NCBI GenBank assembly: GCA_026004495.1
Contig: BPJG01000001.1
Span: 277,133 to 341,132 of the forward strand
Direction: 5' to 3'
Length of the DNA: 64,000 nt
DNA from: Candidatus Parcubacteria bacterium
GTDB taxonomy: Bacteria > Patescibacteriota > Minisyncoccia > UBA6257 > HR35
The notes under the pieces were generated by a model that saw only the letters and a program-made list of their open reading frames with translations, did no database searches and was not told the origin of the DNA. The translations under genes and the position numbers were made by a program. Positions 1 through 64,000 of the stretch are shown here, one piece after another. How positions within the stretch are numbered: position 1 is the stretch's first letter; each line of letters begins with the position of its first letter.

Positions 1-635
1 ATTTCCTGATTTACTTTTATCTTCTGAATTTTTTTAAGTCGTCTATAACTATTAATTAAATTAATTTTTTCTTGAGTAGATAATTTTTCATCCGACACTA
101 TAAACATGTATTCGTAAACATTAATGGATTCAAAAATTTTGTACAAAAGATAAAATAATTCATCTAAAATTGGTTCTAATAGTTTTTCGGTTGCCTCTAT
201 ATACATTTTGTATTGTTTTCTTGGCTTTTCCTCGTTTATAAAATCTACTGCAAATTTAGTTAAAGCGACACTATCTATAGTTTCTCTTTTGTCAGGCGAT
301 ACTAATTCCCCTTTTGGATTATATCGATTCAGAAAACCCATTGTATCCAAATCTGGAAATATGTTCTTTTTTAATGAATTAACTGTTCCTTGTTCAATTA
401 CATTTTCTAAAACATCAACAATTTTATAATAAGTTTCACAACCTTTTTGCTTTTTACCTTTCCAGTCGCCAATATGAATTTTGAAAATAGAGGTTCCGGC
501 AATATTATTAATTGTCTTTAAAATTTCTAATACCTTATCGAAAGGCAATCTATTATGTTGCGATAAGTGTATACCTCTATAGTCTTCACGTTTTATTCTT
601 TCAAAGATATATTTTAAAAATTTATTTTGGTCCAT
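1..635 (-). CDS. Hypothetical protein, partial (N-terminal 211 aa in window). Probably the restriction endonuclease of the adjacent R-M module.
   Basis: I translated the minus strand by hand. The ATG lies at 635-633, 7 nt downstream of the methyltransferase stop at 643. The reading frame stays open to position 1 with no stop codon (MDQNKFLKYIFERIKREDYRGIHLSQ...KIKVNQE). It lies in the same orientation and is tightly linked to two methyltransferases and a controller protein. The ORF is not in the supplied track because it runs off the window. I recognise no catalytic motif, so the function is inferred from position only. Confidence 0.4.
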   Translation of the reverse strand, partial: MDQNKFLKYIFERIKREDYRGIHLSQHNRLPFDKVLEILKTINNIAGTSIFKIHIGDWKGKKQKGCETYYKIVDVLENVIEQGTVNSLKKNIFPDLDTMGFLNRYNPKGELVSPDKRETIDSVALTKFAVDFINEEKPRKQYKMYIEATEKLLEPILDELFYLLYKIFESINVYEYMFIVSDEKLSTQEKINLINSYRRLKKIQKIKVNQE

Positions 636-642
636 ATAAAAT

Positions 643-1431
643 TTATTTAGATAATTTATTCATCTCCAATAGACGCTTTTGGGCAATCTCTACATATTTT
701 CTGTTATTATCGCATCCAATAAAATTTCTATTAAGTTTTTTTGCCGCGATTGCAGTTGTTCCTATGCCGATAAAGCAATCTAATACAAGATCGCCGGGAT
801 TGCTACTTGCTTTTATAATTCTTTCAATCATATCTAGTGGCTTTGGCGTTAAGTGGGGCAATTTAGGTGTCTTTCCATTAATTTTATTTTTATGTCTTTC
901 GCTCGAAAAATGCCATACATCGGTACATAATTTACCCTTAGGATTCGGAAACCACCTTTTCCCCTTCTTAAGAATTCCTTTAATTTTAGCATGCTCTATT
1001 CTTTCTGCCGACTCATAAGGAACTCTAATTTCATCTGTATTGAATGTGTAATTATTGCTTTTCGTGAAAAATAATATTGTCTCTTGTCCATTTGTATATT
1101 TTCTTTTCGCAGCAGATAACCCATCTCTTTTATCCCAAGTTATCCAGTTCTGGAAAATTAAACTTTTTTTTATCAAGTGTTGTAATATAAAAGCCGAGTT
1201 AAAAGGAGTATTAAAAATATACAAACTTCCAGTTTTTTTAAGTTTTGGTACTAAAGAATCTATCCATTTGTAAGTAAAGTTAAGAAAATCATCATGGGAT
1301 TTAAAGGTATCCCATTTTGCTTTTTTTAAATTGTAAGGCGGATCAATTACAGCGAGATCTATTACCTCATTGTCAATCTTGCTTAAAAAATCAAAACAAT
1401 CCATTAAATAAATTTTATTTATCTTAAGCAT
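643..1431 (-). CDS. DNA methyltransferase, beta-class N6-adenine or N4-cytosine (DPPY motif)
   Basis: Motif IV VIDLAVIDPPYNL is near the N-terminus and motif I LVLDCFIGIGTTAIAA is near the C-terminus. This permuted order is typical of beta-class amino-methyltransferases (N4/N6 methylase domain). Confidence 0.85.
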   Translation of the reverse strand: MLKINKIYLMDCFDFLSKIDNEVIDLAVIDPPYNLKKAKWDTFKSHDDFLNFTYKWIDSLVPKLKKTGSLYIFNTPFNSAFILQHLIKKSLIFQNWITWDKRDGLSAAKRKYTNGQETILFFTKSNNYTFNTDEIRVPYESAERIEHAKIKGILKKGKRWFPNPKGKLCTDVWHFSSERHKNKINGKTPKLPHLTPKPLDMIERIIKASSNPGDLVLDCFIGIGTTAIAAKKLNRNFIGCDNNRKYVEIAQKRLLEMNKLSK

Positions 1432-1436
1432 ATTTA

Positions 1437-2300
1437 CTAAAATAATTGTTTTTGTTTAATCTCAGCTAATCTTAATTTTTCTTCAATAATATCTTTATAA
1501 GTTTCCATTATTTCGTAACCGACATAGTTTCGGCCTAATTCTTTAGCCACCTTTAAAGTAGTCCCAGAGCCCGCAAATGGGTCTAAAACTATATCCCCAA
1601 TAAAAGTAAATAATTTTACACATCTCCTTACAATCTCTTCTGGCATAATAGCGGAATGTTTTCCGAATGCTATATCATCTTTACCGGGAATAGGTATATT
1701 CCAAATCTGCTTGGTGTATTCTGTCCATTCTTTTTCGGTAAGTTTACTTTTTTCTCGTATTTCTTCTGGCACATTGTTATCTGGTTTTCCATCTTTCACA
1801 TATACGGTAATAAATTCACTTGTATTTTGGGCATAAAAATTTCTGGGATATGGATAACTGCCAAACATTAAATCCTTTGATGGATTAGTTCTATTCCAAA
1901 TATAGATGTCATATAAAAATAATTTTGTATTGTTCAAAATGGAATGTTCTATATCAGCGTTAATATCAAAAATATGTCTATTGTAATGAGTATTAAAATC
2001 TTTTTTAAGCATTGGCATTAAAGGAACATTAATCACTAACTTTCCATTTGGTTTTAAAACCCTTTCGCATTCTTTCCAAACTTTTAACATTTCTTTAATG
2101 TATTGTTTATAATCCTCAATATCTCCAATTTGTCCTTCTTTTTTCTCAGTGATTTTATTTACTTGATAACCATCTTTTGAGTAATCTTTTATATTAAAAT
2201 ATGGCGGTGAGGTCACTATTAAATGAATAGAATTATCCGGAATTTCAGACATATTCCTTGCATCTTTATAAAATACTTTATTTATAAAATCTTTGGTCAT
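1437..2300 (-). CDS. DNA methyltransferase, beta-class (SPPY motif, N4-cytosine-like)
   Basis: IHLIVTSPPYFNIKDY is motif IV; SPPY/SPPF is common in m4C methyltransferases. Motif I (FxGxG) appears as LDPFAGSGTTLKVA near the C-terminus. The stop lies 6 nt upstream of the next methyltransferase start. Confidence 0.85.
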   Translation of the reverse strand: MTKDFINKVFYKDARNMSEIPDNSIHLIVTSPPYFNIKDYSKDGYQVNKITEKKEGQIGDIEDYKQYIKEMLKVWKECERVLKPNGKLVINVPLMPMLKKDFNTHYNRHIFDINADIEHSILNNTKLFLYDIYIWNRTNPSKDLMFGSYPYPRNFYAQNTSEFITVYVKDGKPDNNVPEEIREKSKLTEKEWTEYTKQIWNIPIPGKDDIAFGKHSAIMPEEIVRRCVKLFTFIGDIVLDPFAGSGTTLKVAKELGRNYVGYEIMETYKDIIEEKLRLAEIKQKQLF

Positions 2301-2515
2301 ACTTTTATTAACTGGTCTAAAGAAATATCCAAAGCCTTTGCAATTTTAGCAACGACAAAAACTGAAGGTTTTTTAATAACGCCAACCTCTATCTTTGTTA
2401 ATGTTGTATAGGGGACATCAGCTTTTCGAGCTAATTCGTCCTGCGAAAGATTCTTTTTTAATCTTAATTCTTTTATTTTTTTGCCTAATAAATTATTGAC
2501 TTGTTTATTTACCAT
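2297..2515 (-). CDS. XRE-family HTH protein, probably an R-M controller (C) protein
   Basis: A 72-aa protein with a helix-turn-helix signature: LSQDELARKADVPYTTLTKIEVG. Its stop overlaps the methyltransferase start (ATGA). It sits first in the apparent operon. Confidence 0.65.
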   Translation of the reverse strand: MVNKQVNNLLGKKIKELRLKKNLSQDELARKADVPYTTLTKIEVGVIKKPSVFVVAKIAKALDISLDQLIKV

Positions 2516-2526
2516 ATTGTGATATC

Positions 2527-2555
2527 ATTAAATTGTTGACACTGCTTACTTTCAA
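2527..2555 (-). promoter_or_regulatory. Candidate sigma-70 promoter for the controller-methyltransferase operon, giving a near-leaderless transcript
   Basis: On the minus strand: TTGAAA (2555-2550), a 17-nt spacer, then TTTAAT (2532-2527). The ATG at 2515 follows about 11 nt later. A perfect palindrome TGATATCA lies at 2520-2527, between the -10 element and the ATG. Confidence 0.3.
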
Positions 2556-2589
2556 GATTATAATAACATAAAATTAAAAATCAAACAAC

Positions 2590-2815
2590 AATTTTTCGCC
2601 CGCGAAGCGGGCGTGAAGGGTGGGCAGGCTCCGAAAATTAAGCCCGCAAAAATTTAATTCATTTTTAAAGGAAAAAATTTGTCGCCCGCCCTTAAATAAA
2701 ATTAAAAAATTTTGCGGGCTTGTCCGCTAAAGGCGGACTTTCGGAGCCATGGGTGGGAATCCGCGAAGCGGATTTCTGCCCCGCCCCGCAAAGCGGGGCG
2801 GGGCAGTTCAGTCAG
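2590..2815. other. GC-rich cluster of nested hairpins of unknown function (possible structured RNA or recombination-associated element)
   Basis: Hairpins: CGCCCGC-GAA-GCGGGCG (2597-2613), ATCCGC-GAA-GCGGAT (about 2758-2772), and a 13-bp stem TGCCCCGCCCCGC-AAA-GCGGGGCGGGGCA (about 2777-2805). Long-range complementary pairs: GGCTCCGAAA (2628) with TTTCGGAGCC (2737); AAGCCCGCAAAA (2640) with TTTTGCGGGCTT (2710); plus GTCCGC-TAAAG-GCGGAC. The GCGAAGC core also recurs inside the 72-bp inverted repeats. Confidence 0.35.
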
Positions 2816-2861
2816 CGTCAGGATTTTGTTGATAGAAAGTTCTAACTTTTTCAAGTAAGTT

Positions 2862-2933
2862 CCACCATAGACGATTTGTTTCGCCCTCGCCCCTCGCTTC
2901 GCTCGGGGCTCGGGCTTCGGCGGGCAGAAAATA
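2862..2933. repeat. Left copy of a perfect 72-bp inverted repeat (IR-L)
   Basis: By manual alignment, the reverse complement of 4429-4500 is identical to 2862-2933 over all 72 positions. About 65% GC. Contains CCACCATAG, the complement of the tRNA-Glu 3' end. Confidence 0.9.
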
Positions 2934-2991
2934 TTTTCGCCGAAGGCGAAAATTCAAAGCGAAATTTTTTAAAAATTGTCGGTGTAAAAAT

Positions 2992-4551
2992 ATGATTAAA
3001 TATTTCATCTATTGTCGAAAATCAACCGAGGAAGAAGAAAGACAAATTCTGTCTATTGAGGCACAACTTCAAGAGCTTCGGGATTTTGCAAAACAAAATA
3101 ATCTTTTTGTTGTCCGCGAATTTACCGAAAAACAATCGGCCAAAGAACCGGGCCGTCCGATTTTTAATGAAATGCTTTCACGAATTGAAAAAGGAGAAAC
3201 TAATGGAATTTTAGCGTGGAATCCCGACCGCCTCGCCAGAAATTCCATTGATGGCGGACGAATTATTTATCTCGTTGATACCGGAAAAATTACCTCGCTA
3301 AAATTCCCGACTTTCTGGTTTGAGCCAACGCCACAAGGAAAATTTATGCTTTCGGTGGCTTTTGGCCAAGCCAAATATTACACCGACAATTTGAGAGAAA
3401 ACATTTTGCGAGGAATAAGACAAAAACTTCGTAGAGGAGAATTGCCGGCAAAAGCGCCACTTGGCTATTTCAATGAGCCAAGATTAAGAACAATTGAACC
3501 AGACCCAAAAACTTTTAAGAAAGTAAAACAATGTTTGGAATCTTTTGCCACTGGCGAATATACTTTAACAAAAATTCAGAGCAAAATGTTTTCTCTTGGC
3601 TTGGTTGGCAAAGACGGAAAACCTTTGCATCTTTCAACAATTCAAGGAATTTTAACCAACCCCTTTTATTATGGAATGTTTTTGTATCGTGGCGAACTAT
3701 ATCAAGGAAGCCATAAGCCAATGATTACAAAGAAACTTTTTGACAAAATACAGGAAGCACTAAAACAAAATAGTAAGCCCCGCAAAAAGCGAAAAGAAAA
3801 ACAATTTTTGTTTTTAGGTTTTGCCCGCTGTGGTGAATGTGGTTATATGATTACTGCTGAAAAACACATTAAGAAAAGCGGTTTAGAATTTGTTTATTAT
3901 CGCTGTACTAAAAAGAGCAAAACAATAAAGTGTTCACAAAATCGCTTTTTGCGGGAAGAAAAATTAGCCGAGCAAATAAAAGATTATGTTCAAAAAGTTT
4001 CTTTACCCGATGAGTGGCGAGAGAAATATCTTGCTAAAGTTAACGAGTGGGAAAAAGAAAATCTTCACTCATCAGAACTTTTCGCTCAAAATCTTAAAAC
4101 TGAATTAGAGAAAGTAAAGTCAAAAATAAATCGCCTGATGGACGCGTATCTTGAAGGCGATTTGGAATTGCCAGAATTTCAGTTAAAGAAAAACGAATTG
4201 ATGACAAAAAAGAAAGATATTGAGGAAAAATTATCTGATTTTGAGCGAAAAGGCAATCATTGGCTCGAACTCACCAGAAATTGGATAATTGAAGCCAACC
4301 AAGCCAAAAATTTCGTTTTGGAAGGTAATTTTTCAGAGATGAGAAATTTTCTACAAAAAATCGGTTCGAACCGAACAATTCGCGACAAAAAACTTACAAT
4401 AGAATTTAAAAAACCTTGGGATTACCTTTATTTTCTGCCCGCCGAAGCCCGAGCCCCGAGCGAAGCGAGGGGCGAGGGCGAAACAAATCGTCTATGGTGG
4501 CCCCAAGGGGAATCGAACCCCTATTTCCACCTTGAAAGAGTGGTGTCCTAG
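2992..4551 (+). CDS. Large serine recombinase (resolvase/integrase family)
   Basis: N-terminal resolvase catalytic motif YCRKSTEEEERQ (nucleophile Ser). A recombinase domain follows. A Cys-rich zinc ribbon: ARCGECGY...YYRCTKKSKTIKC. Coiled-coil C-terminus. Total 519 aa. The last about 40 codons are encoded by IR-R and by the antisense tRNA-Glu, so the true stop is uncertain. GC content is higher than in the flanking genes. Confidence 0.85.
   Translation: MIKYFIYCRKSTEEEERQILSIEAQLQELRDFAKQNNLFVVREFTEKQSAKEPGRPIFNEMLSRIEKGETNGILAWNPDRLARNSIDGGRIIYLVDTGKITSLKFPTFWFEPTPQGKFMLSVAFGQAKYYTDNLRENILRGIRQKLRRGELPAKAPLGYFNEPRLRTIEPDPKTFKKVKQCLESFATGEYTLTKIQSKMFSLGLVGKDGKPLHLSTIQGILTNPFYYGMFLYRGELYQGSHKPMITKKLFDKIQEALKQNSKPRKKRKEKQFLFLGFARCGECGYMITAEKHIKKSGLEFVYYRCTKKSKTIKCSQNRFLREEKLAEQIKDYVQKVSLPDEWREKYLAKVNEWEKENLHSSELFAQNLKTELEKVKSKINRLMDAYLEGDLELPEFQLKKNELMTKKKDIEEKLSDFERKGNHWLELTRNWIIEANQAKNFVLEGNFSEMRNFLQKIGSNRTIRDKKLTIEFKKPWDYLYFLPAEARAPSEARGEGETNRLWWPQGESNPYFHLERVVS
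4429..4500. repeat. Right copy of the perfect 72-bp inverted repeat (IR-R)
   Basis: Exact reverse-complement match to 2862-2933. Overlaps the last 6 nt (CCACCA) of tRNA-Glu at 4495-4500. Confidence 0.9.
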
Positions 4552-4569
4552 CCGTTAGACGATGGGGCC
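4495..4569 (-). tRNA. tRNA-Glu (anticodon UUC), CCA encoded
   Basis: Hand fold of the reverse complement: acceptor GGCCCCA/TGGGGCC; D stem GTCT/GGAC; anticodon stem CCACT/GGTGG with loop CTTTCAA; T arm AGGGG-TTCGATT-CCCCT; discriminator A followed by CCA. Confidence 0.8.
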
Positions 4570-4598
4570 TTTTTTATAACTAAAATAAATTTTTAGTG

Positions 4599-4671
4599 AG
4601 GCACGGGTGGGATTTGAACCCACGTATAACGGTTTTGCAGACCGTTTCCTAACCTCTCGGACACCGTGCCG
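4599..4671 (-). tRNA. tRNA-Cys (anticodon GCA)
   Basis: Hand fold: acceptor GGCACGG/CCGTGCC; 3-bp D stem; anticodon stem ACGGT/ACCGT with loop CTGCAAA; T arm GTGGG-TTCAAAT-CCCAC; discriminator U. No CCA encoded. Confidence 0.8.
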
Positions 4672-4708
4672 TAATTTATATAATTATATTTTAAAAATTT
4701 ATTTATTT

Positions 4709-5035
4709 TTAATTTATTACTCTAAAAATTTTATCAATTTCTTCCATAGATTTCAAACTTTGATCATATCTAAAAAAAATTTTTTTAGGAATATATCTTA
4801 AAATTCTCATTTTTTTTATTATTTTTTTTATTTTAGGAATTTCTTTTTTAAGAATTTCAATTACTTCAAAAATTTTTACGTCAGGAAATACACTTAGATA
4901 AATAATCATATTCCCCTTTTTTGACGGCAAGTTAACATCTAAAATAGTTATAATAATTTTATGATCATCAATAATTTCCCTTAGAACCAAAGACAATTTT
5001 TTAATAAATTCAGATTTTTTTCTCTCTTGTAGCAT
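4709..5035 (-). CDS. rbfA: Ribosome-binding factor A
   Basis: A 108-aa protein immediately downstream of infB, which is the conserved gene order. The KH-like RbfA pattern is present (IIITILDVNLPSKKGNMIIYLSVFP). Confidence 0.65.
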   Translation of the reverse strand: MLQERKKSEFIKKLSLVLREIIDDHKIIITILDVNLPSKKGNMIIYLSVFPDVKIFEVIEILKKEIPKIKKIIKKMRILRYIPKKIFFRYDQSLKSMEEIDKIFRVIN

Positions 5036-5047
5036 TATTTAATTTTT

Positions 5048-6493
5048 CTAAATAATTAGTTTATCTCCTAAATTAATAGATGTTGTCGTTTGAATAATTA
5101 AACCACAAAGTTCATCCTTTTTAACTTCATTAGTTTTTATTTTGTTTTTTTCAAGACTTATAATTTTACCCTTACCAATTACTATACCATCTCTAATAAT
5201 TAAAACACGATCATTTAATCTAAGCTCTCCATAAATAACTTTACCGCCAATTGTTTTTTTATTGAGTAATTGATTGAAAACCCCTAAAACCTCTAATTCT
5301 CCTCTAGATTTTTGTTCTTTTTGTTTAATATCAATTAAATCTTTAATTTTATCTTTAATCTCATAAATAACATTTGCTTGGATTAAAATTAAATTTAAAT
5401 TTTTAATTTCTTCATAAATATTTTGGGCAAGCTTTATATTAAAGGCAATTAAAATACTTTCTGTTTGTTTAGCCAATTTCAAATCTTCGCTGGTAATATT
5501 TCCAACATCTCCTTTAATTATTTTAATTTCTATTTTATTTTCTTTGGCTAAATTGTCTAAAATATTTAAAATCGCATCCAAAGAACCATAAAGGTCTGTT
5601 TTAATTATTAAATTTATTCTGGTATCTGTTTCTGAATCTGACGAAAAGTATATTTGTTTTTTAAAACTAATTTCTTTTTCAATTAATTCTTTTTTTATCT
5701 TATCTATTTCGCTCCTATTGATAATTTTAAATATTTCTCCGGGCTGAGGTAAATTTTCAAAACCATTAATAAAAACAGGCATCGAAGGTTTAGCTACGTT
5801 TATTCTTCTAAAGAAAACATCTTCTAAAAATTTAATTTTCCCAGATATAGTAGCTGTCGTAATATAATCCCCCGATTTAACAATTCCATCAGTTATTATT
5901 CCTAAGGATAAAATTCCTTTCTTAGAATCTTTGGTAACCTCTAAAATGTAACCTTCTCCCATTTTATTGTCATCATAATTTAAATTCAAGATATCTCCTA
6001 ATAATAAAATCAAATCCAAAAGTTCATCTATTCCCAAATTTTTAATAGCTGAAATATTAACACAAGGCACTTGTCCTCCCCATTCTTCAACGATAATCCC
6101 TAGTTCAGAAAGTTGTTTTTTTATTTTATCTGGGTTGGCATTTGGTTTATCTATTTTATTTATAGCTACTATAAAGGGTAAATTAAATTTTTTAATATAA
6201 TCTATACATTCTATAGTCTGTGGTTTAATTCCTTCATCAGCAGCGATTATTAAAATAGCTATATCAGCTATTTTTGCTCCTTTTTCCCTTAAACTAAAAA
6301 AATCAGAATGCCCTGGAGTATCAATAAATGTTATTCTTCCATTTTTATACATTATTTCATAAGCAGATACCCTTTGAGTTATTCCGCCTGATTCTTGTTG
6401 GGTTATCTTAGTATTCTGAATTGTATCTAATAATGTAGTTTTCCCATGGTCAATATGACCCAGAATAACTACAATAGGTGGTCTTTTTGTCAT
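5048..6493 (-). CDS. infB: Translation initiation factor IF-2 (short form)
   Basis: G domain: ILGHIDHGKTTLLD, DTPGH, NKID. C-terminal beta-barrel domains follow. Total 481 aa, lacking the long N-terminal extension. Confidence 0.9.
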   Translation of the reverse strand: MTKRPPIVVILGHIDHGKTTLLDTIQNTKITQQESGGITQRVSAYEIMYKNGRITFIDTPGHSDFFSLREKGAKIADIAILIIAADEGIKPQTIECIDYIKKFNLPFIVAINKIDKPNANPDKIKKQLSELGIIVEEWGGQVPCVNISAIKNLGIDELLDLILLLGDILNLNYDDNKMGEGYILEVTKDSKKGILSLGIITDGIVKSGDYITTATISGKIKFLEDVFFRRINVAKPSMPVFINGFENLPQPGEIFKIINRSEIDKIKKELIEKEISFKKQIYFSSDSETDTRINLIIKTDLYGSLDAILNILDNLAKENKIEIKIIKGDVGNITSEDLKLAKQTESILIAFNIKLAQNIYEEIKNLNLILIQANVIYEIKDKIKDLIDIKQKEQKSRGELEVLGVFNQLLNKKTIGGKVIYGELRLNDRVLIIRDGIVIGKGKIISLEKNKIKTNEVKKDELCGLIIQTTTSINLGDKLII

Positions 6494-6503
6494 AGTTTAA
6501 AAA

Positions 6504-6586
6504 TGGGCAGGGAGGGATTCGAACCCTCACGCCTTGTCAGCACTGGGTTCTAAACCCAGCGCGTCTACCAATTCCGCCACCTGCCC
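6504..6586 (-). tRNA. tRNA-Leu (anticodon UAG), class II with long variable arm
   Basis: Hand fold: acceptor GGGCAGG/CCTGCCC; anticodon stem CTGGG/CCCAG with loop TTTAGAA; long variable arm; T arm GAGGG-TTCGAAT-CCCTC; discriminator A. Confidence 0.8.
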
Positions 6587-6646
6587 TTAATTAATTTTTA
6601 AAAAATCTATTTATTAAATTTGAGCTAAAATTAAAATCAATTTTAA

Positions 6647-6675
6647 ATTATAATTGAAATTATAATACTTGTCTA
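6647..6675 (-). promoter_or_regulatory. Candidate promoter upstream of tRNA-Leu / infB operon
   Basis: On the minus strand: TAGACA (6675-6670), a 17-nt spacer, then TATAAT (6652-6647). In AT-rich DNA this could arise by chance. Confidence 0.25.
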
Positions 6676-6685
6676 TATTAAAAAC

Positions 6686-8068
6686 TTATTCTGATTTTGA
6701 TTTTTTAGATTTAGATTTTAAAAATTTATTATAAGATTCTAAGACAATTTCCTTTTCATCCCAAGGAATAATCTCGTTATCCTTAATAATAGATTTTTCA
6801 TTCCCCTTACCTATTAAAACCAAAATGTCTCCTCTTTGGGCCTGTTGAATTAAAAACTCAATAGCTTCTTTACGATCGCTGATAATATGATAAGGTTTAT
6901 AGAATTCATATTCAGATAAATAATTTTTAATTCCATGTTCTATTTCTTTTATTATTTTTAGAGGATCTTCATTGTAGGGATCTTCATCGGTAATAATTAT
7001 TTCTGAGCAATATTTTGCTGCTATTTTACCTATTTCAGGTCTTTTCCATTTATCTCTAATTCCACCAGCCGAACTAATTAAACAAAGCATTCTTTTAGGT
7101 TTAAAAATTTCTAAAATATTTTTATATAATTCCTGAATCGAATCGGGGGTATGGGCATAATCAATTGCTACCTTAAAGCTTTTAAAATTAATTATTTCAT
7201 ATCTTCCAGGTAAATTATCTATATCTTTGAGTATATCCTTAACTAATTTTAGTGAAATATCCAAACTTTTAAAAACACAAAAGGTGGCCAAAATATTATA
7301 AAGATTTTGTTTGCCTAATAATTTAGTAAAATATTGAAAAGATTTTTTACTCTCTTCGTCTTCATTTAGATTAAAATAAGTTCCTGAAGAAGATAATTTA
7401 AATTTAGTAATTTGAAGATGATCGTAATTAGTTAAATTTTTTTCAAAACCAAAAGTAATTTTCCTTTCTGCCGGGAATGAAAGATAATAATCTGCTTCAT
7501 AATCATCGAAATTAGCAATTATTGTTTTTTTTACGACCTTACCTCTGAAAATTTTTCTTTCTCCCCTTAAAAGATTTTGAAATAATTTACCCTTATCTTT
7601 CTTATAGTTTTCAAAGCTTCCATGATGTTCAATATGCTCAGGATGAATATTTAAAAAAATAGCAATATCAAAATCAATAAATTTATGTCTATTTTGCATT
7701 AAGCCCTCTGAGCTAGCTTCAACAACGGCAACCTCACATCTATTATCAACTGCCTTTTTTAAAAATTCTTGTAAATATAGTCTCCCCGGCATTGTAATCC
7801 TTGACTTGTTTTCAATTTCTTCTTCGCCAAGATAAAAAAACTGACTTGAGGATAGAGCTGTTTTTATACCCAATGAATTTAATATCTTATATATTAGATA
7901 ACATGTTGTTGTTTTTCCTTTTGTTCCCGTAACTCCAATAACAATTATTTTTTTTGAAGGATATTTAAAAATTAATGCCCCTATTAAGGCATATAAATAA
8001 TGATAAAAATTAATAAATGACTTAGGTATTTTTTTTCTAATTTTATTTTTAAAATTAATCATCTTCAA
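6686..8068 (-). CDS. Mur ligase family protein (MurE-like UDP-MurNAc-tripeptide synthetase)
   Basis: P-loop VIGVTGTKGKTTT. Central-domain motifs HPEHIEHHGSFENYKKDK and DYAHTPDS (MurE has DYAHTPDA). The TDEDPYNEDP segment sits where the DNPR motif for diaminopimelate normally lies. The N-terminal domain is short. Confidence 0.6.
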   Translation of the reverse strand: MKMINFKNKIRKKIPKSFINFYHYLYALIGALIFKYPSKKIIVIGVTGTKGKTTTCYLIYKILNSLGIKTALSSSQFFYLGEEEIENKSRITMPGRLYLQEFLKKAVDNRCEVAVVEASSEGLMQNRHKFIDFDIAIFLNIHPEHIEHHGSFENYKKDKGKLFQNLLRGERKIFRGKVVKKTIIANFDDYEADYYLSFPAERKITFGFEKNLTNYDHLQITKFKLSSSGTYFNLNEDEESKKSFQYFTKLLGKQNLYNILATFCVFKSLDISLKLVKDILKDIDNLPGRYEIINFKSFKVAIDYAHTPDSIQELYKNILEIFKPKRMLCLISSAGGIRDKWKRPEIGKIAAKYCSEIIITDEDPYNEDPLKIIKEIEHGIKNYLSEYEFYKPYHIISDRKEAIEFLIQQAQRGDILVLIGKGNEKSIIKDNEIIPWDEKEIVLESYNKFLKSKSKKSKSE

Positions 8069-8172
8069 TTAATAAATTCTTAATTTTTAAAATCTCTTTA
8101 ATTTTATCATTAATTTCATTTTCTTTCTTCAGTTCACTTCTAAGATATTTTTTTATAGATCTAATATATTTT

Positions 8173-9075
8173 TTAATACTCTTGGGTAATCTTTTTTTGA
8201 ATTTCTTCTCTAATCTCTTCATAGTTGCCAATGCCTGCTTTAGGCATTAATCCACTTACATTAAAATCGAACTTAATATTAAAGTAATCGCTTGTCCATA
8301 ATTTACTATTTAAATCAATTAAAATTTCTTTAAATTCTGATTTTTTAATTTGCTTACTTATTTTAAATATTTCTGAATGGTTTAAATTAGTTTCATAATG
8401 ATTTTTGGATTGTAAAATTAAATTAAATAAGCCTAATAATTCATATTCAGAAGAATTCAATAACCTTTCTTTAAGAGAGGTTAAAATTATAAACTGATTT
8501 TTCATTCTTTCAAAGTCCCCTTGAGGATAATATCTTGATCTGACAATAAATTCAATCCAACTACTACTAAATTTCCTTTTTCCTGGCATTAGAGTATATC
8601 CAGTGACAGCATCAGTAACGGGATACTTAAGATCAACCTCTAACCCTCCTAAATAATCAATAGTCTTCTTTAGAATATAAAGATCAAAAACAAAATATTT
8701 TTTTATATTTAAACCTGTTAATTTAGAGATCTCGGAAAGAAGATAGTCTGTTTTTTTCAATGAATAAAGGGAATTTATTTTTAATAAATCATTATCAATT
8801 TTAACTATCAAATCTCGAGGAATATGAATAATATAAACTTTATTGTTTTTAAAAAGCATAGCAAAAATAGAATCGGTATTTTCTCCTCCGATATAACCTG
8901 TACCCATTTTGCCTAAAATTAAAACCGGTGGCAAGGATTTTTTTTCAAAACTAAAAAGTAGCTTACTTTCCTCTCTTATGAAGTCTAATTTTTTTGTAAT
9001 AAAAATAAAATTAAATAGAAAAATTAAAAAAAATATAAGAGCAATAAAAAATAATAAATATTCTAAACTTTTCAT
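8173..9075 (-). CDS. LytR-CpsA-Psr (LCP) family protein
   Basis: N-terminal transmembrane anchor, then DSIFAMLF...IHIPRDLIV, resembling the LCP core (DTIMLL..I.RD). Total 300 aa. Confidence 0.5.
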   Translation of the reverse strand: MKSLEYLLFFIALIFFLIFLFNFIFITKKLDFIREESKLLFSFEKKSLPPVLILGKMGTGYIGGENTDSIFAMLFKNNKVYIIHIPRDLIVKIDNDLLKINSLYSLKKTDYLLSEISKLTGLNIKKYFVFDLYILKKTIDYLGGLEVDLKYPVTDAVTGYTLMPGKRKFSSSWIEFIVRSRYYPQGDFERMKNQFIILTSLKERLLNSSEYELLGLFNLILQSKNHYETNLNHSEIFKISKQIKKSEFKEILIDLNSKLWTSDYFNIKFDFNVSGLMPKAGIGNYEEIREEIQKKITQEY

Positions 9076-9077
9076 TA

Positions 9078-10595
9078 TTAGTTATTTTTAAAATTAGATA
9101 TTTTAATTCCAAAAGCATCACCAACAATTTCTTCTGATAAAAATTTTAATTTATTATCTAAGCAAAAATTTAAACATTGACTAAGAAGATAACTAGAATT
9201 ATCCAAAAGAGAATTATTATTTTTAAAATAATTCTTAGCTAAAGAAACTATTTTACTAAAAGATCGGGGATATATTTCTATTTGATTATTTAAATAAGAA
9301 AGAACAAGTATTATTAAAACCTCTTTTTCGCTAAGATCTTTTAAGAATATTATTTTAAATCTGTCAATCAATTTGAATCTTATTTTTATACTTTCAAAAT
9401 TATCAGGAGTAGTGGTTAGAATTATGTTAAGATTAGAATTAATTAAAAATTCTTTTATTTCTAACAAATTGAAATTAAAATTAAATTTATGAATATCAGG
9501 AATAAACAATATTGAGTCAGGATAATTAATGGCTTCTAAAAAAACAGGTTTCAAATCGTTAATTGATTCTGTTTTTAATTCAAAAATTTTTTTATTTAAA
9601 AATTTTTCAGATACTTCATTTCGTATAATTAAATAAACTAAGTGATAAATTAATGATTTTTTACCTATGTTTTCTGGCCCAACTAAAATTAGACGAATAT
9701 TATTTTTTTGTTTTAAAATTTCTAATAATTCTTCCTCTCTATTTATTAGCCATCCAAATTTTTCTAGCTTTACTGAAATGTTTAAATTTGTAGTTAGTTT
9801 ATCTAAAAATTTATACCTTCTTAAATTTAAAAGATCATAATCTAACCAATCTATTTTAGAAATTAAATTAACAAAATTTTTAATAGGTTGACGATTAAAA
9901 AGGAGATAAGAAGCATAAATATCTAAATAATTAATTTTAAATTTAGTTAACAATAATTCTAAAAGAGGATGATTTCTTTCTAAAATGGAAATAAGTAGGC
10001 TAAAGGCTGTTATTTTGTCATTGTTAAAACATTTAGATATTTTATAACTCTTAATTAGTAGTGGTTCGAGATTTCGCCAGATGATTAAACCTTCTTTATT
10101 AAATGAATCTATTCGTTTATAATATTCAAAATCTTTTATGATTTCATTGAGCTCTTTTTTAATTTCATAGGTGTTAGTATTTAATTTAGTAAATAGCTGC
10201 GATATTTCTTTTAGCTCTATTAAATTATTAAAAATCAATAAATCTAATTGAGCAATATTTTTTGTTTCTAAAATTGAATTCAAAATAATAAGTTTTAAAT
10301 CTTCATCTAAATAATCGATTAAAAAATTCGTTTTTTCAAATAATAAATTTTTAAAAGATTTTTTTTTAAATATTAATATATCTAACAAAAAAATAAAAAA
10401 AAGCCAAAAGCTTATAACGGTTAAATATTTATTGTTAGATAAAAACAATCCTAAGCTAAAAAATAAAATTAAGTACTTTAATGAAAAATATAAAATTTTA
10501 TATATCCTAATTTGATAATTTTTAAGATTAATTAGTTTTAAAAAATTATTCATAGTATCAATAAAAAGCTTATAATAAAAGGTAGGCTTAGCCAA
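9078..10595 (-). CDS. Hypothetical membrane-anchored protein with a P-loop (LILVGPENIGKKS)
   Basis: A 505-aa ORF with N-terminal hydrophobic helices and a Walker-A-like GxxxxGKK motif in the C-terminal half. I recognise no family. Confidence 0.45.
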   Translation of the reverse strand: MAKPTFYYKLFIDTMNNFLKLINLKNYQIRIYKILYFSLKYLILFFSLGLFLSNNKYLTVISFWLFFIFLLDILIFKKKSFKNLLFEKTNFLIDYLDEDLKLIILNSILETKNIAQLDLLIFNNLIELKEISQLFTKLNTNTYEIKKELNEIIKDFEYYKRIDSFNKEGLIIWRNLEPLLIKSYKISKCFNNDKITAFSLLISILERNHPLLELLLTKFKINYLDIYASYLLFNRQPIKNFVNLISKIDWLDYDLLNLRRYKFLDKLTTNLNISVKLEKFGWLINREEELLEILKQKNNIRLILVGPENIGKKSLIYHLVYLIIRNEVSEKFLNKKIFELKTESINDLKPVFLEAINYPDSILFIPDIHKFNFNFNLLEIKEFLINSNLNIILTTTPDNFESIKIRFKLIDRFKIIFLKDLSEKEVLIILVLSYLNNQIEIYPRSFSKIVSLAKNYFKNNNSLLDNSSYLLSQCLNFCLDNKLKFLSEEIVGDAFGIKISNFKNN

Positions 10596-10831
10596 AAAAT
10601 TATTAACGATAAATAAATAATAAAATTAATGGAGATAAATAAAAATTGAAGAAAAATACTTAAAAATTTAATATTTTTAAAACCAAGTTTATAATTTAAA
10701 AAATAGGCAAATTTTAAATTATTGTTTTTAAATAGATAAGAAAGAATAATATTAGCCTCAAAAAAATAAAATTTTATAAATTTATAAATTAACTGAATTA
10801 AATCAGTAAATAATAAGTAAATCAAAGTCAT
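10550..10831 (-). CDS. Small hydrophobic hypothetical protein; possibly not a real gene
   Basis: A 93-aa ORF that is entirely hydrophobic and low-complexity. It overlaps the upstream gene by 46 nt. Confidence 0.2.
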   Translation of the reverse strand: MTLIYLLFTDLIQLIYKFIKFYFFEANIILSYLFKNNNLKFAYFLNYKLGFKNIKFLSIFLQFLFISINFIIYLSLIIFWLSLPFIISFLLIL

Positions 10832-10836
10832 TTATT

Positions 10837-12093
10837 TTAAAAAAGTGTTTTTTTGAGATTATTTGCTAAAGATTGATTATTAATAATCTTTATTTTACCA
10901 TATTCACCATCATAACCTGGTTGAATAAAAATTTCACCCTGAGAAATTTTTTCTAAGGCGTTATAAATATCAGGGTAATTAATCTTCATTTTTTCCTTAT
11001 CAAAATTTTCTAACAAAATATCAATTTCAGGACCAAAATTTTTAATAACATCTATATAAATATCTAAAATTTTTTTAGCTGTTGGCTGGGATCGATAGAT
11101 TTCAGCCAAAATTTCTGTTAAGGGAATAACTTTTTTAAAACTAGGACGATTATTATCAAAATAATATGCCGATCTGGAGGCTAATTCTTCTACCCTACTC
11201 ATTACTCCTATAGTTAATTTTTTTTTACAAACTGGACAAAGATAATTATTTTTTTTTGATTCTTCGGGCGAAAATGAAATATTGCACAATCTATGCCCAT
11301 CATAATGATATTTACCCTCTTCAGGGAAAAATTCAATTGTCATTAATATTTTATTTTTATCATCAGGATTTTTAAGAGCTTTAAATAAAAAATTGTAATT
11401 TAAATCTTCCAAATTAAAAATGGTAGCCTCACGACCAAGTCGATGAGGATATGCAGAATGAGCATCAGAAAAAGAAACTATGGCTAAATCATCAAGTTCT
11501 TCAATTCTCCAATTCATCTGAGGATCAGACGATAAACCAGTTTCAACTGCAGCAATATATTTCGTATTATCTCCAAAAGAATCATAAATAGAATCAAAGC
11601 CAGACATTGAACCATAAAGCGAAAACCAAGGTGTCCAAATATGAGCAGGAATAAAGATAACACTTTCATTTATATCTAAAGAAATTTTTAACACTTCATT
11701 GGCATCTAAACCTAAAATTGGTCGACCATCACTTTTTAAATTAGCAAAGACAGAAATCTTTTTTACAAATTTATCAACCGAATCGAAATCTGGAAAAATT
11801 ACTAAATAGTGAATTCTTCTAACTTTATCGTATTTTTTGTAAATTGAACTTAATTCACAACCTAAAAGAAAATATATGCTCTGTGGATCGTTTTTTAGTC
11901 GAAAAAAGCCATATTTTTCTTCTTTTAATTTTTTTCTCAATTCTAACAACCATAATGGGTGAGTAAAATCTCCGGTAGCAAGTAAGTTTAATCCTTTTAT
12001 TTTTGCCCAATAATTTAAAATCTCTAAGCTTAAATTTTTAGAACAACCTCGAGAATATTTAGAATGAAGATGAAGATCAGCTATAATTTGCAT
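10837..12093 (-). CDS. PHP-domain protein, endonuclease Q-like
   Basis: N-terminal PHP motif IIADLHLHSKYSRGCS. A Cys cluster near the C-terminus (YLCPVCKKK). Total 418 aa, the size of archaeal EndoQ. Confidence 0.5.
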   Translation of the reverse strand: MQIIADLHLHSKYSRGCSKNLSLEILNYWAKIKGLNLLATGDFTHPLWLLELRKKLKEEKYGFFRLKNDPQSIYFLLGCELSSIYKKYDKVRRIHYLVIFPDFDSVDKFVKKISVFANLKSDGRPILGLDANEVLKISLDINESVIFIPAHIWTPWFSLYGSMSGFDSIYDSFGDNTKYIAAVETGLSSDPQMNWRIEELDDLAIVSFSDAHSAYPHRLGREATIFNLEDLNYNFLFKALKNPDDKNKILMTIEFFPEEGKYHYDGHRLCNISFSPEESKKNNYLCPVCKKKLTIGVMSRVEELASRSAYYFDNNRPSFKKVIPLTEILAEIYRSQPTAKKILDIYIDVIKNFGPEIDILLENFDKEKMKINYPDIYNALEKISQGEIFIQPGYDGEYGKIKIINNQSLANNLKKTLF

Positions 12094-12567
12094 TTAAAAA
12101 AGATGATCGGCAATTTTGCTTGCCGCATATGACTCTGGTTTAATTTTTACCTCCAAGCCATAACCCCTGATAAGATTAATAAGTTCTTTAATTACACTTT
12201 TACTTTTTCCGTTAATACCCAAATCTAAATGAACCTCGAAATTAAATTTCAGATTTTTTTTAAGCAAAAGTTTTAATATTTTTTTACTTAATTCTAAACT
12301 TAAAATGGCTTCTTGCCAAAGTCTTGAATATAAATCTATTTTTTTATTTGTTGAAATTTTTTTCCAAAAATAACGAGCTCCATATCCAACCCGATGAACA
12401 ACAATTACTGAAATAAATTCCGTTATCTTTTCTTTGTTTTCAGAATCAGTTCCAATAAATATTTTATATTTATATTCCGGTTTTTCTAAAATAAAAGTTT
12501 CTATTATCTTTAATATTTCTTGAGAAGATATATTTTGACCATTTGCGCTTCTAAAACCTTCAAGCAT
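12094..12567 (-). CDS. Hypothetical protein (possibly RNase H-like fold, YkuK/DUF458-like)
   Basis: A 157-aa ORF containing KIFIGTDSE. The family assignment is from memory only. Directly adjacent to the PHP-domain gene. Confidence 0.35.
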   Translation of the reverse strand: MLEGFRSANGQNISSQEILKIIETFILEKPEYKYKIFIGTDSENKEKITEFISVIVVHRVGYGARYFWKKISTNKKIDLYSRLWQEAILSLELSKKILKLLLKKNLKFNFEVHLDLGINGKSKSVIKELINLIRGYGLEVKIKPESYAASKIADHLF

Positions 12568-13531
12568 TTTTATTTTTATTTAAGATGATCATACTATAAA
12601 GTTCAATTAAAACTAATGAAAGTGGTAAAATTGTTAGAATTCCTAACACCCCTCCTATTTTAGTGCCTACCAAAATAGAGGCTAAAGTTATTAATGGTTT
12701 TATCTGAAAAATTTTTTTAGCTATAAAAGGAATAAGTAAATTATTTTCTACTTGTTGAATTAAAACAAAGCTTGCCATAACTAAAAAAACTTTATCAGGT
12801 ACAATAGAAAATGTTATTAAAATAGCCAACGAGGCTGCAATAATTGGTCCTAAAATTGGAACAATTTCCAATAAACCAGCAATAAGAGAAATTAATCCCG
12901 CATAAGGAATTTTTAAAACTGATAAAACTAAATAGGTTAAAAGTCCTATAAAAATCATTAAAAATAATTGACCGGCAAGCCATAAAGAAAATTGTTTTTT
13001 TATTTTAATATATGTATTTATATAAAAATTATATTTATCACCAAAAATAAACTTAAATAAATCAGGAAAAAAATTAGGCTGAGTAGCTACATAAAAAGAA
13101 ATTATAATAATTAGAAAAAAATTAAAAAATCCTCCTAGGATATTTATAAAATAAGAAGAAATGCCAAAAACTGTTTCGGGTGTTGTTTTTAAAAATTTAT
13201 TAAAAATAAAATTTAAATCCAAGTCTAAACCATAATCACTTAAAAAGTCTTGAATTTTAGGATAAAGATTTTTAAATTCTTTAGTAAACACAGGCAGCAA
13301 AAAATAGATTGAAATTATTAATATAAAAATAAAAATTAAATAGATTAAGATTATATTAACAAAGAATGGAATTTTTAAATATTTTCTGATTAAAATTGCC
13401 CATTCTTGGATAGCGATACCTAAAGCTGTAGAAAAAAATAAAATAAAAAATATATCTTTTATATACCAAAGAAAAAATAAAAAAGTAGGTATTAACCAAA
13501 AATAAATATTTGACAAATTTTGTTGATTCAT
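12560..13531 (-). CDS. Polytopic membrane protein, AI-2E (UPF0118) transporter-like
   Basis: A 323-aa protein with about 8 predicted transmembrane segments arranged as in the AI-2E/PerM family. Confidence 0.45.
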   Translation of the reverse strand: MNQQNLSNIYFWLIPTFLFFLWYIKDIFFILFFSTALGIAIQEWAILIRKYLKIPFFVNIILIYLIFIFILIISIYFLLPVFTKEFKNLYPKIQDFLSDYGLDLDLNFIFNKFLKTTPETVFGISSYFINILGGFFNFFLIIIISFYVATQPNFFPDLFKFIFGDKYNFYINTYIKIKKQFSLWLAGQLFLMIFIGLLTYLVLSVLKIPYAGLISLIAGLLEIVPILGPIIAASLAILITFSIVPDKVFLVMASFVLIQQVENNLLIPFIAKKIFQIKPLITLASILVGTKIGGVLGILTILPLSLVLIELYSMIILNKNKNA

Positions 13532-13555
13532 TTTATTAAATTATATCATACCAAA

Positions 13556-14587
13556 TTAAATTTTTAGATTAGGATGAACTTCTAAATTGGCCGGGAGGAT
13601 AGATTCATCTTTAAAAAAATAACCACTAAAAGCAATTTTAATTCCATTATCTGTAGCTAATGATTTTACCGGGAAAATTATTTTATTTTTACCAAAATAT
13701 TTAATAAACATTTTTCTTAAATAATAATTAGCTGCTACTCCACCTGAAATAATTAAAGATTTAGGTTTATATTTTTCATCGGCCATTTTGGTTTTAATAA
13801 GTAAAATTTCAAATGCTGTTTTTTGATAAGAAGCAGCTAAATCTGCCTTAGTAACTTCATCTAATTTTTTATATCTTTTAATCTCCTCAACTAATTCCCA
13901 AAAGGCTGTCTTTAGGCCTGAAAAACTAAAATTAAAATTTTTAGTTGCCATTAAGGGATAAGGCAAATTAAAAATAGGCCTTCCTTTTTTAGCTAATTTT
14001 TCTAATTTAGGACCGCCGGGATACTCCAGGCCCAATATTCTAGCAGATTTATCTAAACTTTCTCCAATAGCATCATCAATAGTTTCACCAATTTTTTTAA
14101 TTTTATCTAAAGATTCAAAATAAACCAACAAGGTATGTCCTCCAGAAATTAGAAGGCCAATTGCCGGCAGGGATATTGTTTTTATTTTTTGCCAAATATT
14201 TAACTTATTTTTATTAATTAAAACAGAATAAAAGTGGGCAATCAAATGATTGATTGGTATAATATTAACATTTAGTTTATTAGCTAAATCAATAACAAAT
14301 TCCTTTCCGGAAATTAAAGATGGTGGCAATCCAGGACCATTACTAAAAGCAAGAAAATCAATTTTTTCTTCTGAAAAATTAATTTCTCTAATTAATTGTT
14401 GATAAAGTATTGGTAAATTTTTTTTATGTTCTCTGGCGGCTAAAATAGGAACAATTCCGCCATAAACTGAATGAATATTATTCTGACTTCTTAATTTGTG
14501 ATTTAAAATTCTAAATCTAGAATTTTTAAATTCTATTAAGGCTAATCCAGTTTCATCGCAAGTAGTTTCAATTCCTAGTATTATCAT
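13556..14587 (-). CDS. tsaD: tRNA N6-adenosine threonylcarbamoyltransferase
   Basis: N-terminus MIILGIETTCDETGLALIE. Kae1/TsaD architecture. Total 343 aa. Confidence 0.9.
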   Translation of the reverse strand: MIILGIETTCDETGLALIEFKNSRFRILNHKLRSQNNIHSVYGGIVPILAAREHKKNLPILYQQLIREINFSEEKIDFLAFSNGPGLPPSLISGKEFVIDLANKLNVNIIPINHLIAHFYSVLINKNKLNIWQKIKTISLPAIGLLISGGHTLLVYFESLDKIKKIGETIDDAIGESLDKSARILGLEYPGGPKLEKLAKKGRPIFNLPYPLMATKNFNFSFSGLKTAFWELVEEIKRYKKLDEVTKADLAASYQKTAFEILLIKTKMADEKYKPKSLIISGGVAANYYLRKMFIKYFGKNKIIFPVKSLATDNGIKIAFSGYFFKDESILPANLEVHPNLKI

Positions 14588-14622
14588 AAGAAAATATAAA
14601 TTAAGTTTTTTAGTAGTTAAAA

Positions 14623-15996
14623 TTATTCGTTACACCTTCGATATCGATTCCTAATAGATGGATCATTGCAATTACAGTAACTACTATCAATTTGACCCTG
14701 ATAAGGCTCCCAGGCTCCCCAGCTTCCATCAGCACGACGACAACTTCTTTCAATGCCTCCGGTAGTTTGTCTATATAAACAATTACACTCTTCAACGCTA
14801 ACAGTTGGACACTGAGCAGAGGTTGTGGTGTTTAAGGCTAATACAGTAGCTGTAGCATAATATGTTCCTGAAGCTGTCCAAGTGACGCTTGTGGTTACTG
14901 AACCACTAATTGAATTAATTATAGCTGAAGTATTGAATCGTAAGTATTGACCGCCAGAAGTAGCAATTAATAAAGTAAAGGTAGCATTAACTAATTGTTG
15001 AGAGCTTGAAGCAGTTAAAATGTAAGTAGTACTACTATTTATTCTTAAACCAGAAGCAGGAATGGCATTACACGAAAGAGAAAGAGTGGGTGGGGTAATA
15101 TTATTGTTAATTGTTATGGAAGCAAAATTAGAAATAATAGTATTGTCTGTTTGGAATTTTTTTAAATATAATCTATAATCACCACTCAGCGCATTATTAT
15201 AGATATTTAAATTCCTAACTACGAAAATATTATTTAGTTGATAATCGCTATTTCTAATATTATTAAATAATGGTCTATCAAATCCTGTAGTAGTAGGAGA
15301 AATGGTTGCTTCTCCTTCAACTAAATTATTAGGACAATATATTTTCTTATAATAAATTTGATAAGGAATTTTTGCCGAAGGATTACTATTTGTCAAAGTC
15401 ACAGAAGTAGCTATTGGTATTAAATAATATTGATTATTATTAGGATTTAAAGCAGTACTACTTGAAACTAAATAAAAATTTATTTGACCTAAACTTTGAC
15501 CCCCTCGTGACGATGATGCCGAAATTAACCAATGTTCATATTCAGTACTAGTTGTTCTAGTTAACATACCATAAATAACACAATTCGAACCCTGAATATT
15601 TCCATTTAATGAAACGCAAGATGTACTATTTAATAATCTTGGACTTGAAGAGGGATAAATTCTCTCGAATTTCAAATTAATATTAGTTATTGCTGGTATG
15701 GTTAATTTATAAAATGATTTATCTAAGGCAGTTACATATGGAGATATGTTATATAATTTAGCAAATTCATCACCATTAATATTTGTTGTTATTCCAATCG
15801 AAGTTGAAGAACCTAGGTTTTGATAATTAGCCCTAGGATACACTTCTAAACTTATTGAATTAATACCATCATTTGGATTAATTATTTGACTTAATACTGT
15901 AGATTTATTTTCTTTAAAATAAAAAAAGGTTAAATAAACGAAAACTATTAAAAATATAAAATAAACGGTATTTACTATGATTTTATTTAATTTCAT
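14623..15996 (-). CDS. Secreted or anchored Ser/Thr-rich protein with a Cys-rich C-terminal domain
   Basis: N-terminal signal anchor. Ser/Thr/Asn-rich repeats. The last about 55 aa contain 7 Cys (CNCLYRQ...CRRADGSWGAWEPYQGQIDSSYCNCNDP...RRCNE). This C-terminal part is encoded by DNA of visibly higher GC. Confidence 0.55.
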   Translation of the reverse strand: MKLNKIIVNTVYFIFLIVFVYLTFFYFKENKSTVLSQIINPNDGINSISLEVYPRANYQNLGSSTSIGITTNINGDEFAKLYNISPYVTALDKSFYKLTIPAITNINLKFERIYPSSSPRLLNSTSCVSLNGNIQGSNCVIYGMLTRTTSTEYEHWLISASSSRGGQSLGQINFYLVSSSTALNPNNNQYYLIPIATSVTLTNSNPSAKIPYQIYYKKIYCPNNLVEGEATISPTTTGFDRPLFNNIRNSDYQLNNIFVVRNLNIYNNALSGDYRLYLKKFQTDNTIISNFASITINNNITPPTLSLSCNAIPASGLRINSSTTYILTASSSQQLVNATFTLLIATSGGQYLRFNTSAIINSISGSVTTSVTWTASGTYYATATVLALNTTTSAQCPTVSVEECNCLYRQTTGGIERSCRRADGSWGAWEPYQGQIDSSYCNCNDPSIRNRYRRCNE

Positions 15997-16049
15997 TTTT
16001 AATTAAATTATAAATCAAATTAAAAAATTATCAATAATTAAAAATATAA

Positions 16050-17252
16050 TTACTTATTCTTAATTAATTTAGCTAAAATATTAACTAAATAATCAATATC
16101 CTTATTTTTTGTTTCTCTACCAAAAGAAAACCTTAGGCTATTTTTGCCTCTTTCGGGATATAATTTCGTCACAACCTCATTTGGCAATGGTGCTCTTGAT
16201 TTACAAGCCATACCTGAAGAAACAAAAATATTATTTTGATCTAAATAAATTAATATTTCTTCAGCAGTTTTTTGAGGAAAATAAAGATTGATTATTTTAG
16301 GCGTCGAAAGATTTAAATCGGCATTAATTTCAAAATTAATTTTATTTTGACTAATTTTATTTAAAAAATAAGTTCTTAAATTATCTAAATAATTTCTCAA
16401 ACTTATTCTATTATTAACAGCTATTTCCAACGCCTTAGCAAAACCAACTATTAGGGGAACATTCTCTGTTCCTGATCTTAAATTAAATTCCTGCTCTGAA
16501 CCAGAAATTAATTTTTCAAAAAATATATTATTTTTTTTATAAAGACAAGCAACTCCTTTGGGGCCATATATTTTATGACTAGATAATGTCATTAAATCAA
16601 CACCTAAGTCTTTAACAGAAATATTTTCTGTTAATGGCGCTTGACTAGCATCAAGATGAAACAAAATTTTCAAATCTCTATTTTTGTTAATTTCTTTTAT
16701 TATGTCAAAAATTTTTTTTACTGGTTGAATAATGCCTATTTCACTATTAACATAATGAATGGTTATTAAGCAAGTATTATTTTTAATAAACTTGAAAATT
16801 GAATCTAATTTTATTAAGCCATTTTTATCTAATGGCAAAAAATCATAATCAATTAAATTTATTTTTTTTAAATCTTTTAATGGCTCGATTATGGAAGGAT
16901 GTTCAATTTCAGTGGTAATAAAATGAGGTTTAATTCTTAATTTAAAGTAATAAAAAAAAGCTAAGCCTTTGATAACTAAATTATTACTCTCGGTAGCAGA
17001 AGAGGTGAATATAATTTCATTAAAATAATCAGCGGCAATTAAATTCTTAATTTTTTGACGCGATTCATCAATTACTTTTAGTGCTTTTTGGCCAAAACTA
17101 TGAATACTTGATGGATTAGCGAAAATCATCGAAAAATAAGGTTTCATTTCTTCAAAGACTTCGTTTAAAACAGGAGTAGTTGAGGCATAATCTAAATAAA
17201 TTATCTTTTTTCTGCTTTTATAGCTAAAATGTGCCAACCTGTTCTTAGCCAT
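16050..17252 (-). CDS. Cysteine desulfurase (IscS/NifS, aminotransferase class V)
   Basis: PLP-lysine motif SSHKIYGPKGVACLY. The catalytic-Cys region SGMACKS is near the C-terminus. The annotated start overlaps the upstream ORF by 52 nt, so the true start may be internal or non-ATG. Confidence 0.85.
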   Translation of the reverse strand: MAKNRLAHFSYKSRKKIIYLDYASTTPVLNEVFEEMKPYFSMIFANPSSIHSFGQKALKVIDESRQKIKNLIAADYFNEIIFTSSATESNNLVIKGLAFFYYFKLRIKPHFITTEIEHPSIIEPLKDLKKINLIDYDFLPLDKNGLIKLDSIFKFIKNNTCLITIHYVNSEIGIIQPVKKIFDIIKEINKNRDLKILFHLDASQAPLTENISVKDLGVDLMTLSSHKIYGPKGVACLYKKNNIFFEKLISGSEQEFNLRSGTENVPLIVGFAKALEIAVNNRISLRNYLDNLRTYFLNKISQNKINFEINADLNLSTPKIINLYFPQKTAEEILIYLDQNNIFVSSGMACKSRAPLPNEVVTKLYPERGKNSLRFSFGRETKNKDIDYLVNILAKLIKNK

Positions 17253-18037
17253 CTGTTTTCATTTATAACTGTTGAAATTGTTCTACAATTACTAATATCC
17301 AATGGTCTACTACTTGTTGGCATTGCCGAAAAAACAAAAATGAGATAATTTCCTTCTTCACGAATTAGGTTATTAATTTCAATTTTAGCGCTTGTTTCGG
17401 TACAAAAAACTGATTTAGCTTGAGAGGGATAACGAGCTATTTTTTTAGTTTCACCCTTAATATTGGGAAATTCAGTTAAATTACTATAGATCACATTATA
17501 AATTTCTATGCCGTTTCTTAAATAACTTGAGCCATAAATACCCCAACAATCTTGATCTACTAACATCGGTAATGGTTTATAGGTACAAAAAACATAAGCT
17601 TGCAGAGGTCTGGTATCTATATTAAAACTTAGATTACATCCAGAACTTGAAGTAGTAATTGAAATACTCGAACTATCAATTATTGTCCCAGCAACATCGC
17701 TTACTAAAGCATCATCGCCAATTAATTCACAAAAAAATGTTGCTGAGGTTGACGAAGTAGTGGTACTATTGATAATGTTGTTAGAATTATTAGAAAAAGA
17801 AATATTATCAGCTACATTTTCTTTTTCTAAAAAAGATAAAATAATAACAGGCAAAGAATAAACTGATATTAACAAAATTAAGCCTAAAATAACATAAGGT
17901 AAATTTTTTTTAACTTCATCAAATTTTTTAAAATAAAATAATAAACCAAGATAAATAAAAATTCCTATTGAACCTAAAATAATAATTACTTGAATTATCC
18001 TTAAAATATTATTCAAAATGTTAATTATTTCTTGCAT
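17201..18037 (-). CDS. VirB2/TrbC-like pilin-fold membrane protein with a C-terminal extracellular domain
   Basis: An N-terminal hairpin of two hydrophobic helices separated by a short K/N loop (IILGSIGIFIYLGLLFYFKK...VILGLILLISVYSLPVIILSF). A Ser/Thr-rich C-terminal domain with conserved Cys follows. Confidence 0.5.
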   Translation of the reverse strand: MQEIINILNNILRIIQVIIILGSIGIFIYLGLLFYFKKFDEVKKNLPYVILGLILLISVYSLPVIILSFLEKENVADNISFSNNSNNIINSTTTSSTSATFFCELIGDDALVSDVAGTIIDSSSISITTSSSGCNLSFNIDTRPLQAYVFCTYKPLPMLVDQDCWGIYGSSYLRNGIEIYNVIYSNLTEFPNIKGETKKIARYPSQAKSVFCTETSAKIEINNLIREEGNYLIFVFSAMPTSSRPLDISNCRTISTVINENRWLRTGWHILAIKAEKR

Positions 18038-18040
18038 TTA

Positions 18041-18295
18041 TTAAAAATTGGGCACAAATATTTTAATTATTTCAAAAAATAATTCTCTTTTAATAAAAAT
18101 TATACCTAAAATTAAAATTCCTAAAATAATAAATAAAAGTGATATCTTTAAATCTGAGTAATTTTTATTTTGAAAATAAATTTTTATACCGAAATAAATT
18201 AAACTAAAAATCGAAATTAAAATAGCAAAAATTAAAAGATAATTTACTAAATTTACAAAAAAATTAAGAATTGGTTGCGTAAAATGAGAAAACAT
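18041..18295 (-). CDS. Small two-helix membrane protein (pilin-like)
   Basis: An 84-aa protein with the two-helix hairpin pattern of the array. Separated from the neighbouring gene by 3 nt. Confidence 0.45.
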   Translation of the reverse strand: MFSHFTQPILNFFVNLVNYLLIFAILISIFSLIYFGIKIYFQNKNYSDLKISLLFIILGILILGIIFIKRELFFEIIKIFVPNF

Positions 18296-18298
18296 TTA

Positions 18299-18574
18299 TT
18301 ATTGAAGAAAAGAAAAAATAATTAAAGGGATAGAAAAAGAGGCAATGATTAAAATAATTCCTAAAATAATAAAAATTAATTCATTATGCCAATTTTTACC
18401 TTGGGTAGATATATATTTAATACCAGCAACAATTAACAATCCTATACCTAAAATTAAGCCTATATTAAAAAAAATCCATAACAACCCCTCTATTTTACAT
18501 AAAAAATATTCTAGACCAGATAAATCACCGCAACCCACTTCTTTACCTATTTGAGCTAAAGCATAGAATGACAT
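18299..18574 (-). CDS. Small two-helix membrane protein (VirB2/TrbC pilin-like)
   Basis: A Cys pair (GCGD...FLCK) precedes helix 1. The hairpin is LLIVAGIKYISTQGKNW...ILGIILIIASFSIPLIIFSF. Total 91 aa. Confidence 0.5.
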   Translation of the reverse strand: MSFYALAQIGKEVGCGDLSGLEYFLCKIEGLLWIFFNIGLILGIGLLIVAGIKYISTQGKNWHNELIFIILGIILIIASFSIPLIIFSFLQ

Positions 18575-18575
18575 C

Positions 18576-20147
18576 TTAATGACTTATTAGAATATTTTTA
18601 GAATATGGCAACCTAATTTTAGTATTACAATCTTTGATATCTAAAATTTCATACTCAACCTGAATAAAGGTATTGCTAGGTAGACCACTTAAGGGCAATT
18701 GGATAACTTTATTTGTCTTATTTCTTTCATAAGGAAGCCTGAAATTAAAGGATTGAATAAATCGGGTAAAGTTAGCACTAACAACTCTATTATTGCTTAT
18801 GTTTAAATTATTAGCCCTAGCGGCTCTTAATGATAATGTAATATTACAATAACCATTAGTTGAGGGCGCTGGATCAAAACTATAATTAAATCTAATGTAA
18901 AATGGAGGATCAAATAATGAATAATCAGAAATACCTGTAATTATATTTCTGAATATCGAATTTAAAACAGAATTTAAACTATTAAAATTCATATCTATAG
19001 CAAATGTTTGTCTACCAAAAATTTCAATATTAATATCTCTTAAAACAATCTCTCTCCTTTCTTGAGGAATAGTTAATGAATATTGACTTAGATTAACATT
19101 ACAATCATTTGATTCGAAATAAATAATTAAATTATCTCCAGGTTGAGGATCAAGGGAAGCAACTTGAATAGTTCGAATTTGATTATTAACACCAATATCT
19201 AATCTTTGAGAGCTAAAATTTTGAGATGGTCGACTACGATTATAAACTGAAACATTTAATCTGCATTGACCTGAATTAGTTCTGGCTAAAAAATTAATAT
19301 TATTATTAAAATAAACAATACTACCCTGATCAATTAAAATATTATTTCTAATTTGACCACTTTGATTTTGTTGACCACCTTGATTTTGTTGAGTAGAAGC
19401 TACAAATGTCCCTCGAGTTAAACCTATTTCTAGTGCCCTAACAAAACTAAATGCTAAAACAGCGATAATAACACCTAATAATCCGTAATAAAATCGAGCA
19501 TGAATATTAGAAGCTTCAGTTGGTTTAGTGATATATAAAATACCAGCCCAAATTAAAAATATAACTGCTAAAAAGAGAGCTAAACTATAAACAAATCTTA
19601 AAATAAGAATTAAAATCCATAGAACGCATTGATTTATTCCCTGCTCACAGAAATTAACCCTGGGCAAAGAACCTTGTCGAGAACTTACTCCTAGATAAAC
19701 AGATTCTAAACTACCTCCTGGACTTATTTTAACATTTAGAACAGTTAAATCTACAGCTTCGTTAGGACTAATACCTAAGTTTGAGGCAAGTCTATTTCTT
19801 TCTAGTGCATCTGTTTGAATTACCTCATTAGATGCCTGAATTAAAAGCAAACTCCAATTTCCAAAATTTTCTCTTACAGCTAAATTAACATCAATTGAAG
19901 GATCATTGCTGATAATGGTTGGACCACTAACTTGAAAAAGAGTGCTTGTTCCATAAGCTCTATTAAGTATTTCAGCAGCCTTTTCTCTAACTTTAGTTCT
20001 AAATTGCGAATCATCAATCACTCTAACCTCTTTTGTAGTTTTTATACCAAATTCGAAGGGATTAAAAAAATAATCTTGAGAAAAAGAAAATAAAGGCAAG
20101 AGAAAAAAATTTAATATCACAATTAAGAATCTAAATTTATTTATCAT
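18576..20147 (-). CDS. Pilin-fold core flanked by large N- and C-terminal extracellular domains
   Basis: Signal peptide. An N-terminal domain of about 170 aa. Then a Cys pair (CEQGINQC) followed by the two-helix hairpin ending in ...SFVRALEIGLTR. A Gln/Asn-rich linker. Finally a C-terminal domain of about 270 aa. Confidence 0.55.
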   Translation of the reverse strand: MINKFRFLIVILNFFLLPLFSFSQDYFFNPFEFGIKTTKEVRVIDDSQFRTKVREKAAEILNRAYGTSTLFQVSGPTIISNDPSIDVNLAVRENFGNWSLLLIQASNEVIQTDALERNRLASNLGISPNEAVDLTVLNVKISPGGSLESVYLGVSSRQGSLPRVNFCEQGINQCVLWILILILRFVYSLALFLAVIFLIWAGILYITKPTEASNIHARFYYGLLGVIIAVLAFSFVRALEIGLTRGTFVASTQQNQGGQQNQSGQIRNNILIDQGSIVYFNNNINFLARTNSGQCRLNVSVYNRSRPSQNFSSQRLDIGVNNQIRTIQVASLDPQPGDNLIIYFESNDCNVNLSQYSLTIPQERREIVLRDINIEIFGRQTFAIDMNFNSLNSVLNSIFRNIITGISDYSLFDPPFYIRFNYSFDPAPSTNGYCNITLSLRAARANNLNISNNRVVSANFTRFIQSFNFRLPYERNKTNKVIQLPLSGLPSNTFIQVEYEILDIKDCNTKIRLPYSKNILISH

Positions 20148-20208
20148 AATATTTTTATTAATGCCAATAAATAAATTATAAATTCATTTTTAAATCTTTA
20201 AACTATAT

Positions 20209-20604
20209 CTATCTGGTTAAAGTAAATTCTATTCCTCTTACTAAACTAAAAGATAAAATTGTAATTATCGCGCCTATAATTGCCCATATTAAATATTTTT
20301 TAGCATTCTCATCATTTGGTTTAGTTGAAAAAAGAAATCCACTATATATTATAAATCCAACTGATAATAAAAGAGAAATTGTATAAATGAGAGTTAAAAT
20401 TCTATTAGCAAATATTAACAAACATCTACTTAATAACCCAGGTGGCACTGGATTACCTCTTAATACTTGTAAAATATCAAATGGCACACAGTTTATTTTT
20501 TGAGGAACAAACTGCAATGATTGAGCGTAAATATTTTCGATAATAGATAAGCTAATATACAAAAAAACTGGTAAAAAAATTAGATAAATATAATTATTTT
20601 TCAT
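20209..20604 (-). CDS. VirB2/TrbC pilin-like two-helix protein
   Basis: A Cys pair (CVPF...SRC), then the hairpin ending ...SFSLVRGIEFTLTR. The close paralog 18576-20147 ends its hairpin with ...FVRALEIGLTR. Confidence 0.5.
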   Translation of the reverse strand: MKNNYIYLIFLPVFLYISLSIIENIYAQSLQFVPQKINCVPFDILQVLRGNPVPPGLLSRCLLIFANRILTLIYTISLLLSVGFIIYSGFLFSTKPNDENAKKYLIWAIIGAIITILSFSLVRGIEFTLTR

Positions 20605-20605
20605 T

Positions 20606-20932
20606 TTAACCTATCGAACCAGTTGAGGCTATTCTTTCTATCAATAAAACTAATGAATAAGAAACGAGTGCTGATACAAGTCCAATGATTATCCAAATTA
20701 AATTCTTGCTATAATTCTTAAATTCTTGTGGACTAACGATTATCTTTAATCCTGTAATTAATATCATAATAATCGAAAAAGCTAATGACAGCCAAATCAA
20801 AATACTAAATACCCATCTAAATAGCAAAAGCAGACAGGGTAGAACATCATCACAAACCAAAGGAACTGGAGGATTATTTGGAGAGGTCAAGCCAAAGCGG
20901 CTATCAAATGGATAGTTAACCTGAAATAACAT
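20606..20932 (-). CDS. VirB2/TrbC pilin-like two-helix protein
   Basis: A Cys pair (VCDDVLPC), then two helices. The ORF ends 1 nt before the start of the next paralog. Confidence 0.5.
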   Translation of the reverse strand: MLFQVNYPFDSRFGLTSPNNPPVPLVCDDVLPCLLLLFRWVFSILIWLSLAFSIIMILITGLKIIVSPQEFKNYSKNLIWIIIGLVSALVSYSLVLLIERIASTGSIG

Positions 20933-20949
20933 AAAAACTTATTTTAATC

Positions 20950-21321
20950 TTATTGACCAAGTTGTCCAGTTTGAACAAATCTTGATACCAAAGAAACGAC
21001 TGCCCAAGAAATTAAGGAAATTACTAAACCAATAATACCATAAATTATGTAATTCTTTCCAGAAGACATATCTCCCTTAAAAATAATTAAAATTCCTGCA
21101 TAGGCGAAAAATATAACAGCAAAACCTAAAGCTATCCAAATTAATACCCTAAAAACTATTTGAAATATATTGGTGATTGTTGACCTAGGATTATCTTGAA
21201 TTAGCCCACTGTCTGGGTTATCTACGTCAAATTGGGGCAAATCTTGGCCCTTAATGTAAATGGGTAAAAATAAACCAATAAAAAGATATATTAAAAAGCT
21301 ATAAATTAATAATTTTCTCAT
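20950..21321 (-). CDS. VirB2/TrbC pilin-like two-helix protein
   Basis: A signal-like N-terminus, then the hairpin ALGFAVIFFAYAGILIIFKGDMSSGKNY...ISLISWAVVSLVSRF. Confidence 0.5.
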   Translation of the reverse strand: MRKLLIYSFLIYLFIGLFLPIYIKGQDLPQFDVDNPDSGLIQDNPRSTITNIFQIVFRVLIWIALGFAVIFFAYAGILIIFKGDMSSGKNYIIYGIIGLVISLISWAVVSLVSRFVQTGQLGQ

Positions 21322-21434
21322 TATAAATTTTATTCTTTTAATTTTACGACCAATTATAATTTTTTTTAAATATTTAAAGATTATAATATTATATTTACAT
21401 TATATTATATTTTTTTATTAATTAAGCAAATAAT

Positions 21435-21443
21435 TGTGGATAA
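21435..21443 (-). promoter_or_regulatory. Perfect DnaA box (TTATCCACA on the minus strand), 6 nt upstream of the comM ATG
   Basis: The 9-mer TGTGGATAA at 21435-21443 matches the consensus DnaA box exactly. Confidence 0.4.
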
Positions 21444-21449
21444 GCAAAA

Positions 21450-22964
21450 ATGTTATCTAGGGTATATTCAGCAATTTTAGACGGTTTAAGTGGTAATATT
21501 ATAGAAATTGAAACTGGGATAATGGTTGGCTTAAATAACTTTTCAATAATTGGTTTAACTGACAAAGCTATCCAAGAATCAAAAGAAAGAATTAATTTAG
21601 CATTAAAATCAATTAACGCTAAGCCCCCATTAAAATTCAATAGGCGAATAGTGATTAATTTAGCTCCAGCGGATTTAAAAAAAGAAGGTTCCTATTTAGA
21701 TTTGGGAATTACGATTAGCTTTTTAATTGCTACAGAACAAATAAAGAATCCTGATAAAAAAATATTATTTCTAGGAGAGTTAGGTCTTGATGGAAGCTTA
21801 AAGAGAATAAGAGGGGCCTTGCCTATAATTTTAAGTTTATATAATCAATTTGAAGAAATATATCTACCTGAAGAAAATATTAATGAAATAAAATTCCTAG
21901 AAAATATTGATAATATTTATCTTTTTAAAAATCTTAAGGAAGTTATAAATCATTTAGAAAAAACCAAAATAAAAGAAAGATTCGTAGCCAATAAATTCAG
22001 TGAATTATATAATAATCGAAATGAGCATTCGTTAGAATCAATAAAAATTTCTGAATTTATCTTGAGAGCTTTATTAATTTCTGCGTCGGGAAATCACAAT
22101 TTATTACTCTTTGGACCACCAGGAACAGGCAAAACTCTAATTGCTAAAAATTTAGTTAACCTTCTGCCAGATTTAGATTACAAAGAATCATTAGAAGTAA
22201 GTAGTATTTATAGTGCTTATGGTTATAATATCGACAATTTAATCATTAGGCCACCATTTAGAAATCCTCACCATACTGCTTCAACAGTAGCTATAATCGG
22301 TGGTGGGCATCCAATTAGGCCTGGAGAAATTACTTTATCTCATCGAGGTGTTCTTTTTTTAGATGAATTACCTGAATTTAAAAGAGATGCCCTAGAATCA
22401 CTTAGAGAACCATTGGATAATGGCGAAATAAATATTACAAGGGCTAAAAATAAAATAAGATTTCCAGCCAAATTTTTATTAGTTAGCGCTTGTAATCCTT
22501 GTCCTTGTGGTTTTTATAGTGATAAACTTAAAGAATGCCATTGTAGTATAACTGAAATAAAAAAATATCAAAAAAAAATTTCGGGACCGATATTAGACAG
22601 AATAGATATGAAAATAAATGTTCCTCGTTTAACTTCTGAAGAAATTTTTAATAATTCTGAATTGGATGTCAAGAATATAATTAACAAAATAAAAGAATTA
22701 AAAGAAAGACAAATTAAAAGACAAAATAAATATAACAGCGAACTGTCGCCTAAAGAAATAAAAAAATATTGTCGTTTAACCCAGCAAGCAGAAAATTTAT
22801 TAAAAAATTCGATTGATAAATTGTATCTTTCCGCTAGAGGAATACATAAAATTATAAAAATAGCTAAAACAATTGCTGATTTAGATAATAAAGATATCAT
22901 TGATGAAAATCATATCGCTGAAGCCATTCAATATCGATTAACAGATTTTAATAATAATGATTAA
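21450..22964 (+). CDS. comM: YifB/ComM family Mg-chelatase-like AAA+ ATPase
   Basis: N-terminus MLSRVYSAILDGLSG...IEIE. Walker A GPPGTGKT. A C-terminal Cys cluster CNPCPCGFY. Total 504 aa. Confidence 0.85.
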   Translation: MLSRVYSAILDGLSGNIIEIETGIMVGLNNFSIIGLTDKAIQESKERINLALKSINAKPPLKFNRRIVINLAPADLKKEGSYLDLGITISFLIATEQIKNPDKKILFLGELGLDGSLKRIRGALPIILSLYNQFEEIYLPEENINEIKFLENIDNIYLFKNLKEVINHLEKTKIKERFVANKFSELYNNRNEHSLESIKISEFILRALLISASGNHNLLLFGPPGTGKTLIAKNLVNLLPDLDYKESLEVSSIYSAYGYNIDNLIIRPPFRNPHHTASTVAIIGGGHPIRPGEITLSHRGVLFLDELPEFKRDALESLREPLDNGEINITRAKNKIRFPAKFLLVSACNPCPCGFYSDKLKECHCSITEIKKYQKKISGPILDRIDMKINVPRLTSEEIFNNSELDVKNIINKIKELKERQIKRQNKYNSELSPKEIKKYCRLTQQAENLLKNSIDKLYLSARGIHKIIKIAKTIADLDNKDIIDENHIAEAIQYRLTDFNNND

Positions 22965-24081
22965 ATTAAAAAAAAATATTCTATTACAAAATAATAAACA
23001 AAAAATTGTAAATAAAAATATTTTGGTTAGAGTTGATTATAATATAGATTTAAAAAATAAAAATTTCGAAGATTTATATCGTATTAAAGAAAGCATCCCA
23101 ACAATTAAATTTTTATTAAAAAATAAAGCCAATAGAATCATTTTAATTACCCATATAGGTAGACCTAAAAATAAGAATGATAGAAAAAATTTATCAACCC
23201 AAAATTTAATTCCTCTTTTAAAAAAATTTCTTCCTCAAGTAGAATATTATAAATGGCATAGAGGCCTAGAAATTCCTAATAAAAAATTATTAATTTTAGA
23301 AAATATAAGATTTTTTAAAGAAGAAGAGCAAAATGATAAAAAATTTGCCCTTCAATTAAGTAAATTAGGAGATATTTTTATAAATGAAGCATTTTCTGTT
23401 TCTCATCGCAAGCACTCATCAATTTATCAACTAAAAAAAATTTTACCCACTTTATATGGATTTAATTTTCAAAAAGAAATTGAAAACTTAAATAAAGTTC
23501 TAAAAATAAAAAGAGGATTATGCTTAATTATAGGAGGATTAAAGATTGAAACTAAATTACCTTTGATTAAAAAATTTTTAACCAAAGCTGAAACAATTAT
23601 CTTAGTGGGCGGTATAGCTAATACTTTTTTAAAAGCCAAGGGATTCAATGTCGGTCAATCAATAATTGATAAAAATTATTTAAATGAAGCAAGGAAAATC
23701 TCCAGTTCTAAAATATTATTACCCTTTGATTTTGTAACTAATAAAAATAAGGAAATTTATTTAGGAAAAATTGAAAAAGACGAAATAATTTATGACGTTG
23801 GTCAACAGAGTATTGAATACTTTAAATCAGAAATTAAAAAAGCAAAATGTATAGTTTGGAATGGTCCTTTAGGGTGGATAGAAGATAAAAAATATTTTAG
23901 AGGTTCCAAATTAATGGCTAAATTTTTAGCAAGTATAAATAATATTAAATTCGCAGGTGGAGGAGAAACACTTTCGGTAATTAATAAACTAAAATTAAAT
24001 AATAAATTTAATTTTCTCTCAACTGGCGGCGGAGCAATGATTTATTATCTAGCCTATAAAAAACTGCCTATTTTTGATTAA
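22957..24081 (+). CDS. pgk: Phosphoglycerate kinase
   Basis: ILVRVDYNIDL...IPTIKFLL...ILITHIGRPK matches the PGK N-terminal domain. GGGA is present near the C-terminus. Confidence 0.85.
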   Translation: MIKLKKNILLQNNKQKIVNKNILVRVDYNIDLKNKNFEDLYRIKESIPTIKFLLKNKANRIILITHIGRPKNKNDRKNLSTQNLIPLLKKFLPQVEYYKWHRGLEIPNKKLLILENIRFFKEEEQNDKKFALQLSKLGDIFINEAFSVSHRKHSSIYQLKKILPTLYGFNFQKEIENLNKVLKIKRGLCLIIGGLKIETKLPLIKKFLTKAETIILVGGIANTFLKAKGFNVGQSIIDKNYLNEARKISSSKILLPFDFVTNKNKEIYLGKIEKDEIIYDVGQQSIEYFKSEIKKAKCIVWNGPLGWIEDKKYFRGSKLMAKFLASINNIKFAGGGETLSVINKLKLNNKFNFLSTGGGAMIYYLAYKKLPIFD

Positions 24082-24154
24082 AAAGATATAAGGTTTTTAA
24101 GTTTTATTTTTAATACTTTTGACAATTAATTTTTTTTATAATAAAATTTAATCA

Positions 24155-24415
24155 ATGGAAAACTATAAAAAGATATCCAATAATTTAATGTGGGTTTGTG
24201 CTATGAGTATTATAGCTTATTTTATTTTTTTACCATTAAATTATAATCGACCTAATCCTATTCAAAAATCACCTTCTGAAGAAAAAATAGGACTTCCCTT
24301 AGAGGCAAACCCCTTATATTTATTCAAGGAAGAAGAGGAAATAAAACAAATCATTACTACTACCTCTACAGCAACTCCCGAATTTCCCAGGGCTCTAACT
24401 CCTACTATTGAATAA
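24155..24415 (+). CDS. Hypothetical small membrane-anchored protein
   Basis: An 86-aa ORF with one hydrophobic helix. No recognised homology. Confidence 0.3.
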   Translation: MENYKKISNNLMWVCAMSIIAYFIFLPLNYNRPNPIQKSPSEEKIGLPLEANPLYLFKEEEEIKQIITTTSTATPEFPRALTPTIE

Positions 24416-25366
24416 TTTATTGGCTAAATTAAAAGGATTGAAGCCAACTACTGAAAAGGCATAAATTTCTAAGGCACCAATATCGGAGTTAATTTTATTA
24501 GCTTCACCTCTGTTAACAGTAAAACCTAGAATATTGGAATTGTATTCAATAACAAAAAAATTAAAATTTTCAATGCCCAAAAAATAATATTTATAAACTA
24601 AATTAGTTAGTCCCTCTAAGTTATTTTTTATTCCTCCCTGATTAAAAAAAATAATTTCATCATCTTTGAAGGGTGTTAAGTTGATGCAAGCTTTAAGGTT
24701 ATTTATATTTTTCCCCAATTTTAAAGATTTAGATAATAAAAAAATATCTTCTAAATAATCACTTCGATATTTATTTTTATATTCTTTAAATTTTTCAAAT
24801 AAATAATTAATTTTTAATGGAAGGTAATCCAAAGCAAATATCTGAAGATGAGGATGAAAAATACTTGCTCCCGCTCGATAACCATAATTCCAAATAATAA
24901 TCCTATAACTAGAATTAAATTTACTAAACCATTCAATAGCCAAGCTAAAGGAATTTTTAATATCATTTTTATTAAAAAAATGTTTCTTAAATATAACCAA
25001 AGAATGATTTTTAGTTGATTTAGCCAAATTACTGGCGGTTATTGCTGATTTATTTTCTAAACGGCCGAAATTATCTTCGGGAGTTAGATTATAAACATCA
25101 CAAAAGGGATCATATTCATTTTTCAATTCATTGTTTTTTCGAGGTTCTTTTCTTATTGATCGCCAGAAATTAAAATGGGTCTCTTGATTTAAAATTTTAT
25201 TTCTTATAATAACAATAGTTTGATTTTGAGCCTGAGAAAAATTTTTTAATAATTTAGGTGTTAATTTCAAGTATGCTTTTTCATCTATAATTTCAAAAAT
25301 TCTATTGAAGATATTTCTTTCTTTATTTTTTAATCTATTTAATCTTTTAAATAATTCTTTTTTCAT
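24395..25366 (-). CDS. HIT-superfamily nucleotidyltransferase, GalT-like
   Basis: The HPHLQ motif in GASIFHPHLQIF resembles the GalT H-P-H-x-Q active site. Total 323 aa. Confidence 0.4.
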   Translation of the reverse strand: MKKELFKRLNRLKNKERNIFNRIFEIIDEKAYLKLTPKLLKNFSQAQNQTIVIIRNKILNQETHFNFWRSIRKEPRKNNELKNEYDPFCDVYNLTPEDNFGRLENKSAITASNLAKSTKNHSLVIFKKHFFNKNDIKNSFSLAIEWFSKFNSSYRIIIWNYGYRAGASIFHPHLQIFALDYLPLKINYLFEKFKEYKNKYRSDYLEDIFLLSKSLKLGKNINNLKACINLTPFKDDEIIFFNQGGIKNNLEGLTNLVYKYYFLGIENFNFFVIEYNSNILGFTVNRGEANKINSDIGALEIYAFSVVGFNPFNLANKLFNSRS

Positions 25367-25415
25367 TAAATAAATTAAGACCTAAGCAACTTAAAAATAA
25401 AAAAGTTGACTTATA

Positions 25416-25503
25416 CGGAAGGGGTGGGATTCGAACCCACAAGGGCTAACATAACCCAACGGCTTTCGAGGCCGTCCCAATAAGCCAATTCTGGCACCCT
25501 TCC
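25416..25503 (-). tRNA. tRNA-Ser (anticodon CGA), class II
   Basis: Hand fold: acceptor GGAAGGG/CCCTTCC; anticodon stem ACGGC/GCCGT with loop CTCGAAA; long variable arm; T arm GTGGG-TTCGAAT-CCCAC; discriminator G. Confidence 0.75.
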
Positions 25504-25523
25504 CTAAAAAATTTTATAAACTT

Positions 25524-25595
25524 TGGGCGGGAGAGGAATTGAACCTCTGTCCTTCTCGTTGTAAGCGAGACGCTCTACCACTGAGCTACCCGCCC
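25524..25595 (-). tRNA. tRNA-Val (anticodon UAC)
   Basis: Hand fold: acceptor GGGCGGG/CCCGCCC; D arm GCTC-AGTGGTA-GAGC; anticodon stem TCTCG/CGAGA with loop CTTACAA; T arm AGAGG-TTCAATT-CCTCT. Confidence 0.8.
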
Positions 25596-25897
25596 TATTT
25601 TAACCAATTAATAAAATGTAAAAGAATATTAGCAATAAATTCTTTTATTGATCTAAAAATATTTACAATATCTAAACCAAAATAATTTTTAATTTTATCA
25701 AAAAAATCATTAAAATTAAGGCCGGTAGTTTCTTGAATAAATTGCCAAAATTTTTGCCATCCTTTACTTAGGGTTCTTAAAAAAACCTCCCAATTAAAAT
25801 ATGGATTTAACCATTGCCAAAATGAATCAGGTAAAATAGCAAAAACAATTAAAATAATTATAAAATATATAAATAAACGAAAAATTAATTTAATCAT
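25595..25897 (-). CDS. Hypothetical small membrane protein
   Basis: A 100-aa ORF with a hydrophobic N-terminus. Separated from gltX by 2 nt. Confidence 0.4.
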   Translation of the reverse strand: MIKLIFRLFIYFIIILIVFAILPDSFWQWLNPYFNWEVFLRTLSKGWQKFWQFIQETTGLNFNDFFDKIKNYFGLDIVNIFRSIKEFIANILLHFINWLK

Positions 25898-25899
25898 TA

Positions 25900-27327
25900 T
25901 TAACTTAATTTGTTAATTGCTTTTTCTATTAATTTTAATGTTTTTTCTTTGCCTAATATTTCCATAATTTCTATTGGTGGAGGTGAGTATTGTAATCCTG
26001 TTAGGGCTACCCTAAGAGGCCAATAAATGTAGCCTTTATCGTTATGAAGATTATCTAAAATATTTTTTAAATAGCCAGCTTTAAACTTTTCATCCTCTAA
26101 TAAAGATAAATTTTTTAATGTTGTTTCAAGAGAAACTTTTATTTCATCTAGTGAATAATCTTTCCATTTTAATAAAGAAACATCAAAATCAAATTCTTTA
26201 AAGAAAAAATTTACCGAAGAAAATATTTCTTTTATAGTATTAGCTCTTTCTTTGCCTAATTCAATAATTTTATTTATTTGTTCATCATTATAATTTGTAT
26301 TTTTAATAATTTCTTTAATATCTGAAAAATATTCATCAGAGTTAATAATTTTAAGTATTTCTTGACTTAATTTTTTTCTTAAATAAATTCTATTTAACCA
26401 AGATAATTTTTTCAAATTTAAGGCACAAGGACGTACTTCTAATTTTTCCAATTCAAATTGTTGAATTATTTCTTCAAGGGAAATAATTTCTTGTTCCCCC
26501 TCGGGATGCCAACCTAAAAGAATTAAAAAATTAATAATCGCTTCAGGCAAATGGCCTTCTTTTTTATATTCTAATATTGACTTAGCTCCCTTTCTTTTAG
26601 ATAATTTACCACCTCCTTCATTTAAAAGAAGAGGTATATGAACATAAATTGGCAATTTCCAATTCATCTGCTTATAAATCATAATTTGTTTGGGGGTATT
26701 TGAAATATGTTCGGCTCCTCGGATTATATGGGTAATTCCTTGATAGTAATCATCTATGGGAGTAGATAGATGAAACAGTGGTTCTGTTAAGGATTTAGCA
26801 ATTACAAAATCACCTATTAAGCTTAAATCGAACTTAATTTCTCCTCTTAAAAAATCTTTAAAAATCAATACTTGATCAGGTACCCTTAATCTTATAACAT
26901 ATGGTATATTTTGAGAAATTTTTTTATTAATTTCTTCTTTAGATAGCTTTAAACAAGTTCTATCGTATCTTGGTGTTAACCCTTGAGAAATTTGAAATAT
27001 TTTTTTTTGTTCTAGTTCTTCTTTGCTACAAAAACAATAATAAGCTTTACCCTCCTTAAGCAATTGATCAATAATTTTTTGATAGAGAGAAATTCTTTCA
27101 GATTGAAAAATGGGCCCTTCGTCCCAATTTATATTTAACCACCTTAAGCTTTCTAAAATATCATTAACAAACTCTACTTTTGATCTTTTTTTATCTGTGT
27201 CTTCAATTCTTAAAATAAATTGGCCCTTTGTCTTCTTGGCATAAATATAATTAAATAAAGCCGTTCGAGCACCACCTAAATGAAGATAACCAGTAGGCGA
27301 AGGCGCAAATCTTACTTTTGTTATCAT
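25900..27327 (-). CDS. gltX: Glutamyl-tRNA synthetase
   Basis: Class I motifs: the HIGH-region FAPSPTGYLHLGG and the KMSKS-like KLSKR. Confidence 0.9.
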   Translation of the reverse strand: MITKVRFAPSPTGYLHLGGARTALFNYIYAKKTKGQFILRIEDTDKKRSKVEFVNDILESLRWLNINWDEGPIFQSERISLYQKIIDQLLKEGKAYYCFCSKEELEQKKIFQISQGLTPRYDRTCLKLSKEEINKKISQNIPYVIRLRVPDQVLIFKDFLRGEIKFDLSLIGDFVIAKSLTEPLFHLSTPIDDYYQGITHIIRGAEHISNTPKQIMIYKQMNWKLPIYVHIPLLLNEGGGKLSKRKGAKSILEYKKEGHLPEAIINFLILLGWHPEGEQEIISLEEIIQQFELEKLEVRPCALNLKKLSWLNRIYLRKKLSQEILKIINSDEYFSDIKEIIKNTNYNDEQINKIIELGKERANTIKEIFSSVNFFFKEFDFDVSLLKWKDYSLDEIKVSLETTLKNLSLLEDEKFKAGYLKNILDNLHNDKGYIYWPLRVALTGLQYSPPPIEIMEILGKEKTLKLIEKAINKLS

Positions 27328-27352
27328 TAAATAATATTATATTAAAAAAATA

Positions 27353-28597
27353 TTATAAATTATAAATTTCCTTATTGGCGGGAAATTCTAAAATAAAAGT
27401 TGTCCCTATATTTTTTTTAGATTCAACTCTGATATTACCCTTATGAGCCTTAGTTAGACTATAAACAAGATAAAGACCCAAACCAAAGCCTATAGGTTTA
27501 ATTTCTTTGGCTTCATTGCTTCTAAAATATTTTTTAAATATATTATTTAAATCATCTTCACTCATACCAATACCAGTATCTGAAATTTTTATAACTATAT
27601 AATTTCTATCTAAATCTTTATTAATATTAAAAATAATTTTTCCGTTTGGTTTATTATAATCAATGGCGTTTTCGATTAAAGCTAGCATTATAGAAAATAT
27701 AATATTTTTATCAAAATAAAATTTTTCAGCAGCCTCATCTAAATAAACTTCTACTTTAATATTTTTATCCTCTAACGATGACTTAAATAAACTTAAGCAA
27801 CTATTAATTAATTCTTGAATACTATTTAATTCTAAGCTAACATTAACATCACCTTCTTCTGTTTTTCTGCTTAATATTATCATTTGAGTTAAAAATAGGG
27901 CTCTATTTATAATATCAATTTCTTGATTATAAATACTTTTATCTATTAATTCTTTATTTTCTTCAATTAGCCATTTTAGTTGATTTAATGGCGTACGTAA
28001 ATGATGTGCCAAAAGATCAAGTAATTCTAATGATTGTTTATTTTGTTTAATTTCTTGAGAGTGATCTAAGATAATCTTAAGATTAAATTCCTTTTTATTA
28101 TAATTAACCTTGGTATTAATAATAGAAATAAATATTTCATTTTTATAACTAATATCTATAATATCAGGATCACCAGATTTAATAATTTTTATATTTTCTG
28201 CAGTTAACGAAGGAAAAAAAATTAAAGCTAATTTAAGGTACTTTTCATTTTTTATTATCCAAGTATCTATTTTAAAATTAATAATTAATTTTTTATCTAG
28301 GCCGATAAATTTTTCAAAGGCATTATTAATATATAATACTTTCATTTCCTTATCATAAACAACCAGTGGATTGTTAATAAGATTAAATATTTTATCTAGT
28401 TTTAAGTAGAAATCTTCTTCACCGGTAATAATTTCTTCTTTTTTTAATCCAATCAAGATAAATAAAAAAAATAAATTTAAGATCAATAAAGCAAAAATTG
28501 ATAACTTTAAATAATTAAAATTAGGAATAAATAAAAAAAATAATAAGATAATTGTATTTACTAATAAAGATATTAAAAAAAATTTTGATCTATTCAT
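27353..28597 (-). CDS. Sensor histidine kinase (membrane-anchored, with a PAS-like region)
   Basis: H box LAHHLRTPLNQL. N box NAIDYN. G boxes DTGIGM and GFGLGL. An N-terminal transmembrane segment. Its start overlaps the polA stop (ATGA). No response regulator lies adjacent. Confidence 0.8.
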   Translation of the reverse strand: MNRSKFFLISLLVNTIILLFFLFIPNFNYLKLSIFALLILNLFFLFILIGLKKEEIITGEEDFYLKLDKIFNLINNPLVVYDKEMKVLYINNAFEKFIGLDKKLIINFKIDTWIIKNEKYLKLALIFFPSLTAENIKIIKSGDPDIIDISYKNEIFISIINTKVNYNKKEFNLKIILDHSQEIKQNKQSLELLDLLAHHLRTPLNQLKWLIEENKELIDKSIYNQEIDIINRALFLTQMIILSRKTEEGDVNVSLELNSIQELINSCLSLFKSSLEDKNIKVEVYLDEAAEKFYFDKNIIFSIMLALIENAIDYNKPNGKIIFNINKDLDRNYIVIKISDTGIGMSEDDLNNIFKKYFRSNEAKEIKPIGFGLGLYLVYSLTKAHKGNIRVESKKNIGTTFILEFPANKEIYNL

Positions 28598-31056
28598 TTT
28601 ATTTCTTTTAAATTATTACCTTCTCTAATTTTAACACAAAGTGGTACCTTTAAGTTAACAATATTTTCAAAAATATTTTTAAGTCTAAGTTTAACTTTGG
28701 CAACAAAATCATTTCTTATTTCAAATATTATTTCATCGTGAACGATTAATTTAAATCTAACTTCATTTAAAATATTTTTTTCTTTTAAATATTTAAATGC
28801 ATCGATTAAGGCTAACTTTAAAATATCAGCTGCCGTACCTTGAATAGGGCTATTAATGGCTATTCTTGTTGCTTTAATTGAATTACTTTCAAAGAAAAAT
28901 CTTTTTCTACCTAACAAAGTTTCAGTATGACCAAAAGAATTAAATCTATTTATAAGTTCATCTAAGAATTTTTTTACTCCGGGAAAATTTCTAAAATAAT
29001 TATTTATTAATTCTTTAGATGTATTTATTGATAATCCAGTTTTTTGAGCTATACCCGAAGGAGTAATGCCATAAATAATACCATAATTAATTATCTTGGC
29101 TAATCTTCGAGTCTTTTCATTTTCTTCCTTAAATAATAATTTAGCAATAATTGTATGAATATCTAAATTTTGGTAAAAAATATTTAATAAGTTTTCATCT
29201 TCGGAAAAATGAGCTAAGATTCTTAATTCTATTTGAGAATAGTCGTAGCTCAAAAAAATATAGTTTTTTTGAGAAGGTATAAAAACTTTTCTCAATTCTA
29301 AGGGAATATTCTGTAAATTGGGATAGAGAGATGTAATTCGACCTGTATTTGTTCCTGTTATTTCAAAGTTCGTATATATTTTATTATCATTTATATGTTT
29401 TAAAAAATTTTTAATAAAATTATTTAACAATTTTGATTTATTTTTATAATCTAAAATTTTTTTAATTAGAGGATGAAAATCAATTAATTTTTGCAGTTCA
29501 CTTTCCTTAACAGAAATTTCTCCTTTAGGAGTTTTTTTTATATTTTTTTTAGTTAACTTAAGTTTTTCGAAAATAATTTTTCTTAATTCATTGGAGGAAT
29601 TTATATTAAATTCAGTCTTAGCTAAATTATAAATCTCCATTTTAATATTTTTTAAATCTTCCAAAATATTTAATCTAATTTGGCTTAATTTTTCTTTGTC
29701 TATATTTAAGCCATAATTTTCCATAATTGCCAGTATAGAACTGACTTTTTGATCTATAATTAAAACATTTTGAAGTTGATTATTTATAATTTGCATATTT
29801 AAATCGTCATAAATTTTAGGCATTATTTTAAGAAAAATATTATTTTTGTTTATGTTATCGGTTATATCTTTAGAATAAAAATAGAGTATTTTTGTAATAT
29901 CTGGCTTAATAATATTTTTAACCAACCAGAAAGCTATCTTTATATCGAAAAATTTATCTATATTATCGACTTCTAATTGAAATTTATAACAATGTTTTAA
30001 AAATAACTTTAAATCATAAACAATAATTTGCTTAGAGTTTAAAATTTTTTTAAATATTTCTAAGTTTAAATTAAAATAGTAATATTTTTCGCCATCAGAA
30101 ATATAAATTACCTCATTATCAATAAAACAAAATAGATCATCAAAAAATAAAGGTAATTTTTCTTCAAATTTTATTTCACTAAAATCATTAGCCTCATTAA
30201 GTTGATTAATTTTTAATCTCTTAATAATTGAATAAAAATCAAATTCTTTTAAAACATTATAAACATTATCTAAATTAAAATATTCATATTTTTTTATTTT
30301 AAAATTTAAATCTATATCAGTAACTATGGTAGCTAACTCTTTGTTTAAAATTAATCTCTCTTTATTATCAATAATTAAATTCCTTAATTTTTCAGGTAGG
30401 ATTTTTTTTTCAGCAGCATATATTATTTGTTCTATATTATTAAATCTAAGCAATAAATCAATAGCAGTTTTTTGGCCAATCCCTTTTATTCCTAAAATAT
30501 TATCTGAACTATCACCAATTAATCCTTTCAAATCTGCTAATTGATAAGGTTGAAGATGAAATTTTTCTCTAACTTTATTTTTGTCATAAACCTCTACTTC
30601 AGAAATTCCCCTTTTAAAGAATTTTAAAATAGTGTTCTCGTCTAATATTTGTAATAAATCTAAGTCTCCACTGTAAATTACTTTTAATTTATAATTTAAT
30701 TTTTTAACAAAAAATCCTATTAAATCATCTGCTTCATAATTTTCCTTTTGAATAATTTCTATATTAAAAGCTTTTAATATTTTGGGTACTAAATTTAATT
30801 GAACCTTAAGGTCGTTAGGAATTTTAGGCCGTTGAGCTTTATAATTAATATCTTTTTTATGTCTAAATGTTTTTGTTTTGGAATCCAGACAGGCAATAAT
30901 ATAGTCTGGATTTTCTTCGTTTATTATCTTTAATAAAGCATTGGTTAAACCAAATAAAGCATTAGTAGGAATATTATTATGAGAAGTAAATAAAGGTAGA
31001 GCATAATAAAATCTATAAATTAAAGAGCTAATATCTAAAATTACTATTTTTTCCAT
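28594..31056 (-). CDS. polA: DNA polymerase I
   Basis: A 5'-3' exonuclease N-terminus. Polymerase motif A DYSQIELR. Motif B RRLAKIINYGIIYG. Motif C VHDE. Total 820 aa. Confidence 0.9.
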   Translation of the reverse strand: MEKIVILDISSLIYRFYYALPLFTSHNNIPTNALFGLTNALLKIINEENPDYIIACLDSKTKTFRHKKDINYKAQRPKIPNDLKVQLNLVPKILKAFNIEIIQKENYEADDLIGFFVKKLNYKLKVIYSGDLDLLQILDENTILKFFKRGISEVEVYDKNKVREKFHLQPYQLADLKGLIGDSSDNILGIKGIGQKTAIDLLLRFNNIEQIIYAAEKKILPEKLRNLIIDNKERLILNKELATIVTDIDLNFKIKKYEYFNLDNVYNVLKEFDFYSIIKRLKINQLNEANDFSEIKFEEKLPLFFDDLFCFIDNEVIYISDGEKYYYFNLNLEIFKKILNSKQIIVYDLKLFLKHCYKFQLEVDNIDKFFDIKIAFWLVKNIIKPDITKILYFYSKDITDNINKNNIFLKIMPKIYDDLNMQIINNQLQNVLIIDQKVSSILAIMENYGLNIDKEKLSQIRLNILEDLKNIKMEIYNLAKTEFNINSSNELRKIIFEKLKLTKKNIKKTPKGEISVKESELQKLIDFHPLIKKILDYKNKSKLLNNFIKNFLKHINDNKIYTNFEITGTNTGRITSLYPNLQNIPLELRKVFIPSQKNYIFLSYDYSQIELRILAHFSEDENLLNIFYQNLDIHTIIAKLLFKEENEKTRRLAKIINYGIIYGITPSGIAQKTGLSINTSKELINNYFRNFPGVKKFLDELINRFNSFGHTETLLGRKRFFFESNSIKATRIAINSPIQGTAADILKLALIDAFKYLKEKNILNEVRFKLIVHDEIIFEIRNDFVAKVKLRLKNIFENIVNLKVPLCVKIREGNNLKEIK

Positions 31057-31502
31057 TTGAGATAAATTAATCTTTTTTGTTTGCTTAGAATTTTAATTTC
31101 TACTAAAAAATATTTTAATTTGTTTTTATTTAAATAAAAAATTAATTTTTCGCCCCATTCTATTAAAAAAAGATTGTATTTTTCATTTATTTTAGTTTTT
31201 AATGATAATTTCAATAGCTCATTAGCACTTATTCTATAAAGATCAATATGATTAAGCTTAAATTTTTGTGATTTAAGATTGAATAAATATATTCGCCATA
31301 AAATAAAAGTAGGGCTTATTATGTTATCTTTTATTTTAAGTTTTTTGGCAAGTAATTTTACTAAAGTAGTTTTACCAGCTCCAAGATTTCCTTTTAAAAT
31401 TAATATTAATTTCTTATTTTTTAATAATTCACCTTCTACTAAGGAAAATAAATAATTATTTATAAATTCTTTAAAATCTTTTAAACTTTTAATAATTATC
31501 AT
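31044..31502 (-). CDS. tsaE: tRNA threonylcarbamoyladenosine biosynthesis protein TsaE
   Basis: A 152-aa protein with the P-loop GNLGAGKTTLVK. Confidence 0.75.
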   Translation of the reverse strand: MIIIKSLKDFKEFINNYLFSLVEGELLKNKKLILILKGNLGAGKTTLVKLLAKKLKIKDNIISPTFILWRIYLFNLKSQKFKLNHIDLYRISANELLKLSLKTKINEKYNLFLIEWGEKLIFYLNKNKLKYFLVEIKILSKQKRLIYLKWKK

Positions 31503-31803
31503 AAAAAAATTTTAATTAATTTTAGGCCAAAAATTAAGATACCCTATTAATAGGGTATCTTAATTTTATTTTGGGAAATTTTACAATTAACCTATTTTAT
31601 TCAATTTCTTCTCCCTCATTTTCATCATCGTTTTCATCACCTTCATCACCCCAAGAATCTTCTTCGGTTTCAAAATCATCAAAATCTTTTTCTTCTTCAA
31701 AATCAAATTCTTCATTTTCTTCTAACTCATCTTCTTGCATTAAAAACAGTTTTTTCATTTGTAGAATATCAAATTATAAATTATTAATTCGACCAAAAAA
31801 CTA

Positions 31804-32493
31804 TTAATAATAAACCTCATAAACATCATCATGATTTAAAAGTTTATCAACTAAATCATTAAGGTTTTCTTTATTTTTTATAATACCATAACTTTTGTTA
31901 ATATACCTAATTTCTGTGGATATAATTTTTATATTCAATTTTTCTAAAAAATATTTCAAATTATATAAATTACTAACATCAGTATAAAATATTATTTTAT
32001 CATTATTTTCTCTAAAATCTTCAATAAGGTTATAATTTTTTTCAAAAATTTCTTCCTTAAAATCTAATTTATTTATTATGATAATTCCAACTTCTTTAAA
32101 TAACCAACTAACAGAACCTGGTTCTGCTAATTTGGCATTATTTTTATTTAAAATACTTTTTATTTCTCCAATAGTTCGATTACGATTATTAGATAGACAT
32201 TTAATTAAAATTCCATTACCATCAGAATCATAAGCTTCTAAAATAAATTCTTCTAAATCATTAAATTTTTTTTCCTTAATCTTTTTTAAATTTCTTTCTA
32301 TTACTTCTTGAGAGATACCAAAATCCTTTGCTCTTTCAATAACTGCTCTTAATTTAGGATTAGTATCAGGATTTGGATTATCTTTAGCGCTAGCTAAAAT
32401 TAAATTGACTAATTTAGCAATTAATTGACTTTTCTTTTTATCGATTGCACTCTTTTTATGTTTTATTTGAGCCCAATGAGAATGTCCAGCCAT
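31804..32493 (-). CDS. yebC: YebC/PmpR family transcriptional regulator
   Basis: N-terminus MAGHSHWAQIKHKK. Total 229 aa. Confidence 0.85.
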   Translation of the reverse strand: MAGHSHWAQIKHKKSAIDKKKSQLIAKLVNLILASAKDNPNPDTNPKLRAVIERAKDFGISQEVIERNLKKIKEKKFNDLEEFILEAYDSDGNGILIKCLSNNRNRTIGEIKSILNKNNAKLAEPGSVSWLFKEVGIIIINKLDFKEEIFEKNYNLIEDFRENNDKIIFYTDVSNLYNLKYFLEKLNIKIISTEIRYINKSYGIIKNKENLNDLVDKLLNHDDVYEVYY

Positions 32494-32527
32494 TTTTTAG
32501 AAAAAATATAAAAATGTAATTTTTTGT

Positions 32528-35497
<2,970 letters not shown>

Positions 35498-35664
35498 AAA
35501 AATTACATTAACTTATAAATATTTTCTATCTTAAAATAAATTTTGAGAGAACATTCAAAATAATTCTCTTTATTTTCTATAATTATTTTTAAATAATATC
35601 TCTCAGCCAAGAATATCTATTTTTTTAAATTTTTATAAAATCAAATTATCTATTGTTATTTATT

Positions 35665-35693
35665 ATTATAAATAAATTAAAATATCCTGTCAA
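35665..35693 (-). promoter_or_regulatory. Consensus sigma-70 promoter upstream of the 23S rRNA
   Basis: On the minus strand: TTGACA (35693-35688), a 17-nt spacer, then TATAAT (35670-35665). This lies about 160 nt upstream of the mature 23S 5' end. Confidence 0.45.
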
Positions 35694-35745
35694 GTATCTC
35701 GGTAAATTTTTATAATATTGAATTCTGTAATAAAATATTTAATTT

Positions 35746-36438
35746 TTAAAATTTATCCCTTAAACGATGGAGAAAGTCTCTTGCTACATCTTGGCCACCT
35801 AATCCAAATGATAATCCTATTGCTAATGCAAAGGCCAAAGCCATTCCAAACAATAATATATTAAAAACATCAGTAGCGATTCCTAATTGGTTAAGTGATA
35901 ATATTAATCCAAAAATTACTATAACATAATAAATGATATCAGAACCTAATTCTGCTCCTTTTGTTTCAATACCCCTTAAAAAAACATAGACTAATCTTTT
36001 TATTAAATCTCCTAAAAATATTGCTAGAACAAAAATAAGCCCAGCAACTAAAGCTCTAGGTAAAAATCTGATAATTTCATTCAATAATTGACTAAAAGAC
36101 GATAAACCTAAAATATCAAAAGCAGAAACTAGAAATACAAGAAATATTAACCAAAAGACTAATTTACCTAAAAAAATTTCAGCCCTTAGTTCAACATTAG
36201 ATTTTTCTAAAAATTTTCCAAAACCTAAATCAATTAAATATTTATTAATACTTAATTTAGCAACAATATATTTTATGAAAGTTTCGAAAACCCATCCTAT
36301 CAAATAACCCAATAAAATAAACAATAGAGCCAAGATTAAATTTGGTATAAAATTAATAAGTCTACCAATTATATCTAAAAAATAAAATTGGATTAAATCA
36401 ACAGGAGTATTAGGATAATTAACAGCTAAGTTGTTCAT
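35746..36438 (-). CDS. Polytopic membrane protein (hypothetical; conserved-transmembrane-helix or mechanosensitive-channel-like)
   Basis: A 230-aa protein with at least 5 hydrophobic helices. No firm family assignment. Confidence 0.45.
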   Translation of the reverse strand: MNNLAVNYPNTPVDLIQFYFLDIIGRLINFIPNLILALLFILLGYLIGWVFETFIKYIVAKLSINKYLIDLGFGKFLEKSNVELRAEIFLGKLVFWLIFLVFLVSAFDILGLSSFSQLLNEIIRFLPRALVAGLIFVLAIFLGDLIKRLVYVFLRGIETKGAELGSDIIYYVIVIFGLILSLNQLGIATDVFNILLFGMALAFALAIGLSFGLGGQDVARDFLHRLRDKF

Positions 36439-36572
36439 TTTAATTTTTTATTTTTTTATAATTTTTCTCTCTATCCACACAACGGGATATAGAGAGGCAA
36501 AGGGTTTAATTTTGAATATTTTTAATCTATAAATTTAAATTTTAATATAATTTAATTTTTTTTAAATAAAAT

Positions 36573-36581
36573 TGTGGATAA
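36573..36581 (-). promoter_or_regulatory. Perfect DnaA box in a 350-bp divergent intergenic region
   Basis: TGTGGATAA at 36573-36581. A one-mismatch box CTATCCACA lies at 36471-36479 inside a bulged stem-loop at 36467-36496. Confidence 0.35.
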
Positions 36582-36783
36582 TAATATCTTGACTAATACT
36601 TAAAAAAGATGTATAATATTTTTAAATTAAAGATAAAAAATTTTGTTTTAAATGAAATTATTTAGAAATATCATTAAGCAAATTAATCAAATACCCAAGG
36701 AGGGGGTATAATTTTTGTTTTTAATAAAAATATAAAAATAATGAAAACCCCCTCCCAAAGAGGGGGTTTAAAAATTTCTAAAT

Positions 36784-37350
36784 ATGAACAGTAATAAATT
36801 TTTAAAAGAAATAGATAAATTATATAATTTAAAAAATTGGGAATTAAATTTATTTGAGTTTAATTTCGTTGATAAGGATGAAATTTCTGCTTATTTAAAA
36901 TTTTCTAATAATTTTAATAATTTAGATGGGATATTTTCTAACATTCAACTAAATCAAGAAAATATTAAAAAGAATGTCCTGCTTTATTTACTCATAAGGA
37001 ATTTAGTTAATAGCAATAATGATCACAATTTTTCGTTAATTAATAATAAAATAAAAACCTTAAAGCTGATAAAAGAATTAAACTTTAATTACCAAGAAAA
37101 TATTCTAAAAACTTATGTTTTGAGTGGAATTTACTTTATCAAAGAAAATATTGATCATCCATTTATTAATTTTAAAAAATCTTTATTAAAATATTTTCAT
37201 GATAGCGGAGGGTTTGACATTGATGTTTGGGGAGTAAATATTAAGATAAATATTTTAATAGAATTGATAGATAGAAATGATTTAGAAATAATTCTTAATA
37301 AAAATAAAAATATAGATTGGCAACAATTTTATATGTTAACTTATTATTAA
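36784..37350 (+). CDS. Hypothetical protein
   Basis: A 188-aa ORF preceded by a G/C-tract hairpin in the 5' leader. No recognised motifs. Confidence 0.45.
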   Translation: MNSNKFLKEIDKLYNLKNWELNLFEFNFVDKDEISAYLKFSNNFNNLDGIFSNIQLNQENIKKNVLLYLLIRNLVNSNNDHNFSLINNKIKTLKLIKELNFNYQENILKTYVLSGIYFIKENIDHPFINFKKSLLKYFHDSGGFDIDVWGVNIKINILIELIDRNDLEIILNKNKNIDWQQFYMLTYY

Positions 37351-38627
37351 AATATCTTTTTAATTAAAACAGTAAAACCCAAAGCTAAAATTAAAAAAAT
37401 AGGTACTATAATAATATATAAAGTATAAACATCATGATCACCAAGATTATCATTAATATTAGCGGTTAAATTCTTATCTTTTTTTTCATTTTTATTATTT
37501 AGGGAATTATAATTTTTATATGATTCATTTTCTAAAATATTAAAGTTATTTTTTTTGTCTAAGCCTATAAAAATATTATGTTTTCCTGGGGTAGGTTCGG
37601 TAAAGTACCATTTGCCATTAATATCTCGGGAAAGGCTTTTTCCTTGTGGTGCCCTTCCGTTATATTTGATTGAAAAAACTTTATCATTTTTCCAAAATAA
37701 ACTTAAATTTTCACCTCTATTTTTTATTGAAAATTTATATTCTTTATTGTCAATAACAAAATATCCTTTAGGATCAATAAATCCCTTTAATTTATTTTTT
37801 TTATTACCTACTTCAAGAATAAAATTAGTTAAATTTATTTTTTCATCAGAATCATTAAATAATTCAATAAATTCATTTCCTTGATCTTTGCCTTCAGGAT
37901 TAGGCAAAAATTCATTTATTATTAAATTAAAAGCAGTTTCATTCTCATCTTGATTTAAAGAAGATAAAAAATTATTAATAAGCAAGCTTGAACTTGCTTT
38001 ATTTAAATTATTTGATGAAGTTAAATTTTTATTTATATTTACTATTCGATTATCCTCTTGTTTATTATAGTCTATATTATTATCATTATTATAATTATTG
38101 TTTTTATTATTAATTTTATAAACATTATCATCAATTAATATCCCTGGCGTGCCACCTTTTATTTTATTTTCTTTACAGGTATCATTTTCAAAAATTATTG
38201 AATAGCCATTATTAAAACCTCCACAATTTTTATTATAATAAACTTCTCCAATTAATTTTTTTTCATCATCAAATATTTGAATTTTACCTTCATTATTTTT
38301 TAAAGAAAAATTAGCTTCAATTAACTGAGAATTAACTTTGGGATATTCTTTTAAAAATAAATTTTTATCTTGAACAATAACAAAAACTTCATTTTCTTTT
38401 ATTTCTATATTTTGTTTAAAAATATGATTTTCGCCATCATTAATTTTCCAGCCCGATCTTCCGCTTTTTATTTTTATTGTTTCTTGATATTTATTAATAA
38501 CTTCTATCCACTCCCTACCATCATCATTGCCTTCAGGATTATACATACATTCTTTAATTAATAATTGAGCCAGAGATATTTGATAATTTAAAATAAATAT
38601 CAAAGTAAATATAAAAAGAGGCATCAA
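37347..38627 (-). CDS. Secreted protein with two lamin-tail domains (LTD) and a C-terminal membrane anchor
   Basis: Two copies of the LTD signature: CMYNPEGNDDGREWIEVIN and LPNPEGKDQGNEFIELFN. An Asn-rich linker. A C-terminal hydrophobic helix. Confidence 0.6.
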   Translation of the reverse strand: MMPLFIFTLIFILNYQISLAQLLIKECMYNPEGNDDGREWIEVINKYQETIKIKSGRSGWKINDGENHIFKQNIEIKENEVFVIVQDKNLFLKEYPKVNSQLIEANFSLKNNEGKIQIFDDEKKLIGEVYYNKNCGGFNNGYSIIFENDTCKENKIKGGTPGILIDDNVYKINNKNNNYNNDNNIDYNKQEDNRIVNINKNLTSSNNLNKASSSLLINNFLSSLNQDENETAFNLIINEFLPNPEGKDQGNEFIELFNDSDEKINLTNFILEVGNKKNKLKGFIDPKGYFVIDNKEYKFSIKNRGENLSLFWKNDKVFSIKYNGRAPQGKSLSRDINGKWYFTEPTPGKHNIFIGLDKKNNFNILENESYKNYNSLNNKNEKKDKNLTANINDNLGDHDVYTLYIIIVPIFLILALGFTVLIKKIF

Positions 38628-38965
38628 ATTTTTTTTAATTTTTTCCTCAATTTATGATCAGAAATATTTCTAACAAAATATAATTTTGCTCTTCTTGTTT
38701 TTGCCCTAGAAATCACTTCAATTTTATTAATAACTGGTGAGTAATAAAAAAATGTTTTTTCTAAATACTGACCAGCAACTTTTCCCCTTACAGTGAATGT
38801 TTTATTTAAGCTATTTTTATTTTTAACTCTAATAACTATCCCCTCAAAAATAGAATAATTATTATCAGAAACACTTTCCCAAACCTTAATAGTCATTCCT
38901 GGTTTAATTTCGGGCAAACTATCTTTTGTTTTTAATTTATTTAAATACATTCTTAAGGTATCCAT
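38624..38965 (-). CDS. rplS: 50S ribosomal protein L19
   Basis: FEGIVIRVKN...TFTVRGKVAGQYLEKTFFYYSP...KLYFVR matches the L19 consensus. Confidence 0.85.
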   Translation of the reverse strand: MDTLRMYLNKLKTKDSLPEIKPGMTIKVWESVSDNNYSIFEGIVIRVKNKNSLNKTFTVRGKVAGQYLEKTFFYYSPVINKIEVISRAKTRRAKLYFVRNISDHKLRKKLKKI

Positions 38966-38966
38966 T

Positions 38967-39038
38967 TGCCCCGAGAGGGATTCGAACCCCCGACCTCCTG
39001 CTTAAAAGGCAGTTGCTCTACCAGCTGAGCTACCGGGG
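38967..39038 (-). tRNA. tRNA-Lys (anticodon UUU)
   Basis: Hand fold: acceptor GCCCCGG/TCGGGGC; D arm GCTC-AGCTGGTA-GAGC; anticodon loop CTTTTAA; T arm GGGGG-TTCGAAT-CCCTC. Confidence 0.75.
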
Positions 39039-39147
39039 CAAATCTTAAAAAAATTTTAAAAATAAAATATAAATAATATCTAAAAATATTAATTATTTAA
39101 ATTATAAACAATTTCAGATATTTTTCTACTCTTATAAAATTTTTTAA

Positions 39148-40470
39148 TCAAATTTCAGTAAAATTGGTATAAGGAATTAGTTCTTTGGGTATTTTAACTC
39201 TTTCACCATGTTGATGATTTTCTAAAATAGCAATCAACACCCTTCCTAAAGCGAAAGCAGTTCCATTTAAAACATTAACTAATTTTAAAATATTCTTATC
39301 TCGATATCTGATATTTAATCTTCTTGATTGATAATCAGTTGTCAAAGAACAGGAATGCGTTTCTCTATATTTATTTTCGCTGGGCAACCAAACTTCAACA
39401 TCAAAACCCTTAGCCGTTGGATGACCTAAGTCAGCAGTACATCTTTCAATTACCCTATAGGGTAATTCAAGTAATCTCATTAATTTTTCCTCAATAGCTA
39501 GTAAAAAATTTAACTCATTTATAGAATTTTCTGGTAAACAAAAAGAAATCATTTCTATTTTATCAAATTGATGAACTCTCAATATTCCTCTTGTGTCTTT
39601 GCCATAACTTCCTGCTTCCTTTCGAAAACAAGTTGAAAATCCTAAAAATCTAATTGGTAAATCTTCCTTGTTCAAAATTTCATCTTTAAAATAAGGAACT
39701 AAAGAATGTTCGGCTGTTCCAATTAAATAAAAATTATTTTCTTTAATTTCAAAAAAATCTATTAAGCCGCTATCCAAATAACCTAGGCCGTTCATGATTT
39801 CTTTTTTAATAAAGACTGGTGGCAAAATAGGTATAAATTCATTATTTTTTACATTTAAATTAAATTCTTCAATAACTTTATTAATAAATTCTTTATTGGT
39901 TAATTTATCAAAAACAAAATTTATAATAGCAAATTCTAGTAAAACTAATTTATTTTTAAGGAAAGCAAATCTTGAACCAGAAATTTTACTTGCTCTTTTA
40001 ATATCAATAAGGTCATTATTTAGCGAAAAATTTAAATAATCAGTTTTATTTTTAGATTGTTTAATGTCTCCAAAATATCTAATAACAACGTTATCTTTGT
40101 CGCTCTCTCCAATAGGCACATTGTCTAATGCTGGATTAGGAATTTTCTTTAAAGAATCAGAAATTTCTAACTCTAATTTACTAATTTCATCCTCAATTAC
40201 TTTAATTTTATTTTTTATTTTTTTAAGATAATTAATTTCTAATTTACTTGGTTTATTAATAGATAATTTGTTTATTTCAAATCTTAAATTATCTCTTTTT
40301 TTTATCAATCTATTTAAAAAATTTTTTTTCTGAATTAAAATATCAATTAATTCATCAAGGTTATAGCCTTTATCTTTGCTTGTTTTTTTATAAAAATCTG
40401 GACGTTTTATAAGGTCTTTAATGTCAATCATAATAAAATTATAAATATGAAAAGAAAAAAATATAGTCAA
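39148..40470 (-). CDS. serS: Seryl-tRNA synthetase
   Basis: An N-terminal coiled-coil arm. Class II motif 2 FRKEAGSYGKDTRGILRVHQFDKIEM. Confidence 0.9.
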   Translation of the reverse strand: MTIFFSFHIYNFIMIDIKDLIKRPDFYKKTSKDKGYNLDELIDILIQKKNFLNRLIKKRDNLRFEINKLSINKPSKLEINYLKKIKNKIKVIEDEISKLELEISDSLKKIPNPALDNVPIGESDKDNVVIRYFGDIKQSKNKTDYLNFSLNNDLIDIKRASKISGSRFAFLKNKLVLLEFAIINFVFDKLTNKEFINKVIEEFNLNVKNNEFIPILPPVFIKKEIMNGLGYLDSGLIDFFEIKENNFYLIGTAEHSLVPYFKDEILNKEDLPIRFLGFSTCFRKEAGSYGKDTRGILRVHQFDKIEMISFCLPENSINELNFLLAIEEKLMRLLELPYRVIERCTADLGHPTAKGFDVEVWLPSENKYRETHSCSLTTDYQSRRLNIRYRDKNILKLVNVLNGTAFALGRVLIAILENHQHGERVKIPKELIPYTNFTEI

Positions 40471-41097
40471 TATTTTAATGTTATTAATATAATTTTAGTT
40501 GGATTTTTAATTATTGTCTTTTTTACTAAATTTACTCTTTTAATTGATAATAGCTATAAAAGAAGTATATATTTAGGAGAATACTTATTATTAAAAAATA
40601 GTCTAATAACAAATATATTTCAGCAATATCCAGAAATTATCAAAATTAAAACAAAAATATACCCTCTGGAAAAGAAAATTGAGTTAAAAACAATAAAGGA
40701 AAAACCAGTAGCCAAAATTTGTTATCAAAATAATTGCTATTTTTTAGGAGAACATAATTATATTTATCAGCCATCAACTAAAAATACCAGCGATGTTTCT
40801 TTATTAACAATAAATTCTAGATTACCAATAATTAACAAAAGTATTTTAGATAAAAATATAAGTGATACTCTAGAAAAAATATTTGAATATTCTAATACTA
40901 ATAATTATTTCTTAACAAAAATAGAAATCTTATCTAATAAAGATCTAAAGATCTACACAACAGATTTCAATTTTTTAATTGATCCCTTTAAAGATATTAA
41001 CAATCAAATCAAAAAACTTACTTACTTCTTAAATAACTACAAGGGTAAGTATAAGGAAATTGATCTTAGGATCAACGATAGAATATATTTTAAATAA
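40447..41097 (+). CDS. Hypothetical membrane-anchored protein
   Basis: A 216-aa ORF with an N-terminal transmembrane helix. Confidence 0.45.
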   Translation: MKRKKYSQYFNVINIILVGFLIIVFFTKFTLLIDNSYKRSIYLGEYLLLKNSLITNIFQQYPEIIKIKTKIYPLEKKIELKTIKEKPVAKICYQNNCYFLGEHNYIYQPSTKNTSDVSLLTINSRLPIINKSILDKNISDTLEKIFEYSNTNNYFLTKIEILSNKDLKIYTTDFNFLIDPFKDINNQIKKLTYFLNNYKGKYKEIDLRINDRIYFK

Positions 41098-41111
41098 TTT
41101 TTATTAGCTAT

Positions 41112-41277
41112 TTAAGCATTCACGATGATAAACAGGCCTAAGTAAATTACCATTCTCGTCTCTAAATGGTTCAAATGGTAATTCATGTATTTCTTCTCCA
41201 CATTTAGCACAAATCCATTTTTCTCCATTTTGAGGCCTGTACATCTTTCTACCTCCTCGATTTCTATTTCTTTGCAT
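41112..41277 (-). CDS. Small zinc-ribbon protein (44-55 aa), not in the ORF track
   Basis: Translation on the minus strand gives MQRNRNRGGRKMYRPQNGEKWICAKCGEEIHELPFEPFRDENGNLLRPVYHRECL. It contains a CxxC...HxxC arrangement. A strong Shine-Dalgarno sequence AGGAGGT lies 6 nt before the internal ATG at 41244. Confidence 0.3.
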
Positions 41278-41325
41278 TTTAGAAGCTTATTAATTTAACG
41301 ACTTTTAAATTATAATCTAAAAAAT

Positions 41326-42102
41326 TTATTCTACAAGTTTTTCCTTTAAAAAATTAATTATTTGCTGATATAAATCTGGATGTTTATCAAAAATATAGGT
41401 TCCATGAAGATTATCATCGTAAACAACCTTGGTTGCCGATGGAGTTATAAGATTAAATGTATCTAATGAGGTATAAGATTGTATATCTTGTTTTGAAAAA
41501 ATAATTAAAATTTTATCTTCTAAATTTTTGTCTAAAAAATTATCAATAATTAACCCTCGATAATTTTTGCCTGGAGAAATTAAAATTGCAGCTTTAATAT
41601 CTTTATGTTGAGAAATAAATTGGAGACTAAGATTAGCTCCTATACTTGCTCCTATTAAAAATTGATATTTAAGATCAAACCCTTCCTTAGTTAAGAAATT
41701 GCTAACAGCCTTAATATCAAATATAGAATTTTGGTGTTCTTCATCGCTAAAATTTTTATAGTTTAATTTTCCTACCGAAGAATTAATGCTTTCTCCATGT
41801 CCCCTTAAATCGATAGCTACGGCGGAATAGCCATTTTTATTTAAGATTTTGGCTAATGTTTTCATGCTCTTTCTATCAGCAGGCATCATATGAATTAAAA
41901 TACCAACAAATTTACTCCCTGGAAGATAGTAGTAATCCCCAACAATTTCTACGCCATCATCTGTAAAAATAGAAATTTTTTTTATTTGATTATTATTTGA
42001 AGTTTTTGAAAATTCTAGCTTAGTTTTAATTAAATATCCAAAATAATAAATTATTATAATTAAAATTACTATAAAGAAAATAAAAAAAATATTAAATTTC
42101 AT
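41326..42102 (-). CDS. Alpha/beta hydrolase (dienelactone hydrolase / S9-like), membrane-anchored
   Basis: The nucleophile-elbow motif GASIGAN (GxSxG). DLRGHGES is present. An N-terminal transmembrane helix. Confidence 0.7.
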   Translation of the reverse strand: MKFNIFFIFFIVILIIIIYYFGYLIKTKLEFSKTSNNNQIKKISIFTDDGVEIVGDYYYLPGSKFVGILIHMMPADRKSMKTLAKILNKNGYSAVAIDLRGHGESINSSVGKLNYKNFSDEEHQNSIFDIKAVSNFLTKEGFDLKYQFLIGASIGANLSLQFISQHKDIKAAILISPGKNYRGLIIDNFLDKNLEDKILIIFSKQDIQSYTSLDTFNLITPSATKVVYDDNLHGTYIFDKHPDLYQQIINFLKEKLVE

Positions 42103-42125
42103 TACTTAAATTATAAATCTTTTTG

Positions 42126-42200
42126 CGGGGATGACGGGATTTGAACCCGCGACCTCCTGCGTGACAGGCAGGCGCTCACTCCTGGCTGAGCTACATCCCC
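42126..42200 (-). tRNA. tRNA-Asp (anticodon GUC)
   Basis: Hand fold: acceptor GGGGATG/CATCCCC; anticodon stem CCTGC/GCAGG with loop CTGTCAC; T arm with TTCAAAT. Confidence 0.8.
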
Positions 42201-42383
42201 TTAAATTTTTTATTATAATCTTGATTTTCCTAACAAAAAAATTTATAATATTAATATAATAAAAATTTTGGATATTATTTAAATTATAGCATAAATAATT
42301 TTATCTAAAAAACTTTTAAATTAAAGTTTTTGATTAAAAAAATTTTAAGTACTTTTATTTTTTATTTTTTTTAGTTTTTTTAT

Positions 42384-42454
42384 TGCGGGGTGGTGGAGAA
42401 GTACCACGCGGGTCTCATAAGCCCGAGACGCAGGTGCAATTCCTGCCCCCGCAA
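42384..42454 (+). tRNA. tRNA-Met (anticodon CAU); initiator or elongator not resolved
   Basis: Hand fold: acceptor TGCGGGG/CCCCGCA; D arm GTGG-AGAAGTA-CCAC; anticodon stem CGGGT/GCCCG with loop CTCATAA (three consecutive G-C pairs); T arm GCAGG-TGCAATT-CCTGC. The gene is short, so the boundaries are +/-1 nt. Confidence 0.65.
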
Positions 42455-42473
42455 ATATTTTTATATATTTTTT

Positions 42474-42482
42474 TTATCCACA
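42474..42482 (+). promoter_or_regulatory. Perfect DnaA box TTATCCACA
   Basis: An exact 9-mer match, lying between tRNA-Met and the 3D-domain gene. Confidence 0.3.
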
Positions 42483-42577
42483 ATAATATATTTTAACGAA
42501 ATAAATTTTGATATAATTTTATTTAATGGAAACCTATATTAATAGGTTTTTTTATTTTTACATAACAACTAAATCAA

Positions 42578-43036
42578 ATGCAGCGTCTTAAAAAGATATT
42601 TGTAATTTTGATATTTTTAATATATTTTTATTATACCAATTATGTAATCTCACCAACTGTTGCTATTGTTAACCCCTTAACTATAGAAGAAAATATTTTC
42701 TTAGATAACAATAAATATAATTTTAAAAATAAAACAAATCAAAAATACATAGTAGTGCTTACGGGGTATTCATCCAGTCCAGATGAAACTGATGATGATC
42801 CCTGGATTACTGCTTCAGGTGAGTGGGTATCTGATGGAACAGTAGCTTCTAATTTTCTATCATTAGGAACTAAAATTAAAATTCCAGAAATTTTTGGAGA
42901 TAAGATTTTTGTTGTAAAAGATAGGATGAATAAAAGATATGATAATAAAAATCATATTGATGTTTGGTTTCCTACTAAAGAAGAAGCTCTTGTTTTAGGA
43001 AAAAAAATAACTCAAATAATTGTAATTTCAGATTAA
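42578..43036 (+). CDS. 3D-domain protein (MltA/RlpA-like lytic transglycosylase fold)
   Basis: Signal anchor. The C-terminal motif DETDDDPWITASGEW...KDRMNKRYDNKNHIDVWF carries the three-Asp signature. Confidence 0.6.
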   Translation: MQRLKKIFVILIFLIYFYYTNYVISPTVAIVNPLTIEENIFLDNNKYNFKNKTNQKYIVVLTGYSSSPDETDDDPWITASGEWVSDGTVASNFLSLGTKIKIPEIFGDKIFVVKDRMNKRYDNKNHIDVWFPTKEEALVLGKKITQIIVISD

Positions 43037-44692
43037 ACTTCCAGTTACTCTTTCAACCTCTTCTAGGGTAGTAATTTTTTTTATAGCCCTTAAAATACCT
43101 GATTGCTTAAGATTAATAAAACCTGATAATTTTAAGGCCTCTAAAAGATTTTGTTCGTTAATTTCACCTTGATAGATAATTTTTTTAATATTTTCATTTA
43201 TTTCTAATAATTCTAAGATTGCTATCCTCCCTTTATAACCAGTATAGAAACAATTTTCACAACCTTGTGGCTTTAAAAGGCTAATTTTTTCAAAATTTAT
43301 ACTATTATAAATATCTTGAGGTATATAAGCTAAATTATTCTTAATAATAGTTAATAATCTTTCATCGGGATAATATTCTTGAGAACAATTATTACAAACT
43401 CTTCTTAATAAACGCTGGGCAATTACTAATTTTAAGGCTGATGGAATTAATGATCTATCTACTCCTAATTCAATTAGTCGTGGTATTGCCCCTAAAGAAT
43501 CATTCGTATGAAGAGTTGAGATAACTAAATGGCCAGTTAATGAAGCATTTATTGCGATTTTGGAAGTTTCTTCATCTCTAATTTCTCCAACTAAAATGAC
43601 ATCTGGATCTTGTCTTAAAATAGACCTTAATCCACTAGCGAAGGTATAATTTTCAGAAATATTTACTTGAGTTTGAGTAATGCCTTCAATTTGATATTCA
43701 ATAGGATCTTCGATAGTAATAATTTTGATTTCTGTTCTTTTAATTTTATTTAAAATAGCATAAAGAGTCGTCGTTTTACCGCTACCCGTTGGACCTGTAT
43801 TTAATATTAAACCATTTGGTTGATAGATATAATAATTAATTTTTTTTAATTCATAATCTTCAAACCCTAATTCTTCTAATGAAAGCATTATTTTTTCTGG
43901 ATTTAATAACCTCATAACTATTGTTTCATCGTAAGCGCTAGGAATTGTACTTACTCTAATATCAATTTTTTTATTACCCAAAGAAATAGAAAATCTGCCA
44001 TCTTGAGGCTTTTGAGTTATATTTAAAAACAATCCTGAAAATAATTTAATTCTATTTTTAATAATTAAATAAGAAGATTTATTTATTTGTGCCACTTCGT
44101 ATAAAATACCATCTATTCTTAGTTTGAAAATAACTTTATTTTCTAAGGGTTCCAAATGAATATCCGAGGAATCAAATTTAAAAGCTGCTGCCATTAGATA
44201 ATCTAAAATAAGTAATGGTTGTGAGCTTTGAATTTCATCAATTAATTTACCTAAATCTTCTTTTTGTTTCAGTTTCTCAATAATACTTTCAATTTTCTCC
44301 TCATTAATTTCTAAAATTTGAGTATACTTAGGTTTATCTTTTTTAATAAATTCATAATCAATAAAACCCCTTTCAAAACTTGATTTAGAAATAACACCTA
44401 AATCAATTGAATAGCCTTTTTGTTTAAGCTCCTCAATAAATTTTATAACCCTATCATCAGTAGGATCAACAACTCCCAAAATTAAATTATTGCCCTTTTT
44501 TTCTATAGGCAAAATGAGTAAATTATTGGCAGTTTCTTTATCTATTATTTTTAGAGCTTCGGGATTGAGATGTTTTATTTTAAGATTAAAATATTTCAAT
44601 TTTAAAACATCAGCTAATTTTTGGGCTAATTCTTCCTCTTCCTTTTCTCTTATTTTAATAATCAATTCATTTAAATCATTATCGTTTTGCAT
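43028..44692 (-). CDS. pilB: PilB/GspE family secretion/pilus assembly ATPase
   Basis: Walker A LNTGPTGSGKTTT. Asp box and His box present. A tetracysteine motif CNNC...CENC. Total 554 aa. Confidence 0.85.
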   Translation of the reverse strand: MQNDNDLNELIIKIREKEEEELAQKLADVLKLKYFNLKIKHLNPEALKIIDKETANNLLILPIEKKGNNLILGVVDPTDDRVIKFIEELKQKGYSIDLGVISKSSFERGFIDYEFIKKDKPKYTQILEINEEKIESIIEKLKQKEDLGKLIDEIQSSQPLLILDYLMAAAFKFDSSDIHLEPLENKVIFKLRIDGILYEVAQINKSSYLIIKNRIKLFSGLFLNITQKPQDGRFSISLGNKKIDIRVSTIPSAYDETIVMRLLNPEKIMLSLEELGFEDYELKKINYYIYQPNGLILNTGPTGSGKTTTLYAILNKIKRTEIKIITIEDPIEYQIEGITQTQVNISENYTFASGLRSILRQDPDVILVGEIRDEETSKIAINASLTGHLVISTLHTNDSLGAIPRLIELGVDRSLIPSALKLVIAQRLLRRVCNNCSQEYYPDERLLTIIKNNLAYIPQDIYNSINFEKISLLKPQGCENCFYTGYKGRIAILELLEINENIKKIIYQGEINEQNLLEALKLSGFINLKQSGILRAIKKITTLEEVERVTGSLI

Positions 44693-44734
44693 TTAAAATT
44701 ATTATAAAATACTTATAAAAAGCAAAAAGTTAAA

Positions 44735-46798
44735 ATGTTATTAATAAAAAGATTAATATTTAATATTCTTTTAATAATAGGATTTTTTAGCTTTATATTT
44801 TTTTCACTATTGTTTATTATTTCTGCTTATTTAATATATCAATTGCCACCATTAGAGGTAATTAATAATCCTACCAATTTAGGTGGTACTAGAATATATG
44901 ATAGATCGGGAAACATAATTTTATATGAAATTGGACTTAGAAGATATCCAGTAAAATATGAAGAAATACCTCAAAAAATAATCTTAGCTACCTTAGCAGC
45001 CGAAGATGATTCTTTTTTTACCCACAAAGGAATTAGTCTAAAAGGAATTATAAGATCTATAATTTTAAATTTAAAAGAAAGAAAATTAAATTATGGTGGT
45101 TCAACTATTACACAACAATTAGCTAAAAATTTATTTTTAACCAATGAAAAAAGTTTAATTAGAAAATTAAAAGAGATATTTTTAGCCCTTGAATTAGAAA
45201 GAAAATTTAGTAAAGAAAAAATATTAGAGCTTTATCTAAATTCTATTAATTATGGTGGTGGAAACATAGGAATTAAAGCAGCGGCTGATTTTTATTTTAA
45301 TAAAAATTTAACTGAATTAAATTGGTCAGAGGTAGCTATTTTAAGTAGTATTCCTAAATCTCCGCGAAATTATACTCCTATTTATGAAGAAAATATAAAA
45401 AGGTTAAAAGAGAGACGTAATCTTATTTTAAAAAGATTACTTAATTTAGGTTGGATATCAAAAGATGAATATTTTTTAGCTATCAACAAAGAAATATCAA
45501 TCTCTCAAAAAAAATATTCAAAAATTTCAGCACCTCATTTTGTTTTAAAGGTTAGAAAAATATTAGAAAACATGTATCCTAATTTAGATTTAGAAACAGC
45601 AGGCTTAAAAGTTATTACTACTTTAAATTATCAGTATCAAAAAATCGCTGAAGAGATTATAAAAGAAAAAGCTAAAGAGAATGAAATAAAATATAAAGCT
45701 AAAAATGCTAGTTTATTAATGATGGATACAAAAACAGGAGAAATATTAGTCATGGTAGGCTCTAGAGATTTTTTTGATAATTCTATTCAGGGCCAAGTAA
45801 ATATGACTACTTGGCCAAGACAGCCTGGATCAGTATTTAAACCTATTTCTTATATAACTCTTTTTCAATTAGGTTATCCAATAGAAACTATTATCTTTGA
45901 TACTCCTACTAATTTTGGTACATTTAATAATCCTTATAAACCTAATAATTTTGATAAAAAATTCAAGGGGCCTATAAATCTTAAACAAGCTTTAGCTGAA
46001 TCAAGAAATATTCCTGCTGTTAAAGTTTTTTACTTGACTAATCCAGAAAGAATTATAGAAAATGCCAAAAAATTTGGTATTACCTCAATTAAAGATTATA
46101 AAAATTATGGACTATCGTTAGCCCTAGGAACGGCTGAGATTAGTATGATTGAAATGGTTAAAGCTTATAGCGTTTTCGCTAATGACGGAGAGCTTATTAG
46201 TCAATCTTTAATTTTAAAGATTTTAAATGATAAAAATGAAGTAATTTATGAGTATAAACCCAAGAAAGAAAGAGTAATAGATTATCAATCAGTTAGAATG
46301 TTAAATTTAATATTAAAAGATTTTGAAGCAAGGAGGGGGTTATTTCAAAACAGCATAAAATTTACTAAGATAGATGATTATGATATAGCTATTAAAACGG
46401 GAACTTCACAATTTTATCGTGATGCCTGGACATTTGGTTATAGTCCAAACTTTGTAATAGCTGTTTGGGCAGGTAATACAGATGGTAAACGAATTCCCGA
46501 AGGTTTAAGTATAGTTTTAACACTTCCTATTTGGCATGAATTTACCAGTAAAATTATTAAAGATTATCCTAAAACTAGATTTTTAAATCCTATTCCTTAT
46601 AAAGTAAATAAGCCTATGTTAAATGGTGAATGGTTTAGTGATTATGGTATTCATGATATATTATTCTATGTTGATAAAAATAACCCCTTAGGTCCTATAC
46701 CTAAAAATCCTTATTTAGATCCACAATTTTTAAATTGGGAAGAGGGTGTTAATTGGTGGCTTCAAAGATCAGAATATTTTCCGGAAAATGAATTTTAA
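44735..46798 (+). CDS. Class A penicillin-binding protein (transglycosylase + transpeptidase)
   Basis: GT51 motifs EDDSFFTHKG and GGSTITQQLAKN. Transpeptidase motifs SVFKP (SxxK), SRN and KTGTS. An N-terminal transmembrane helix. Confidence 0.85.
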   Translation: MLLIKRLIFNILLIIGFFSFIFFSLLFIISAYLIYQLPPLEVINNPTNLGGTRIYDRSGNIILYEIGLRRYPVKYEEIPQKIILATLAAEDDSFFTHKGISLKGIIRSIILNLKERKLNYGGSTITQQLAKNLFLTNEKSLIRKLKEIFLALELERKFSKEKILELYLNSINYGGGNIGIKAAADFYFNKNLTELNWSEVAILSSIPKSPRNYTPIYEENIKRLKERRNLILKRLLNLGWISKDEYFLAINKEISISQKKYSKISAPHFVLKVRKILENMYPNLDLETAGLKVITTLNYQYQKIAEEIIKEKAKENEIKYKAKNASLLMMDTKTGEILVMVGSRDFFDNSIQGQVNMTTWPRQPGSVFKPISYITLFQLGYPIETIIFDTPTNFGTFNNPYKPNNFDKKFKGPINLKQALAESRNIPAVKVFYLTNPERIIENAKKFGITSIKDYKNYGLSLALGTAEISMIEMVKAYSVFANDGELISQSLILKILNDKNEVIYEYKPKKERVIDYQSVRMLNLILKDFEARRGLFQNSIKFTKIDDYDIAIKTGTSQFYRDAWTFGYSPNFVIAVWAGNTDGKRIPEGLSIVLTLPIWHEFTSKIIKDYPKTRFLNPIPYKVNKPMLNGEWFSDYGIHDILFYVDKNNPLGPIPKNPYLDPQFLNWEEGVNWWLQRSEYFPENEF

Positions 46799-46964
46799 TA
46801 ATAGTTTCAATATGATTTTTTGTATAAAAATTAATTTTTTCTTTTGATTTTATAATAATTTTATTATTAAAAATATTTATTTTTAGGTTTAAATCTGGAT
46901 AATTATCTTTTATTTCTTTGGCTATTATAAGAATCTTATCTTTAGATAGATTTATTTTATCCAT
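46749..46964 (-). CDS. Hypothetical small protein
   Basis: A 71-aa ORF downstream of dnaN. It overlaps the convergent PBP gene by 50 nt. No motif recognised. Confidence 0.3.
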   Translation of the reverse strand: MDKINLSKDKILIIAKEIKDNYPDLNLKINIFNNKIIIKSKEKINFYTKNHIETIIKIHFPENILIFEATN

Positions 46965-46969
46965 AATAA

Positions 46970-48097
46970 CTAAAAAGGCATTAAAATATAAATAAAATCA
47001 TCTTCTAAGGGAGATTTTATTAAGATTGGTTTGATATTAATATCTGATGGTAAGTTTATTCCTAGAAAAATCTTCTCACTATCTATAGATTTAATACCAT
47101 CCAAGAGAAAATCTAAATTAAAAGACATTTCAAAATTATCGTCAATATTGATATAATTTATATCAAAAAATACTTTATTAATATTTTCTCCAATTAATTC
47201 ATTTTTGGTATAAAAATCAATACTTTTTTCTTGAATATTAAATTTAATTTTTAATTCTTTAGTTTTATCCATAAAAACATTATTTAATTTAATAACCTTT
47301 AATATTTCATCTTTATTAACAATAATTTCTAAATTAAAATCCTGGGGAATAATTTGTTGATAATCAGGGTAATCAATGGTTAATAACTTAGAAATTAAAA
47401 CTTGATCTTCTAAATCTAATGTTATTTGATTTTCTTCTATGTAAATTTTTGTTTTAATTGGTTTTTTTCTTATTTTTAAAAATTCATCAATGATTTTAAA
47501 AGGAATTAAAATTTTTATTTCTTTTTTTATATTTGTTAAAATAATATCTTTTTTTAATTTAAATTCACTTAATCTTATTGAATCGGTACTTACTAATTTT
47601 AAATAATTATTATCTAACCAAAAATAAACACCAGCAAATTCAGGTTTAATTAAATTAGCTGTTTTAATAGGATTTATTATTTTTTCTAAAATTTTTTCAA
47701 ATAAAATACTATCAATTTCTATATATTCATTATTTGAAAATTCAGGTAATAAAGGAAATTCTTCTTCACTAATACTTACTAAACTACAAAAAATATTATT
47801 TCCTCTAATAATTAAATTATTTTCTTTTGTTTCTAAATTAACCTCGTCTTCATAAAAATTATTAATAATTTCTAAAAATTGTTTAGCTGGGATTAAAAAT
47901 TCACCATCTTCCTTGATATTTCCTATTATAGTAGCTTGATAAGATATTTCTAAATCTGTAGATACTAAAAATATTTTTTTATTTTTGGTATAAATCTTAA
48001 AAAAATTTAAAATATTAAGATCAGATTTTTTAGGAGTAATTCTATTAATTATTAATAACTTATCTAATAATGATTGTTTTAAAACACTTAACTTCAT
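46970..48097 (-). CDS. dnaN: DNA polymerase III beta sliding clamp
   Basis: A 375-aa protein. The N-terminus MKLSVLKQSLLDKL...LVSTDLEISYQATI follows the DnaN pattern. Located downstream of dnaA. Confidence 0.85.
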   Translation of the reverse strand: MKLSVLKQSLLDKLLIINRITPKKSDLNILNFFKIYTKNKKIFLVSTDLEISYQATIIGNIKEDGEFLIPAKQFLEIINNFYEDEVNLETKENNLIIRGNNIFCSLVSISEEEFPLLPEFSNNEYIEIDSILFEKILEKIINPIKTANLIKPEFAGVYFWLDNNYLKLVSTDSIRLSEFKLKKDIILTNIKKEIKILIPFKIIDEFLKIRKKPIKTKIYIEENQITLDLEDQVLISKLLTIDYPDYQQIIPQDFNLEIIVNKDEILKVIKLNNVFMDKTKELKIKFNIQEKSIDFYTKNELIGENINKVFFDINYINIDDNFEMSFNLDFLLDGIKSIDSEKIFLGINLPSDINIKPILIKSPLEDDFIYILMPF

Positions 48098-48235
48098 TAT
48101 TTTTAATTATAAAATAAAGTAATTAATATTAATAATAATTTTTGTTAATATGTGGATAATTTATAAAAAATATAAAAAAACAAATTTATTTAAAAATTTT
48201 TATATGTTAATAAATTCTTAATAATATTTTAATAT
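48098..48235. promoter_or_regulatory. Putative oriC core (dnaA-dnaN intergenic region) with a perfect DnaA box at 48151-48159
   Basis: A 138-bp, extremely AT-rich spacer. It contains TGTGGATAA (the DnaA box on the minus strand) plus the AT-rich repeats ATGTTAATA and TGTTAATAT. Confidence 0.45.
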
Positions 48236-49591
48236 TTAATTTAAAATTTTTTCTTTTAAAATTTCTATTTCTTGATAGAGATCTAAATTATTTTTAATTT
48301 CTTTTTCTATTTTTTCATATGAATAAAGGATAGTTGTATGATCTCTTTTATTTAATAAATCGCCAATAAAAGAATAAGAGAATTTACCAACCTCTCTTAA
48401 TAAATAAATTAAAATTTGTCTTGGCTTTATAACTTCTTTTTTCCTTATTTTTTTTATTAAATCATCTTCTTTAATGTTATAGAATTCTGATATTATTTTT
48501 AGAATCTTTTTATAAGAAACTCTTCTAAGGTTTTGTTTAAGATATTCATTTATTAAATTTAAAACCTTACTTTCATCATAATTATTTAACCTACTAAGCT
48601 TAAAAGCGATATAATTTAGACAACCTTCTAATTCTCTAATATTTTTAGTTATTTTTTGGGCTAATAATTCTAAGATTTGATCAGAAAGAAAATAACTCTT
48701 TTCCTGATTTTTTATTTTTAAGATAGCTAACCTAGTTTCATAATCAGGTGGAGTAATATCAATAATTAATCCTCCCTCAAATCTTGATTGAAGTCTTTCT
48801 TCAATATCTGGTATTAATCTAGGCGGTCTATCTGAAGAAAAAATTATTTGTTTTTTTAAGTTATAAAGTTCATTGAAAGTATGAAATAATTCTTCTTGTG
48901 ATTTATTTTTTCCTGATAAAAAATGAACATCATCTAAAATTAAAACATCAATTTCTCTAAACTTTTGTCTAAATTCATCAATATTTTGATTTTTAAGAGA
49001 ATTAATTAAATCATTAGTAAATTGTTCAGTAGTAGCATATCTAACTTTTTTACTTAAGCCATATTTTTTAATAACTTCATTTCCTATTGCTTGTAAAAGA
49101 TGGGTTTTTCCTAATCCTACTCCACCATAAATAAATAAAGGATTTATTTTTTCTCCCAAATTATTAACAACTCCTTGAGCTGCAGCAAAAGCTAATTCAT
49201 TATTGCTTCCAATAACAAAATTTTCAAATCTATATCTTGGGTTTAAATTAGTTGAAGGATTTGTTTCAAAAATAGTTAAGTGTTGTTGATAAGAAATTTT
49301 TTTAAATATACTTTTTTTGTAATAAAATTGTGATTTATTTACTTCTATAATATAATCTATTTTCTTTAAATCAGGTAAAAATTCTTTAGCTGTTTTAATT
49401 AATAAAATATTAAATTTGTTTTCAAGCCAATTTTTTACTAATTTATTAGGTACTGCTATTTTTAAAACTCCATTAAAAAATTGAAATGGTTCAACATTAG
49501 TAAACCAAGTTTTTAAAATAGCCTTAGGTATTTGTTTTTCTAAATTTTCTAATATTCTTAACCAATTTTCCTTTAAAAGATTATTTTCCAT
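48236..49591 (-). CDS. dnaA: Chromosomal replication initiator protein DnaA
   Basis: Walker A GGVGLGKTHLL. Walker B/sensor ILDDVHFLSGK. The C-terminal DNA-binding domain contains KPRQILIYLLRE. Confidence 0.9.
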   Translation of the reverse strand: MENNLLKENWLRILENLEKQIPKAILKTWFTNVEPFQFFNGVLKIAVPNKLVKNWLENKFNILLIKTAKEFLPDLKKIDYIIEVNKSQFYYKKSIFKKISYQQHLTIFETNPSTNLNPRYRFENFVIGSNNELAFAAAQGVVNNLGEKINPLFIYGGVGLGKTHLLQAIGNEVIKKYGLSKKVRYATTEQFTNDLINSLKNQNIDEFRQKFREIDVLILDDVHFLSGKNKSQEELFHTFNELYNLKKQIIFSSDRPPRLIPDIEERLQSRFEGGLIIDITPPDYETRLAILKIKNQEKSYFLSDQILELLAQKITKNIRELEGCLNYIAFKLSRLNNYDESKVLNLINEYLKQNLRRVSYKKILKIISEFYNIKEDDLIKKIRKKEVIKPRQILIYLLREVGKFSYSFIGDLLNKRDHTTILYSYEKIEKEIKNNLDLYQEIEILKEKILN

Positions 49592-49730
49592 AGAAAAATA
49601 AATTTTTTATATTATAATTATATTAAAGCTTAAGACAAAATTAAAATAAGGTAAATTATAATAATTATAAGTACTTTCGTCAATCTTTATTAAGTTAACT
49701 TAAATAATAATTATATATCTTAAATTTTAA

Positions 49731-49865
49731 ATGATAAAAATTAAAAAAATTAGCCTTAAAAAAAGAAAAAGGAAAATAGGGTTTTTATCAAGAAATAAGA
49801 CCAAGGGTGGGCAAAAAATAATTTCTCAAAGAAGAAGGAAAGGAAGAAAAAGATTAGCTGGTTAA
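49731..49865 (+). CDS. rpmH: 50S ribosomal protein L34 (44 aa), absent from the ORF track
   Basis: Hand translation gives MIKIKKISLKKRKRKIGFLSRNKTKGGQKIISQRRRKGRKRLAG, matching the L34 consensus (KRKR..GF..R..T.GGR.VL..RR.KGRKRL). The TAATG at the 3' end overlaps the rnpA start. Confidence 0.8.
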   Translation: MIKIKKISLKKRKRKIGFLSRNKTKGGQKIISQRRRKGRKRLAG

Positions 49866-50173
49866 TGTTAGCTAAAAAATTTAGATTTAAAAATTTTAAT
49901 TTTAAAAATTTTTTTAAATCAGATAAAATAAAAGCCGACAATTTTTTAGTTTATAGATTAAATTATAATAGTCAAAAAAAATTTGCTGTTTGGCCTTCTA
50001 AAAAAATATTTAAAAAAGCAGTTGAAAGAAATAAAATAAAAAGACAAATTTATGAAATTATTAAAAATAAAATAAATAAAATAGAAGATGGTTATTATTT
50101 AATAATTCCCTTAAAAAAAATAAAATTTGATATTTTAAAAAGAGAATTATTAAAAATTTTTATTAAACAATAA
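49865..50173 (+). CDS. rnpA: RNase P protein component
   Basis: A 102-aa protein. KKAVERNKIKRQIYEI matches the RnpA RNR-motif region. It follows rpmH. Confidence 0.75.
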   Translation: MLAKKFRFKNFNFKNFFKSDKIKADNFLVYRLNYNSQKKFAVWPSKKIFKKAVERNKIKRQIYEIIKNKINKIEDGYYLIIPLKKIKFDILKRELLKIFIKQ

Positions 50174-50781
50174 TGAAAGATATTTTTTATTCATATTTAG
50201 TTAATCCTATTATTTTAATATGCTTATATATTTTTTATTTCATAAAAGATGCCGGCTTAACAATTATAATAATAACTTTTTTTTTAAAAATAACACTTTT
50301 GCCTTTAAATTATATTATTTATCAAGAAGAAGAAAAGATTAAAAAGGTTAATAAAAAAATTAATGAAACTACAAAAAACATAAAAGATTTAGTTAAAAAA
50401 TCGGAGATAATATCTAAAATTTACAAAGAAGAAGGAATATCACCCTTTAAAAATCTTTTTCTCCAATTAATAAACTTACCTATTTTGATAGCTGTTTTTA
50501 TTGCTATTCCTCAGTTTTTAAATAAAATTAATAATTATTTCTTATTTAATTTTATGAATTTAAAATCTCCTAACATTACCTTAGGATTAATAGTTTTTAT
50601 GGCTCAATTATTATTAATTTTTTTCTTAACTGCTCCTGAACAAAGAAAGATCTCCTTATTTATCTCTTCACTTCTTGCTCCAATATTTTTTATTATTCCT
50701 TCAGGTTTATTGATTTATATTTTTGCTACTATTATATTTACTCTTTTAGAGCGAAAGGTTATCTTTGTTAATAAAGTATAA
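50173..50781 (+). CDS. yidC: YidC/Oxa1-family membrane insertase (short form)
   Basis: Conserved first-transmembrane-helix motif AGLTIIIITFFLKITLLPL. Multi-transmembrane protein of 202 aa. It follows rnpA. Confidence 0.65.
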   Translation: MKDIFYSYLVNPIILICLYIFYFIKDAGLTIIIITFFLKITLLPLNYIIYQEEEKIKKVNKKINETTKNIKDLVKKSEIISKIYKEEGISPFKNLFLQLINLPILIAVFIAIPQFLNKINNYFLFNFMNLKSPNITLGLIVFMAQLLLIFFLTAPEQRKISLFISSLLAPIFFIIPSGLLIYIFATIIFTLLERKVIFVNKV

Positions 50782-51876
50782 TTTAGCATCATTTCTGTTG
50801 TAAAAAATAATCCCTAGGGGCGTTAATTTAGGTTGGATGATATCAAAATCGCCGTCTATTTTCACTACTTGGAAAAAATCTTTTTGGGGATCATAAATTA
50901 TTAAATTATCATTAAATGATGACTTTAAATAATACCAATTTTCAATTTTGTTAAACCCTTGATCTTTAGGTACACCACAAATAAGCAATTCTTCGAAGGT
51001 ACACTTTTCTTTAATCGTACCAAAGGTAAATTCTTTACTGATGACATTATTTCTTCCATCAATTAATAATGACTTCCAAGAGTTTTCAATAAATGAAGCG
51101 AAAACTAAATCATTTTTATTAGTTATAAAACTCAAATATCTTTTAGGTGGGAAAATTAATTCTATACTTTTATTCATTTTTTTTAAATAAAGAGGTGAGG
51201 CAGGTGAATATTTCAAATTTTCAGCAATTAAAATTCCGTTAGTTAAAAAATCTATGTCAGGATTAAGAATAAATATATCCATAAAACGCGTTTCATTATC
51301 TTGAAATTTTGCTAAATAACCATTAGTAGTTAATCCTGAAATAAAAAGATAGGGGGTGTTTTGATAAAAAAATACCTTTTGAGTTAAGTAATTTAAAGAA
51401 TATTTTTTATCTTTTAAACGATCAATAAGATAAAATACATTTTTAGACTTTATAAAGAATCTATCGTTATTATTTGAGGGAAATAAAGCATAGATTATAT
51501 TTTCGTCCTTATATAATTCTTTATAAGATTTATCTTCAATATTATAAGTTCTTACTGTTTTAGATTGGGGGTCATAGGCATATACTTCGGGATAATTTAT
51601 ATTTGGAGAAATTAGGGGAAAGTCAAATAATAAAATTGGCTTTTTAGTAGTTTCCGTTAGCGAGGTTGTTGATATAATGTTTTCTAGGGTTGATGTTAGT
51701 GAGGGCAAATCTCTAGACTCTTTAATAGATTCTTCTTCTTTAATAGTAGATTCAGGTTCTTCTAAAAAAATAGTTTTTTCTGGTTTTTTAATAAAATATT
51801 CCTTATAAATTAAAATAACGAAAGCAATAAAAACTATTAAACCTAAACCAATAAAGATTTTTCTAATTAAATTCAT
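50746..51876 (-). CDS. Hypothetical membrane-anchored protein (last gene of the type IV secretion-like operon)
   Basis: A 376-aa ORF with an N-terminal transmembrane helix, a Ser/Thr-rich linker, and a beta-rich C-terminal region. Lies 6 nt downstream of the preceding gene. Confidence 0.45.
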   Translation of the reverse strand: MNLIRKIFIGLGLIVFIAFVILIYKEYFIKKPEKTIFLEEPESTIKEEESIKESRDLPSLTSTLENIISTTSLTETTKKPILLFDFPLISPNINYPEVYAYDPQSKTVRTYNIEDKSYKELYKDENIIYALFPSNNNDRFFIKSKNVFYLIDRLKDKKYSLNYLTQKVFFYQNTPYLFISGLTTNGYLAKFQDNETRFMDIFILNPDIDFLTNGILIAENLKYSPASPLYLKKMNKSIELIFPPKRYLSFITNKNDLVFASFIENSWKSLLIDGRNNVISKEFTFGTIKEKCTFEELLICGVPKDQGFNKIENWYYLKSSFNDNLIIYDPQKDFFQVVKIDGDFDIIQPKLTPLGIIFYNRNDAKLYFINKDNLSL

Positions 51877-51881
51877 TTAAA

Positions 51882-52520
51882 TTATTTTCTTAATTTTTTA
51901 ATTATTATAAAGCTTAATAAAGCTATAGTTAATAGCGATAACGCTGTTAAAATAATAATTTGGAAAAAATAATTTTGGGGTGGCGTAATTGTTGATATTG
52001 ATTGGGTCGATATATTATCGGTGTCTTGTTGAATAAATGTAGTTTGGGGATAATTAATGTTTTTAATATTTGGACAATCTAAGGGACACTTTTCCTCTTC
52101 TCCAGCTTCACATATATTGTTTTCGTTACAAACACTTATTGGCGATAAATCTAATTCTTCTTTTTTATTTTCTAACAAATTCTCTAATTCAACATAACCA
52201 AAATTAGAATAATTAGGTATGGCTATTATTTCAAAATTAGCCTCATTAGAAGGATTAAAAGTAGTTTCTTCAATTAAATTTCCTTTAATTGAAAAAACTT
52301 TTAATTTATAATTTCCGTTATCTGTTCTAATAATGGTTTCTTGGTTTTTATCTTTTGAAAAATCAATTGGTTTCTGATAATTAATTGAGATTTCATTCTG
52401 GTTTTTAATAAGATAAATTAAAATAAAATTATTATTTATTTCTTTTTCTTCTTCATTTAATATATAATCATCAGTCTCTAAATCTTCGGGCAAAATTGTT
52501 AATAGTTTATAATTTTCCAT
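51882..52520 (-). CDS. Hypothetical protein with a Cys-rich segment and a C-terminal transmembrane anchor
   Basis: A 212-aa ORF containing CNENNICEAGEEEKCPLDCPN and a C-terminal hydrophobic helix. Confidence 0.45.
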   Translation of the reverse strand: MENYKLLTILPEDLETDDYILNEEEKEINNNFILIYLIKNQNEISINYQKPIDFSKDKNQETIIRTDNGNYKLKVFSIKGNLIEETTFNPSNEANFEIIAIPNYSNFGYVELENLLENKKEELDLSPISVCNENNICEAGEEEKCPLDCPNIKNINYPQTTFIQQDTDNISTQSISTITPPQNYFFQIIILTALSLLTIALLSFIIIKKLRK

Positions 52521-52537
52521 TATTATAATTTTATATC

Positions 52538-53668
52538 TTATTTTTGATTTAATTTAATGTTGCCAATAATACAGACCTTAGCATAATCAGATTTTTTTTG
52601 ACCAAAACTATCTATCGCTTCTTTACCTATGCCAGCATAAAGATCTAACCATTTATCTTTTCCCCATATTTTGCCGCCTGAACCTGTATCAGTTATTATA
52701 AAAACATTATCTTTTATACCACAACTTACAGATTCGTATTCACCCCCCCCCTTTTTTCTTAAGCAGTCTATTATTTTAACTGCTTGATATTCACCATTTA
52801 CTGACCCTTTAAATACTGTACTTTCATTATCTCTGGCGGCTGTTTGACCGGGAATTACTGGTCCATAAGCTCCTCTAATATAATCATTAATTTCTGTTGA
52901 ACTGCTGATAATTAAATTTTCTGTAGTTGTTACATTTAAGGCACCTTCATAATGTTTTACTGATTCTTTTTGACTAGTTTCTGCTTTTGGGCAATTTTTT
53001 GTTCCTCTTCCTTCCATTTTAACCCAAGTAAATACCCAACCATCTTTGCACTTATCTAATTTTTTGCCAGACAACTTAGCAGTTTCAAGAATACCTTTGG
53101 CATTTAAAGGAGTTAAAATGCTTACAGTACCAGATGTTGTATTAATAATTCCCTTTCCTTGCATTGTTATATCTGATAAAAACTTATGTTTATTTGGTTC
53201 CTGTGGTAAGACAGGTGTATAATATTGAGTTGTTCTTATAGTTATAGGATTATTTATACAGGTTCGCTGAGATAAATCTTGTAATACTTTTTCATCTATA
53301 TTAGCAAGAGAAATATTAAAATTATTCCCGTTGATATTTAAATTTTGATTGTTTATAGTAAAATTGACTTTAATTACGTTGGTAGTTATTCTATAAACAA
53401 CAATTCGAGGATCAAAAATAAAAGGATTAATCCAATAAAGAATAGATCCTGAAACAAAAATAACAACTAAACCAATAATAGCGTTTCGCATCATACTTTT
53501 GCCCTCCATCTTAACATCAGGCACAACACTTAATAAATTCTTAAAAGCACCAAAAAGAAACATAAAAAAAGCCAACATTACAGCTAAAGCAACACCTAAA
53601 TTATATAAGCCCTGAAGACAGCTTTGAATAGAGTAACAATAAGAGTTAATAAATTCTTGGGGGTTCAT
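52538..53668 (-). CDS. Pilin-like two-helix N-terminus fused to a 3D-domain (lytic transglycosylase-like) C-terminus
   Basis: N-terminus: a Cys pair (SYCYSIQSC), then the hairpin GVALAVMLAFFMFLFGAF...AIIGLVVIFVSGSILYWINPF, matching the pattern of the 17201-21321 array. C-terminus: FIITDTGSGGKIWGKDKWLDLYAGIG resembles the 3D/MltA core (DTGGAI.G..IDLF). Confidence 0.55.
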   Translation of the reverse strand: MNPQEFINSYCYSIQSCLQGLYNLGVALAVMLAFFMFLFGAFKNLLSVVPDVKMEGKSMMRNAIIGLVVIFVSGSILYWINPFIFDPRIVVYRITTNVIKVNFTINNQNLNINGNNFNISLANIDEKVLQDLSQRTCINNPITIRTTQYYTPVLPQEPNKHKFLSDITMQGKGIINTTSGTVSILTPLNAKGILETAKLSGKKLDKCKDGWVFTWVKMEGRGTKNCPKAETSQKESVKHYEGALNVTTTENLIISSSTEINDYIRGAYGPVIPGQTAARDNESTVFKGSVNGEYQAVKIIDCLRKKGGGEYESVSCGIKDNVFIITDTGSGGKIWGKDKWLDLYAGIGKEAIDSFGQKKSDYAKVCIIGNIKLNQK

Positions 53669-54300
53669 TTTTTAATCATTATTTGATCAGAGGCTAATTC
53701 TTGGGAATTATCCAGATTATAAACCCTTAAATTTATCTTAATTTCTCCAGTTAAAGAACTTATATCCAATAGAAAAGTATTATAGTAATTAGTTTCATTC
53801 ACAGTCCAGACGTAAGCTAAATTATTAGAGGAAAAATTGTAAACTAATGGATAGAGTACTTCAGTTTTATTTAAATTATTTTCAGTTAATGGTAAGGCTA
53901 AGTTGTTATTTTTATCATATTTAGCAATTACAACTCGCGGAAGCTGTTTATTAGTAAAATAAAAATGCTTCTCTATCTCATAATTAAAATTTTTAGGGCT
54001 AAGAGTAACTATGCCTGATAATTTATTATTTATTTCTGGGATAAATAAAAAAGGTTTGTATGTTTTAATTTTTTCGTAATTATCACCTAAATCCACCTTC
54101 CATTCATATGACAATTCTTCGCTTGAATATTTTTTACCATTTATTAATATATAACCCTCAAGCCCAATTAACAATTCTTCTCTATTTTTTTTAAATGAAA
54201 AATATAAATTACTATCATCAACTTGATCTTGAGATTTTGCCTTTTGATAATTAATTAAAAATATAATTAAAAAAAATAAGAAAATTAATCTTTTAATCAT
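53665..54300 (-). CDS. Hypothetical secreted protein
   Basis: A 211-aa ORF with a signal peptide. It overlaps both neighbouring genes (4 and 8 nt), indicating operon coupling. Confidence 0.45.
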   Translation of the reverse strand: MIKRLIFLFFLIIFLINYQKAKSQDQVDDSNLYFSFKKNREELLIGLEGYILINGKKYSSEELSYEWKVDLGDNYEKIKTYKPFLFIPEINNKLSGIVTLSPKNFNYEIEKHFYFTNKQLPRVVIAKYDKNNNLALPLTENNLNKTEVLYPLVYNFSSNNLAYVWTVNETNYYNTFLLDISSLTGEIKINLRVYNLDNSQELASDQIMIKK

Positions 54301-54799
54301 TATTATATTTATAAGCTAAAATTTTAGGATAGATATAAAATAAAAATACAACTGATAAGGTTTCAATTGGTAGAGCATCAATAATCGCGCCAATAATAGG
54401 AATCAATTTAGTGGCGATAGAAACACTTAAAATAGATCTTATTATTCTGATAATTTTTTTGGCGTTATTTTTTATATCTTCAATATTCTTTTTAGCCAAT
54501 TTTCTTGCTCCATAATAAGAATAATCAAATTTATTGCTTTCTATCCAAAACCAAATTAAATAAGCAATATAAATTAAGCTTCCTATTATTCTTAATATCC
54601 AACCTACAATTCCTATGCTGGCTAAATCAATTAAACCAAAAATTATTCCTAGGACATCAACAAATAAAGCAAAAATTAATAAAATAAAAACACCACCATT
54701 ACCCCAAAACCAACCAACCTCTTCTTGGCTTTTAGGCAATTCATTTAAATAGTCTTTAACATTATTATTATTATTATTATTTGAATGAATAACTTCCAT
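54293..54799 (-). CDS. Small polytopic membrane protein (poly-Asn N-terminus, about 4 transmembrane helices)
   Basis: A 168-aa protein. The N-terminus has a run of seven consecutive Asn. Multiple hydrophobic helices follow. It lies immediately downstream of the VirB4-like gene. Confidence 0.45.
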   Translation of the reverse strand: MEVIHSNNNNNNNVKDYLNELPKSQEEVGWFWGNGGVFILLIFALFVDVLGIIFGLIDLASIGIVGWILRIIGSLIYIAYLIWFWIESNKFDYSYYGARKLAKKNIEDIKNNAKKIIRIIRSILSVSIATKLIPIIGAIIDALPIETLSVVFLFYIYPKILAYKYNND

Positions 54800-56590
54800 T
54801 TATTCTAAGGCTCTTTTAATAGCCAATAATTGTTCCGGCGTTGATTTAATAATTTGATCTTCGGCATATGAACCCAAAACATAAAGAGGAATTCTTTTAA
54901 ATCCAGCAATTAAAATACCTTTTCCTCTTTCTGATTGAAGCAGGAACATTTTTTCTCCTTCTGATAAGGAAAATACTTGTCCAATTAAATTAATAGTTGC
55001 TGGCGATTGTTTCATTAGAAAAACTATAGCAGCATTGGTAATAATAGGTTTGCCATAGGGAGAATTTAAAAAATCTTCAACATCTTGAGTAATAGTTGTG
55101 ATGGCTAATAAATACTTCCTGCCTCTTTTAATAGCATTAAGCAAAAAATTGGCCCCTGATTCATTTTTCATAATCCACCAAGCCTCATCTAAAATAACTA
55201 TTCTTTTTTTTCTTTGCCTTCTTATTTTATTCATTAAATCATTTAGAACCATATACATTCCTATTGGTCGTAATTCATCTTTTAAATCTCGAAAACCAAA
55301 AACAACTATTCTTTTTTCTAAATTAACATTTGTTTGTTGGTTAAGAAAACCGGAATAATTTCCTTGAGTATAAGGGTATAATTTTTCAGCTATATGTTTT
55401 CCTCCTTCAATACTCATCAAAACCCTCTCAAAGTCATTTAAGGTCGGAAATATTTCTATTTTAGCAAAATCAGAATCGGGAAAAATGTTAAAAGAAGTGT
55501 ATGTTTGACTTAAGGCTCTATCAACAATAGTAAGCTCTTCTGCAGTAAATTTATCGCCAATAATTATTTCCAGCAAACCTATAATATCAGCAATTTTTTC
55601 TTTATAAACCTCAGCTGGATCTTCGTTAGGTAAGGGAATTGGTAAATCTAAAGGATTAATTTTGTATTCAGATTTTAACGAAATAGGAATAAATGAGCCT
55701 CCGTAAATTTCAGCTATTGATTGATATTCATTTTCAGGATCCAAAACAATCACTTCCTGATTCATCATTAAACTCCTCATTATTTCTAACTTAGCTGTAT
55801 AACTTTTACCTGAACCAGAACGAGCAAAAATAACCATATGAGCATTTTCAAAGGCAAATCTATCAAATATAACTAAAGAATTATCGGCTAAATTTATTCC
55901 TAATAGAATACCATTTTCCATTGATAATTCGGAAGAAATAAAAGGAAAAAATGAACTGGCTGTTGAAGAGTTCATTAAATAGTTAACATTAAGCTCATCT
56001 AAGCATAGAGGCAGGGTAGAATTAAAAGCCTCTTGTTGTTCAAATACAACTGGCTTAGCTAAAATTAAACTACTCTCTAAAATTTTTAAAATCTTTTTTT
56101 CTTTTATTGATAATTCCTCCGTATTATCAGAAAAAATAGTTAAATAGACACCAACGTTTAAAATTTTTTCTGTACCTTGAACAATGGCATCTCTTAAAAA
56201 TTCAATATTTTGATAAGCGGTTTCTAATTCAGGAGATCTAGCCATTCCTCTTTCTTGTCGTTCATTAATTTGACTTTCTATTCTTAAAAGTTGTTTTTCC
56301 AATTGTTTTAAGATAGTAGAAGCATCACGAGGAATAAAAAATAAGGATAAATTAAAAATTTCTTCTAGAGAAATAATTTTTTCTAACCAGCCAGCAAATA
56401 AAAATTTAGGATAATTAATAATAATTAAAGTTTTTGCGTAAATCTCTCCTATTTGGAAATCAGAGACATTAAAAATTACGCCCGGCGGAGCAATTATATT
56501 TTTTATTTGATTAAATTTATTATCCTCTTTATTTTCCTGATTTTGTTGATTGTTCTTTATTTTTTTAATAAAAGGAAAATTTAATTTCAT
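54800..56590 (-). CDS. VirB4/TraC/TrbE-like type IV secretion ATPase (AAA_10 / DUF87-type)
   Basis: Walker A VIFARSGSGKSYTAK. Walker B RIVILDEAWWIM; the DEAW motif is characteristic of VirB4-family ATPases. Total 596 aa. Confidence 0.7.
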   Translation of the reverse strand: MKLNFPFIKKIKNNQQNQENKEDNKFNQIKNIIAPPGVIFNVSDFQIGEIYAKTLIIINYPKFLFAGWLEKIISLEEIFNLSLFFIPRDASTILKQLEKQLLRIESQINERQERGMARSPELETAYQNIEFLRDAIVQGTEKILNVGVYLTIFSDNTEELSIKEKKILKILESSLILAKPVVFEQQEAFNSTLPLCLDELNVNYLMNSSTASSFFPFISSELSMENGILLGINLADNSLVIFDRFAFENAHMVIFARSGSGKSYTAKLEIMRSLMMNQEVIVLDPENEYQSIAEIYGGSFIPISLKSEYKINPLDLPIPLPNEDPAEVYKEKIADIIGLLEIIIGDKFTAEELTIVDRALSQTYTSFNIFPDSDFAKIEIFPTLNDFERVLMSIEGGKHIAEKLYPYTQGNYSGFLNQQTNVNLEKRIVVFGFRDLKDELRPIGMYMVLNDLMNKIRRQRKKRIVILDEAWWIMKNESGANFLLNAIKRGRKYLLAITTITQDVEDFLNSPYGKPIITNAAIVFLMKQSPATINLIGQVFSLSEGEKMFLLQSERGKGILIAGFKRIPLYVLGSYAEDQIIKSTPEQLLAIKRALE

Positions 56591-57217
56591 TTATAAATTA
56601 TTGATTAATTCTTCAAATATATTTAATGGTGCCATTCCCCATCGCAAATTAGGATTATATAATTCATAAAATAATTGTAATATTTCGCCTGTTTTTAACC
56701 TAATAGGAATTAGGCCCGTAATTGATAGTTTTTCTGAAATATAAGAAACTCTGGTTTCTAGTTGTTCTAATTTTTGTCTATAATTTTCATCCTTTTTATA
56801 ATCTTTTTTACCAAACTTACCTCCAATTGAAACAACTTCACTTTGATAAGGAATAATCAAATAAAAAATTTTCTTCATAACATTATGGGTCTCAATATAA
56901 TCCTTTATAAATTTAATATACTCTTCTAATTGAACTTTTATTAATGGTTCTGTTTCTTCTTCTAGTCTTTCTTTTAGAGTATTAAGATATTTTTCAATAT
57001 AAGCCAATCTAGAAATAACTAATATTTGTAAGTTAAAATCAATCCCATCTAAAATTTCTTTAAAATTACCAATAGTAATTTCTCTTTCTTTTTCTCCTAA
57101 AATATTAAAATTTATACCTGGAACAACTAAAATTGCCCTTAAACTACCATCTTCCATTATAATTATGTCATCTCGAATATCTTCTATTTTTATTAAATTA
57201 GTTGTTAAATCACTCAT
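56591..57217 (-). CDS. Hypothetical soluble protein (operon member)
   Basis: A 208-aa ORF directly abutting both neighbouring genes. Confidence 0.45.
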   Translation of the reverse strand: MSDLTTNLIKIEDIRDDIIIMEDGSLRAILVVPGINFNILGEKEREITIGNFKEILDGIDFNLQILVISRLAYIEKYLNTLKERLEEETEPLIKVQLEEYIKFIKDYIETHNVMKKIFYLIIPYQSEVVSIGGKFGKKDYKKDENYRQKLEQLETRVSYISEKLSITGLIPIRLKTGEILQLFYELYNPNLRWGMAPLNIFEELINNL

Positions 57218-57724
57218 TTATTTTTTAGGCAATTTGGGAATAGGAAAATTGATATAAGGATCTTGAGGATTATAACCATGTTTATGAGCATATTGAATTA
57301 ATTTTGAAAAATGAATTTTTTTAACCTCTTTTTCGATATCTAACTTCTGATTATTCAATTCTTGTTCTAATAACTTAAAATATTTTTGAACCTCTGGTAC
57401 CTTAATAACGTTTTTCATTATTTGAAAATTTCCCCTCCAAATAAATCTTCTATTGGAAATTAATATTTTTATCAATTTTGGCAAAAAACTTATAATATAC
57501 TTATTATTAATTTTAAGCCATCCTAAAATAATAGCTAAAAAAAAACTTATAAATAATACAATTATGGCAATTAAACCAGGCAAAAGTTTATAAGCTGCGT
57601 AAGAAACTAAAAAAGCGCCAAAAAGTAAAAATAATTGCTTTAATGTAATTCCTACGGGTCCAATTAAAATTTTATCTTCAACCGTGATAAATTGTGGAAC
57701 ATTGAATCTCATTTTTAATTTCAA
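57218..57724 (-). CDS. Two-helix membrane protein, putative VirB3 / TcpE / PrgI-like
   Basis: A 168-aa protein with two adjacent hydrophobic helices near the N-terminus. It lies upstream of the VirB4-like ATPase, the usual position of VirB3. Confidence 0.35.
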   Translation of the reverse strand: MKLKMRFNVPQFITVEDKILIGPVGITLKQLFLLFGAFLVSYAAYKLLPGLIAIIVLFISFFLAIILGWLKINNKYIISFLPKLIKILISNRRFIWRGNFQIMKNVIKVPEVQKYFKLLEQELNNQKLDIEKEVKKIHFSKLIQYAHKHGYNPQDPYINFPIPKLPKK

Positions 57725-57739
57725 AATTAAATTATAATT

Positions 57740-58531
57740 TTAATATTGAGATAAATCAATTATTCCTTCTTCTGGCGGTGATTTTTTCTGTTGTTTAATT
57801 ATTATTATTGATGATTTATCTTCACTTTCTTTTTTAAGTTTTTCCATTTCTTCTTTTGAGGATTGAGTATTGGTTTTTAACCCCTCTTCTTTTAATTGAG
57901 GAATATTAAATGTTAATTTTTCTTCGTCTTTATCCTTGCCTAATTCATCAATTGATTCCTTAAATAATTTTTTAATAGATTCTTTATTTGAGGATTCCAG
58001 ACCTTCTGTTTTTAATTTAGGGATTTCAATTTTAATAGTTTTTACCTCATCTGGTTTTTGAATATTAATTGCCGAAACAATATTTTCTTTTTCTTTTCTA
58101 GGTGGAATTACTTTTTGAAGATTTAAAATTTTCCCAGGTTTTGTTTTTGCTTTAATCTCTTGAATTCTTTTAAGTAAATTGGCAATTTCAGGAGGGGAAG
58201 ATTTAATTTCTTTAGTTTCTTTTTCTTTTTGCCATAAAATATTTATTTTAGGAATAAATTGAGAAAATAAAATATAAGCCATTTGATTAGCATCATTTTC
58301 ATTAAGACTTAATCTTTTTATAATTTCATCTTTAAGTTCCATAATACTTTTAGGTTCAAAAACTTTAAAAATTAAATCCTGAAGAAGATAAATAAAATCA
58401 ATCTCTTTATTTTCATTAATTTCAAATTTTTTTAAATATTCTTCTAAATAATCATAATATTCATTAGAATAAATAAAATTTCTAACATTCGTTGGAGAAT
58501 TAATATAATTATGACTAAAACTAACTGTCAT
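57740..58531 (-). CDS. Hypothetical Lys/Glu-rich protein with an internal repeat
   Basis: A 263-aa ORF. It contains the repeated segments IPKLKTEGLESSNKESIKKLFKES and IPQLKEEGLKTNTQSSKEEMEKLKKES. Confidence 0.45.
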   Translation of the reverse strand: MTVSFSHNYINSPTNVRNFIYSNEYYDYLEEYLKKFEINENKEIDFIYLLQDLIFKVFEPKSIMELKDEIIKRLSLNENDANQMAYILFSQFIPKINILWQKEKETKEIKSSPPEIANLLKRIQEIKAKTKPGKILNLQKVIPPRKEKENIVSAINIQKPDEVKTIKIEIPKLKTEGLESSNKESIKKLFKESIDELGKDKDEEKLTFNIPQLKEEGLKTNTQSSKEEMEKLKKESEDKSSIIIIKQQKKSPPEEGIIDLSQY

Positions 58532-58620
58532 TATATAATATTATTATAAATTTATTTTTTCTTTTTAATCAAAAAATATTGGTGCTTTTAGTCGTTTTAT
58601 GTTTTTATTATTTGATTATA

Positions 58621-60768
58621 TTATTGATTATTATTATTTGTTTCTTCATTTTTTTCTATAGTACTTGTGCTTGGTTTCTCAACTGGTCTTGTTTGAAGTG
58701 CTGATTGAAGTTGAGATATTAATTTATTTAATTCTTCAGAGGGTACATCTTTTATATCTACTTGAATATTTAAATTATTCATTATTTCACTTAATTCATT
58801 TCTTAATCTATCTGCAGTTAATGACATTACATCTAAGCCACCGGTTATATATCTTTGTAAATAAGCTTCTAATATTTGTTCTCTTTCTCTTTCGGCTTCT
58901 ATTAATTGTCTTAAAATATTATCCATAATTTCATTAAATACTCTATAATGAGGAGTTTTCTTTATAGTATTTTCTTCACTCTGAAGAATGGTTTCTAATC
59001 CCCACTCTCTTATTTTTTTAATATTATTAGGATCGGAAAAGAAATTAATTTTTCCTCCCCGCGTCATATTATTGATTAAAAATTGAACCAATTCTCCTCT
59101 TTCTTTTTCTTGAATTTGAAGTAATCTTTCTAAATCTTCTAAGGTAACTCTATTGAAATCTAGACTGGATGCTAATTTTTGCATTGCTGTTCTTTTATCT
59201 CCCCTGGCTACATCATCAAAAGAGCATTTAACTCTTTGGCAAATAATTTTTCTTGCCTTAATATCATTTTGGAGTTCAGGTGATTGACTATAAATTTTAA
59301 ATATTTCATCTGGTGATTTATCTCTACTTACAAGCCGGGTAAAATTATATAAATCTTCACCCTTTAATTTTTTTATAGCTTCAGCAATTTCATTTAAGTT
59401 TTTATATTTATAGACTTCCCACATAGCTTCAATTGCCTCCTTACTTCTTTCTTTTACTGGTTTTTGCATTCTTTCTCCTGTTCCCCTTATCCTTTTAGCT
59501 ATCAATGCCCAAGTCGGACCTCGCTCGGCAACTGTATTAGCAATTTTATTTAATTTTTCACCTAATCCATAAAGAGGTTTTCTAGCTAATGATTTTCCTC
59601 CTTCAGCTATTAAGGAACCTGTTTTAAGCCAAGTCCATTTAGTAAAATCATAACCAGCCTTTGAGAATCTTCCGCCTAATCTCAGGGCTAATATTGTGAC
59701 TATTAAATAATAAATTATAATAATTAAGATTCTACTAGAATAAACAAAAGCTGGAGCCAAAAGAGAAATTAATGCTCCAATACCTGTTGTTGGTTGATTT
59801 TTAGTACTATCTTGAATATCACTTATCATAAAAATATCATTAATAATTTGATTAGCGCCAGCAGTTGAGGCAAAAAGAAAAATTCCTATTGAAACTAATA
59901 AAATTAAAATCAAAATATTTATATTCCAGGTAAAAAATGTTTGCCACCATTGATCAAAATATCTTTTTTGATTAGGCAGAATATAAGCTATACAAGCTAG
60001 GGGAAGTAAACCAACTAAAAAGGAGATAATAAAGAATTTTCCTACGGCAATACCGGCAAACATAGCCATTATTACTGATCCAATAAAACTCATAAGTAGA
60101 AGAAATAAATTAAAAGCTAAATCAGTGACAACTTTCGTCATATCTATTTGTTCTCCTGTAAGATTTATATTTGATATCTGTTCGTTAATTTGGTTCCCTA
60201 TCTCTTTAGCTTTATCACCAATAAGCAGAGCCATTGAAAGGTATAAAGTGTTACCAAAATCGGTTTGATAAATATTATTATCCTTAGTTGAAACTTCACC
60301 TACAATTTGAATAACAGCTTTAGTAAGGTGCCAAAAGAAAGAAAAAAATTCTTTAGCCAAAACAAAAGTAAAATTAATAAGAAAAGCAACTATTAAAATT
60401 CCGATTAATAATCTTCGAGCTTCATCTTCTTTATTTAAAATAAATTGTAAGCCAGCATATAGACTTAGAAAAATTAAAACTACATAAGCAATATTTTTAA
60501 AAAATTCCCATAAAATAGGTGCAACTGTTAAATGGCTAAAAGGATTAAGAAGAATAAAAGTGTTAATAATAAATGCTGAAAGTTGAGCAATGGCATCAAA
60601 AAATAATTTTACAGCTGGAAGAATAAATCCTAAGATGTAATTTATTAAAGTCAATAAAAACTCAGTGATTTTGCCCCCAAAGTACCAAAAAGCTCCTACT
60701 AATAAAGCTCCAGCAAGCAATGGTATAATAGCACCTCTTTGAGATAAATGCATTTTATTTAATTTCAA
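58621..60768 (-). CDS. Large polytopic membrane protein, putative VirB6/TrbL-like channel component with a cytoplasmic C-terminal domain
   Basis: A 715-aa protein. About 8 hydrophobic helices fill the first 420 aa. A charged, coiled-coil-like C-terminus follows. Its start overlaps the upstream giant ORF by 14 nt. Confidence 0.45.
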   Translation of the reverse strand: MKLNKMHLSQRGAIIPLLAGALLVGAFWYFGGKITEFLLTLINYILGFILPAVKLFFDAIAQLSAFIINTFILLNPFSHLTVAPILWEFFKNIAYVVLIFLSLYAGLQFILNKEDEARRLLIGILIVAFLINFTFVLAKEFFSFFWHLTKAVIQIVGEVSTKDNNIYQTDFGNTLYLSMALLIGDKAKEIGNQINEQISNINLTGEQIDMTKVVTDLAFNLFLLLMSFIGSVIMAMFAGIAVGKFFIISFLVGLLPLACIAYILPNQKRYFDQWWQTFFTWNINILILILLVSIGIFLFASTAGANQIINDIFMISDIQDSTKNQPTTGIGALISLLAPAFVYSSRILIIIIYYLIVTILALRLGGRFSKAGYDFTKWTWLKTGSLIAEGGKSLARKPLYGLGEKLNKIANTVAERGPTWALIAKRIRGTGERMQKPVKERSKEAIEAMWEVYKYKNLNEIAEAIKKLKGEDLYNFTRLVSRDKSPDEIFKIYSQSPELQNDIKARKIICQRVKCSFDDVARGDKRTAMQKLASSLDFNRVTLEDLERLLQIQEKERGELVQFLINNMTRGGKINFFSDPNNIKKIREWGLETILQSEENTIKKTPHYRVFNEIMDNILRQLIEAEREREQILEAYLQRYITGGLDVMSLTADRLRNELSEIMNNLNIQVDIKDVPSEELNKLISQLQSALQTRPVEKPSTSTIEKNEETNNNNQ

Positions 60769-63700
60769 TCTTTTTTGGCTTAATAAAATTAATTGTCTCG
60801 AATATATTGCCTGTTAAATTTTTAACGATTAAAGCTAAAAACTTACCAAAATTATTTGCTGATCCTCCATCACCTCCATCTTCTTCTAGGGGCGGACCCG
60901 AAGAACCACTACTTTGATTTCTTATTTGAGCATTAATAGAAGCTTCTAATTCAATAATTGAATTATTATAATCCTCACATAACGAAGAAAGTTCGGTATC
61001 GATATTATTTAATTCTTCTATTATTTTTTGTATTTCTTGATAAACATTATTTATTTGATTTTGATCAATTCCTGATTGTTGGAAAATCTTATCCATTTCA
61101 TTGTCATGTTGTTGCTTTAATTTAGTTAATTGAGTATTTAATTGATTTATTTGATTTTGAGTGTTAATAATATTATTTTTGTTTATAAAATTAAATAAGT
61201 CTTTAAAATTAGATGAAATTCTTAATAAAAGTCGAAATACTTCTCGAGTATTAAGTTGAATTGAATAATTATTAGGACCTTGTAAAGTAAAGGAATGATT
61301 TAAGTCAGACAATTTTGGATCACTGGTATTGTTAATAAATTTTAAAGTTCTTGAAGCAATCTCTTCTAAATTAGTAAAAAAAGTATTTAATCTATCAATA
61401 TCTGGTTTAGTCATGGTAGCAGTACCGTTAAGGAAATTGTTTAATTGACTAGTAACTGCAGTTAATAAATTCTGTTGATTTTCTGAAACAGCTGCTGATT
61501 GCGGAATGCTATATAAAATAGCAAAAATTTTAGCTGACATATCTGCAATCACAAAATCTGGATGTCGTTCAATATTAATAGACGTTCTTTTTGACCCAAA
61601 AACATCTTCTGTTATAATTATCGATGCTAAATTTGTATTAAAAAAAGAGCCAATATTATTAAGCCCTGCTATTGCATTAACTAATTCAGGATAAAAATGG
61701 TCATAAAAACTTAACCTTATTGAGGAGCCTAAGCTTAAAATTTTTATATTTGAGCCATACTCCGAATTACTAAATGGAATATTAAATATAGGCTCATGAT
61801 AATAATACCTAGGATCAGGATGAATGTCGTTTACATTGGCATTAAGAAAAAGATTGCTAATTTTAGGATTGTTAACATCTCTTAAAATTTGATCTATTTT
61901 TTCTTGAATTTGTTTTTTTGTTTGCTCAATGTCTGATGAAAGTTTATTAATTTCTTGATTTAACCTATCAATTTCTTTAGTTATAGTTGAATTATTTAGG
62001 TTATTTAAAGTAGTAATTAATTGATTTAATGTTGTACTGGCTAAGTTGAGGTGTTGTTGAGTGTTAGAACTTAATTCGTTTAACCTTGATGAGATATTCT
62101 CTAGTCCATTAGAATAATTATTAAGTTGACCCAAGAATAACCCTGGATTGTTAAGAAATGCTATATAATTTGTAGTTATGGTGGTAATAGCATCTGTTAT
62201 GGTAGCATAATAAGCTGAGTTTTTATTTTGTAAATTAGGTATAAGCTCAATAATTTGTTTAATTTCGATTAATTTATTTTGAACGTTAAATGTATTCATT
62301 CCTAAACCAAGTGCTCTGTTGTCAAAAACAACATTTTGACAGACTTCTTTTAGCCCAGTAACTCCAGAATTATTTAATTTGTCACAATCTTTTTGTTGTT
62401 GAGAGTATATTTTGTCCAAATTATTTTGTATAAATAATTCTTGGTTTTCTCCTTTATTAAAATCAGCAAAGCCTTTATCGATTAAATTAAATAAACTACT
62501 GTTTATCCATCCCCTGATAAAGGTTGCAATAACATTACCTGAAGAAGATTGATTAAGAAAATCAAATGTATTTTTTGAAATTTTTTCTCGTAAATCTTCA
62601 TAGGTAGCAATTGGATTTTTAATTTCGTCCTTTTTAATACAAAAACTACTTTCACCAGTGATTCCACTCTTTCTTTGCTGGTCAGCAATTTTTTTATATT
62701 CGTTAATGGTATTTTGTAAGCTAGCTATTTTATTATTATCAGGGTTTGATTTTTTTTGTTCTTCTTCTAATTGAGCTTGAAGGGTTTCTAATTTAGCTTC
62801 AGCATCAGTTTTAAGACAGGCAGTTTTAGGCATAAATGTTGTTCCGCCTGGTTCATTAGAATAGGCATTAAATGTTGATAATTCTTCATCTAATTCTTGA
62901 AATATTTTAGCTGTTGAAGTATTAAAAATTAAATTACAATTAGCAATTTCAATAGCCTGATTAATAATTTGCTCTTGATCAATTAGTTTATTTTGATCAA
63001 GATTATTTCTTGTTTGTCCCAAAAGATTCCTTAAGTTAATAATTTTAAAAGGATTAGCAAAGAAATTTCCTAATTTAAGGGCTAAATTTTTTTCATTATT
63101 TTCTGCCCTAGCCAAGATTTGATTAGTTGGTTTAATATAGGCAGTTAAAGTAGCTGAACTTTTTTGAACTATAACCGAAGGACTTAAGCCTAAGGCTGTA
63201 TATATGTGAAAGGTATTGGGATCATTAGGATCACAATTAGGTTTATTTAAAATACTAAATCTATTTGTTTTAGTTATCGATCTAAAAATTTTTTTTGCTG
63301 CCTTAGGATCTTTTGATTTATCCATAAATGCACTCGCTTTAGCATTTAGTTCCTTTAATAAGTTATAAGCACAAGCTTTTACTTCAAAGGGTAAACATTG
63401 AATATTTTCATCTTGAGTATAAGGTTTTAATAATTTATCAACAGCTCGAGTATAGGCTTGACTCATCCTTAAGTATCTATATTGTTGAATATCAGGAATA
63501 AAATTCTTGGATATTTTATTATAGACCAAATTTTCTAAAGTAGATTTTAATTTAAATTTAAAATAATCTTGGGAATCACTAAGTCCTAATTTTATTCCTG
63601 TTTCAAGTTGGGTAACAAAATTTTTTGCTGTTTCTTCAATGCTTTTGCCAATTAATCCTTGGGAACCCTTATCATCAGTAGGCACACTACCACCACCAAA

Positions 63701-64000
63701 TAATCCTCCCAATCCTCCCAAAAGATTTCCTAAAAAATTACCAACAATACTAGCAATTTTAGACATGCCCTCCATTATTAATTGATTTTTTACCATTTCA
63801 ATAAATGTTTTAAAATTAAAATTAAAATTACCCTTACCAACACCAGGCATTGGTAGGGGTAGATAACCATAATCAGGAACAGCATTTTCTAAGCACTCAA
63901 TAACTTGATTTAAATTATTAACTATAGTAGGAAAGTTTCTTGAAATACAACCTGTATTAATCCCAGATGACCCAACACAAGATCTAAGATTATTAAAATC
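60755..64000 (-). CDS. Very large protein (>1080 aa, N-terminus beyond the window) with a Gly-rich segment and coiled-coil/Asn-rich regions; first visible gene of the type IV secretion-like operon
   Basis: The track ORF 60755-63850 begins at an internal ATG. Hand translation of the minus strand over 63851-64000 (DFNNLRSCVGSSGINTGCIS...YGYLPLPMPG) shows the frame stays open to the window edge. It contains GNLLGGLGGLFGGG and long Q/N/L-rich heptad-like stretches. Confidence 0.55.
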   Translation of the reverse strand, partial: DFNNLRSCVGSSGINTGCISRNFPTIVNNLNQVIECLENAVPDYGYLPLPMPGVGKGNFNFNFKTFIEMVKNQLIMEGMSKIASIVGNFLGNLLGGLGGLFGGGSVPTDDKGSQGLIGKSIEETAKNFVTQLETGIKLGLSDSQDYFKFKLKSTLENLVYNKISKNFIPDIQQYRYLRMSQAYTRAVDKLLKPYTQDENIQCLPFEVKACAYNLLKELNAKASAFMDKSKDPKAAKKIFRSITKTNRFSILNKPNCDPNDPNTFHIYTALGLSPSVIVQKSSATLTAYIKPTNQILARAENNEKNLALKLGNFFANPFKIINLRNLLGQTRNNLDQNKLIDQEQIINQAIEIANCNLIFNTSTAKIFQELDEELSTFNAYSNEPGGTTFMPKTACLKTDAEAKLETLQAQLEEEQKKSNPDNNKIASLQNTINEYKKIADQQRKSGITGESSFCIKKDEIKNPIATYEDLREKISKNTFDFLNQSSSGNVIATFIRGWINSSLFNLIDKGFADFNKGENQELFIQNNLDKIYSQQQKDCDKLNNSGVTGLKEVCQNVVFDNRALGLGMNTFNVQNKLIEIKQIIELIPNLQNKNSAYYATITDAITTITTNYIAFLNNPGLFLGQLNNYSNGLENISSRLNELSSNTQQHLNLASTTLNQLITTLNNLNNSTITKEIDRLNQEINKLSSDIEQTKKQIQEKIDQILRDVNNPKISNLFLNANVNDIHPDPRYYYHEPIFNIPFSNSEYGSNIKILSLGSSIRLSFYDHFYPELVNAIAGLNNIGSFFNTNLASIIITEDVFGSKRTSINIERHPDFVIADMSAKIFAILYSIPQSAAVSENQQNLLTAVTSQLNNFLNGTATMTKPDIDRLNTFFTNLEEIASRTLKFINNTSDPKLSDLNHSFTLQGPNNYSIQLNTREVFRLLLRISSNFKDLFNFINKNNIINTQNQINQLNTQLTKLKQQHDNEMDKIFQQSGIDQNQINNVYQEIQKIIEELNNIDTELSSLCEDYNNSIIELEASINAQIRNQSSGSSGPPLEEDGGDGGSANNFGKFLALIVKNLTGNIFETINFIKPKKIEIK

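Follow-up and report, generated by a model that had tools for sequence, protein, structure and literature searches.

A conserved array of seven putative VirB2-like pilins, two with large ectodomains, in a hot-spring Parcubacteria genome

What do seven consecutive genes in the hot-spring MAG of an ultrasmall bacterium (Patescibacteria/CPR), 'Candidatus Parcubacteria bacterium KatS3mg094', encode, and what might their products build? In the window, by which we mean the whole stretch of 64,000 nucleotides that was analyzed, a first-pass annotation had described a tandem array of minus-strand genes separated by 1-61 nt. ORF calling recovered seven consecutive minus-strand ORFs at 17201-21321, exactly where they had been placed, and the intergenic gaps computed from the ORF coordinates (17, 1, 61, 1, 3 and 3 nt from slot 1 to slot 7) agree with that range. 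The genes are as follows:

20950..21321, minus strand: slot 1, putative 123-aa pilin; its N-terminus resembles a signal peptide, and its two-helix core ends in ...TGQLGQ
20606..20932, minus strand: slot 2, putative 108-aa pilin without signal peptide; the Cys pair ahead of helix 1 is conserved (PLVCDDxLPC)
20209..20604, minus strand: slot 3, putative 131-aa pilin carrying both a signal peptide and a Cys pair; its core ends in ...VRGIEFTLTR
18576..20147, minus strand: slot 4, putative 523-aa decorated pilin, a core with N- and C-terminal domains
18299..18574, minus strand: slot 5, putative 91-aa pilin without signal peptide, with a Cys pair (C15, C26)
18041..18295, minus strand: slot 6, 84-aa minimal two-helix member without Cys or signal peptide
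17201..18037, minus strand: slot 7, putative 278-aa decorated pilin with N-terminal core, linker and C-domain

The slot 7 protein is 100% identical to NCBI KatS3mg094_284. No internal terminator-like sites were found within the array, which together with gaps of 1-17 nt points to co-transcription, and a single conserved operon is the best explanation for the seven genes.

Kyte-Doolittle hydropathy, the only means by which signal peptides and topology were judged, revealed that every one of the seven proteins has a pair of adjacent TM-like segments, and that slots 1, 3 and 4 have an extra N-terminal signal-peptide-like segment. The AF2 models agree with hydropathy in displaying a helix-loop-helix hairpin, and the two-helix topology proposed earlier is borne out by both. 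Each array protein is predicted to insert in the membrane as such a hairpin, with the short, net-positive loop on the cytoplasmic side and both termini outside. A Cys pair, previously noted as absent from some members, lies just before helix 1 in four of the seven (slots 2, 3, 4 and 5) and is kept in their orthologs; conserved Cys are confined to the predicted outside parts of the array proteins. Given that both termini are predicted to lie outside, the Cys pairs would be extracytoplasmic, as would those added domains that contain Cys. The second helix had been said often to end in ...SFSLVRGIEFTLTR or ...FVRALEIGLTR; this overstates the case, as only slots 3 and 4 have such an ending.

The hydrophobic two-helix core is common to all seven proteins. 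PF18895 (T4SS_pilin), with a curated gathering cut-off of 26.6 bits, matched slot 3 at 28.9 bits, the only array member above a Pfam gathering score, followed by slot 1 (25.1), slot 2 (24.1), slot 4 (14.8, spanning aa 182-238) and slot 7 (13.1). PF04956 (TrbC/VirB2) matched slot 5 (21.2 bits, E=3.4e-4), slot 1 (15.1) and slot 4 (12.2), every score being below that family's gathering score, while slot 6, the most divergent member, had no Pfam match of its own. The NCBIfam model NF045849 weakly matched slots 1, 2, 3 and 5 (E 3e-4 to 4e-2; slot 3, E=3.5e-4). Among 14 proteins comprising slots 5-7 and their relatives, TrbC was matched by seven and T4SS_pilin by five, and any other Pfam family by at most two. 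Beyond slot 3, the probable assignment rests on profile-profile comparison: hhalign with per-slot ortholog profiles interlinked slots 1-4 at 95-99% probability (98.9% for slots 1 and 2, and 98.2% for slots 4 and 3), slot 7 with slots 1, 3, 5 and 6 at 92-96%, slot 5 with slot 7 at 96% and with slots 2 and 4 at 87-88%, and slot 6 with slots 7, 2 and 5 at 94%, 81% and 75%, respectively. Precomputed PF18895 annotation is present on array orthologs, and the core profile recovered 10,502 representatives at E<=1e-3, some bearing TrbC and T4SS_pilin Pfam matches and many being concatenated 'polypilins'; the array cores gave no sequence match to solved pilins. In a search of the 342 stop-to-stop frames that the window contains, the sole match of a core HMM outside its training set was a 376-aa protein at 52538-53668 (E=0.023), and none of the other membrane proteins was drawn in. 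The Pfam matches and profile-profile links support the earlier identification of the array proteins as VirB2/TrbC-like paralogs, which would be sequence-divergent pilins of the T4SS_pilin/TrbC type.

Several members had been thought to carry extra domains; such domains do occur, but large ones are carried only by slots 4 and 7. Slot 4 consists, in order, of a signal peptide, an α/β N-domain (~aa 42-154), the Cys pair, the core (aa 171-244), a Q/N/G-rich linker and a C-terminus (aa 269-523) that is modeled by AF2 as two β-sandwich (Ig/FnIII-like) domains with 4 conserved Cys. In a Foldseek search of the PDB this C-terminus matched tandem β-sandwich proteins with E down to 2.8e-6, including RbmA, cytokine-receptor D1D2 and transglutaminase β-barrels (Ig/FnIII-type), and the modeled fold appears adhesin-like. 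Slot 7 starts with its core (aa 2-74), followed by an S/T/N-rich linker and a predicted β-sandwich C-domain with 6 conserved Cys, for which the structure search returned no significant fold match (best MD-2/ML-like, E=0.02). Both models are of moderate confidence (pLDDT 73 for slot 4 and 69 for slot 7, from alignments of 6-12 sequences). The grafted parts had been described as Ser/Thr/Asn-rich domains, but the stretches rich in Ser/Thr/Asn or Gln/Asn/Gly are the linkers, and the added parts themselves are predicted folded domains.

Comparison with three related genomes (four loci, L001, L002/L003 and L004, two of them identical) revealed identical slot order and sizes and 1:1 orthologs throughout, with ortholog identity (36-83%) far above that between the paralogous cores (23-45%), which supports specialization of the individual slots. 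Slot 5 is the most conserved (67-83%), slot 1 is 53-68% identical to its orthologs, and slot 6 has syntenic orthologs of 84-86 aa in all three genomes. The cores, at 54-85% identity to their orthologs, are conserved similarly to the housekeeping flanks (55-77%), and appear to be under comparable purifying selection. The C-terminal ectodomains evolve fast (24-48%): in slot 4 the core is 73-77% identical as against 30-48% for the C-domains, and in slot 7 the figures are 58-85% and 24-34%.

About 31 kb from the array, beside dnaA/dnaN/yidC, lies a monoderm-type T4SS with a split VirB4, a PrgI/VirB3 and an eighth pilin-core fusion, a location likewise described for T4SS clusters in Patescibacteria (PMC12102498):

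52538..53668, minus strand: eighth putative pilin-core protein, 376 aa, inside the T4SS cluster; an ectodomain of ~290 aa follows its N-terminal two-helix core
54800..56590, minus strand: VirB4-type T4SS ATPase, P-loop part (PF19044 TraG P-loop, 87.7 bits; AAA_10, 52.2 bits)
56591..57217, minus strand: TrsD-like protein, VirB4 N-terminal domain (NCBIfam VirB4_plasma, E=1.9e-10; TrsD, E=1.1e-3; all its NCBIfam matches fall below curated cut-offs)
57218..57724, minus strand: PrgI/VirB3-like small membrane protein (PF12666 PrgI, 24.7 bits; the cut-off is 27)
58621..60768, minus strand: candidate VirB6/PrgH analog, a 715-aa polytopic membrane protein, so named by cluster position only

The 376-aa protein matches PF18895 at 26.3 bits, and its orthologs bear precomputed PF18895 annotation. 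The VirB4-type ATPase is presumably the assembly motor; since the TrsD-like protein matches the VirB4 N-terminal domain, VirB4 is split. The translation of the 715-aa protein is rich in hydrophobic segments and has no supporting match in Pfam or NCBIfam. Within the window neither a relaxase nor a coupling protein nor a PrgB-type adhesin was seen; the P-loop matches are only of the VirB4 type. A PilB-type T4P ATPase is encoded elsewhere in the window.

We consider it probable that the array supplies the VirB2-like pilins of this chromosomal monoderm-type T4SS, which would build a surface filament or conduit with decorated, adhesin-like subunits. The VirB4/VirB3/VirB6-like machine beside dnaA would extract the array subunits from the membrane and build them into a structure contacting the host bacterium; polymerization into a filament is what we infer for them from homology to VirB2 pilins elsewhere. 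Structural roles, each at its own non-redundant position, would fall to the short members, which are highly conserved, whereas slots 4 and 7 and the cluster-encoded 376-aa protein may occur in low copy number or at a terminal position. On the filament exterior, their β-sandwich ectodomains, which evolve fast, could supply adhesion or host recognition, a role that in other systems belongs to VirB5 or to PrgB-type adhesins; neither was found in these systems (for PrgB-type adhesins, none were detected in Patescibacteria; PMC12102498). The position of the array outside the T4SS cluster speaks against this reading. Furthermore, a 280-aa domain per subunit would be hard to pack in a VirB2-type helical tube, and the decorated members might never enter a filament.

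It is this steric difficulty that also favors viewing the cores as membrane anchors or modules for display, or as accessory membrane subunits within the T4SS channel, that never polymerize externally, the added domains being surface proteins or enzymes tethered at the cell membrane. The same N-terminal core is fused to a C39-like peptidase (PF13529) in two proteins (P0178 and P0181), Pfam gives a faint 3D-domain signal (E=0.059) in the 376-aa protein, and 'polypilins' cannot pack like single VirB2 subunits unless processed. To our knowledge, no pilus has been observed for any Patescibacterial T4SS. In PMC12857230 it figures as a mere possibility. However, five array members (84-131 aa) consist of the bare core and have no domain that they could anchor, and the homology is specifically to pilin families; that these bare members are conserved like housekeeping genes argues for a structural role of the core itself, and we regard this reading without polymerization as rather unlikely. 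Resemblance through hydrophobicity only, to holins, bacteriocin-immunity or similar small membrane proteins, might be suspected from the mostly sub-threshold Pfam scores and from scattered weak matches to other membrane families. A profile search for such a family, suggested earlier, gave Hol_Tox (E=0.31) as the sole holin-type match, and the hhalign links (up to 99%), the specificity of the core HMM and the recurrence of pilin families alone among the matches effectively refute this identity, which we hold to be extremely unlikely.

Two roles raised by the first-pass annotation also fared poorly. Antigenic variation or host-range switching, with interchangeable paralogs expressed singly or swapped by recombination (a scheme proposed for the VirB2 paralogs of Bartonella Trw and Anaplasma), would fit their high divergence, the fast evolution of the slot 4 and 7 ectodomains, the differing composition of arrays in more distant relatives, and adaptation to different host strains, which has been raised in published discussion (PMC12102498). 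Yet fixed order, sizes and 1:1 orthology persist among genomes that share no more than 55-77% identity in their housekeeping proteins, the cores are constrained to a comparable extent, no long direct or inverted DNA repeats suited to gene conversion, inversion or cassette switching were found, and the spacing points to co-transcription; cassette exchange is accordingly disfavored, and we deem the role as a whole improbable. DNA uptake had been listed among the possible roles of the array, which adjoins comM. In favor of a DNA-uptake filament functionally coupled to this gene, comM encodes a comM/YifB-type Mg-chelatase-like ATPase and is divergently transcribed immediately upstream of the array, this adjacency is conserved, and one T4SS, H. 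pylori ComB, imports DNA (cited in PMC11665869). However, comM belongs to a conserved housekeeping block in which synteny runs through the unrelated PGK, class-V aminotransferase and TsaD, and its adjacency thus carries little information. In the cultivated relative S. epibionticum, moreover, competence is comEC-dependent, ascribed to type IV pili and dispensable, whereas the T4SS is essential, as is the pilin array (PMC10633639, PMC12857230). With a PilB-type ATPase present in the window as well, the coupling seems very improbable.

VirB2/TraA/TrbC pilins (PF04956) belong to diderm conjugative and effector T4SS, as in the Agrobacterium T-pilus and the F-pilus. The array proteins resemble them in being small helix-loop-helix hydrophobic hairpins, in the leader peptide of some members and in a weak but recurrent profile similarity, but differ in their monoderm host, in lacking VirB5, VirB1, VirB7, VirB9 and VirB10 partners, and in the conserved Cys pairs before helix 1 and the 150-280-aa ectodomains of some. 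The Mbov_0395/MMCAP2_0565 family (NF045849) of Mycoplasma ICEs is likewise a small two-helix 'pilin-like' protein of a monoderm (MPF-FATA-type) T4SS, and the TrsD-like protein best matches the Mycoplasma ICE VirB4 model; however, the family is a single gene there, and scores here (13-20 bits) are far below its cut-off of 40. Multiple tandem VirB2 paralogs in host-associated bacteria are also known from Bartonella Trw and the Anaplasma phagocytophilum T4SS, for which PMC12102498 discusses a proposed host-surface role. There the copies are recent and resemble one another, and are believed to vary the antigenicity of the surface, whereas the paralogs here are ancient, each with its own conserved ortholog line, and some have gained whole extra domains.

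The closest counterparts are the Patescibacteria arrays described in 2023-2025, which the present one exemplifies well without being of a new kind; the earlier remark on poorly characterized biology is fair for function but not for the arrays themselves (PMC12102498). For Ca. Southlakia epibionticum ML1, Wang 2023 (PMC10633639) described a pilin array that is essential and lies in the T4SS locus SEML1_0006-0019, and the catalog of Quiñonero-Coronel 2025 (PMC12102498) lists 441 arrays, each with 2-11 VirB2 genes, from 383 assemblies of Patescibacteria. Phylum, Pfam families (PF18895/PF04956), tandem co-oriented arrangement, divergence in sequence with likeness in structure, and a monoderm-type T4SS (VirB4, PrgI/VirB3, TrsD-like) near dnaA are all shared, and within-array identity is comparable in kind (published mean 25%; here 23-45% over cores). 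The ML1 array lies inside its cluster, unlike the one here, which is 31 kb from the T4SS genes in a housekeeping block. By whole-protein E-values slots 4, 6 and 7 miss the published criterion (i-Evalue <0.001, >50% profile coverage), and slot 5 is within its E-value limit; an array with fewer members, broken up by 'non-pilin' genes, is therefore what that pipeline would probably return. Neither PMC10633639 nor PMC12102498 discusses decorated members that combine an α/β N-domain and β-sandwich C-domains. To these accounts the present analysis adds a 1:1 syntenic operon, the conservation of cores against fast-evolving ectodomains, the predicted β-sandwiches of slot 4 and the absence of DNA repeats suited to switching.

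Seven consecutive genes on the minus strand occupy positions 17201-21321, and their open reading frames, hydropathy and profile-profile comparisons (hhalign) confirmed the proposal of the first-pass annotation that they have a common core. Numbered as slots from the highest coordinate to the lowest, these genes and their neighbors are as follows:

21450-22964, divergent from the array: comM/YifB, with PGK beyond it
20950-21321, minus strand: slot 1, ORF of 123 aa
20606-20932, minus strand: slot 2, ORF of 108 aa
20209-20604, minus strand: slot 3, ORF of 131 aa
18576-20147, minus strand: slot 4, ORF of 523 aa
18299-18574, minus strand: slot 5, ORF of 91 aa
18041-18295, minus strand: slot 6, ORF of 84 aa
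17201-18037, minus strand: slot 7, ORF of 278 aa
16050-17252, minus strand: class-V aminotransferase, listed ORF of 400 aa, overlapping slot 7 by 52 nt
14623-15996, minus strand: hypothetical protein of 457 aa beyond the aminotransferase, with no Pfam match

The intergenic gaps from slot 1 to slot 7 measure 17, 1, 61, 1, 3 and 3 nt, and a promoter/terminator scan of 15.9-21.6 kb detected no terminator-like sites inside the array; these short gaps and the absence of internal terminator-like sites are compatible with one operon. The same scan gave 44 promoter-like sites against 42 expected, which is uninformative at ~26% GC (the G+C of the window is ~25%). Given that the aminotransferase orthologs are 382-384 aa long and begin directly after the slot-7 stop, the true start of this gene probably lies ~18 codons downstream of the first ATG.

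All seven members display two adjacent hydrophobic segments in hydropathy profiles, with loops between the helices that contain K/N/G. Two hydrophobic helices, seen as hairpins in AF2 models, separated by a short polar loop of net positive charge are the features of VirB2/TrbC pilins. A signal-like hydrophobic segment at the N-terminus, ending in ...AQ/SQ and recognized by hydropathy rather than by a dedicated predictor, is present only in slots 1, 3 and 4, while the N-tails of slots 2, 5, 6 and 7 are short and leaderless. A Cys pair ahead of helix 1 occurs in slots 2, 3, 4 and 5 and is kept in their orthologs. As the conserved Cys are confined to the N- and C-terminal parts of the pilins, the termini are predicted to lie on the outer side of the membrane. 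The ending ...TLTR/...GLTR, earlier described as frequent among the cores, is indeed present, but limited to slots 3 and 4.

When profiles of four orthologs per slot were compared by hhalign, slots 1-4 were mutually linked at 95-99% probability (E 1e-8 to 1e-17), the N-terminus of slot 7 was linked at 92-96% to slots 1, 3, 5 and 6, and slot 5 at 87-96% to slots 2, 4 and 7. Slot 6, the weakest, showed 94% to slot 7, 81% to slot 2 and 75% to slot 5, such that all seven are joined by transitive profile-profile similarity into one homologous core. An HMM of 28 cores, run over all 342 stop-to-stop frames of the window, matched, beyond its training members, a 376-aa protein alone (E=0.023), although these frames encode many further membrane proteins. 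Given the hhalign links and this specificity, the similarity of the cores is one of homology rather than of common hydrophobicity.

Against the Pfam T4SS_pilin model (PF18895, gathering score 26.6 bits) slot 3 scores above the gathering score with 28.9 bits; slot 1 (25.1 bits), slot 2 (24.1 bits) and the 376-aa protein (26.3 bits) stay just short of it, slots 4 (14.8 bits) and 7 (13.1 bits) match weakly, and slots 5 and 6 do not match, slot 6 having no direct Pfam match at all. None of the seven reaches the 27.9 bits of the TrbC/VirB2 model (PF04956), for which slot 5 scores best (21.2 bits), followed by slot 1 (15.1 bits) and slot 4 (12.2 bits); hence we term them VirB2-like rather than certified members of PF04956. 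Orthologs of slots 1-3 have precomputed PF18895 matches. In a scan of slots 5-7 with their orthologs and two distant relatives (n=14), TrbC was recovered for 7 and T4SS_pilin for 5 proteins, with a best E of 2e-11, and every other family for at most 2. In NCBIfam, slots 1, 2, 3 and 5 weakly match the "Mbov_0395 family pilin-like conjugal transfer protein" of Mycoplasma ICEs. Sequence-profile searches of the cores against all PDB chains retrieved no solved VirB2/TraA, and gave only a chance match to a PSI subunit (E=0.25). Together, the Pfam pilin families, the hhalign links and the hairpin topology support the original description of these genes as VirB2/TrbC-like two-helix pilin paralogs.

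A word-indexed search of 5.8 billion proteins recovered only 14 homologs of slot 4 (523 aa), for which we fetched loci from GCA_025060085.1 (L001), ENA/Logan (L002 and L003) and GCA_041640295.1 (L004). These loci have an identical seven-gene order with near-equal sizes, comM-PGK on one side and the aminotransferase on the other. L002 and L003 are 100% identical across 12.8 kb and therefore carry no information on within-species variation. Identity between orthologs is 36-83% per slot, versus 23-45% between paralogs (cores only); the paralogs are hence old, each of them having been individually retained. The short pilins and the cores are 54-85% identical to their orthologs, and the flanking PGK, ComM, aminotransferase and TsaD 55-77%. 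Within slot 4 the values are 73-77% for the core, 58-67% for the N-domain and 30-48% for the C-terminal domains, and within slot 7 they are 58-85% for the core and 24-34% for the C-domain. The array thereby separates constrained elements, namely cores, slot order and Cys pairs, from variable ones, the β-sandwich ectodomains, and this contrast indicates which subunits to target with regard to host recognition and tapping. More distant loci (L007-L009, one of them a Niyogibacteria MAG) have arrays of 4-5 genes, in which some members are long (449 and 214 aa).

Of the extra domains reported to be grafted onto the cores, those of slots 4 and 7 stand, the other slots having no large additions, and the Ser/Thr/Asn-rich stretches that had been counted as domains are S/T/N or Q/N/G low-complexity linkers between folded parts. 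The AF2 model of slot 4 (pLDDT 73) comprises a signal helix, an α/β N-domain (42-154), the hairpin (171-207/209-244), a disordered linker and a β-rich C-terminal region (269-523) with pLDDT mostly 80-94. In Foldseek this region aligns with proteins containing two Ig/FnIII-like β-sandwiches at E down to 2.8e-6, the matches being transglutaminase C-terminal barrels, RbmA, cytokine-receptor D1D2 and PECAM IgL1-2. The slot 7 model (pLDDT 69) consists of the hairpin (2-35/39-74) and one β-sandwich domain, for which the fold search returned no significant match; the best were MD-2/NPC2-type ML domains (E=0.02, prob 0.63), too weak a match to claim lipid binding. Four conserved Cys in the C-region of slot 4 and six in that of slot 7 agree with an extracytoplasmic location.

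A monoderm-type T4SS is encoded ~31 kb from the array in the same window, with a VirB4 P-loop ATPase, a TrsD-like protein, PrgI/VirB3 and a pilin-core protein at 52.5-57.7 kb, along with two small exported or membrane proteins:

46970-50781: dnaN, dnaA and yidC, adjoining the T4SS cluster
52538-53668, minus strand: 376-aa fusion of an N-terminal pilin core to an ectodomain of ~290 aa
54800-56590, minus strand: VirB4 P-loop ATPase, 596 aa
56591-57217, minus strand: TrsD-like VirB4 N-domain protein, 208 aa
57218-57724: PrgI/VirB3
58621-60768: 715-aa polytopic membrane protein, VirB6-like by position only

In the TrsD-like protein, the match to Mycoplasma-ICE/VirB4 models covers the N-terminal ~130 residues of these models; the P-loop ATPase follows this protein directly, and VirB4 appears to be split into two proteins (54800-57217). 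With seven adjacent pilin-like genes and VirB4 in the window, the locus is a Patescibacterial VirB2 array sensu Quiñonero-Coronel et al. 2025, which denotes at least two VirB2-like genes, in tandem or one non-pilin gene apart, in a Patescibacteria genome with VirB4. One protein of the window is a 100% match to KatS3mg094_284, from a MAG of 'Candidatus Parcubacteria bacterium', which identifies the source as Patescibacteria/CPR. The immediate adjacency of dnaN, dnaA and yidC places the T4SS close to the origin; a T4SS beside the dnaA region is reported for most Patescibacteria classes, and a pilin gene near virB4 for 1135 of 1948 assemblies (PMC12102498).

The 376-aa protein shows a faint 3D-domain match at residues 324-359 (E=0.059), from which a cell-wall-acting, VirB1-like role might be entertained as a possibility; a phmmer search of it against the PDB found nothing. 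In relatives, a core much like this one is fused to a C39-like peptidase (PF13529), and a further paralog of its core, KatS3mg094_599, is encoded elsewhere in the same genome. A profile of the pilin cores of the window matched 10,502 representative proteins at E<=1e-3. Among the best 150 matches, 122 have 2-16 tandem two-helix cores per ORF, a proportion that is no frequency estimate as the ranking favors multi-copy proteins. The longest such array of cores that we noted among these "polypilins" is 16 within 1775 aa (P0083). Two others, both with TrbC/T4SS_pilin Pfam matches, are uninterrupted ORFs:

950-4393 of contig L010: polypilin P0038, 1147 aa
1777-3435 of contig L011: polypilin P0021, 552 aa, within a 5-gene pilin array

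Polypilins are not mentioned in the Patescibacteria T4SS paper (PMC12102498).

On the aminotransferase side, the flank further holds TsaD, an AI-2E transporter and an RNaseH-like protein. The 457-aa protein begins with a TM/signal segment, contains S/T/N-rich repeats and is Cys-rich at its C-terminus; it is syntenic in all related loci (450-473 aa), yet only 38-53% identical, and may be another fast-evolving surface protein. Two adjacent N6/N4 DNA methylase genes (643-1431 and 1437-2300) neighbor tRNA-Glu and tRNA-Cys, as does the gene of a large serine recombinase (2992-4551). This region (643-4551) has a local G+C of 0.36 versus ~0.26 and may be what is left of an integrated mobile element. 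The minus strand carries a full-length 23S rRNA gene at 32533-35487, and as 16S and 5S rRNA were not detected across the 64-kb window, the rRNA genes appear unlinked. The type IV pilus is the usual apparatus of competence and adhesion in Patescibacteria, and two minus-strand genes in the window show that the KatS3mg094 genome has a separate system of this kind:

37347-38627, minus strand: lamin-tail-domain (LTD) protein
43028-44692, minus strand: PilB/GspE-type ATPase with an MshEN domain (type IV pilus/T2SS motor)

In characterized VirB2-type pili (F- and T-pili), both termini lie outside the membrane on the exterior of the pilus and the loop lines the lumen. By analogy, the domains added at the N- and C-termini of slots 4 and 7 would sit on the outer surface of a filament. 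Its structural subunits would be the five short members, whose conservation is strong and each of which would have a position or role of its own, and the decorated members would be low-copy or terminal subunits providing adhesion or host recognition; we infer this division because a domain of 150-280 aa per subunit is ill-suited to tight helical packing. The split VirB4, PrgI/VirB3 and the VirB6-like protein near dnaA would supply the motor. It is conceivable, though we put it forward tentatively, that the two-helix core is a general modular display unit in Patescibacteria, with arrays systematically larger than HMM surveys report and decorated tip or minor pilins. If so, "non-pilin" interruptions would be divergent cores bearing fast-evolving ectodomains, be they adhesin-like β-sandwiches, possibly a lipid-binding ML-like domain (slot 7), or 3D-/C39-type enzymes elsewhere. 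The decorated subunits would then stand in for the VirB5/PrgB adhesins that are missing and determine host specificity, in a heteropolymeric filament whose core subunits hold fixed, non-redundant positions, and polypilins, with 2-16 cores per ORF, would carry this design to its extreme.

The cores could alternatively be a non-polymerizing membrane anchor or display module, as would suit the finding that other genomes join the same core to C39-like peptidase domains and that the 376-aa protein shows a faint 3D-domain signal; we regard this as unlikely, since five members are strongly conserved despite lacking anything to anchor. Variation of antigenic or host-range cassettes is improbable in view of the fixed orthologous slots and the absence of long direct or inverted DNA repeats in the array, even if the fast divergence of the ectodomains fits host adaptation in sequence terms. 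The link to comM in a DNA-uptake filament, raised in the first-pass annotation, has very little probability: the one argument for it is adjacency within a housekeeping synteny block, it runs contrary to S. epibionticum genetics (PMC12857230), and we reject it, the adjacency being conserved housekeeping synteny. The hhalign links, the specificity of the core HMM and the recurrent pilin-family matches effectively refute an origin from unrelated small membrane proteins. The holin or immunity-protein identity that could have overturned the pilin assignment is rejected on the basis of Pfam (Hol_Tox at a negligible E=0.31), the core HMM and the scan of the 14 slot 5-7 proteins and relatives. We retain pilin-like subunits of a putative decorated filament as the preferred reading.

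Patescibacteria account for much of bacterial diversity and have a lifestyle of attachment to other microbes. In the single species amenable to genetics the T4SS and the pilin array are indispensable for growth on the host, the array subunits of Southlakia epibionticum having been found essential for epibiotic growth by Wang et al. (PMC10633639), and the function of T4SS and array in Patescibacteria has been termed "completely unknown" (PMC11665869). A 2025 review drew attention to the arrays and speculated on a pilus as a conduit to the host, treating such a pilus as a possibility (PMC12857230). A survey of 3,035 Patescibacteria genomes by Quiñonero-Coronel et al. 2025, based on PF04956 and PF18895, yielded 441 arrays with 2-11 VirB2 genes each, spread over 383 assemblies, with no VirB5 or PrgB-type adhesin known in a Patescibacterial T4SS (PMC12102498); KatS3mg094 and its relatives do not occur in two supplement files of that paper. 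Slots 4, 6 and 7 would fall outside the published pilin threshold (i-Evalue <0.001). Since decorated or very divergent cores score under HMM thresholds, this suggests that published array counts underestimate membership, and the "non-pilin" genes interrupting arrays may often be decorated or divergent cores. This kind of feature is already published and the locus reveals no new kind of system. What it adds is orthology across seven fixed slots, cores that are conserved where the ectodomains vary, and hidden decorated members, in a clean, conserved seven-slot case from the Parcubacteria side of the phylum, of arrays that the authors of the survey likened to the paralogs of Bartonella and Anaplasma (PMC12102498).

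Follow-up and report, generated by a model that had tools for sequence, protein, structure and literature searches.

The minus-strand operon described here very probably encodes a chromosomal type IV secretion system (T4SS) of the Patescibacteria-clade type, with origins in the MPF-FATA systems of monoderm bacteria, carried by a Paceibacteria-type MAG (Ca. Parcubacteria bacterium KatS3mg094), and serving epibiotic interaction with a host cell rather than conjugation. This reading draws on sequence comparison and on analogy with a genetically studied relative. It agrees with an initial annotation of the window (i.e., the whole 64-kb stretch of DNA analyzed), which had proposed a minimal, nonconjugative envelope machine derived from a T4SS: the ATPase is a VirB4, and no relaxase or VirD4 gene lies upstream. 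The operon type was already published between 2023 and 2025, and nearly all ultra-small Patescibacteria (CPR) carry one. The additions made by this locus are modest, namely, recurring fusions of a pilin hairpin to wall hydrolases and a small, clade-restricted family of 1148-aa proteins.

Operon layout and conservation

An ORF listing (translation table 11) returned 11 minus-strand ORFs at 50746-64000, in agreement with the coordinates and close packing initially reported. They are separated by gaps of 5, 17, 0, 0, 0, and 15 nt or overlap by 4, 8, and 14 nt, apart from a single larger gap of 89 nt (Table 1). This gap may hold an internal promoter. A promoter scan placed TTGATT-18-TATAAT within it, at 58572-58543; such matches are common in DNA of 25% GC (123 found versus 91 expected), and the scan is uninformative. 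A terminator scan detected no terminator-like hairpin in the gap. An alternative genetic code (UGA recoding), considered for CPR, was rejected, since table 11 yields long, tightly packed ORFs throughout.

Extension past base 64000, suggested in the initial annotation, recovered the rest of the giant ORF and a twelfth gene on a contig (L081) that matches the window at 100% identity across 3246 nt. The operon consists of 12 genes, the first of which lies beyond base 64000 together with 67 codons of the second. Upstream of g11, this contig encodes a 218-aa transmembrane (TM) protein (g12), tRNA-Thr, DivIC, and UPF0102/YraN, and three relatives (L001, L004, and L006) have the same upstream content. 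Co-occurrence of the gene set in related genomes, which had been proposed as a check, was borne out, and the order of the genes is kept; because of this conservation, they are regarded as real genes rather than chance ORFs. No fold or family was assignable for five or six of the twelve operon proteins.

Table 1. Positions of the operon genes, their chromosomal neighbors, and the pilin array in the window
Feature	Position	Strand	Description	Source
Pilin array	17201-21321	-	Seven genes for VirB2-like (T4SS-type) pilins	PF18895; by eye
dnaN	46970-48097	-		Pfam
dnaA	48236-49591	-		Pfam
rnpA	49865-50173	+		Pfam
yidC	50173-50781	+		Pfam
g1	50746-51876	-	376 aa; N-terminal TM anchor and large extracytoplasmic domain	
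g2	51882-52520	-	212 aa; acidic, Cys-rich segment and C-terminal TM anchor	
g3	52538-53668	-	VirB2-like hairpin and MltA/3D-like lytic transglycosylase domain	
g4	53665-54300	-	211 aa; exported or N-terminally anchored	N-terminal hydrophobic segment (residues 1-19)
g5	54293-54799	-	168-aa membrane protein; two hydrophobic blocks (about four helices)	
g6	54800-56590	-	VirB4 ATPase (middle and C-terminal P-loop domains)	NCBIfam, Pfam, PDB
g7	56591-57217	-	TrsD-like; 208 aa	NF045975, TIGR00929, TrsD
g8	57218-57724	-	PrgI/VirB3-like two-helix membrane protein; basic C-terminal tail	Pfam, hydropathy
g9	57740-58531	-	263 aa; soluble, no TM segment; between VirB6 and VirB3	
Intergenic gap	58532-58620	-	89 nt	
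g10	58621-60768	-	Extended VirB6-like polytopic membrane protein	Hydrophobic blocks, fold comparison
g11	60755-64000	-	Large secreted protein, cut by window end	Frame open to base 64000
g12	Just beyond base 64000		218 aa; one N-terminal TM segment	Seen on L081

A VirB4 motor encoded by two genes

The ATPase g6 had been called a DEAW-type VirB4, and its matches classify it accordingly. It belongs to NCBIfam family NF045971 (conju_CD1110; 3.9e-106; 356 bits against a cutoff of 325; profile positions 182-734), matches Pfam P-loop_TraG (8e-25) as well as AAA_10 and DUF87, and aligns with the VirB4 C-domain in the PDB (4ag5; 1.4e-31); its translation shows the Walker A sequence GSGKS and a DEAW motif. 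All but two of its best 80 genome relatives are titled as members of the CPR/Patescibacteria group or as an unassigned "bacterium" MAG, the exceptions being titled Mollicutes and Humimicrobiaceae.

The initial gene list was right in including VirB4 but had not recognized that it is split. The product of g7 matches NF045975 (1.9e-10; profile positions 104-234), TIGR00929 VirB4 (positions 19-158), and TrsD (1.1e-3); by these matches, it is the detached N-terminal domain of VirB4, and the predicted motor is encoded as two polypeptides. A separate TrsD-like ORF stands beside virB4 in 70 of the 71 related loci with enough upstream sequence. In the window, the TAA stop codon of g7 and the ATG of g6 are adjacent in-frame codons. 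A sequencing error or read-through was considered and rejected: relatives keep two genes, and the split is taken as real because the counterparts in L004 and L006 overlap out of frame.

Membrane partners of the motor

The basic protein g8 (net charge, +17), with a predicted hairpin at residues 19-74, matches Pfam PrgI (3.6e-5; 24.7 bits, just under the curated cutoff of 27) and, weakly, TcpE (0.031). According to BLAST, its orthologues immediately precede the TrsD-like gene in 40 loci. The membrane protein g10 was initially listed as polytopic, which holds (approximately 7 hydrophobic blocks lie within residues 1-370, and the C-terminal domain after them is hydrophilic, helical, and approximately 340 aa long), and as 715 aa long, which probably does not; the start is probably the ATG at 60753, located 1 nt after the g11 stop codon and yielding the 710-aa product of the NCBI record, rather than the TTG at 60768. 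Its predicted assignment to VirB6 was recovered by fold comparison alone, as sequence-profile searches of the PDB returned nothing useful for the VirB6-like family. VirB6 is found in 58 of 60 related loci.

The third member of this part of the operon, g9, has no hydrophobic block and no Pfam, NCBIfam, or PDB match; it is kept in 7 close loci, and a similarly sized ORF is found at this position in a Giovannonibacteria locus (L018). Sequence and profile searches of g12, g4, g1, g2, g5, and g9 identified no VirB8-like component. Of these, g4 was considered as a VirB8 analogue and rejected, its sequence resembling (by eye only) tandem beta-rich repeats rather than NTF2.

Chromosomal setting

The genes dnaN, dnaA, rnpA, and yidC (46970-50781) are a marker of the replication-origin region. 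The operon adjoins them, an arrangement shared by dozens of related species-level genomes; where at least 9 kb is available downstream of virB4, dnaA lies downstream in 39 of 41 related loci, at a distance of 1.9 to 9.7 kb (median, 5.3 kb). The same gene order with the same housekeeping flanks across dozens of species-level genomes argues for vertical inheritance rather than a mobile island, and the GC content of the operon equals that of its flanks. It is thus very improbable that the locus is an ordinary ICE (conjugative element), whole or as a remnant, located near the origin by chance, with a relaxase and coupling protein encoded elsewhere, even though the best VirB4 family is a conjugative one (CD1110) and the second best is the Mycoplasma ICE VirB4 (NCBIfam). 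The window does contain a serine recombinase and two DNA methylases (643-4551), but these are 46 kb away, in a separate patch of higher GC.

The gene content bears on the same alternative. The initial annotation had seen no relaxase, coupling protein, or VirB11, and none was found in the 64-kb window or in the 3 kb immediately upstream (relaxase, T4CP [VirD4/TcpA], and VirB11), where the 218-aa gene is followed by tRNA-Thr, divIC, and yraN. No relaxase or T4CP match was obtained among window ORFs of at least 90 aa, using Pfam and, for those with no Pfam match, NCBIfam; the Pfam search covered 41 such ORFs, apart from three of 91 to 108 aa and three overlapping longer ORFs on the opposite strand. 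The parts of Quinonero-Coronel et al. 2025 (PMC12102498) on which we draw report that virB4 and T4CP genes often lie far apart and that many Patescibacteria genomes carry VirD4-like genes elsewhere, as an ICE with scattered parts would predict, but also that any relaxase is present in only 103 of 3,035 Patescibacteria genomes.

Pilins and a putative hairpin-hydrolase fusion

The seven-gene pilin array of the initial annotation is present, 30 kb away from the operon, but its members are predicted to be VirB2-type T4SS pilins, not type IV pilins. Three of them (20209-21321) match PF18895 at 1.2e-6 to 3.9e-5, and hairpins in the remaining four were recognized solely by visual inspection of their translations. 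Two of the seven have large additional domains (523 and 278 aa). The array probably supplies the pilus subunits of this machine. The other genes cited in support of that annotation (comM, pilB, and the lamin-tail-domain protein) were also located elsewhere in the window; pilB encodes a 554-aa ATPase of the PilB type that carries an MshEN domain and is not a VirB11.

Within the operon, g3 had been described as a pilin-3D fusion. Its pilin half stands: a hairpin at residues ~14-85 matches T4SS_pilin (PF18895) at 8e-6, just under the Pfam curated cutoff, and this family was matched in 8 of 9 orthologues too. The 3D half (residues ~145-376) is weaker, with a Pfam 3D match of 0.059 in g3 itself and 7.5e-7 in one orthologue (L007); the putative 3D assignment comes from motifs and this orthologue. 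Among PDB profiles, only E. coli MltA was matched (2ae0 and 2gae), not significantly (E = 1.4), in an alignment that pairs YYxP and DxGGxxKG..xDxYxGxG and covers D297 and the catalytic Asp308. The TDxG and xLDLY (LDLY) residues are invariant in 4 orthologues; the first Asp is not invariant. These features make g3 a candidate for the VirB1 role. The partner of the pilin hairpin varies among such recurring fusions, the wall-hydrolase domain being MltA/3D-like here and C39-like or CHAP-like in relatives.

Exported and anchored proteins

The giant protein g11 exceeds 1080 aa, as initially stated, and in full comprises 1148 aa (KatS3mg094_329), including a signal peptide of the Sec type; the description as Gly-rich did not hold (Gly, 5.1% overall, with one Gly-rich patch at approximately residues 151-182). 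It is predicted to be mostly alpha-helical. Each of its 14 Cys residues is conserved fully or nearly so, and the C-terminal motif FKPKxIxIK is also conserved. Its AF2 model is of low confidence (pLDDT, 57.8; pTM, 0.37) and gave no PDB match at E <= 1e-3 in Foldseek; NCBIfam returned only coiled-coil-level matches. The g11 family is very small and clade restricted, with no detectable relative outside its small clade.

The remaining envelope proteins lack significant or meaningful family or PDB matches (g5, g4, g2, and g1), and a PDB profile search with g12 gave nothing useful. They differ in conservation, g5 being kept in only 3 close loci, g2 in 4 close loci, g1 in 7 loci, and g4 in 11 loci by profile search. 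The TM segment of g2 spans residues 183-211, and its net charge is -15. That of g1, the last gene of the operon, spans residues 1-31, and the 3' end of this gene overlaps the convergent yidC by 36 nt. Two apparent beta-rich repeats (YEWKVD and YVWTVN) were noted in g4, judged by eye only.

A bolder interpretation of g3 and g11 is that the hairpin is a true pilin module and not a mere anchor, so that hydrolases would be built into the T4SS pilus or sit at its tip and be delivered to the host wall, while the 1148-aa Cys-rich helical protein would form an extracellular shaft or contact device; such an enzyme-armed conjugative-type pilus for breaching the host appears unlikely.

Proposed function

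As we infer from solved T4SSs, VirB4 hexamers would dock on VirB3 and VirB6 in a single membrane and extract the VirB2-like pilins from it, and the pilins would polymerize on the VirB6 platform to yield a pilus or conduit. The pilin-anchored hydrolase would locally open the peptidoglycan, and g12, g11, g4, g2, and g1 may form or decorate the extracellular part. The genetics of Southlakia epibionticum suggest that such a machine would serve epibiont-host contact or the transfer of protein or other macromolecules. In that species, Wang et al. 2023 (PMC10633639) described a pilin-bearing cluster, without relaxase or T4CP, that is essential for epibiotic growth; essentiality of a T4SS for such growth is known only from this one Saccharimonadia species (PMC10633639).

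The initial annotation had offered two uses, DNA uptake and host-cell interaction, of which the second fits the published genetics better. In Southlakia, comEC is needed for transformation but dispensable for growth, whereas the T4SS is essential (PMC10633639 and PMC12857230), so that the essential role is not exerted through ComEC-dependent uptake. A DNA importer (ComB- or Ced-like), in which the VirB4/VirB6 core and the pilins would pull in environmental or host DNA for a cell unable to synthesize nucleotides itself, is therefore improbable. It would fit CPR auxotrophy, would need neither relaxase nor T4CP, and recalls both the position of comM, divergent beside the VirB2-like pilin array, and the association of T4SS loci with comF, recG, and radA in class ABY1 (PMC12102498). 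The matches of g6 to the archaeal importers CedB (2.8e-16) and CedD (6.7e-8), however, lie far below its score to CD1110 (59 bits versus 356), and Pfam and NCBIfam detected no ComB- or Ced-specific partner (CedA) in the operon.

Few machines have been tied by genetics to epibiotic life in this very large bacterial radiation, most of it uncultured; Patescibacteria T4SSs are among them. To these systems the locus adds a clean and complete Paceibacteria-type example from a 634-kb contig, with a simple set of parts (i.e., a split VirB4, a VirB3, an extended VirB6, one putative hydrolase anchored by a pilin hairpin, and a small number of exported proteins). It could help comparative or structural work and leaves the picture published in 2023-2025 unchanged; the one detail that may merit a systematic survey is the recurring fusion of VirB2-like hairpins to varied wall hydrolases.

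Comparison with known systems

Compared with the Gram-negative VirB/R388 system (7o3v and related structures), homologues of VirB5, VirB7, VirB9, VirB10, and VirB11 were not detected here, a single membrane is involved, and VirB6 carries the hydrophilic C-terminal extension. The closer likeness is to monoderm MPF-FATA systems (pCF10 Prg, C. difficile CTn CD1110, pGO1/pSK41 Trs, and the Mycoplasma ICE), with which the locus shares (i) VirB4, PrgI/VirB3, and a polytopic VirB6-like protein, VirB4 being of the CD1110 family above its curated cutoff; (ii) a separate TrsD-like N-domain, as in pGO1; and (iii) the lack of an outer-membrane core and, following VirB4, a membrane-anchored wall hydrolase (a putative one here). 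Unlike those systems, it has no relaxase, T4CP, oriT, or PrgB-type adhesin, it is a vertically inherited chromosomal locus rather than part of a mobile element, and it is accompanied by VirB2-like pilins, which Gram-positive systems lack (PMC12102498 and PMC12857230).

Southlakia ML1 (SEML1_0004-0019; PMC10633639) belongs to class Saccharimonadia, whereas the genome here is of the Paceibacteria type, but its cluster likewise adjoins dnaA and dnaN. Both loci run in one direction through a VirB6-like protein, PrgI, a small TrsD-like protein, VirB4, wall hydrolases (putative here), and exported proteins rich in beta structure. Both also have proteins of approximately 1000 aa in the cluster and PF18895 pilin arrays, and neither cluster contains a relaxase or T4CP; the position of g4 parallels that of the Ig/PEGA-like exported protein SEML1_0005. 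They differ in their hydrolases: Southlakia has 0006 (lysozyme-like plus cysteine proteinase) and 0007, a 1113-aa protein that ends in a DD-peptidase, and the locus here has an MltA/3D-like domain anchored by a pilin hairpin. The Southlakia pilin array lies inside the cluster rather than at a distance, its 0012 protein is NTF2-like (VirB8-like), a match not obtained here by sequence or profile search, and the secreted 1148-aa protein here has no detectable relative beyond a small clade.

Quinonero-Coronel et al. 2025 found T4SSs in 2,417 of 3,035 Patescibacteria genomes (PMC12102498). Genes with no family match are drawn there merely as grey boxes, and neither sections 12-14 nor a full-text term search of that paper mentions pilin-hydrolase fusions or the 1148-aa secreted protein. 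TrsD, PrgI, VirB6, VirB2 arrays, and the absence of a relaxase are described there for Patescibacteria T4SSs, and proximity to dnaA, dnaN, and rnpA is noted among most classes, Paceibacteria included. As far as the parts of that paper drawn on here define them, all hallmarks of the Patescibacteria-clade T4SS are present in this locus, including a VirB4 related to MPF-FATA.

Organization and conservation of the operon

The eleven ORFs of the operon (g1 to g11, g1 being the last gene; see the table below) are co-directional and are separated by gaps of 0 to 17 nt or overlap by 4 to 14 nt, with a single 89-nt gap at 58532-58620. This agrees with the closely packed minus-strand gene set described in the initial annotation. 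The reading frame of g11 is open up to base 64000, and yidC, rnpA, dnaA, and dnaN lie directly downstream of the operon. The GC content of the window is about 25%, and that of the operon is no different from its flanks. By exact matches, the window belongs to "Candidatus Parcubacteria bacterium KatS3mg094", in which its contig measures 634,165 bp.

Conservation was assessed across the 80 best related genome loci. The full order from g11 to g1, followed by the same four chromosomal genes, is intact in three of them (L001, L004, and L006); L002 keeps this order to its contig end, and L007 keeps it except for g2. A VirB6-like ORF is located upstream of virB4 and in the same direction in 58 of the 60 profile matches, and ORFs with a pilin module occur downstream of virB4 in 45 loci. 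dnaA is found 1.9 to 9.7 kb (median, 5.3 kb) downstream of virB4 in 39 of the 41 loci with enough sequence. The conserved gene order and the placement of dnaA indicate a chromosomal system inherited vertically rather than a mobile element.

Features of the operon and of the rest of the window
Feature	Position (nt)	Strand	Assignment or predicted topology
Operon (g1-g11)	50746-64000	minus	eleven ORFs
g1		minus	N-terminal anchor (hydrophobicity scan)
g2		minus	C-terminal anchor (hydrophobicity scan)
g3	52538-53668	minus	VirB2-type pilin hairpin + C-terminal domain
g4		minus	exported (hydrophobicity scan)
g5		minus	~four TM helices (hydrophobicity scan)
g6	54800-56590	minus	VirB4 ATPase
g7	56591-57217	minus	TrsD-like protein
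g8		minus	PrgI/VirB3-like protein
g9		minus	soluble (hydrophobicity scan)
g10		minus	extended VirB6-like membrane protein
g11	to 64000	minus	large secreted protein
Gly-rich patch of g11	~63656-63751	minus	residues ~151-182
DNA methylases (N6/N4)	643-1431; 1437-2300	minus
Large serine recombinase	2992-4551	plus
Methylase/recombinase patch	643-4670
505-aa protein	9078-10595
418-aa protein	10837-12093
Pilin array	17201-21321		VirB2-type pilins
comM	21450-22964
23S rRNA gene	32533-35487		complete

VirB4 motor and associated proteins

The g6 protein matched the NCBIfam profile conju_CD1110 (3.9e-106; 356 bits against a curated cutoff of 325) and the Pfam families P-loop_TraG, AAA_10, and DUF87, as well as the solved VirB4 C-domain 4ag5 (1.4e-31). 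By these matches g6 is a VirB4 ATPase, as had been proposed, and the failure to classify with VirB4/TraC that the initial annotation named as a refutation did not occur. Its alignment to the VirB4 profile begins only at position 182, and the product of the preceding gene, g7, aligns with N-terminal positions of VirB4 and also matches the TrsD family; judged by this alignment, g7 is the N-terminal domain absent from g6. Of 71 related loci, 70 have a separate TrsD-like ORF ahead of virB4. In the window, the ATG of virB4 directly follows, in the same frame, the TAA codon that ends the TrsD-like gene (56588-56596), and the two genes also share a frame in L001. The split is a genuine two-gene arrangement, because in both L004 and L006 these genes overlap in different frames. 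The g8 protein is PrgI/VirB3-like, with a match (3.6e-5) slightly below the cutoff. Searches of g9, g5, g4, g2, and g1 against Pfam, NCBIfam, and PDB profiles yielded no assignable family.

Pilin hairpin and putative wall hydrolase

The pilin hairpin of g3 matched PF18895 (8e-6), as did eight of nine orthologues. Its C-terminal domain matched the Pfam 3D family only weakly (0.059; 7.5e-7 for one orthologue), and the only PDB profile matches were nonsignificant ones to Escherichia coli MltA, in which the alignment is collinear across the YYxP and DxGG...xDxYxGxG motifs, including the catalytic Asp308. We regard this domain as MltA/3D-like, an assignment that stands at the motif level for the window protein. 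The hairpin module is highly conserved (54 to 80% identity) across proteins with differing C-terminal domains (P0059-P0066); elsewhere it is fused to Peptidase_C39_2 (~1e-15), CHAP (weak, 9e-5), or domains without assignment, and KatS3mg094_599, a paralogue encoded by the same genome, carries another C-domain. At orthologous operon positions, the domain behind the hairpin varies by lineage. This recurrence of a conserved hairpin with varied domains points to a family of wall hydrolases, anchored by pilin hairpins, that would occupy the VirB1 position; we consider this a lead rather than a finding.

Large secreted protein and the upstream end

The sequence past base 64000 was read from a Logan contig (L081) that is 100% identical to the window across the shared 3246 nt. 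At full length, the g11 product has 1148 aa and carries a Sec signal peptide. Its C-terminal motif is conserved, and each of its 14 Cys residues is fully or nearly so. The earlier description of this protein as Gly-rich does not hold overall (Gly, 5.1%). A hydrophobic Gly-rich patch (GNFLGNLLGGLGGLFGGGS; L081 positions 3251-3346) resembles a glycine-zipper or membrane-active segment and is conserved in part among relatives. The family is tiny, with 16 cluster representatives in a set of 1.84 billion proteins, and was found in 5 of the 80 related loci. The predicted model was of low confidence, and its fold matches were generic helical bundles.

Upstream, the large gene adjoins a gene for a 218-aa protein with a single TM segment, after which come tRNA-Thr, DivIC, and UPF0102/YraN; L001, L004, and L006 have the same order. 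Neither a relaxase nor VirD4, which according to the initial annotation would have marked an ordinary conjugative element, was found upstream of the large gene in L081 or these three relatives. Within the window, relaxase and coupling-protein families matched none of the 41 scanned ORFs (those of at least 90 aa, apart from three of 91 to 108 aa and three overlapping longer opposite-strand ORFs).

Other genes of the window

The array previously annotated as seven pilin genes is present, its members being VirB2-type pilins; it is transcribed divergently from comM, which was confirmed together with the lamin-tail-domain protein. Two array members are long: in one (523 aa) the pilin hairpin is internal and has large domains on both sides, and in the other (278 aa) it is N-terminal and the C-domain is rich in Cys. 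The pilB product was rejected as a VirB11, being a 554-aa PilB-type ATPase.

The methylase/recombinase patch abuts tRNA-Glu and tRNA-Cys genes, and GC content at 2001-4000 is 0.36 versus ~0.25 elsewhere. The patch resembles a small integrated element or a restriction-modification island and seems to have no relation to the T4SS, which is 46 kb distant. The 23S rRNA gene is isolated, with yebC and a mechanosensitive-channel gene as its neighbors; neither a 16S nor a 5S gene was found in the 64-kb window. Unlinked rRNA genes are common in CPR genomes, which the lone 23S gene fits. The 505-aa protein has only weak ClpA/ClpB-like AAA similarity (3e-9, far under the cutoff). The 418-aa protein is TIGR00375-like (3.5e-64), scoring 217.5 bits against a curated cutoff of 326.6, with no Pfam match at 1e-3.

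Proposed mechanism and comparison with known systems

By analogy with solved T4SSs, VirB4 (the TrsD-like protein plus the ATPase) would dock onto VirB3 and VirB6 in a single membrane and would power the extraction of VirB2-like pilins and their polymerization, with VirB6 as the platform. The MltA/3D-like enzyme, anchored through its hairpin, would open the peptidoglycan, and exported or anchored proteins would make up or decorate the extracellular part.

In Southlakia epibionticum, an "apparent T4SS" (SEML1_0006-0019) is essential for epibiotic growth; it resembles Gram-positive conjugative systems and has pilins but neither coupling protein nor relaxase (Wang et al. 2023, PMC10633639). According to the tables of that paper, the cluster has the same architecture adjoining dnaA and dnaN, with beta-rich exported proteins, wall hydrolases, VirB4, a small protein similar to TrsD, PrgI, a large protein, and two proteins that resemble NTF2 and VirB6, respectively. 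From the Southlakia genetics, we infer a role in host-cell interaction rather than in conjugation or ComEC-dependent DNA uptake.

Quinonero-Coronel et al. (2025, PMC12102498) report VirB4 in 2,417 of 3,035 Patescibacteria genomes, as a monophyletic clade nested within MPF-FATA. They describe TrsD, PrgI, VirB6, and VirB2-like pilins and arrays, a scarcity of relaxases, and a location near dnaA, dnaN, and rnpA in most classes, including Paceibacteria. A 2025 review counts these systems as a recognized T4SS type (PMC12857230). These descriptions, together with the VirB4 classification and the genes found upstream, bear out the initial reading of a nonconjugative, T4SS-derived machine; they also show that the kind to which the operon belongs was already known. 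The hairpin-hydrolase fusions go beyond this published picture, and the small family of the 1148-aa protein extends it, both as leads only.

Follow-up and report, generated by a model that had tools for sequence, protein, structure and literature searches.

A pilin-like membrane module fused to a predicted MltA-like enzyme region in a type IV secretion-like operon of a Candidatus Parcubacteria genome

The KatS3mg094_321 locus and its pilin-like module

The window analysed, a stretch of 64,000 nucleotides of a Candidatus Parcubacteria MAG, contains an open reading frame whose product, KatS3mg094_321, is annotated as "hypothetical protein" at NCBI. The original prediction described this product as a pilin-like N-terminus fused to a 3D-domain cell-wall hydrolase within a type IV secretion system (T4SS)-like operon. 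The gene, its parts and the other features of the window considered here are listed in Table 1.

Table 1. Features of the window (positions in nucleotides of the window; residue numbers refer to KatS3mg094_321).
Feature	Position	Strand	Remarks
Seven VirB2/T4SS_pilin-like genes (array)	17201..21321	-	distant paralogues of the module
Free-standing YuiC-like 3D/double-psi beta-barrel protein	42578..43036	+	152 aa
Eleven-gene T4SS-like operon	50746..63850	-	
VirB6-like gene	58621-60768	-	
PrgI/VirB3-like gene	57218-57724	-	
VirB4 N-domain gene	56591-57217	-	
VirB4 ATPase gene	54800-56590	-	
KatS3mg094_321, pilin module/predicted MltA-like lytic transglycosylase fusion	52538..53668	-	376 aa, without signal peptide
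N-terminal tail	53618..53668	-	residues 1-17, invariant Cys pair C11/C17
Pfam T4SS_pilin (PF18895) match	53429..53629	-	residues 14-80, two-helix membrane hairpin
Constant module	53381..53620	-	residues 17-96; 3' end is the cassette breakpoint
Beta-hairpin plus helix sub-domain	53249..53380	-	residues 97-140, weakly conserved
MltA-like (GH102-like) predicted catalytic region	52541..53248	-	residues 141-376, six invariant Cys
RTTQYYTPV motif	53210..53236	-	compare MltA FTGYYTPV
3D signature FIITDTGSGGKIWGKDKWLDLYAGIG	52625..52702	-	residues 323-348
Downstream partner gene	51882..52520	-	212 aa

The fusion gene sits two genes downstream of a split VirB4, and its start codon overlaps the stop codon of the gene upstream of it (ATGA). 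On the chromosome the operon adjoins yidC-rnpA-dnaA-dnaN, a synteny which is kept in relatives. The gene order was identical in the loci L001-L003, L007, L009 and L015, the synteny of the position occupied by the fusion gene (hereafter the T4SS slot) was conserved in at least 20 loci, and the slot was held down to about 40% protein identity. The T4SS-like operon is vertically inherited. The placement of the gene inside such an operon was borne out, and it encodes the only recognisable peptidoglycan hydrolase there, no second peptidoglycan hydrolase domain being detected within the eleven genes. Patescibacterial T4SSs have been described as lying near dnaA, as possessing VirB2-like pilins and as mostly devoid of a recognisable VirB1 (PMC12102498), and in S. 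epibionticum genes for lysozyme-like/Cys-protease and M15B-like proteins adjoin virB4 and are essential (PMC10633639).

The N-terminal part of KatS3mg094_321 matched Pfam T4SS_pilin (PF18895) with E = 8e-6 and 26.3 bits, the cut-off of the family being 26.6 bits. PF18895 was matched by 12 of 12 full-length orthologues (best E = 1.8e-8), and also by all paralogues of the module, with scores of up to 40.5 bits. The AlphaFold (AF2) model of the protein, with a mean pLDDT of 86.4, showed helices at residues 14-46 and 50-80; the net-positive loop KNLLSVVPDVKMEGKSMMRN (residues 47-58) and the hydropathy peaks fit a two-helix hairpin. The cysteines C11 and C17 were invariant among the orthologues.

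The N-terminus had been said to repeat a pattern of a Cys pair followed by two helices seen in the seven-gene array. Four members of this array matched PF18895 with 14.8-28.9 bits, the gene at 20209-20604 (28.9 bits) being the sole one above the 26.6-bit cut-off, one further member matched TrbC/VirB2, and a Cys pair was located directly ahead of helix 1 in 4 of the 7 array proteins. The common family membership upholds the proposed resemblance, but the direct identity between the module and its array paralogues amounted to merely 12-23%, and their kinship is one of family and fold and not one of close paralogy.

The VirB2-like T4SS_pilin proteins described from Patescibacteria are small (about 100-140 aa) and have in common with KatS3mg094_321 both PF18895 and a T4SS context near dnaA. 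Unlike a small pilus-polymerising pilin, however, the 376-aa protein carries a C-terminal extension of 290 aa. All complete proteins found with this module sub-type carry a C-terminal extension of about 180-290 aa and the short proteins are truncations; when the 95-aa module by itself was the query of a word-index search, only truncated genes were retrieved. The hairpin would insert into the membrane in the manner of a VirB2 pilin, with both termini extracytoplasmic and the positive loop inward. The invariance of all eight Cys residues fits such an extracytoplasmic placement, and a hairpin with both ends outside would leave the enzyme tethered outside the cell on a flexible linker, the pLDDT falling below 50 at residues 91-94, ahead of the sub-domain of residues 97-140, in the AlphaFold model. 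The "Pam pilus" of a 2026 preprint on CPR pili was considered and found to be unrelated, since it is made of Ig-like donor-strand pilins.

The MltA-like region

In a Foldseek search of the PDB with the model, the ten best matches were all of the MltA family (E from 3e-7 to 3e-3, best probability 1.0), and MltA of E. coli and its relatives (PDB 2pi8, 2pic, 2gae, 6qk4 and 7esj) was the sole significant structural match. The matches extended over 220-340 aligned columns with a global TM-score of only about 0.3, a value that the additional parts at the N-terminus and the hinge between the two domains may account for. A 3D domain had been anticipated in the last 90 aa; the signature and the predicted MltA-like fold agree with a 3D-type enzyme with conserved catalytic residues, but the enzyme region is considerably longer, with about 235 aa (residues ~141-376).

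In a single hhalign comparison of the target with MltA (probability 2.7%, E = 0.017) the stretch TDTG...WLDLYAGIGKEA was set on the LDVGG... stretch of MltA. By the numbering obtained from this alignment, D342 corresponds to MltA D308, the catalytic acid, and D327 to MltA D297, which contacts the substrate N-acetyl group, whereas the equivalences of T147 with MltA T99 and of Y149 with MltA Y101 were read from the motif, since the hhalign alignment stops short of it. The Thr and Tyr of the TGYY(T/E)P motif of MltA orient the catalytic Asp. The roles of these MltA residues have been reported (PMC4499186). Across the 12 orthologues T147, Y149, D327, D342 and the eight Cys residues were invariant, and so was P152. 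The first 3D Asp, D280 (MltA D261), was Asp in 4 and Asn in 8 of the 12 orthologues; in the widespread YuiC-like family, which includes the free-standing gene of the window, this position is generally Asn. With D342 as general acid, the enzyme would cleave the MurNAc-GlcNAc linkage and form 1,6-anhydro-MurNAc, as does MltA.

The likeness to MltA comprises the aligned YYTPV and D-x-G...D motifs and the invariant equivalents of Asp308 and Asp297. The two differ in that MltA belongs to diderms, where it is a lipoprotein of the outer membrane, whereas the present protein would be a monoderm enzyme with a pilin-like hairpin as its anchor. In addition, the N-terminal part of MltA domain A is replaced in the target, some 35 residues fewer separate YYTPV from QG(S/K)G, and the first 3D Asp of MltA is frequently Asn in the target family.

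At the sequence level, Pfam 3D scored only 14 bits against KatS3mg094_321 (E = 0.059, cut-off 23.8) and was matched by a single one of the 12 orthologues; L048, a distant protein from the same slot, passed the cut-off with 24.0 versus 23.8 bits. Searches of the PDB by phmmer and profile hmmsearch gave nothing relevant for the enzyme domain, and neither NCBIfam nor PHROGs contained a match to it. An exhaustive phmmer search with residues 96-376 against 1.84 billion representatives returned four proteins only, of which three are pilin fusions of full length that belong to this family and one is a fragment of 71 aa. The MltA-like domain thus has no detectable sequence relatives outside its own family.

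The product of the free-standing 3D gene was matched by Foldseek to YuiC structures (E = 7e-5, rmsd 2.4-2.7 Å). The B. subtilis YuiC and Sps "3D-domain" proteins (PDB 4wjt and 4wlk) possess the same catalytic barrel and Asp pair as the target, but YuiC is a secreted barrel reduced to the minimum, in which the inserted domain is lacking, whereas the target has a membrane hairpin and its structure matches full-length MltA rather than YuiC. No significant pairwise similarity was found between KatS3mg094_321 and the free-standing protein, the D...D motif being the only alignment in register, and direct homology was rejected at the level of pairwise sequence comparison. What holds of the proposed common signature is therefore the fold class and the D...D motif, but not a pairwise sequence homology.

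Module homogenisation and cassette exchange at two loci

The same module of about 80 aa was found on at least five other C-terminal domains, which were CHAP, C39-like (C39_2), LAS/M15-like, VanY/M15 and a domain designated X. The CHAP, C39_2, LAS/M15-like and VanY/M15 fusions are located at an orthologous aaRS-Dtd locus, where a peptidase was present at every locus with a nameable domain, and the domains in the T4SS slot are MltA-like, of 3D type, or unnamed (X and two others, those of L046 and L049). Domain X, located at L015:6001-7020 and L019:2944-3945, gave no match in Pfam or the PDB and a negative hhalign result against E. coli Slt70, so that the SLT-like "ES...YKTG" motifs perceived in it by eye are unsupported. 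The fusions, with breakpoints at the 3' end of the module, strongly support the earlier suggestion of a pilin fold reused for anchoring or recruitment.

At the protein level, 79 of 80 residues were the same in the module of the window and in its paralogue P0013 (KatS3mg094_599) of the same genome, and this module corresponds to the gene-conversion tract observed in the DNA of other genomes. Comparison of the DNA of modules from the two slots gave 91-99.5% identity within a genome or lineage and 66-87% between genomes. Of the three genomes tested, two used identical codons at 96-97% of the conserved degenerate sites and the third, JANXCM, at 79%, and in the DNA comparison the tracts of high identity ended sharply. 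The within-genome identity of 91-98% and the sharp tract boundaries argue for gene conversion that makes the DNA of the module uniform across the two loci. An assembly artefact is an unlikely source of the identical copies, as the synteny of both loci was recovered by independent SPAdes and MEGAHIT assemblies; in JAUQQN a single contig carries both, at a distance of 190 kb.

The mean pairwise identity was 0.70 for the module versus 0.45 for the enzyme, and where the module ends, enzyme domains are swapped as cassettes. Loci L019 and L022 were 99.0% identical up to the module end and 99.8% identical after a non-homologous block, and the same pattern of replacement was observed for L034 versus L008 and for L027 versus L051. 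Flanking identities of 95-99.8% were found between strains that have exchanged the enzyme.

The block exchanged in the T4SS slot extends into the gene downstream and takes in the N-terminal domain of its product. In the window the product of this gene consists of a type A N-domain (about 120-130 aa), followed by a stalk rich in Cys and by a TM helix at the C-terminus. The type of the downstream N-domain covaried with the type of enzyme in 22 of 22 cases; a signal peptide was absent from the partner N-domain of the MltA type and present in the X-type partner. The co-swapped N-domain of this membrane protein would be matched to the enzyme domain as its cognate partner and would regulate or inhibit it. 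In the aaRS-Dtd slot the cassette stops exactly at the stop codon and no covarying neighbour gene was found, which argues that this locus has no immunity-like partner.

A candidate wall-cutting component of the T4SS

We consider it somewhat better than an even chance (roughly 0.55) that KatS3mg094_321 works specifically for the Patescibacterial T4SS as a membrane-anchored peptidoglycan lytic transglycosylase, equivalent in function to VirB1 but assembled from other parts. The support for this reading comes throughout from sequence, predicted structure and comparative genomics. What speaks against it is that a housekeeping role in punching holes gives no obvious reason for the differing enzyme cassettes of strains with 99% identical flanks. 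A VirB1 analogue had been proposed at the outset, and the position in the operon together with the predicted MltA-like fold speaks in its favour; because that fold is MltA-like and not GH23/SLT lysozyme-like, the protein would be an analogue and not a homologue of VirB1.

VirB1, PrgK, TraG of pIP501, CwlT and TcpG are likewise encoded in T4SS operons just after VirB4 and are membrane-tethered, but they are built of GH23/SLT, GH73, CHAP, NlpC/P60 or M23 domains on ordinary TM or signal anchors, and no description of an MltA-like domain or of a pilin-type anchor in any of these five proteins was found in the literature. Gram-positive VirB1-like proteins contain a glycan cutter and a peptidase in one polypeptide (PMC12102498), whereas the two activities would here reside in two proteins with a common module. 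This module would dock the glycan cutter of the T4SS slot and the peptide cutter of the aaRS-Dtd slot at one site of T4SS or pilus assembly, and both cutters together would supply the activities that the Gram-positive proteins join in a single chain.

A host-directed function is a tentative alternative. The pilin module would be a tag for assembly or delivery, which VirB4 would extract from the membrane and build into the T4SS pilus as a minor or tip subunit, and the hydrolase would be presented there to breach the wall of the host bacterium that carries these epibionts, the co-swapped downstream N-domain being an immunity-like inhibitor that guards the producer. The architecture of a constant N-terminal module with variable enzymes is cassette-like, as in polymorphic effectors, and the enzyme exchange between strains with nearly identical flanks, the complete covariation with the downstream N-domain, and the higher conservation of the module and its homogenisation between loci are all consistent with such a function. 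The T4SS of Saccharibacteria has neither coupling protein nor relaxase and is essential for epibiotic growth, as established in the sole genetically tractable member of the Patescibacteria (PMC10633639). Bdellovibrio, also a bacterium living on bacteria, is reported to turn an MltA-like enzyme on the walls of its prey (PMC10127604); this enzyme is secreted and soluble, without a pilin module and outside any T4SS, and is relevant by analogy only. Against a host-directed function, a globular extension of about 290 aa fits poorly into a helical pilus, unless such subunits are few or sit at the tip, and a pilus of this kind is not known to have been observed in this lineage; moreover, the aaRS-Dtd slot is without an immunity-like partner and the MltA-type partner is without a signal peptide.

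In its widest form, and just as tentatively, this alternative would amount to a polymorphic effector system of Patescibacteria that has so far gone undescribed, with a VirB2-type hairpin as the constant module for T4SS delivery or assembly and with interchangeable hydrolase cassettes. The T4SS slot would provide glycan cutters with cognate partner domains and the second slot peptidases, and the cassettes, mounted on the T4SS pilus or positioned at it, would breach the wall of the host bacterium; gene conversion, by keeping the modules identical, would ensure that both enzymes fit the same machine. The polymorphic toxins (Rhs, CdiA and WapA) and the antibacterial pairs of X-T4SSs likewise join an unchanging N-terminal part for trafficking to C-terminal enzymes that vary, and recombination replaces their domains at a conserved junction along with a linked downstream element. 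In the present case, however, the cargo consists of peptidoglycan hydrolases where it could be named (X and two others could not), the constant part is a pilin hairpin, and the linked element is a membrane-protein domain of putative function, whereas a separate immunity gene fulfils this role in polymorphic systems. There is no mention of enzyme fusions, gene conversion of the module or cassette exchange in PMC12102498 or PMC10633639. If such a system existed, the turnover of cassettes would track the wall chemistry of the host.

It is improbable that the protein is a general autolysin, with the hairpin as a lineage-specific anchor for housekeeping wall remodelling and the position in the T4SS operon devoid of meaning. 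The paralogues lie among housekeeping genes (aminoacyl-tRNA synthetase and D-Tyr-tRNA deacylase), the operon adjoins dnaA and yidC, and some autolysins are required even by small genomes, but the retention of the exact T4SS slot at such low protein identity and the start/stop overlap with the upstream gene argue for a link to the operon, the pilin family of the anchor otherwise occurs in T4SS loci in these bacteria, and the conservation of the anchor is far above the needs of a plain TM anchor. Still less probable is a catalytically inactive MltA-like region binding glycan strands as a spacer or adhesin, to which the replacement of the first 3D Asp by Asn in most orthologues and the extreme divergence, with no sequence relative outside the family, could point, but D342, D327, T147 and Y149 are invariant and Asn in the first position is also usual in the YuiC-like family.

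On the favoured reading, that of a wall cutter dedicated to the T4SS, a predicted component which is otherwise missing has now been identified in the T4SS of one Paceibacteria-type lineage, as part of a modular, recombining set of wall hydrolases linked to the T4SS through a common pilin module. It would represent a natural case of a pilin fold turned into a targeting module. HMM surveys would score KatS3mg094_321 as "VirB2", and carriers of enzymes can hide among the proteins counted as "VirB2 pilins". Residue D342, the partner domain and the location in pili versus membrane provide testable handles on the role of the T4SS at the cell-cell interface.

Pilin-like N-terminus and operon context

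The product of the gene under study (52538-53668) is the same as 'hypothetical protein KatS3mg094_321', encoded on a 634-kb contig of a Candidatus Parcubacteria MAG. The start codon and the stop of the upstream neighbour overlap in ATGA, and no signal peptide was found in the protein. Residues 14-80 matched PF18895 (T4SS_pilin) in Pfam with E = 8e-6 and 26.3 bits, slightly below the curated cut-off of 26.6 bits, and the same family was matched by 12/12 full-length orthologues (best E = 1.8e-8); HMM-based surveys would have counted the protein as a VirB2 homologue. Helices were predicted by AlphaFold at residues 14-46 and 50-80, and their hydropathy and the net positive charge of the connecting loop agree with a VirB2-like hairpin, both ends of which would lie outside.

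Among the seven pilin-like proteins of the array at 17201-21321 (minus strand), four matched PF18895 (14.8-28.9 bits; 20209-20604 alone above 26.6), one further matched TrbC/VirB2, and a Cys pair stood immediately ahead of helix 1 in 4/7. The Cys-pair and two-helix pattern that the original prediction had seen in both was recovered. The likeness is that of a shared T4SS_pilin family and not of close paralogy, direct identity being just 12-23%, and the kinship is best placed at family level. Two array proteins carry extensions with no Pfam match: one of 523 aa (18576-20147) has its hairpin in mid-protein (residues 182-238) followed by ~285 aa, and one of 278 aa (17201-18037) joins an N-terminal hairpin to a Cys-containing C-terminal domain. 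Both may be further pilin-cargo fusions.

The predicted location inside a type IV secretion-like operon was confirmed by the genes listed in the Table. Gene order and the neighbours yidC-rnpA-dnaA-dnaN are kept in relatives whose orthologue is only ~40% identical; the operon adjoins these genes (46970-63850), which puts it at the replication origin. Searches of the operon for a further hydrolase domain, a coupling protein or a relaxase were negative. Patescibacterial T4SSs have been described in the same terms: of monoderm type, located close to dnaA, equipped with VirB2-like pilins, usually without a relaxase and mostly without a recognisable VirB1 (PMC12102498). The T4SS of S. epibionticum is essential, and lysozyme-like/Cys-protease and M15B-like proteins are encoded beside virB4 (PMC10633639).

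VirB4 is divided over two adjacent ORFs (54800-57217), the N-domain directly ahead of the ATPase; the same split occurs in three loci from relatives (L001-L003), whose small ORF matches Pfam TraC-like. With a GC content of 20-29% outside rRNA, the window is AT-rich; it includes 23S rRNA, eight tRNAs, dnaA, dnaN, rnpA and yidC. The complete 23S gene (32533-35487, minus strand) stands by itself, with no 16S or 5S detected in the 64 kb, so the rRNA genes appear unlinked.

Features of the window and of related loci
Feature	Position or identifier	Strand	Remarks
Pilin-MltA-like fusion gene	52538-53668	minus	ORF, 376 aa
T4SS-like operon	50746-63850	minus	11 genes including the fusion gene
PrgI/VirB3-like	57218-57724	minus	T4SS-like operon
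VirB4 N-domain	56591-57217	minus	separate ORF, 208 aa; NCBIfam VirB4 models, residues ~5-175
VirB4 ATPase	54800-56590	minus	596 aa; T4SS-like operon
Downstream partner gene	51882-52520; L019:3929-4603; L022:4033-4689	minus (window)	
YuiC-like 3D protein	42578-43036	plus	homologue names, profile, model
Neighbours of the 3D gene	43028-44692; 44735-46798	minus; plus	PilB-type T2SSE ATPase and class A PBP
Module + CHAP	P0014		
Module + Peptidase_C39_2	P0017, P0020		
Module + LAS/hedgehog-type metallopeptidase-like domain	P0013, P0015, P0016, P0018, P0019		
T4SS slot, metagenome loci			no leader; MltA-like in 10, domain X in 5, two further different domains without family name
T4SS slot, metagenome locus	L048		no leader; Pfam 3D above threshold (24.0 vs 23.8 bits)
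aaRS-Dtd slot, metagenome loci			with leader; C39_2, LAS/M15-like, VanY/Peptidase_M15/M15_4
Domain X carriers, T4SS slot	L015:6001-7023; L019:2944-3948; L016:1-760		
47-aa ORF	L005:8942-9085; L006:9085-9228	minus	

MltA-like C-terminal region

The C-terminal part gave a weak Pfam 3D match at residues 324-359 (E = 0.059) and none in PDB, NCBIfam or PHROGs sequence searches. The AlphaFold model, obtained with 12 orthologues as input, had a mean pLDDT of 86.4 (residues 100-376 mostly >90), and the ten PDB structures ranked highest for it by Foldseek were all MltA-family lytic transglycosylases (top match 2pi8_B, E = 3e-7, probability 1.0, global TM-score ~0.3). In hhalign against E. coli MltA the segment VFIITDTGsGGKIWGKDKWLDLYAGIGKEAIDSFG was aligned (E = 0.017, weak alone); by numbering, D327 corresponds to MltA D297 and D342 to the catalytic D308. 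The motif RTTQYYTPV resembles MltA FTGYYTPV, so that T147 and Y149 correspond to T99 and Y101. What these residues do is set out in the YuiC structure paper (PMC4499186). T147, Y149, D327, D342 and all eight cysteines, C11 and C17 among them, are invariant in the orthologue alignment, and the fusion is conserved in relatives. At the position of the first '3D' Asp (MltA D261), just 4/12 orthologues have Asp and the remainder have Asn. From the structural matches and motif correspondences, the enzyme region therefore extends over ~residues 141-376, more like whole MltA than a bare 3D domain; the earlier assignment of the last 90 aa to a 3D domain held for the Asp signature and fold and fell short in extent. 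The protein is a pilin-type hairpin joined to an MltA-like catalytic region with its active-site signature intact.

The free-standing gene at 42578-43036 has homologues called '3D domain-containing protein' by JGI and NCBI. Its family profile had YuiC as its sole PDB match (E = 0.066, over the whole domain), and its model (pLDDT 84) matched YuiC with E = 7e-5 and rmsd 2.4-2.7 A, in addition to other double-psi barrels and MltA. The supposed common 3D signature was retained as an in-register Asp motif, to which the alignment with the fusion protein is limited; pairwise comparison gave no similarity. Members of this family nearly always have Asn (N92) in place of the first '3D' Asp, as do most orthologues of the fusion. 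Genes of this type adjoin a PilB-type T2SSE ATPase and a class A PBP also in L001 and L002.

Residues 96-376, compared exhaustively by phmmer with 1.84 billion representative proteins, matched no more than four, of which one is a 71-aa fragment and the other three are full-length pilin fusions from the same family. The pilin module was found in only five GTDB species genomes, the MltA-like form in only three of the five. In the MAG JANXCM SKYB72 (L009:4642-5672) the T4SS-slot gene looks interrupted: the called protein (P0021) ends at 141 aa, and the MltA-like part is still matched downstream by tblastn, possibly through a frameshift, pseudogene formation or assembly error.

Reuse and homogenisation of the pilin module

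Proteins resembling the fusion in the first ~95 residues only (54-80% identity) have other C-terminal domains. Those with CHAP, C39_2 or LAS-type domains bear a leader peptide, and their genes share one orthologous locus in five genomes, the class II aminoacyl-tRNA synthetase/D-Tyr-tRNA deacylase interval (aaRS-Dtd slot). The LAS-like profile matched the Sonic hedgehog N-domain (E ~0.004) and, weakly, M15C. Scanning metagenomes with the module alignment added 37 loci; in the aaRS-Dtd slot VanY/Peptidase_M15/M15_4 domains are bona fide (46-58 bits vs cut-off 25). Reuse of the pilin fold was thereby substantiated. Judged by domain matches, the T4SS slot holds MltA-like, 3D-type or unnamed domains, and each nameable domain of the aaRS-Dtd slot is a peptidase. 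Gram-positive VirB1-like hydrolases join glycan-cutting and peptidase activities in a single protein, whereas here the two would be divided between two module-bearing slots.

Domain X (~240 aa), found on this module in the T4SS slot of some lineages and strains, went unmatched in Pfam, PDB and PHROG, and its hhalign comparison with Slt70 was negative. Still other domains, likewise without a family name, occupy this slot in L046/L047 and L049. A conserved 47-aa ORF follows the aaRS-slot gene on the opposite strand, whatever its peptidase cassette.

Between the two loci of one genome the 72-codon module was 98% (JBEQAR), 98% (JAUQQN) and 92% (JANXCM) identical in DNA, with identical codons at 96-97% (JBEQAR/JAUQQN) and 79% (JANXCM) of conserved degenerate positions. 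Between genomes, nucleotide identity was 66-87% and identical codons 44-76%. The homogenised tract starts at the second-Cys codon and ends at ~codon 90-98, with flanks of ~30% identity; in JAUQQN ~215 consecutive bases are identical. Two further lineages gave cross-slot identities of 95.7% and 99.5%, and some same-sample pairs, possibly from different genomes, only ~81%. In the window's genome, the fusion and its paralogue P0013 (KatS3mg094_599) are identical at 79/80 of residues 17-96 and unrelated elsewhere. Among orthologues the module is best conserved (mean pairwise identity 0.70 vs 0.45 for the enzyme). The high within-genome identity and sharp tract ends are read as gene conversion between the loci.

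Cassette exchange and proposed role

The loci L019 (domain X) and L022 (MltA-like) share 99.0% identity along 3246 bp that stop exactly at the module end, differ wholly over the next 1060 vs 1146 bp, and return to 99.8% identity for the following 1845 bp. The swapped block comprises the enzyme domain and the first ~120 codons of the downstream gene, whose product is the same in both from the Cys-rich 'ICNENNICEAGEENLCPLDC' stretch through the C-terminal TM helix. L034 and L008 have the same left breakpoint. In the aaRS-Dtd slot, L027 (C39_2) and L051 (M15_4) share 95.5% identity until the module ends and 94.7% from just past the stop codon, the domain alone being swapped. Over 22 T4SS-slot loci, a type A N-domain without signal peptide and with a conserved ILPE(D/E)-type motif near its N-terminus lay downstream of 16/16 MltA-type genes, and a type B N-domain with signal peptide downstream of 6/6 X-type genes.

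The fixed slot in the T4SS operon, modular reuse, DNA-level homogenisation and cassette exchange are direct observations. Our favoured reading, held at a probability of about 0.55, is a T4SS-dedicated enzyme in a VirB1-like role: the enzyme part would lie outside the cytoplasm and cut glycan strands as MltA does, and both it and the peptidase paralogue would be docked at the T4SS by the module. A tentative alternative is an effector directed at the host, associated with the pilus and paired with an immunity-like protein domain, which better accounts for the rapid cassette turnover and the covarying downstream partner domain. A plain autolysin seems improbable, and an inactive binding module more so. 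Full-text literature searches returned no pilin-hydrolase fusions, pilin-module gene conversion or such cassettes in Patescibacteria. VirB1-like hydrolases, MltA-like enzymes and polymorphic cassette systems are known kinds, and the present protein is a variant drawing on them.

The downstream partner protein has a C-terminal anchor and a Cys-rich stalk, its N-terminal ~120 aa lying in the swapped cassette. The MltA-type partner starts M..K(I/L)L.ILPED.E without a signal peptide and the X-type partner has a clear one, so one and the same stalk and TM helix would seemingly have to be exported by opposite routes.
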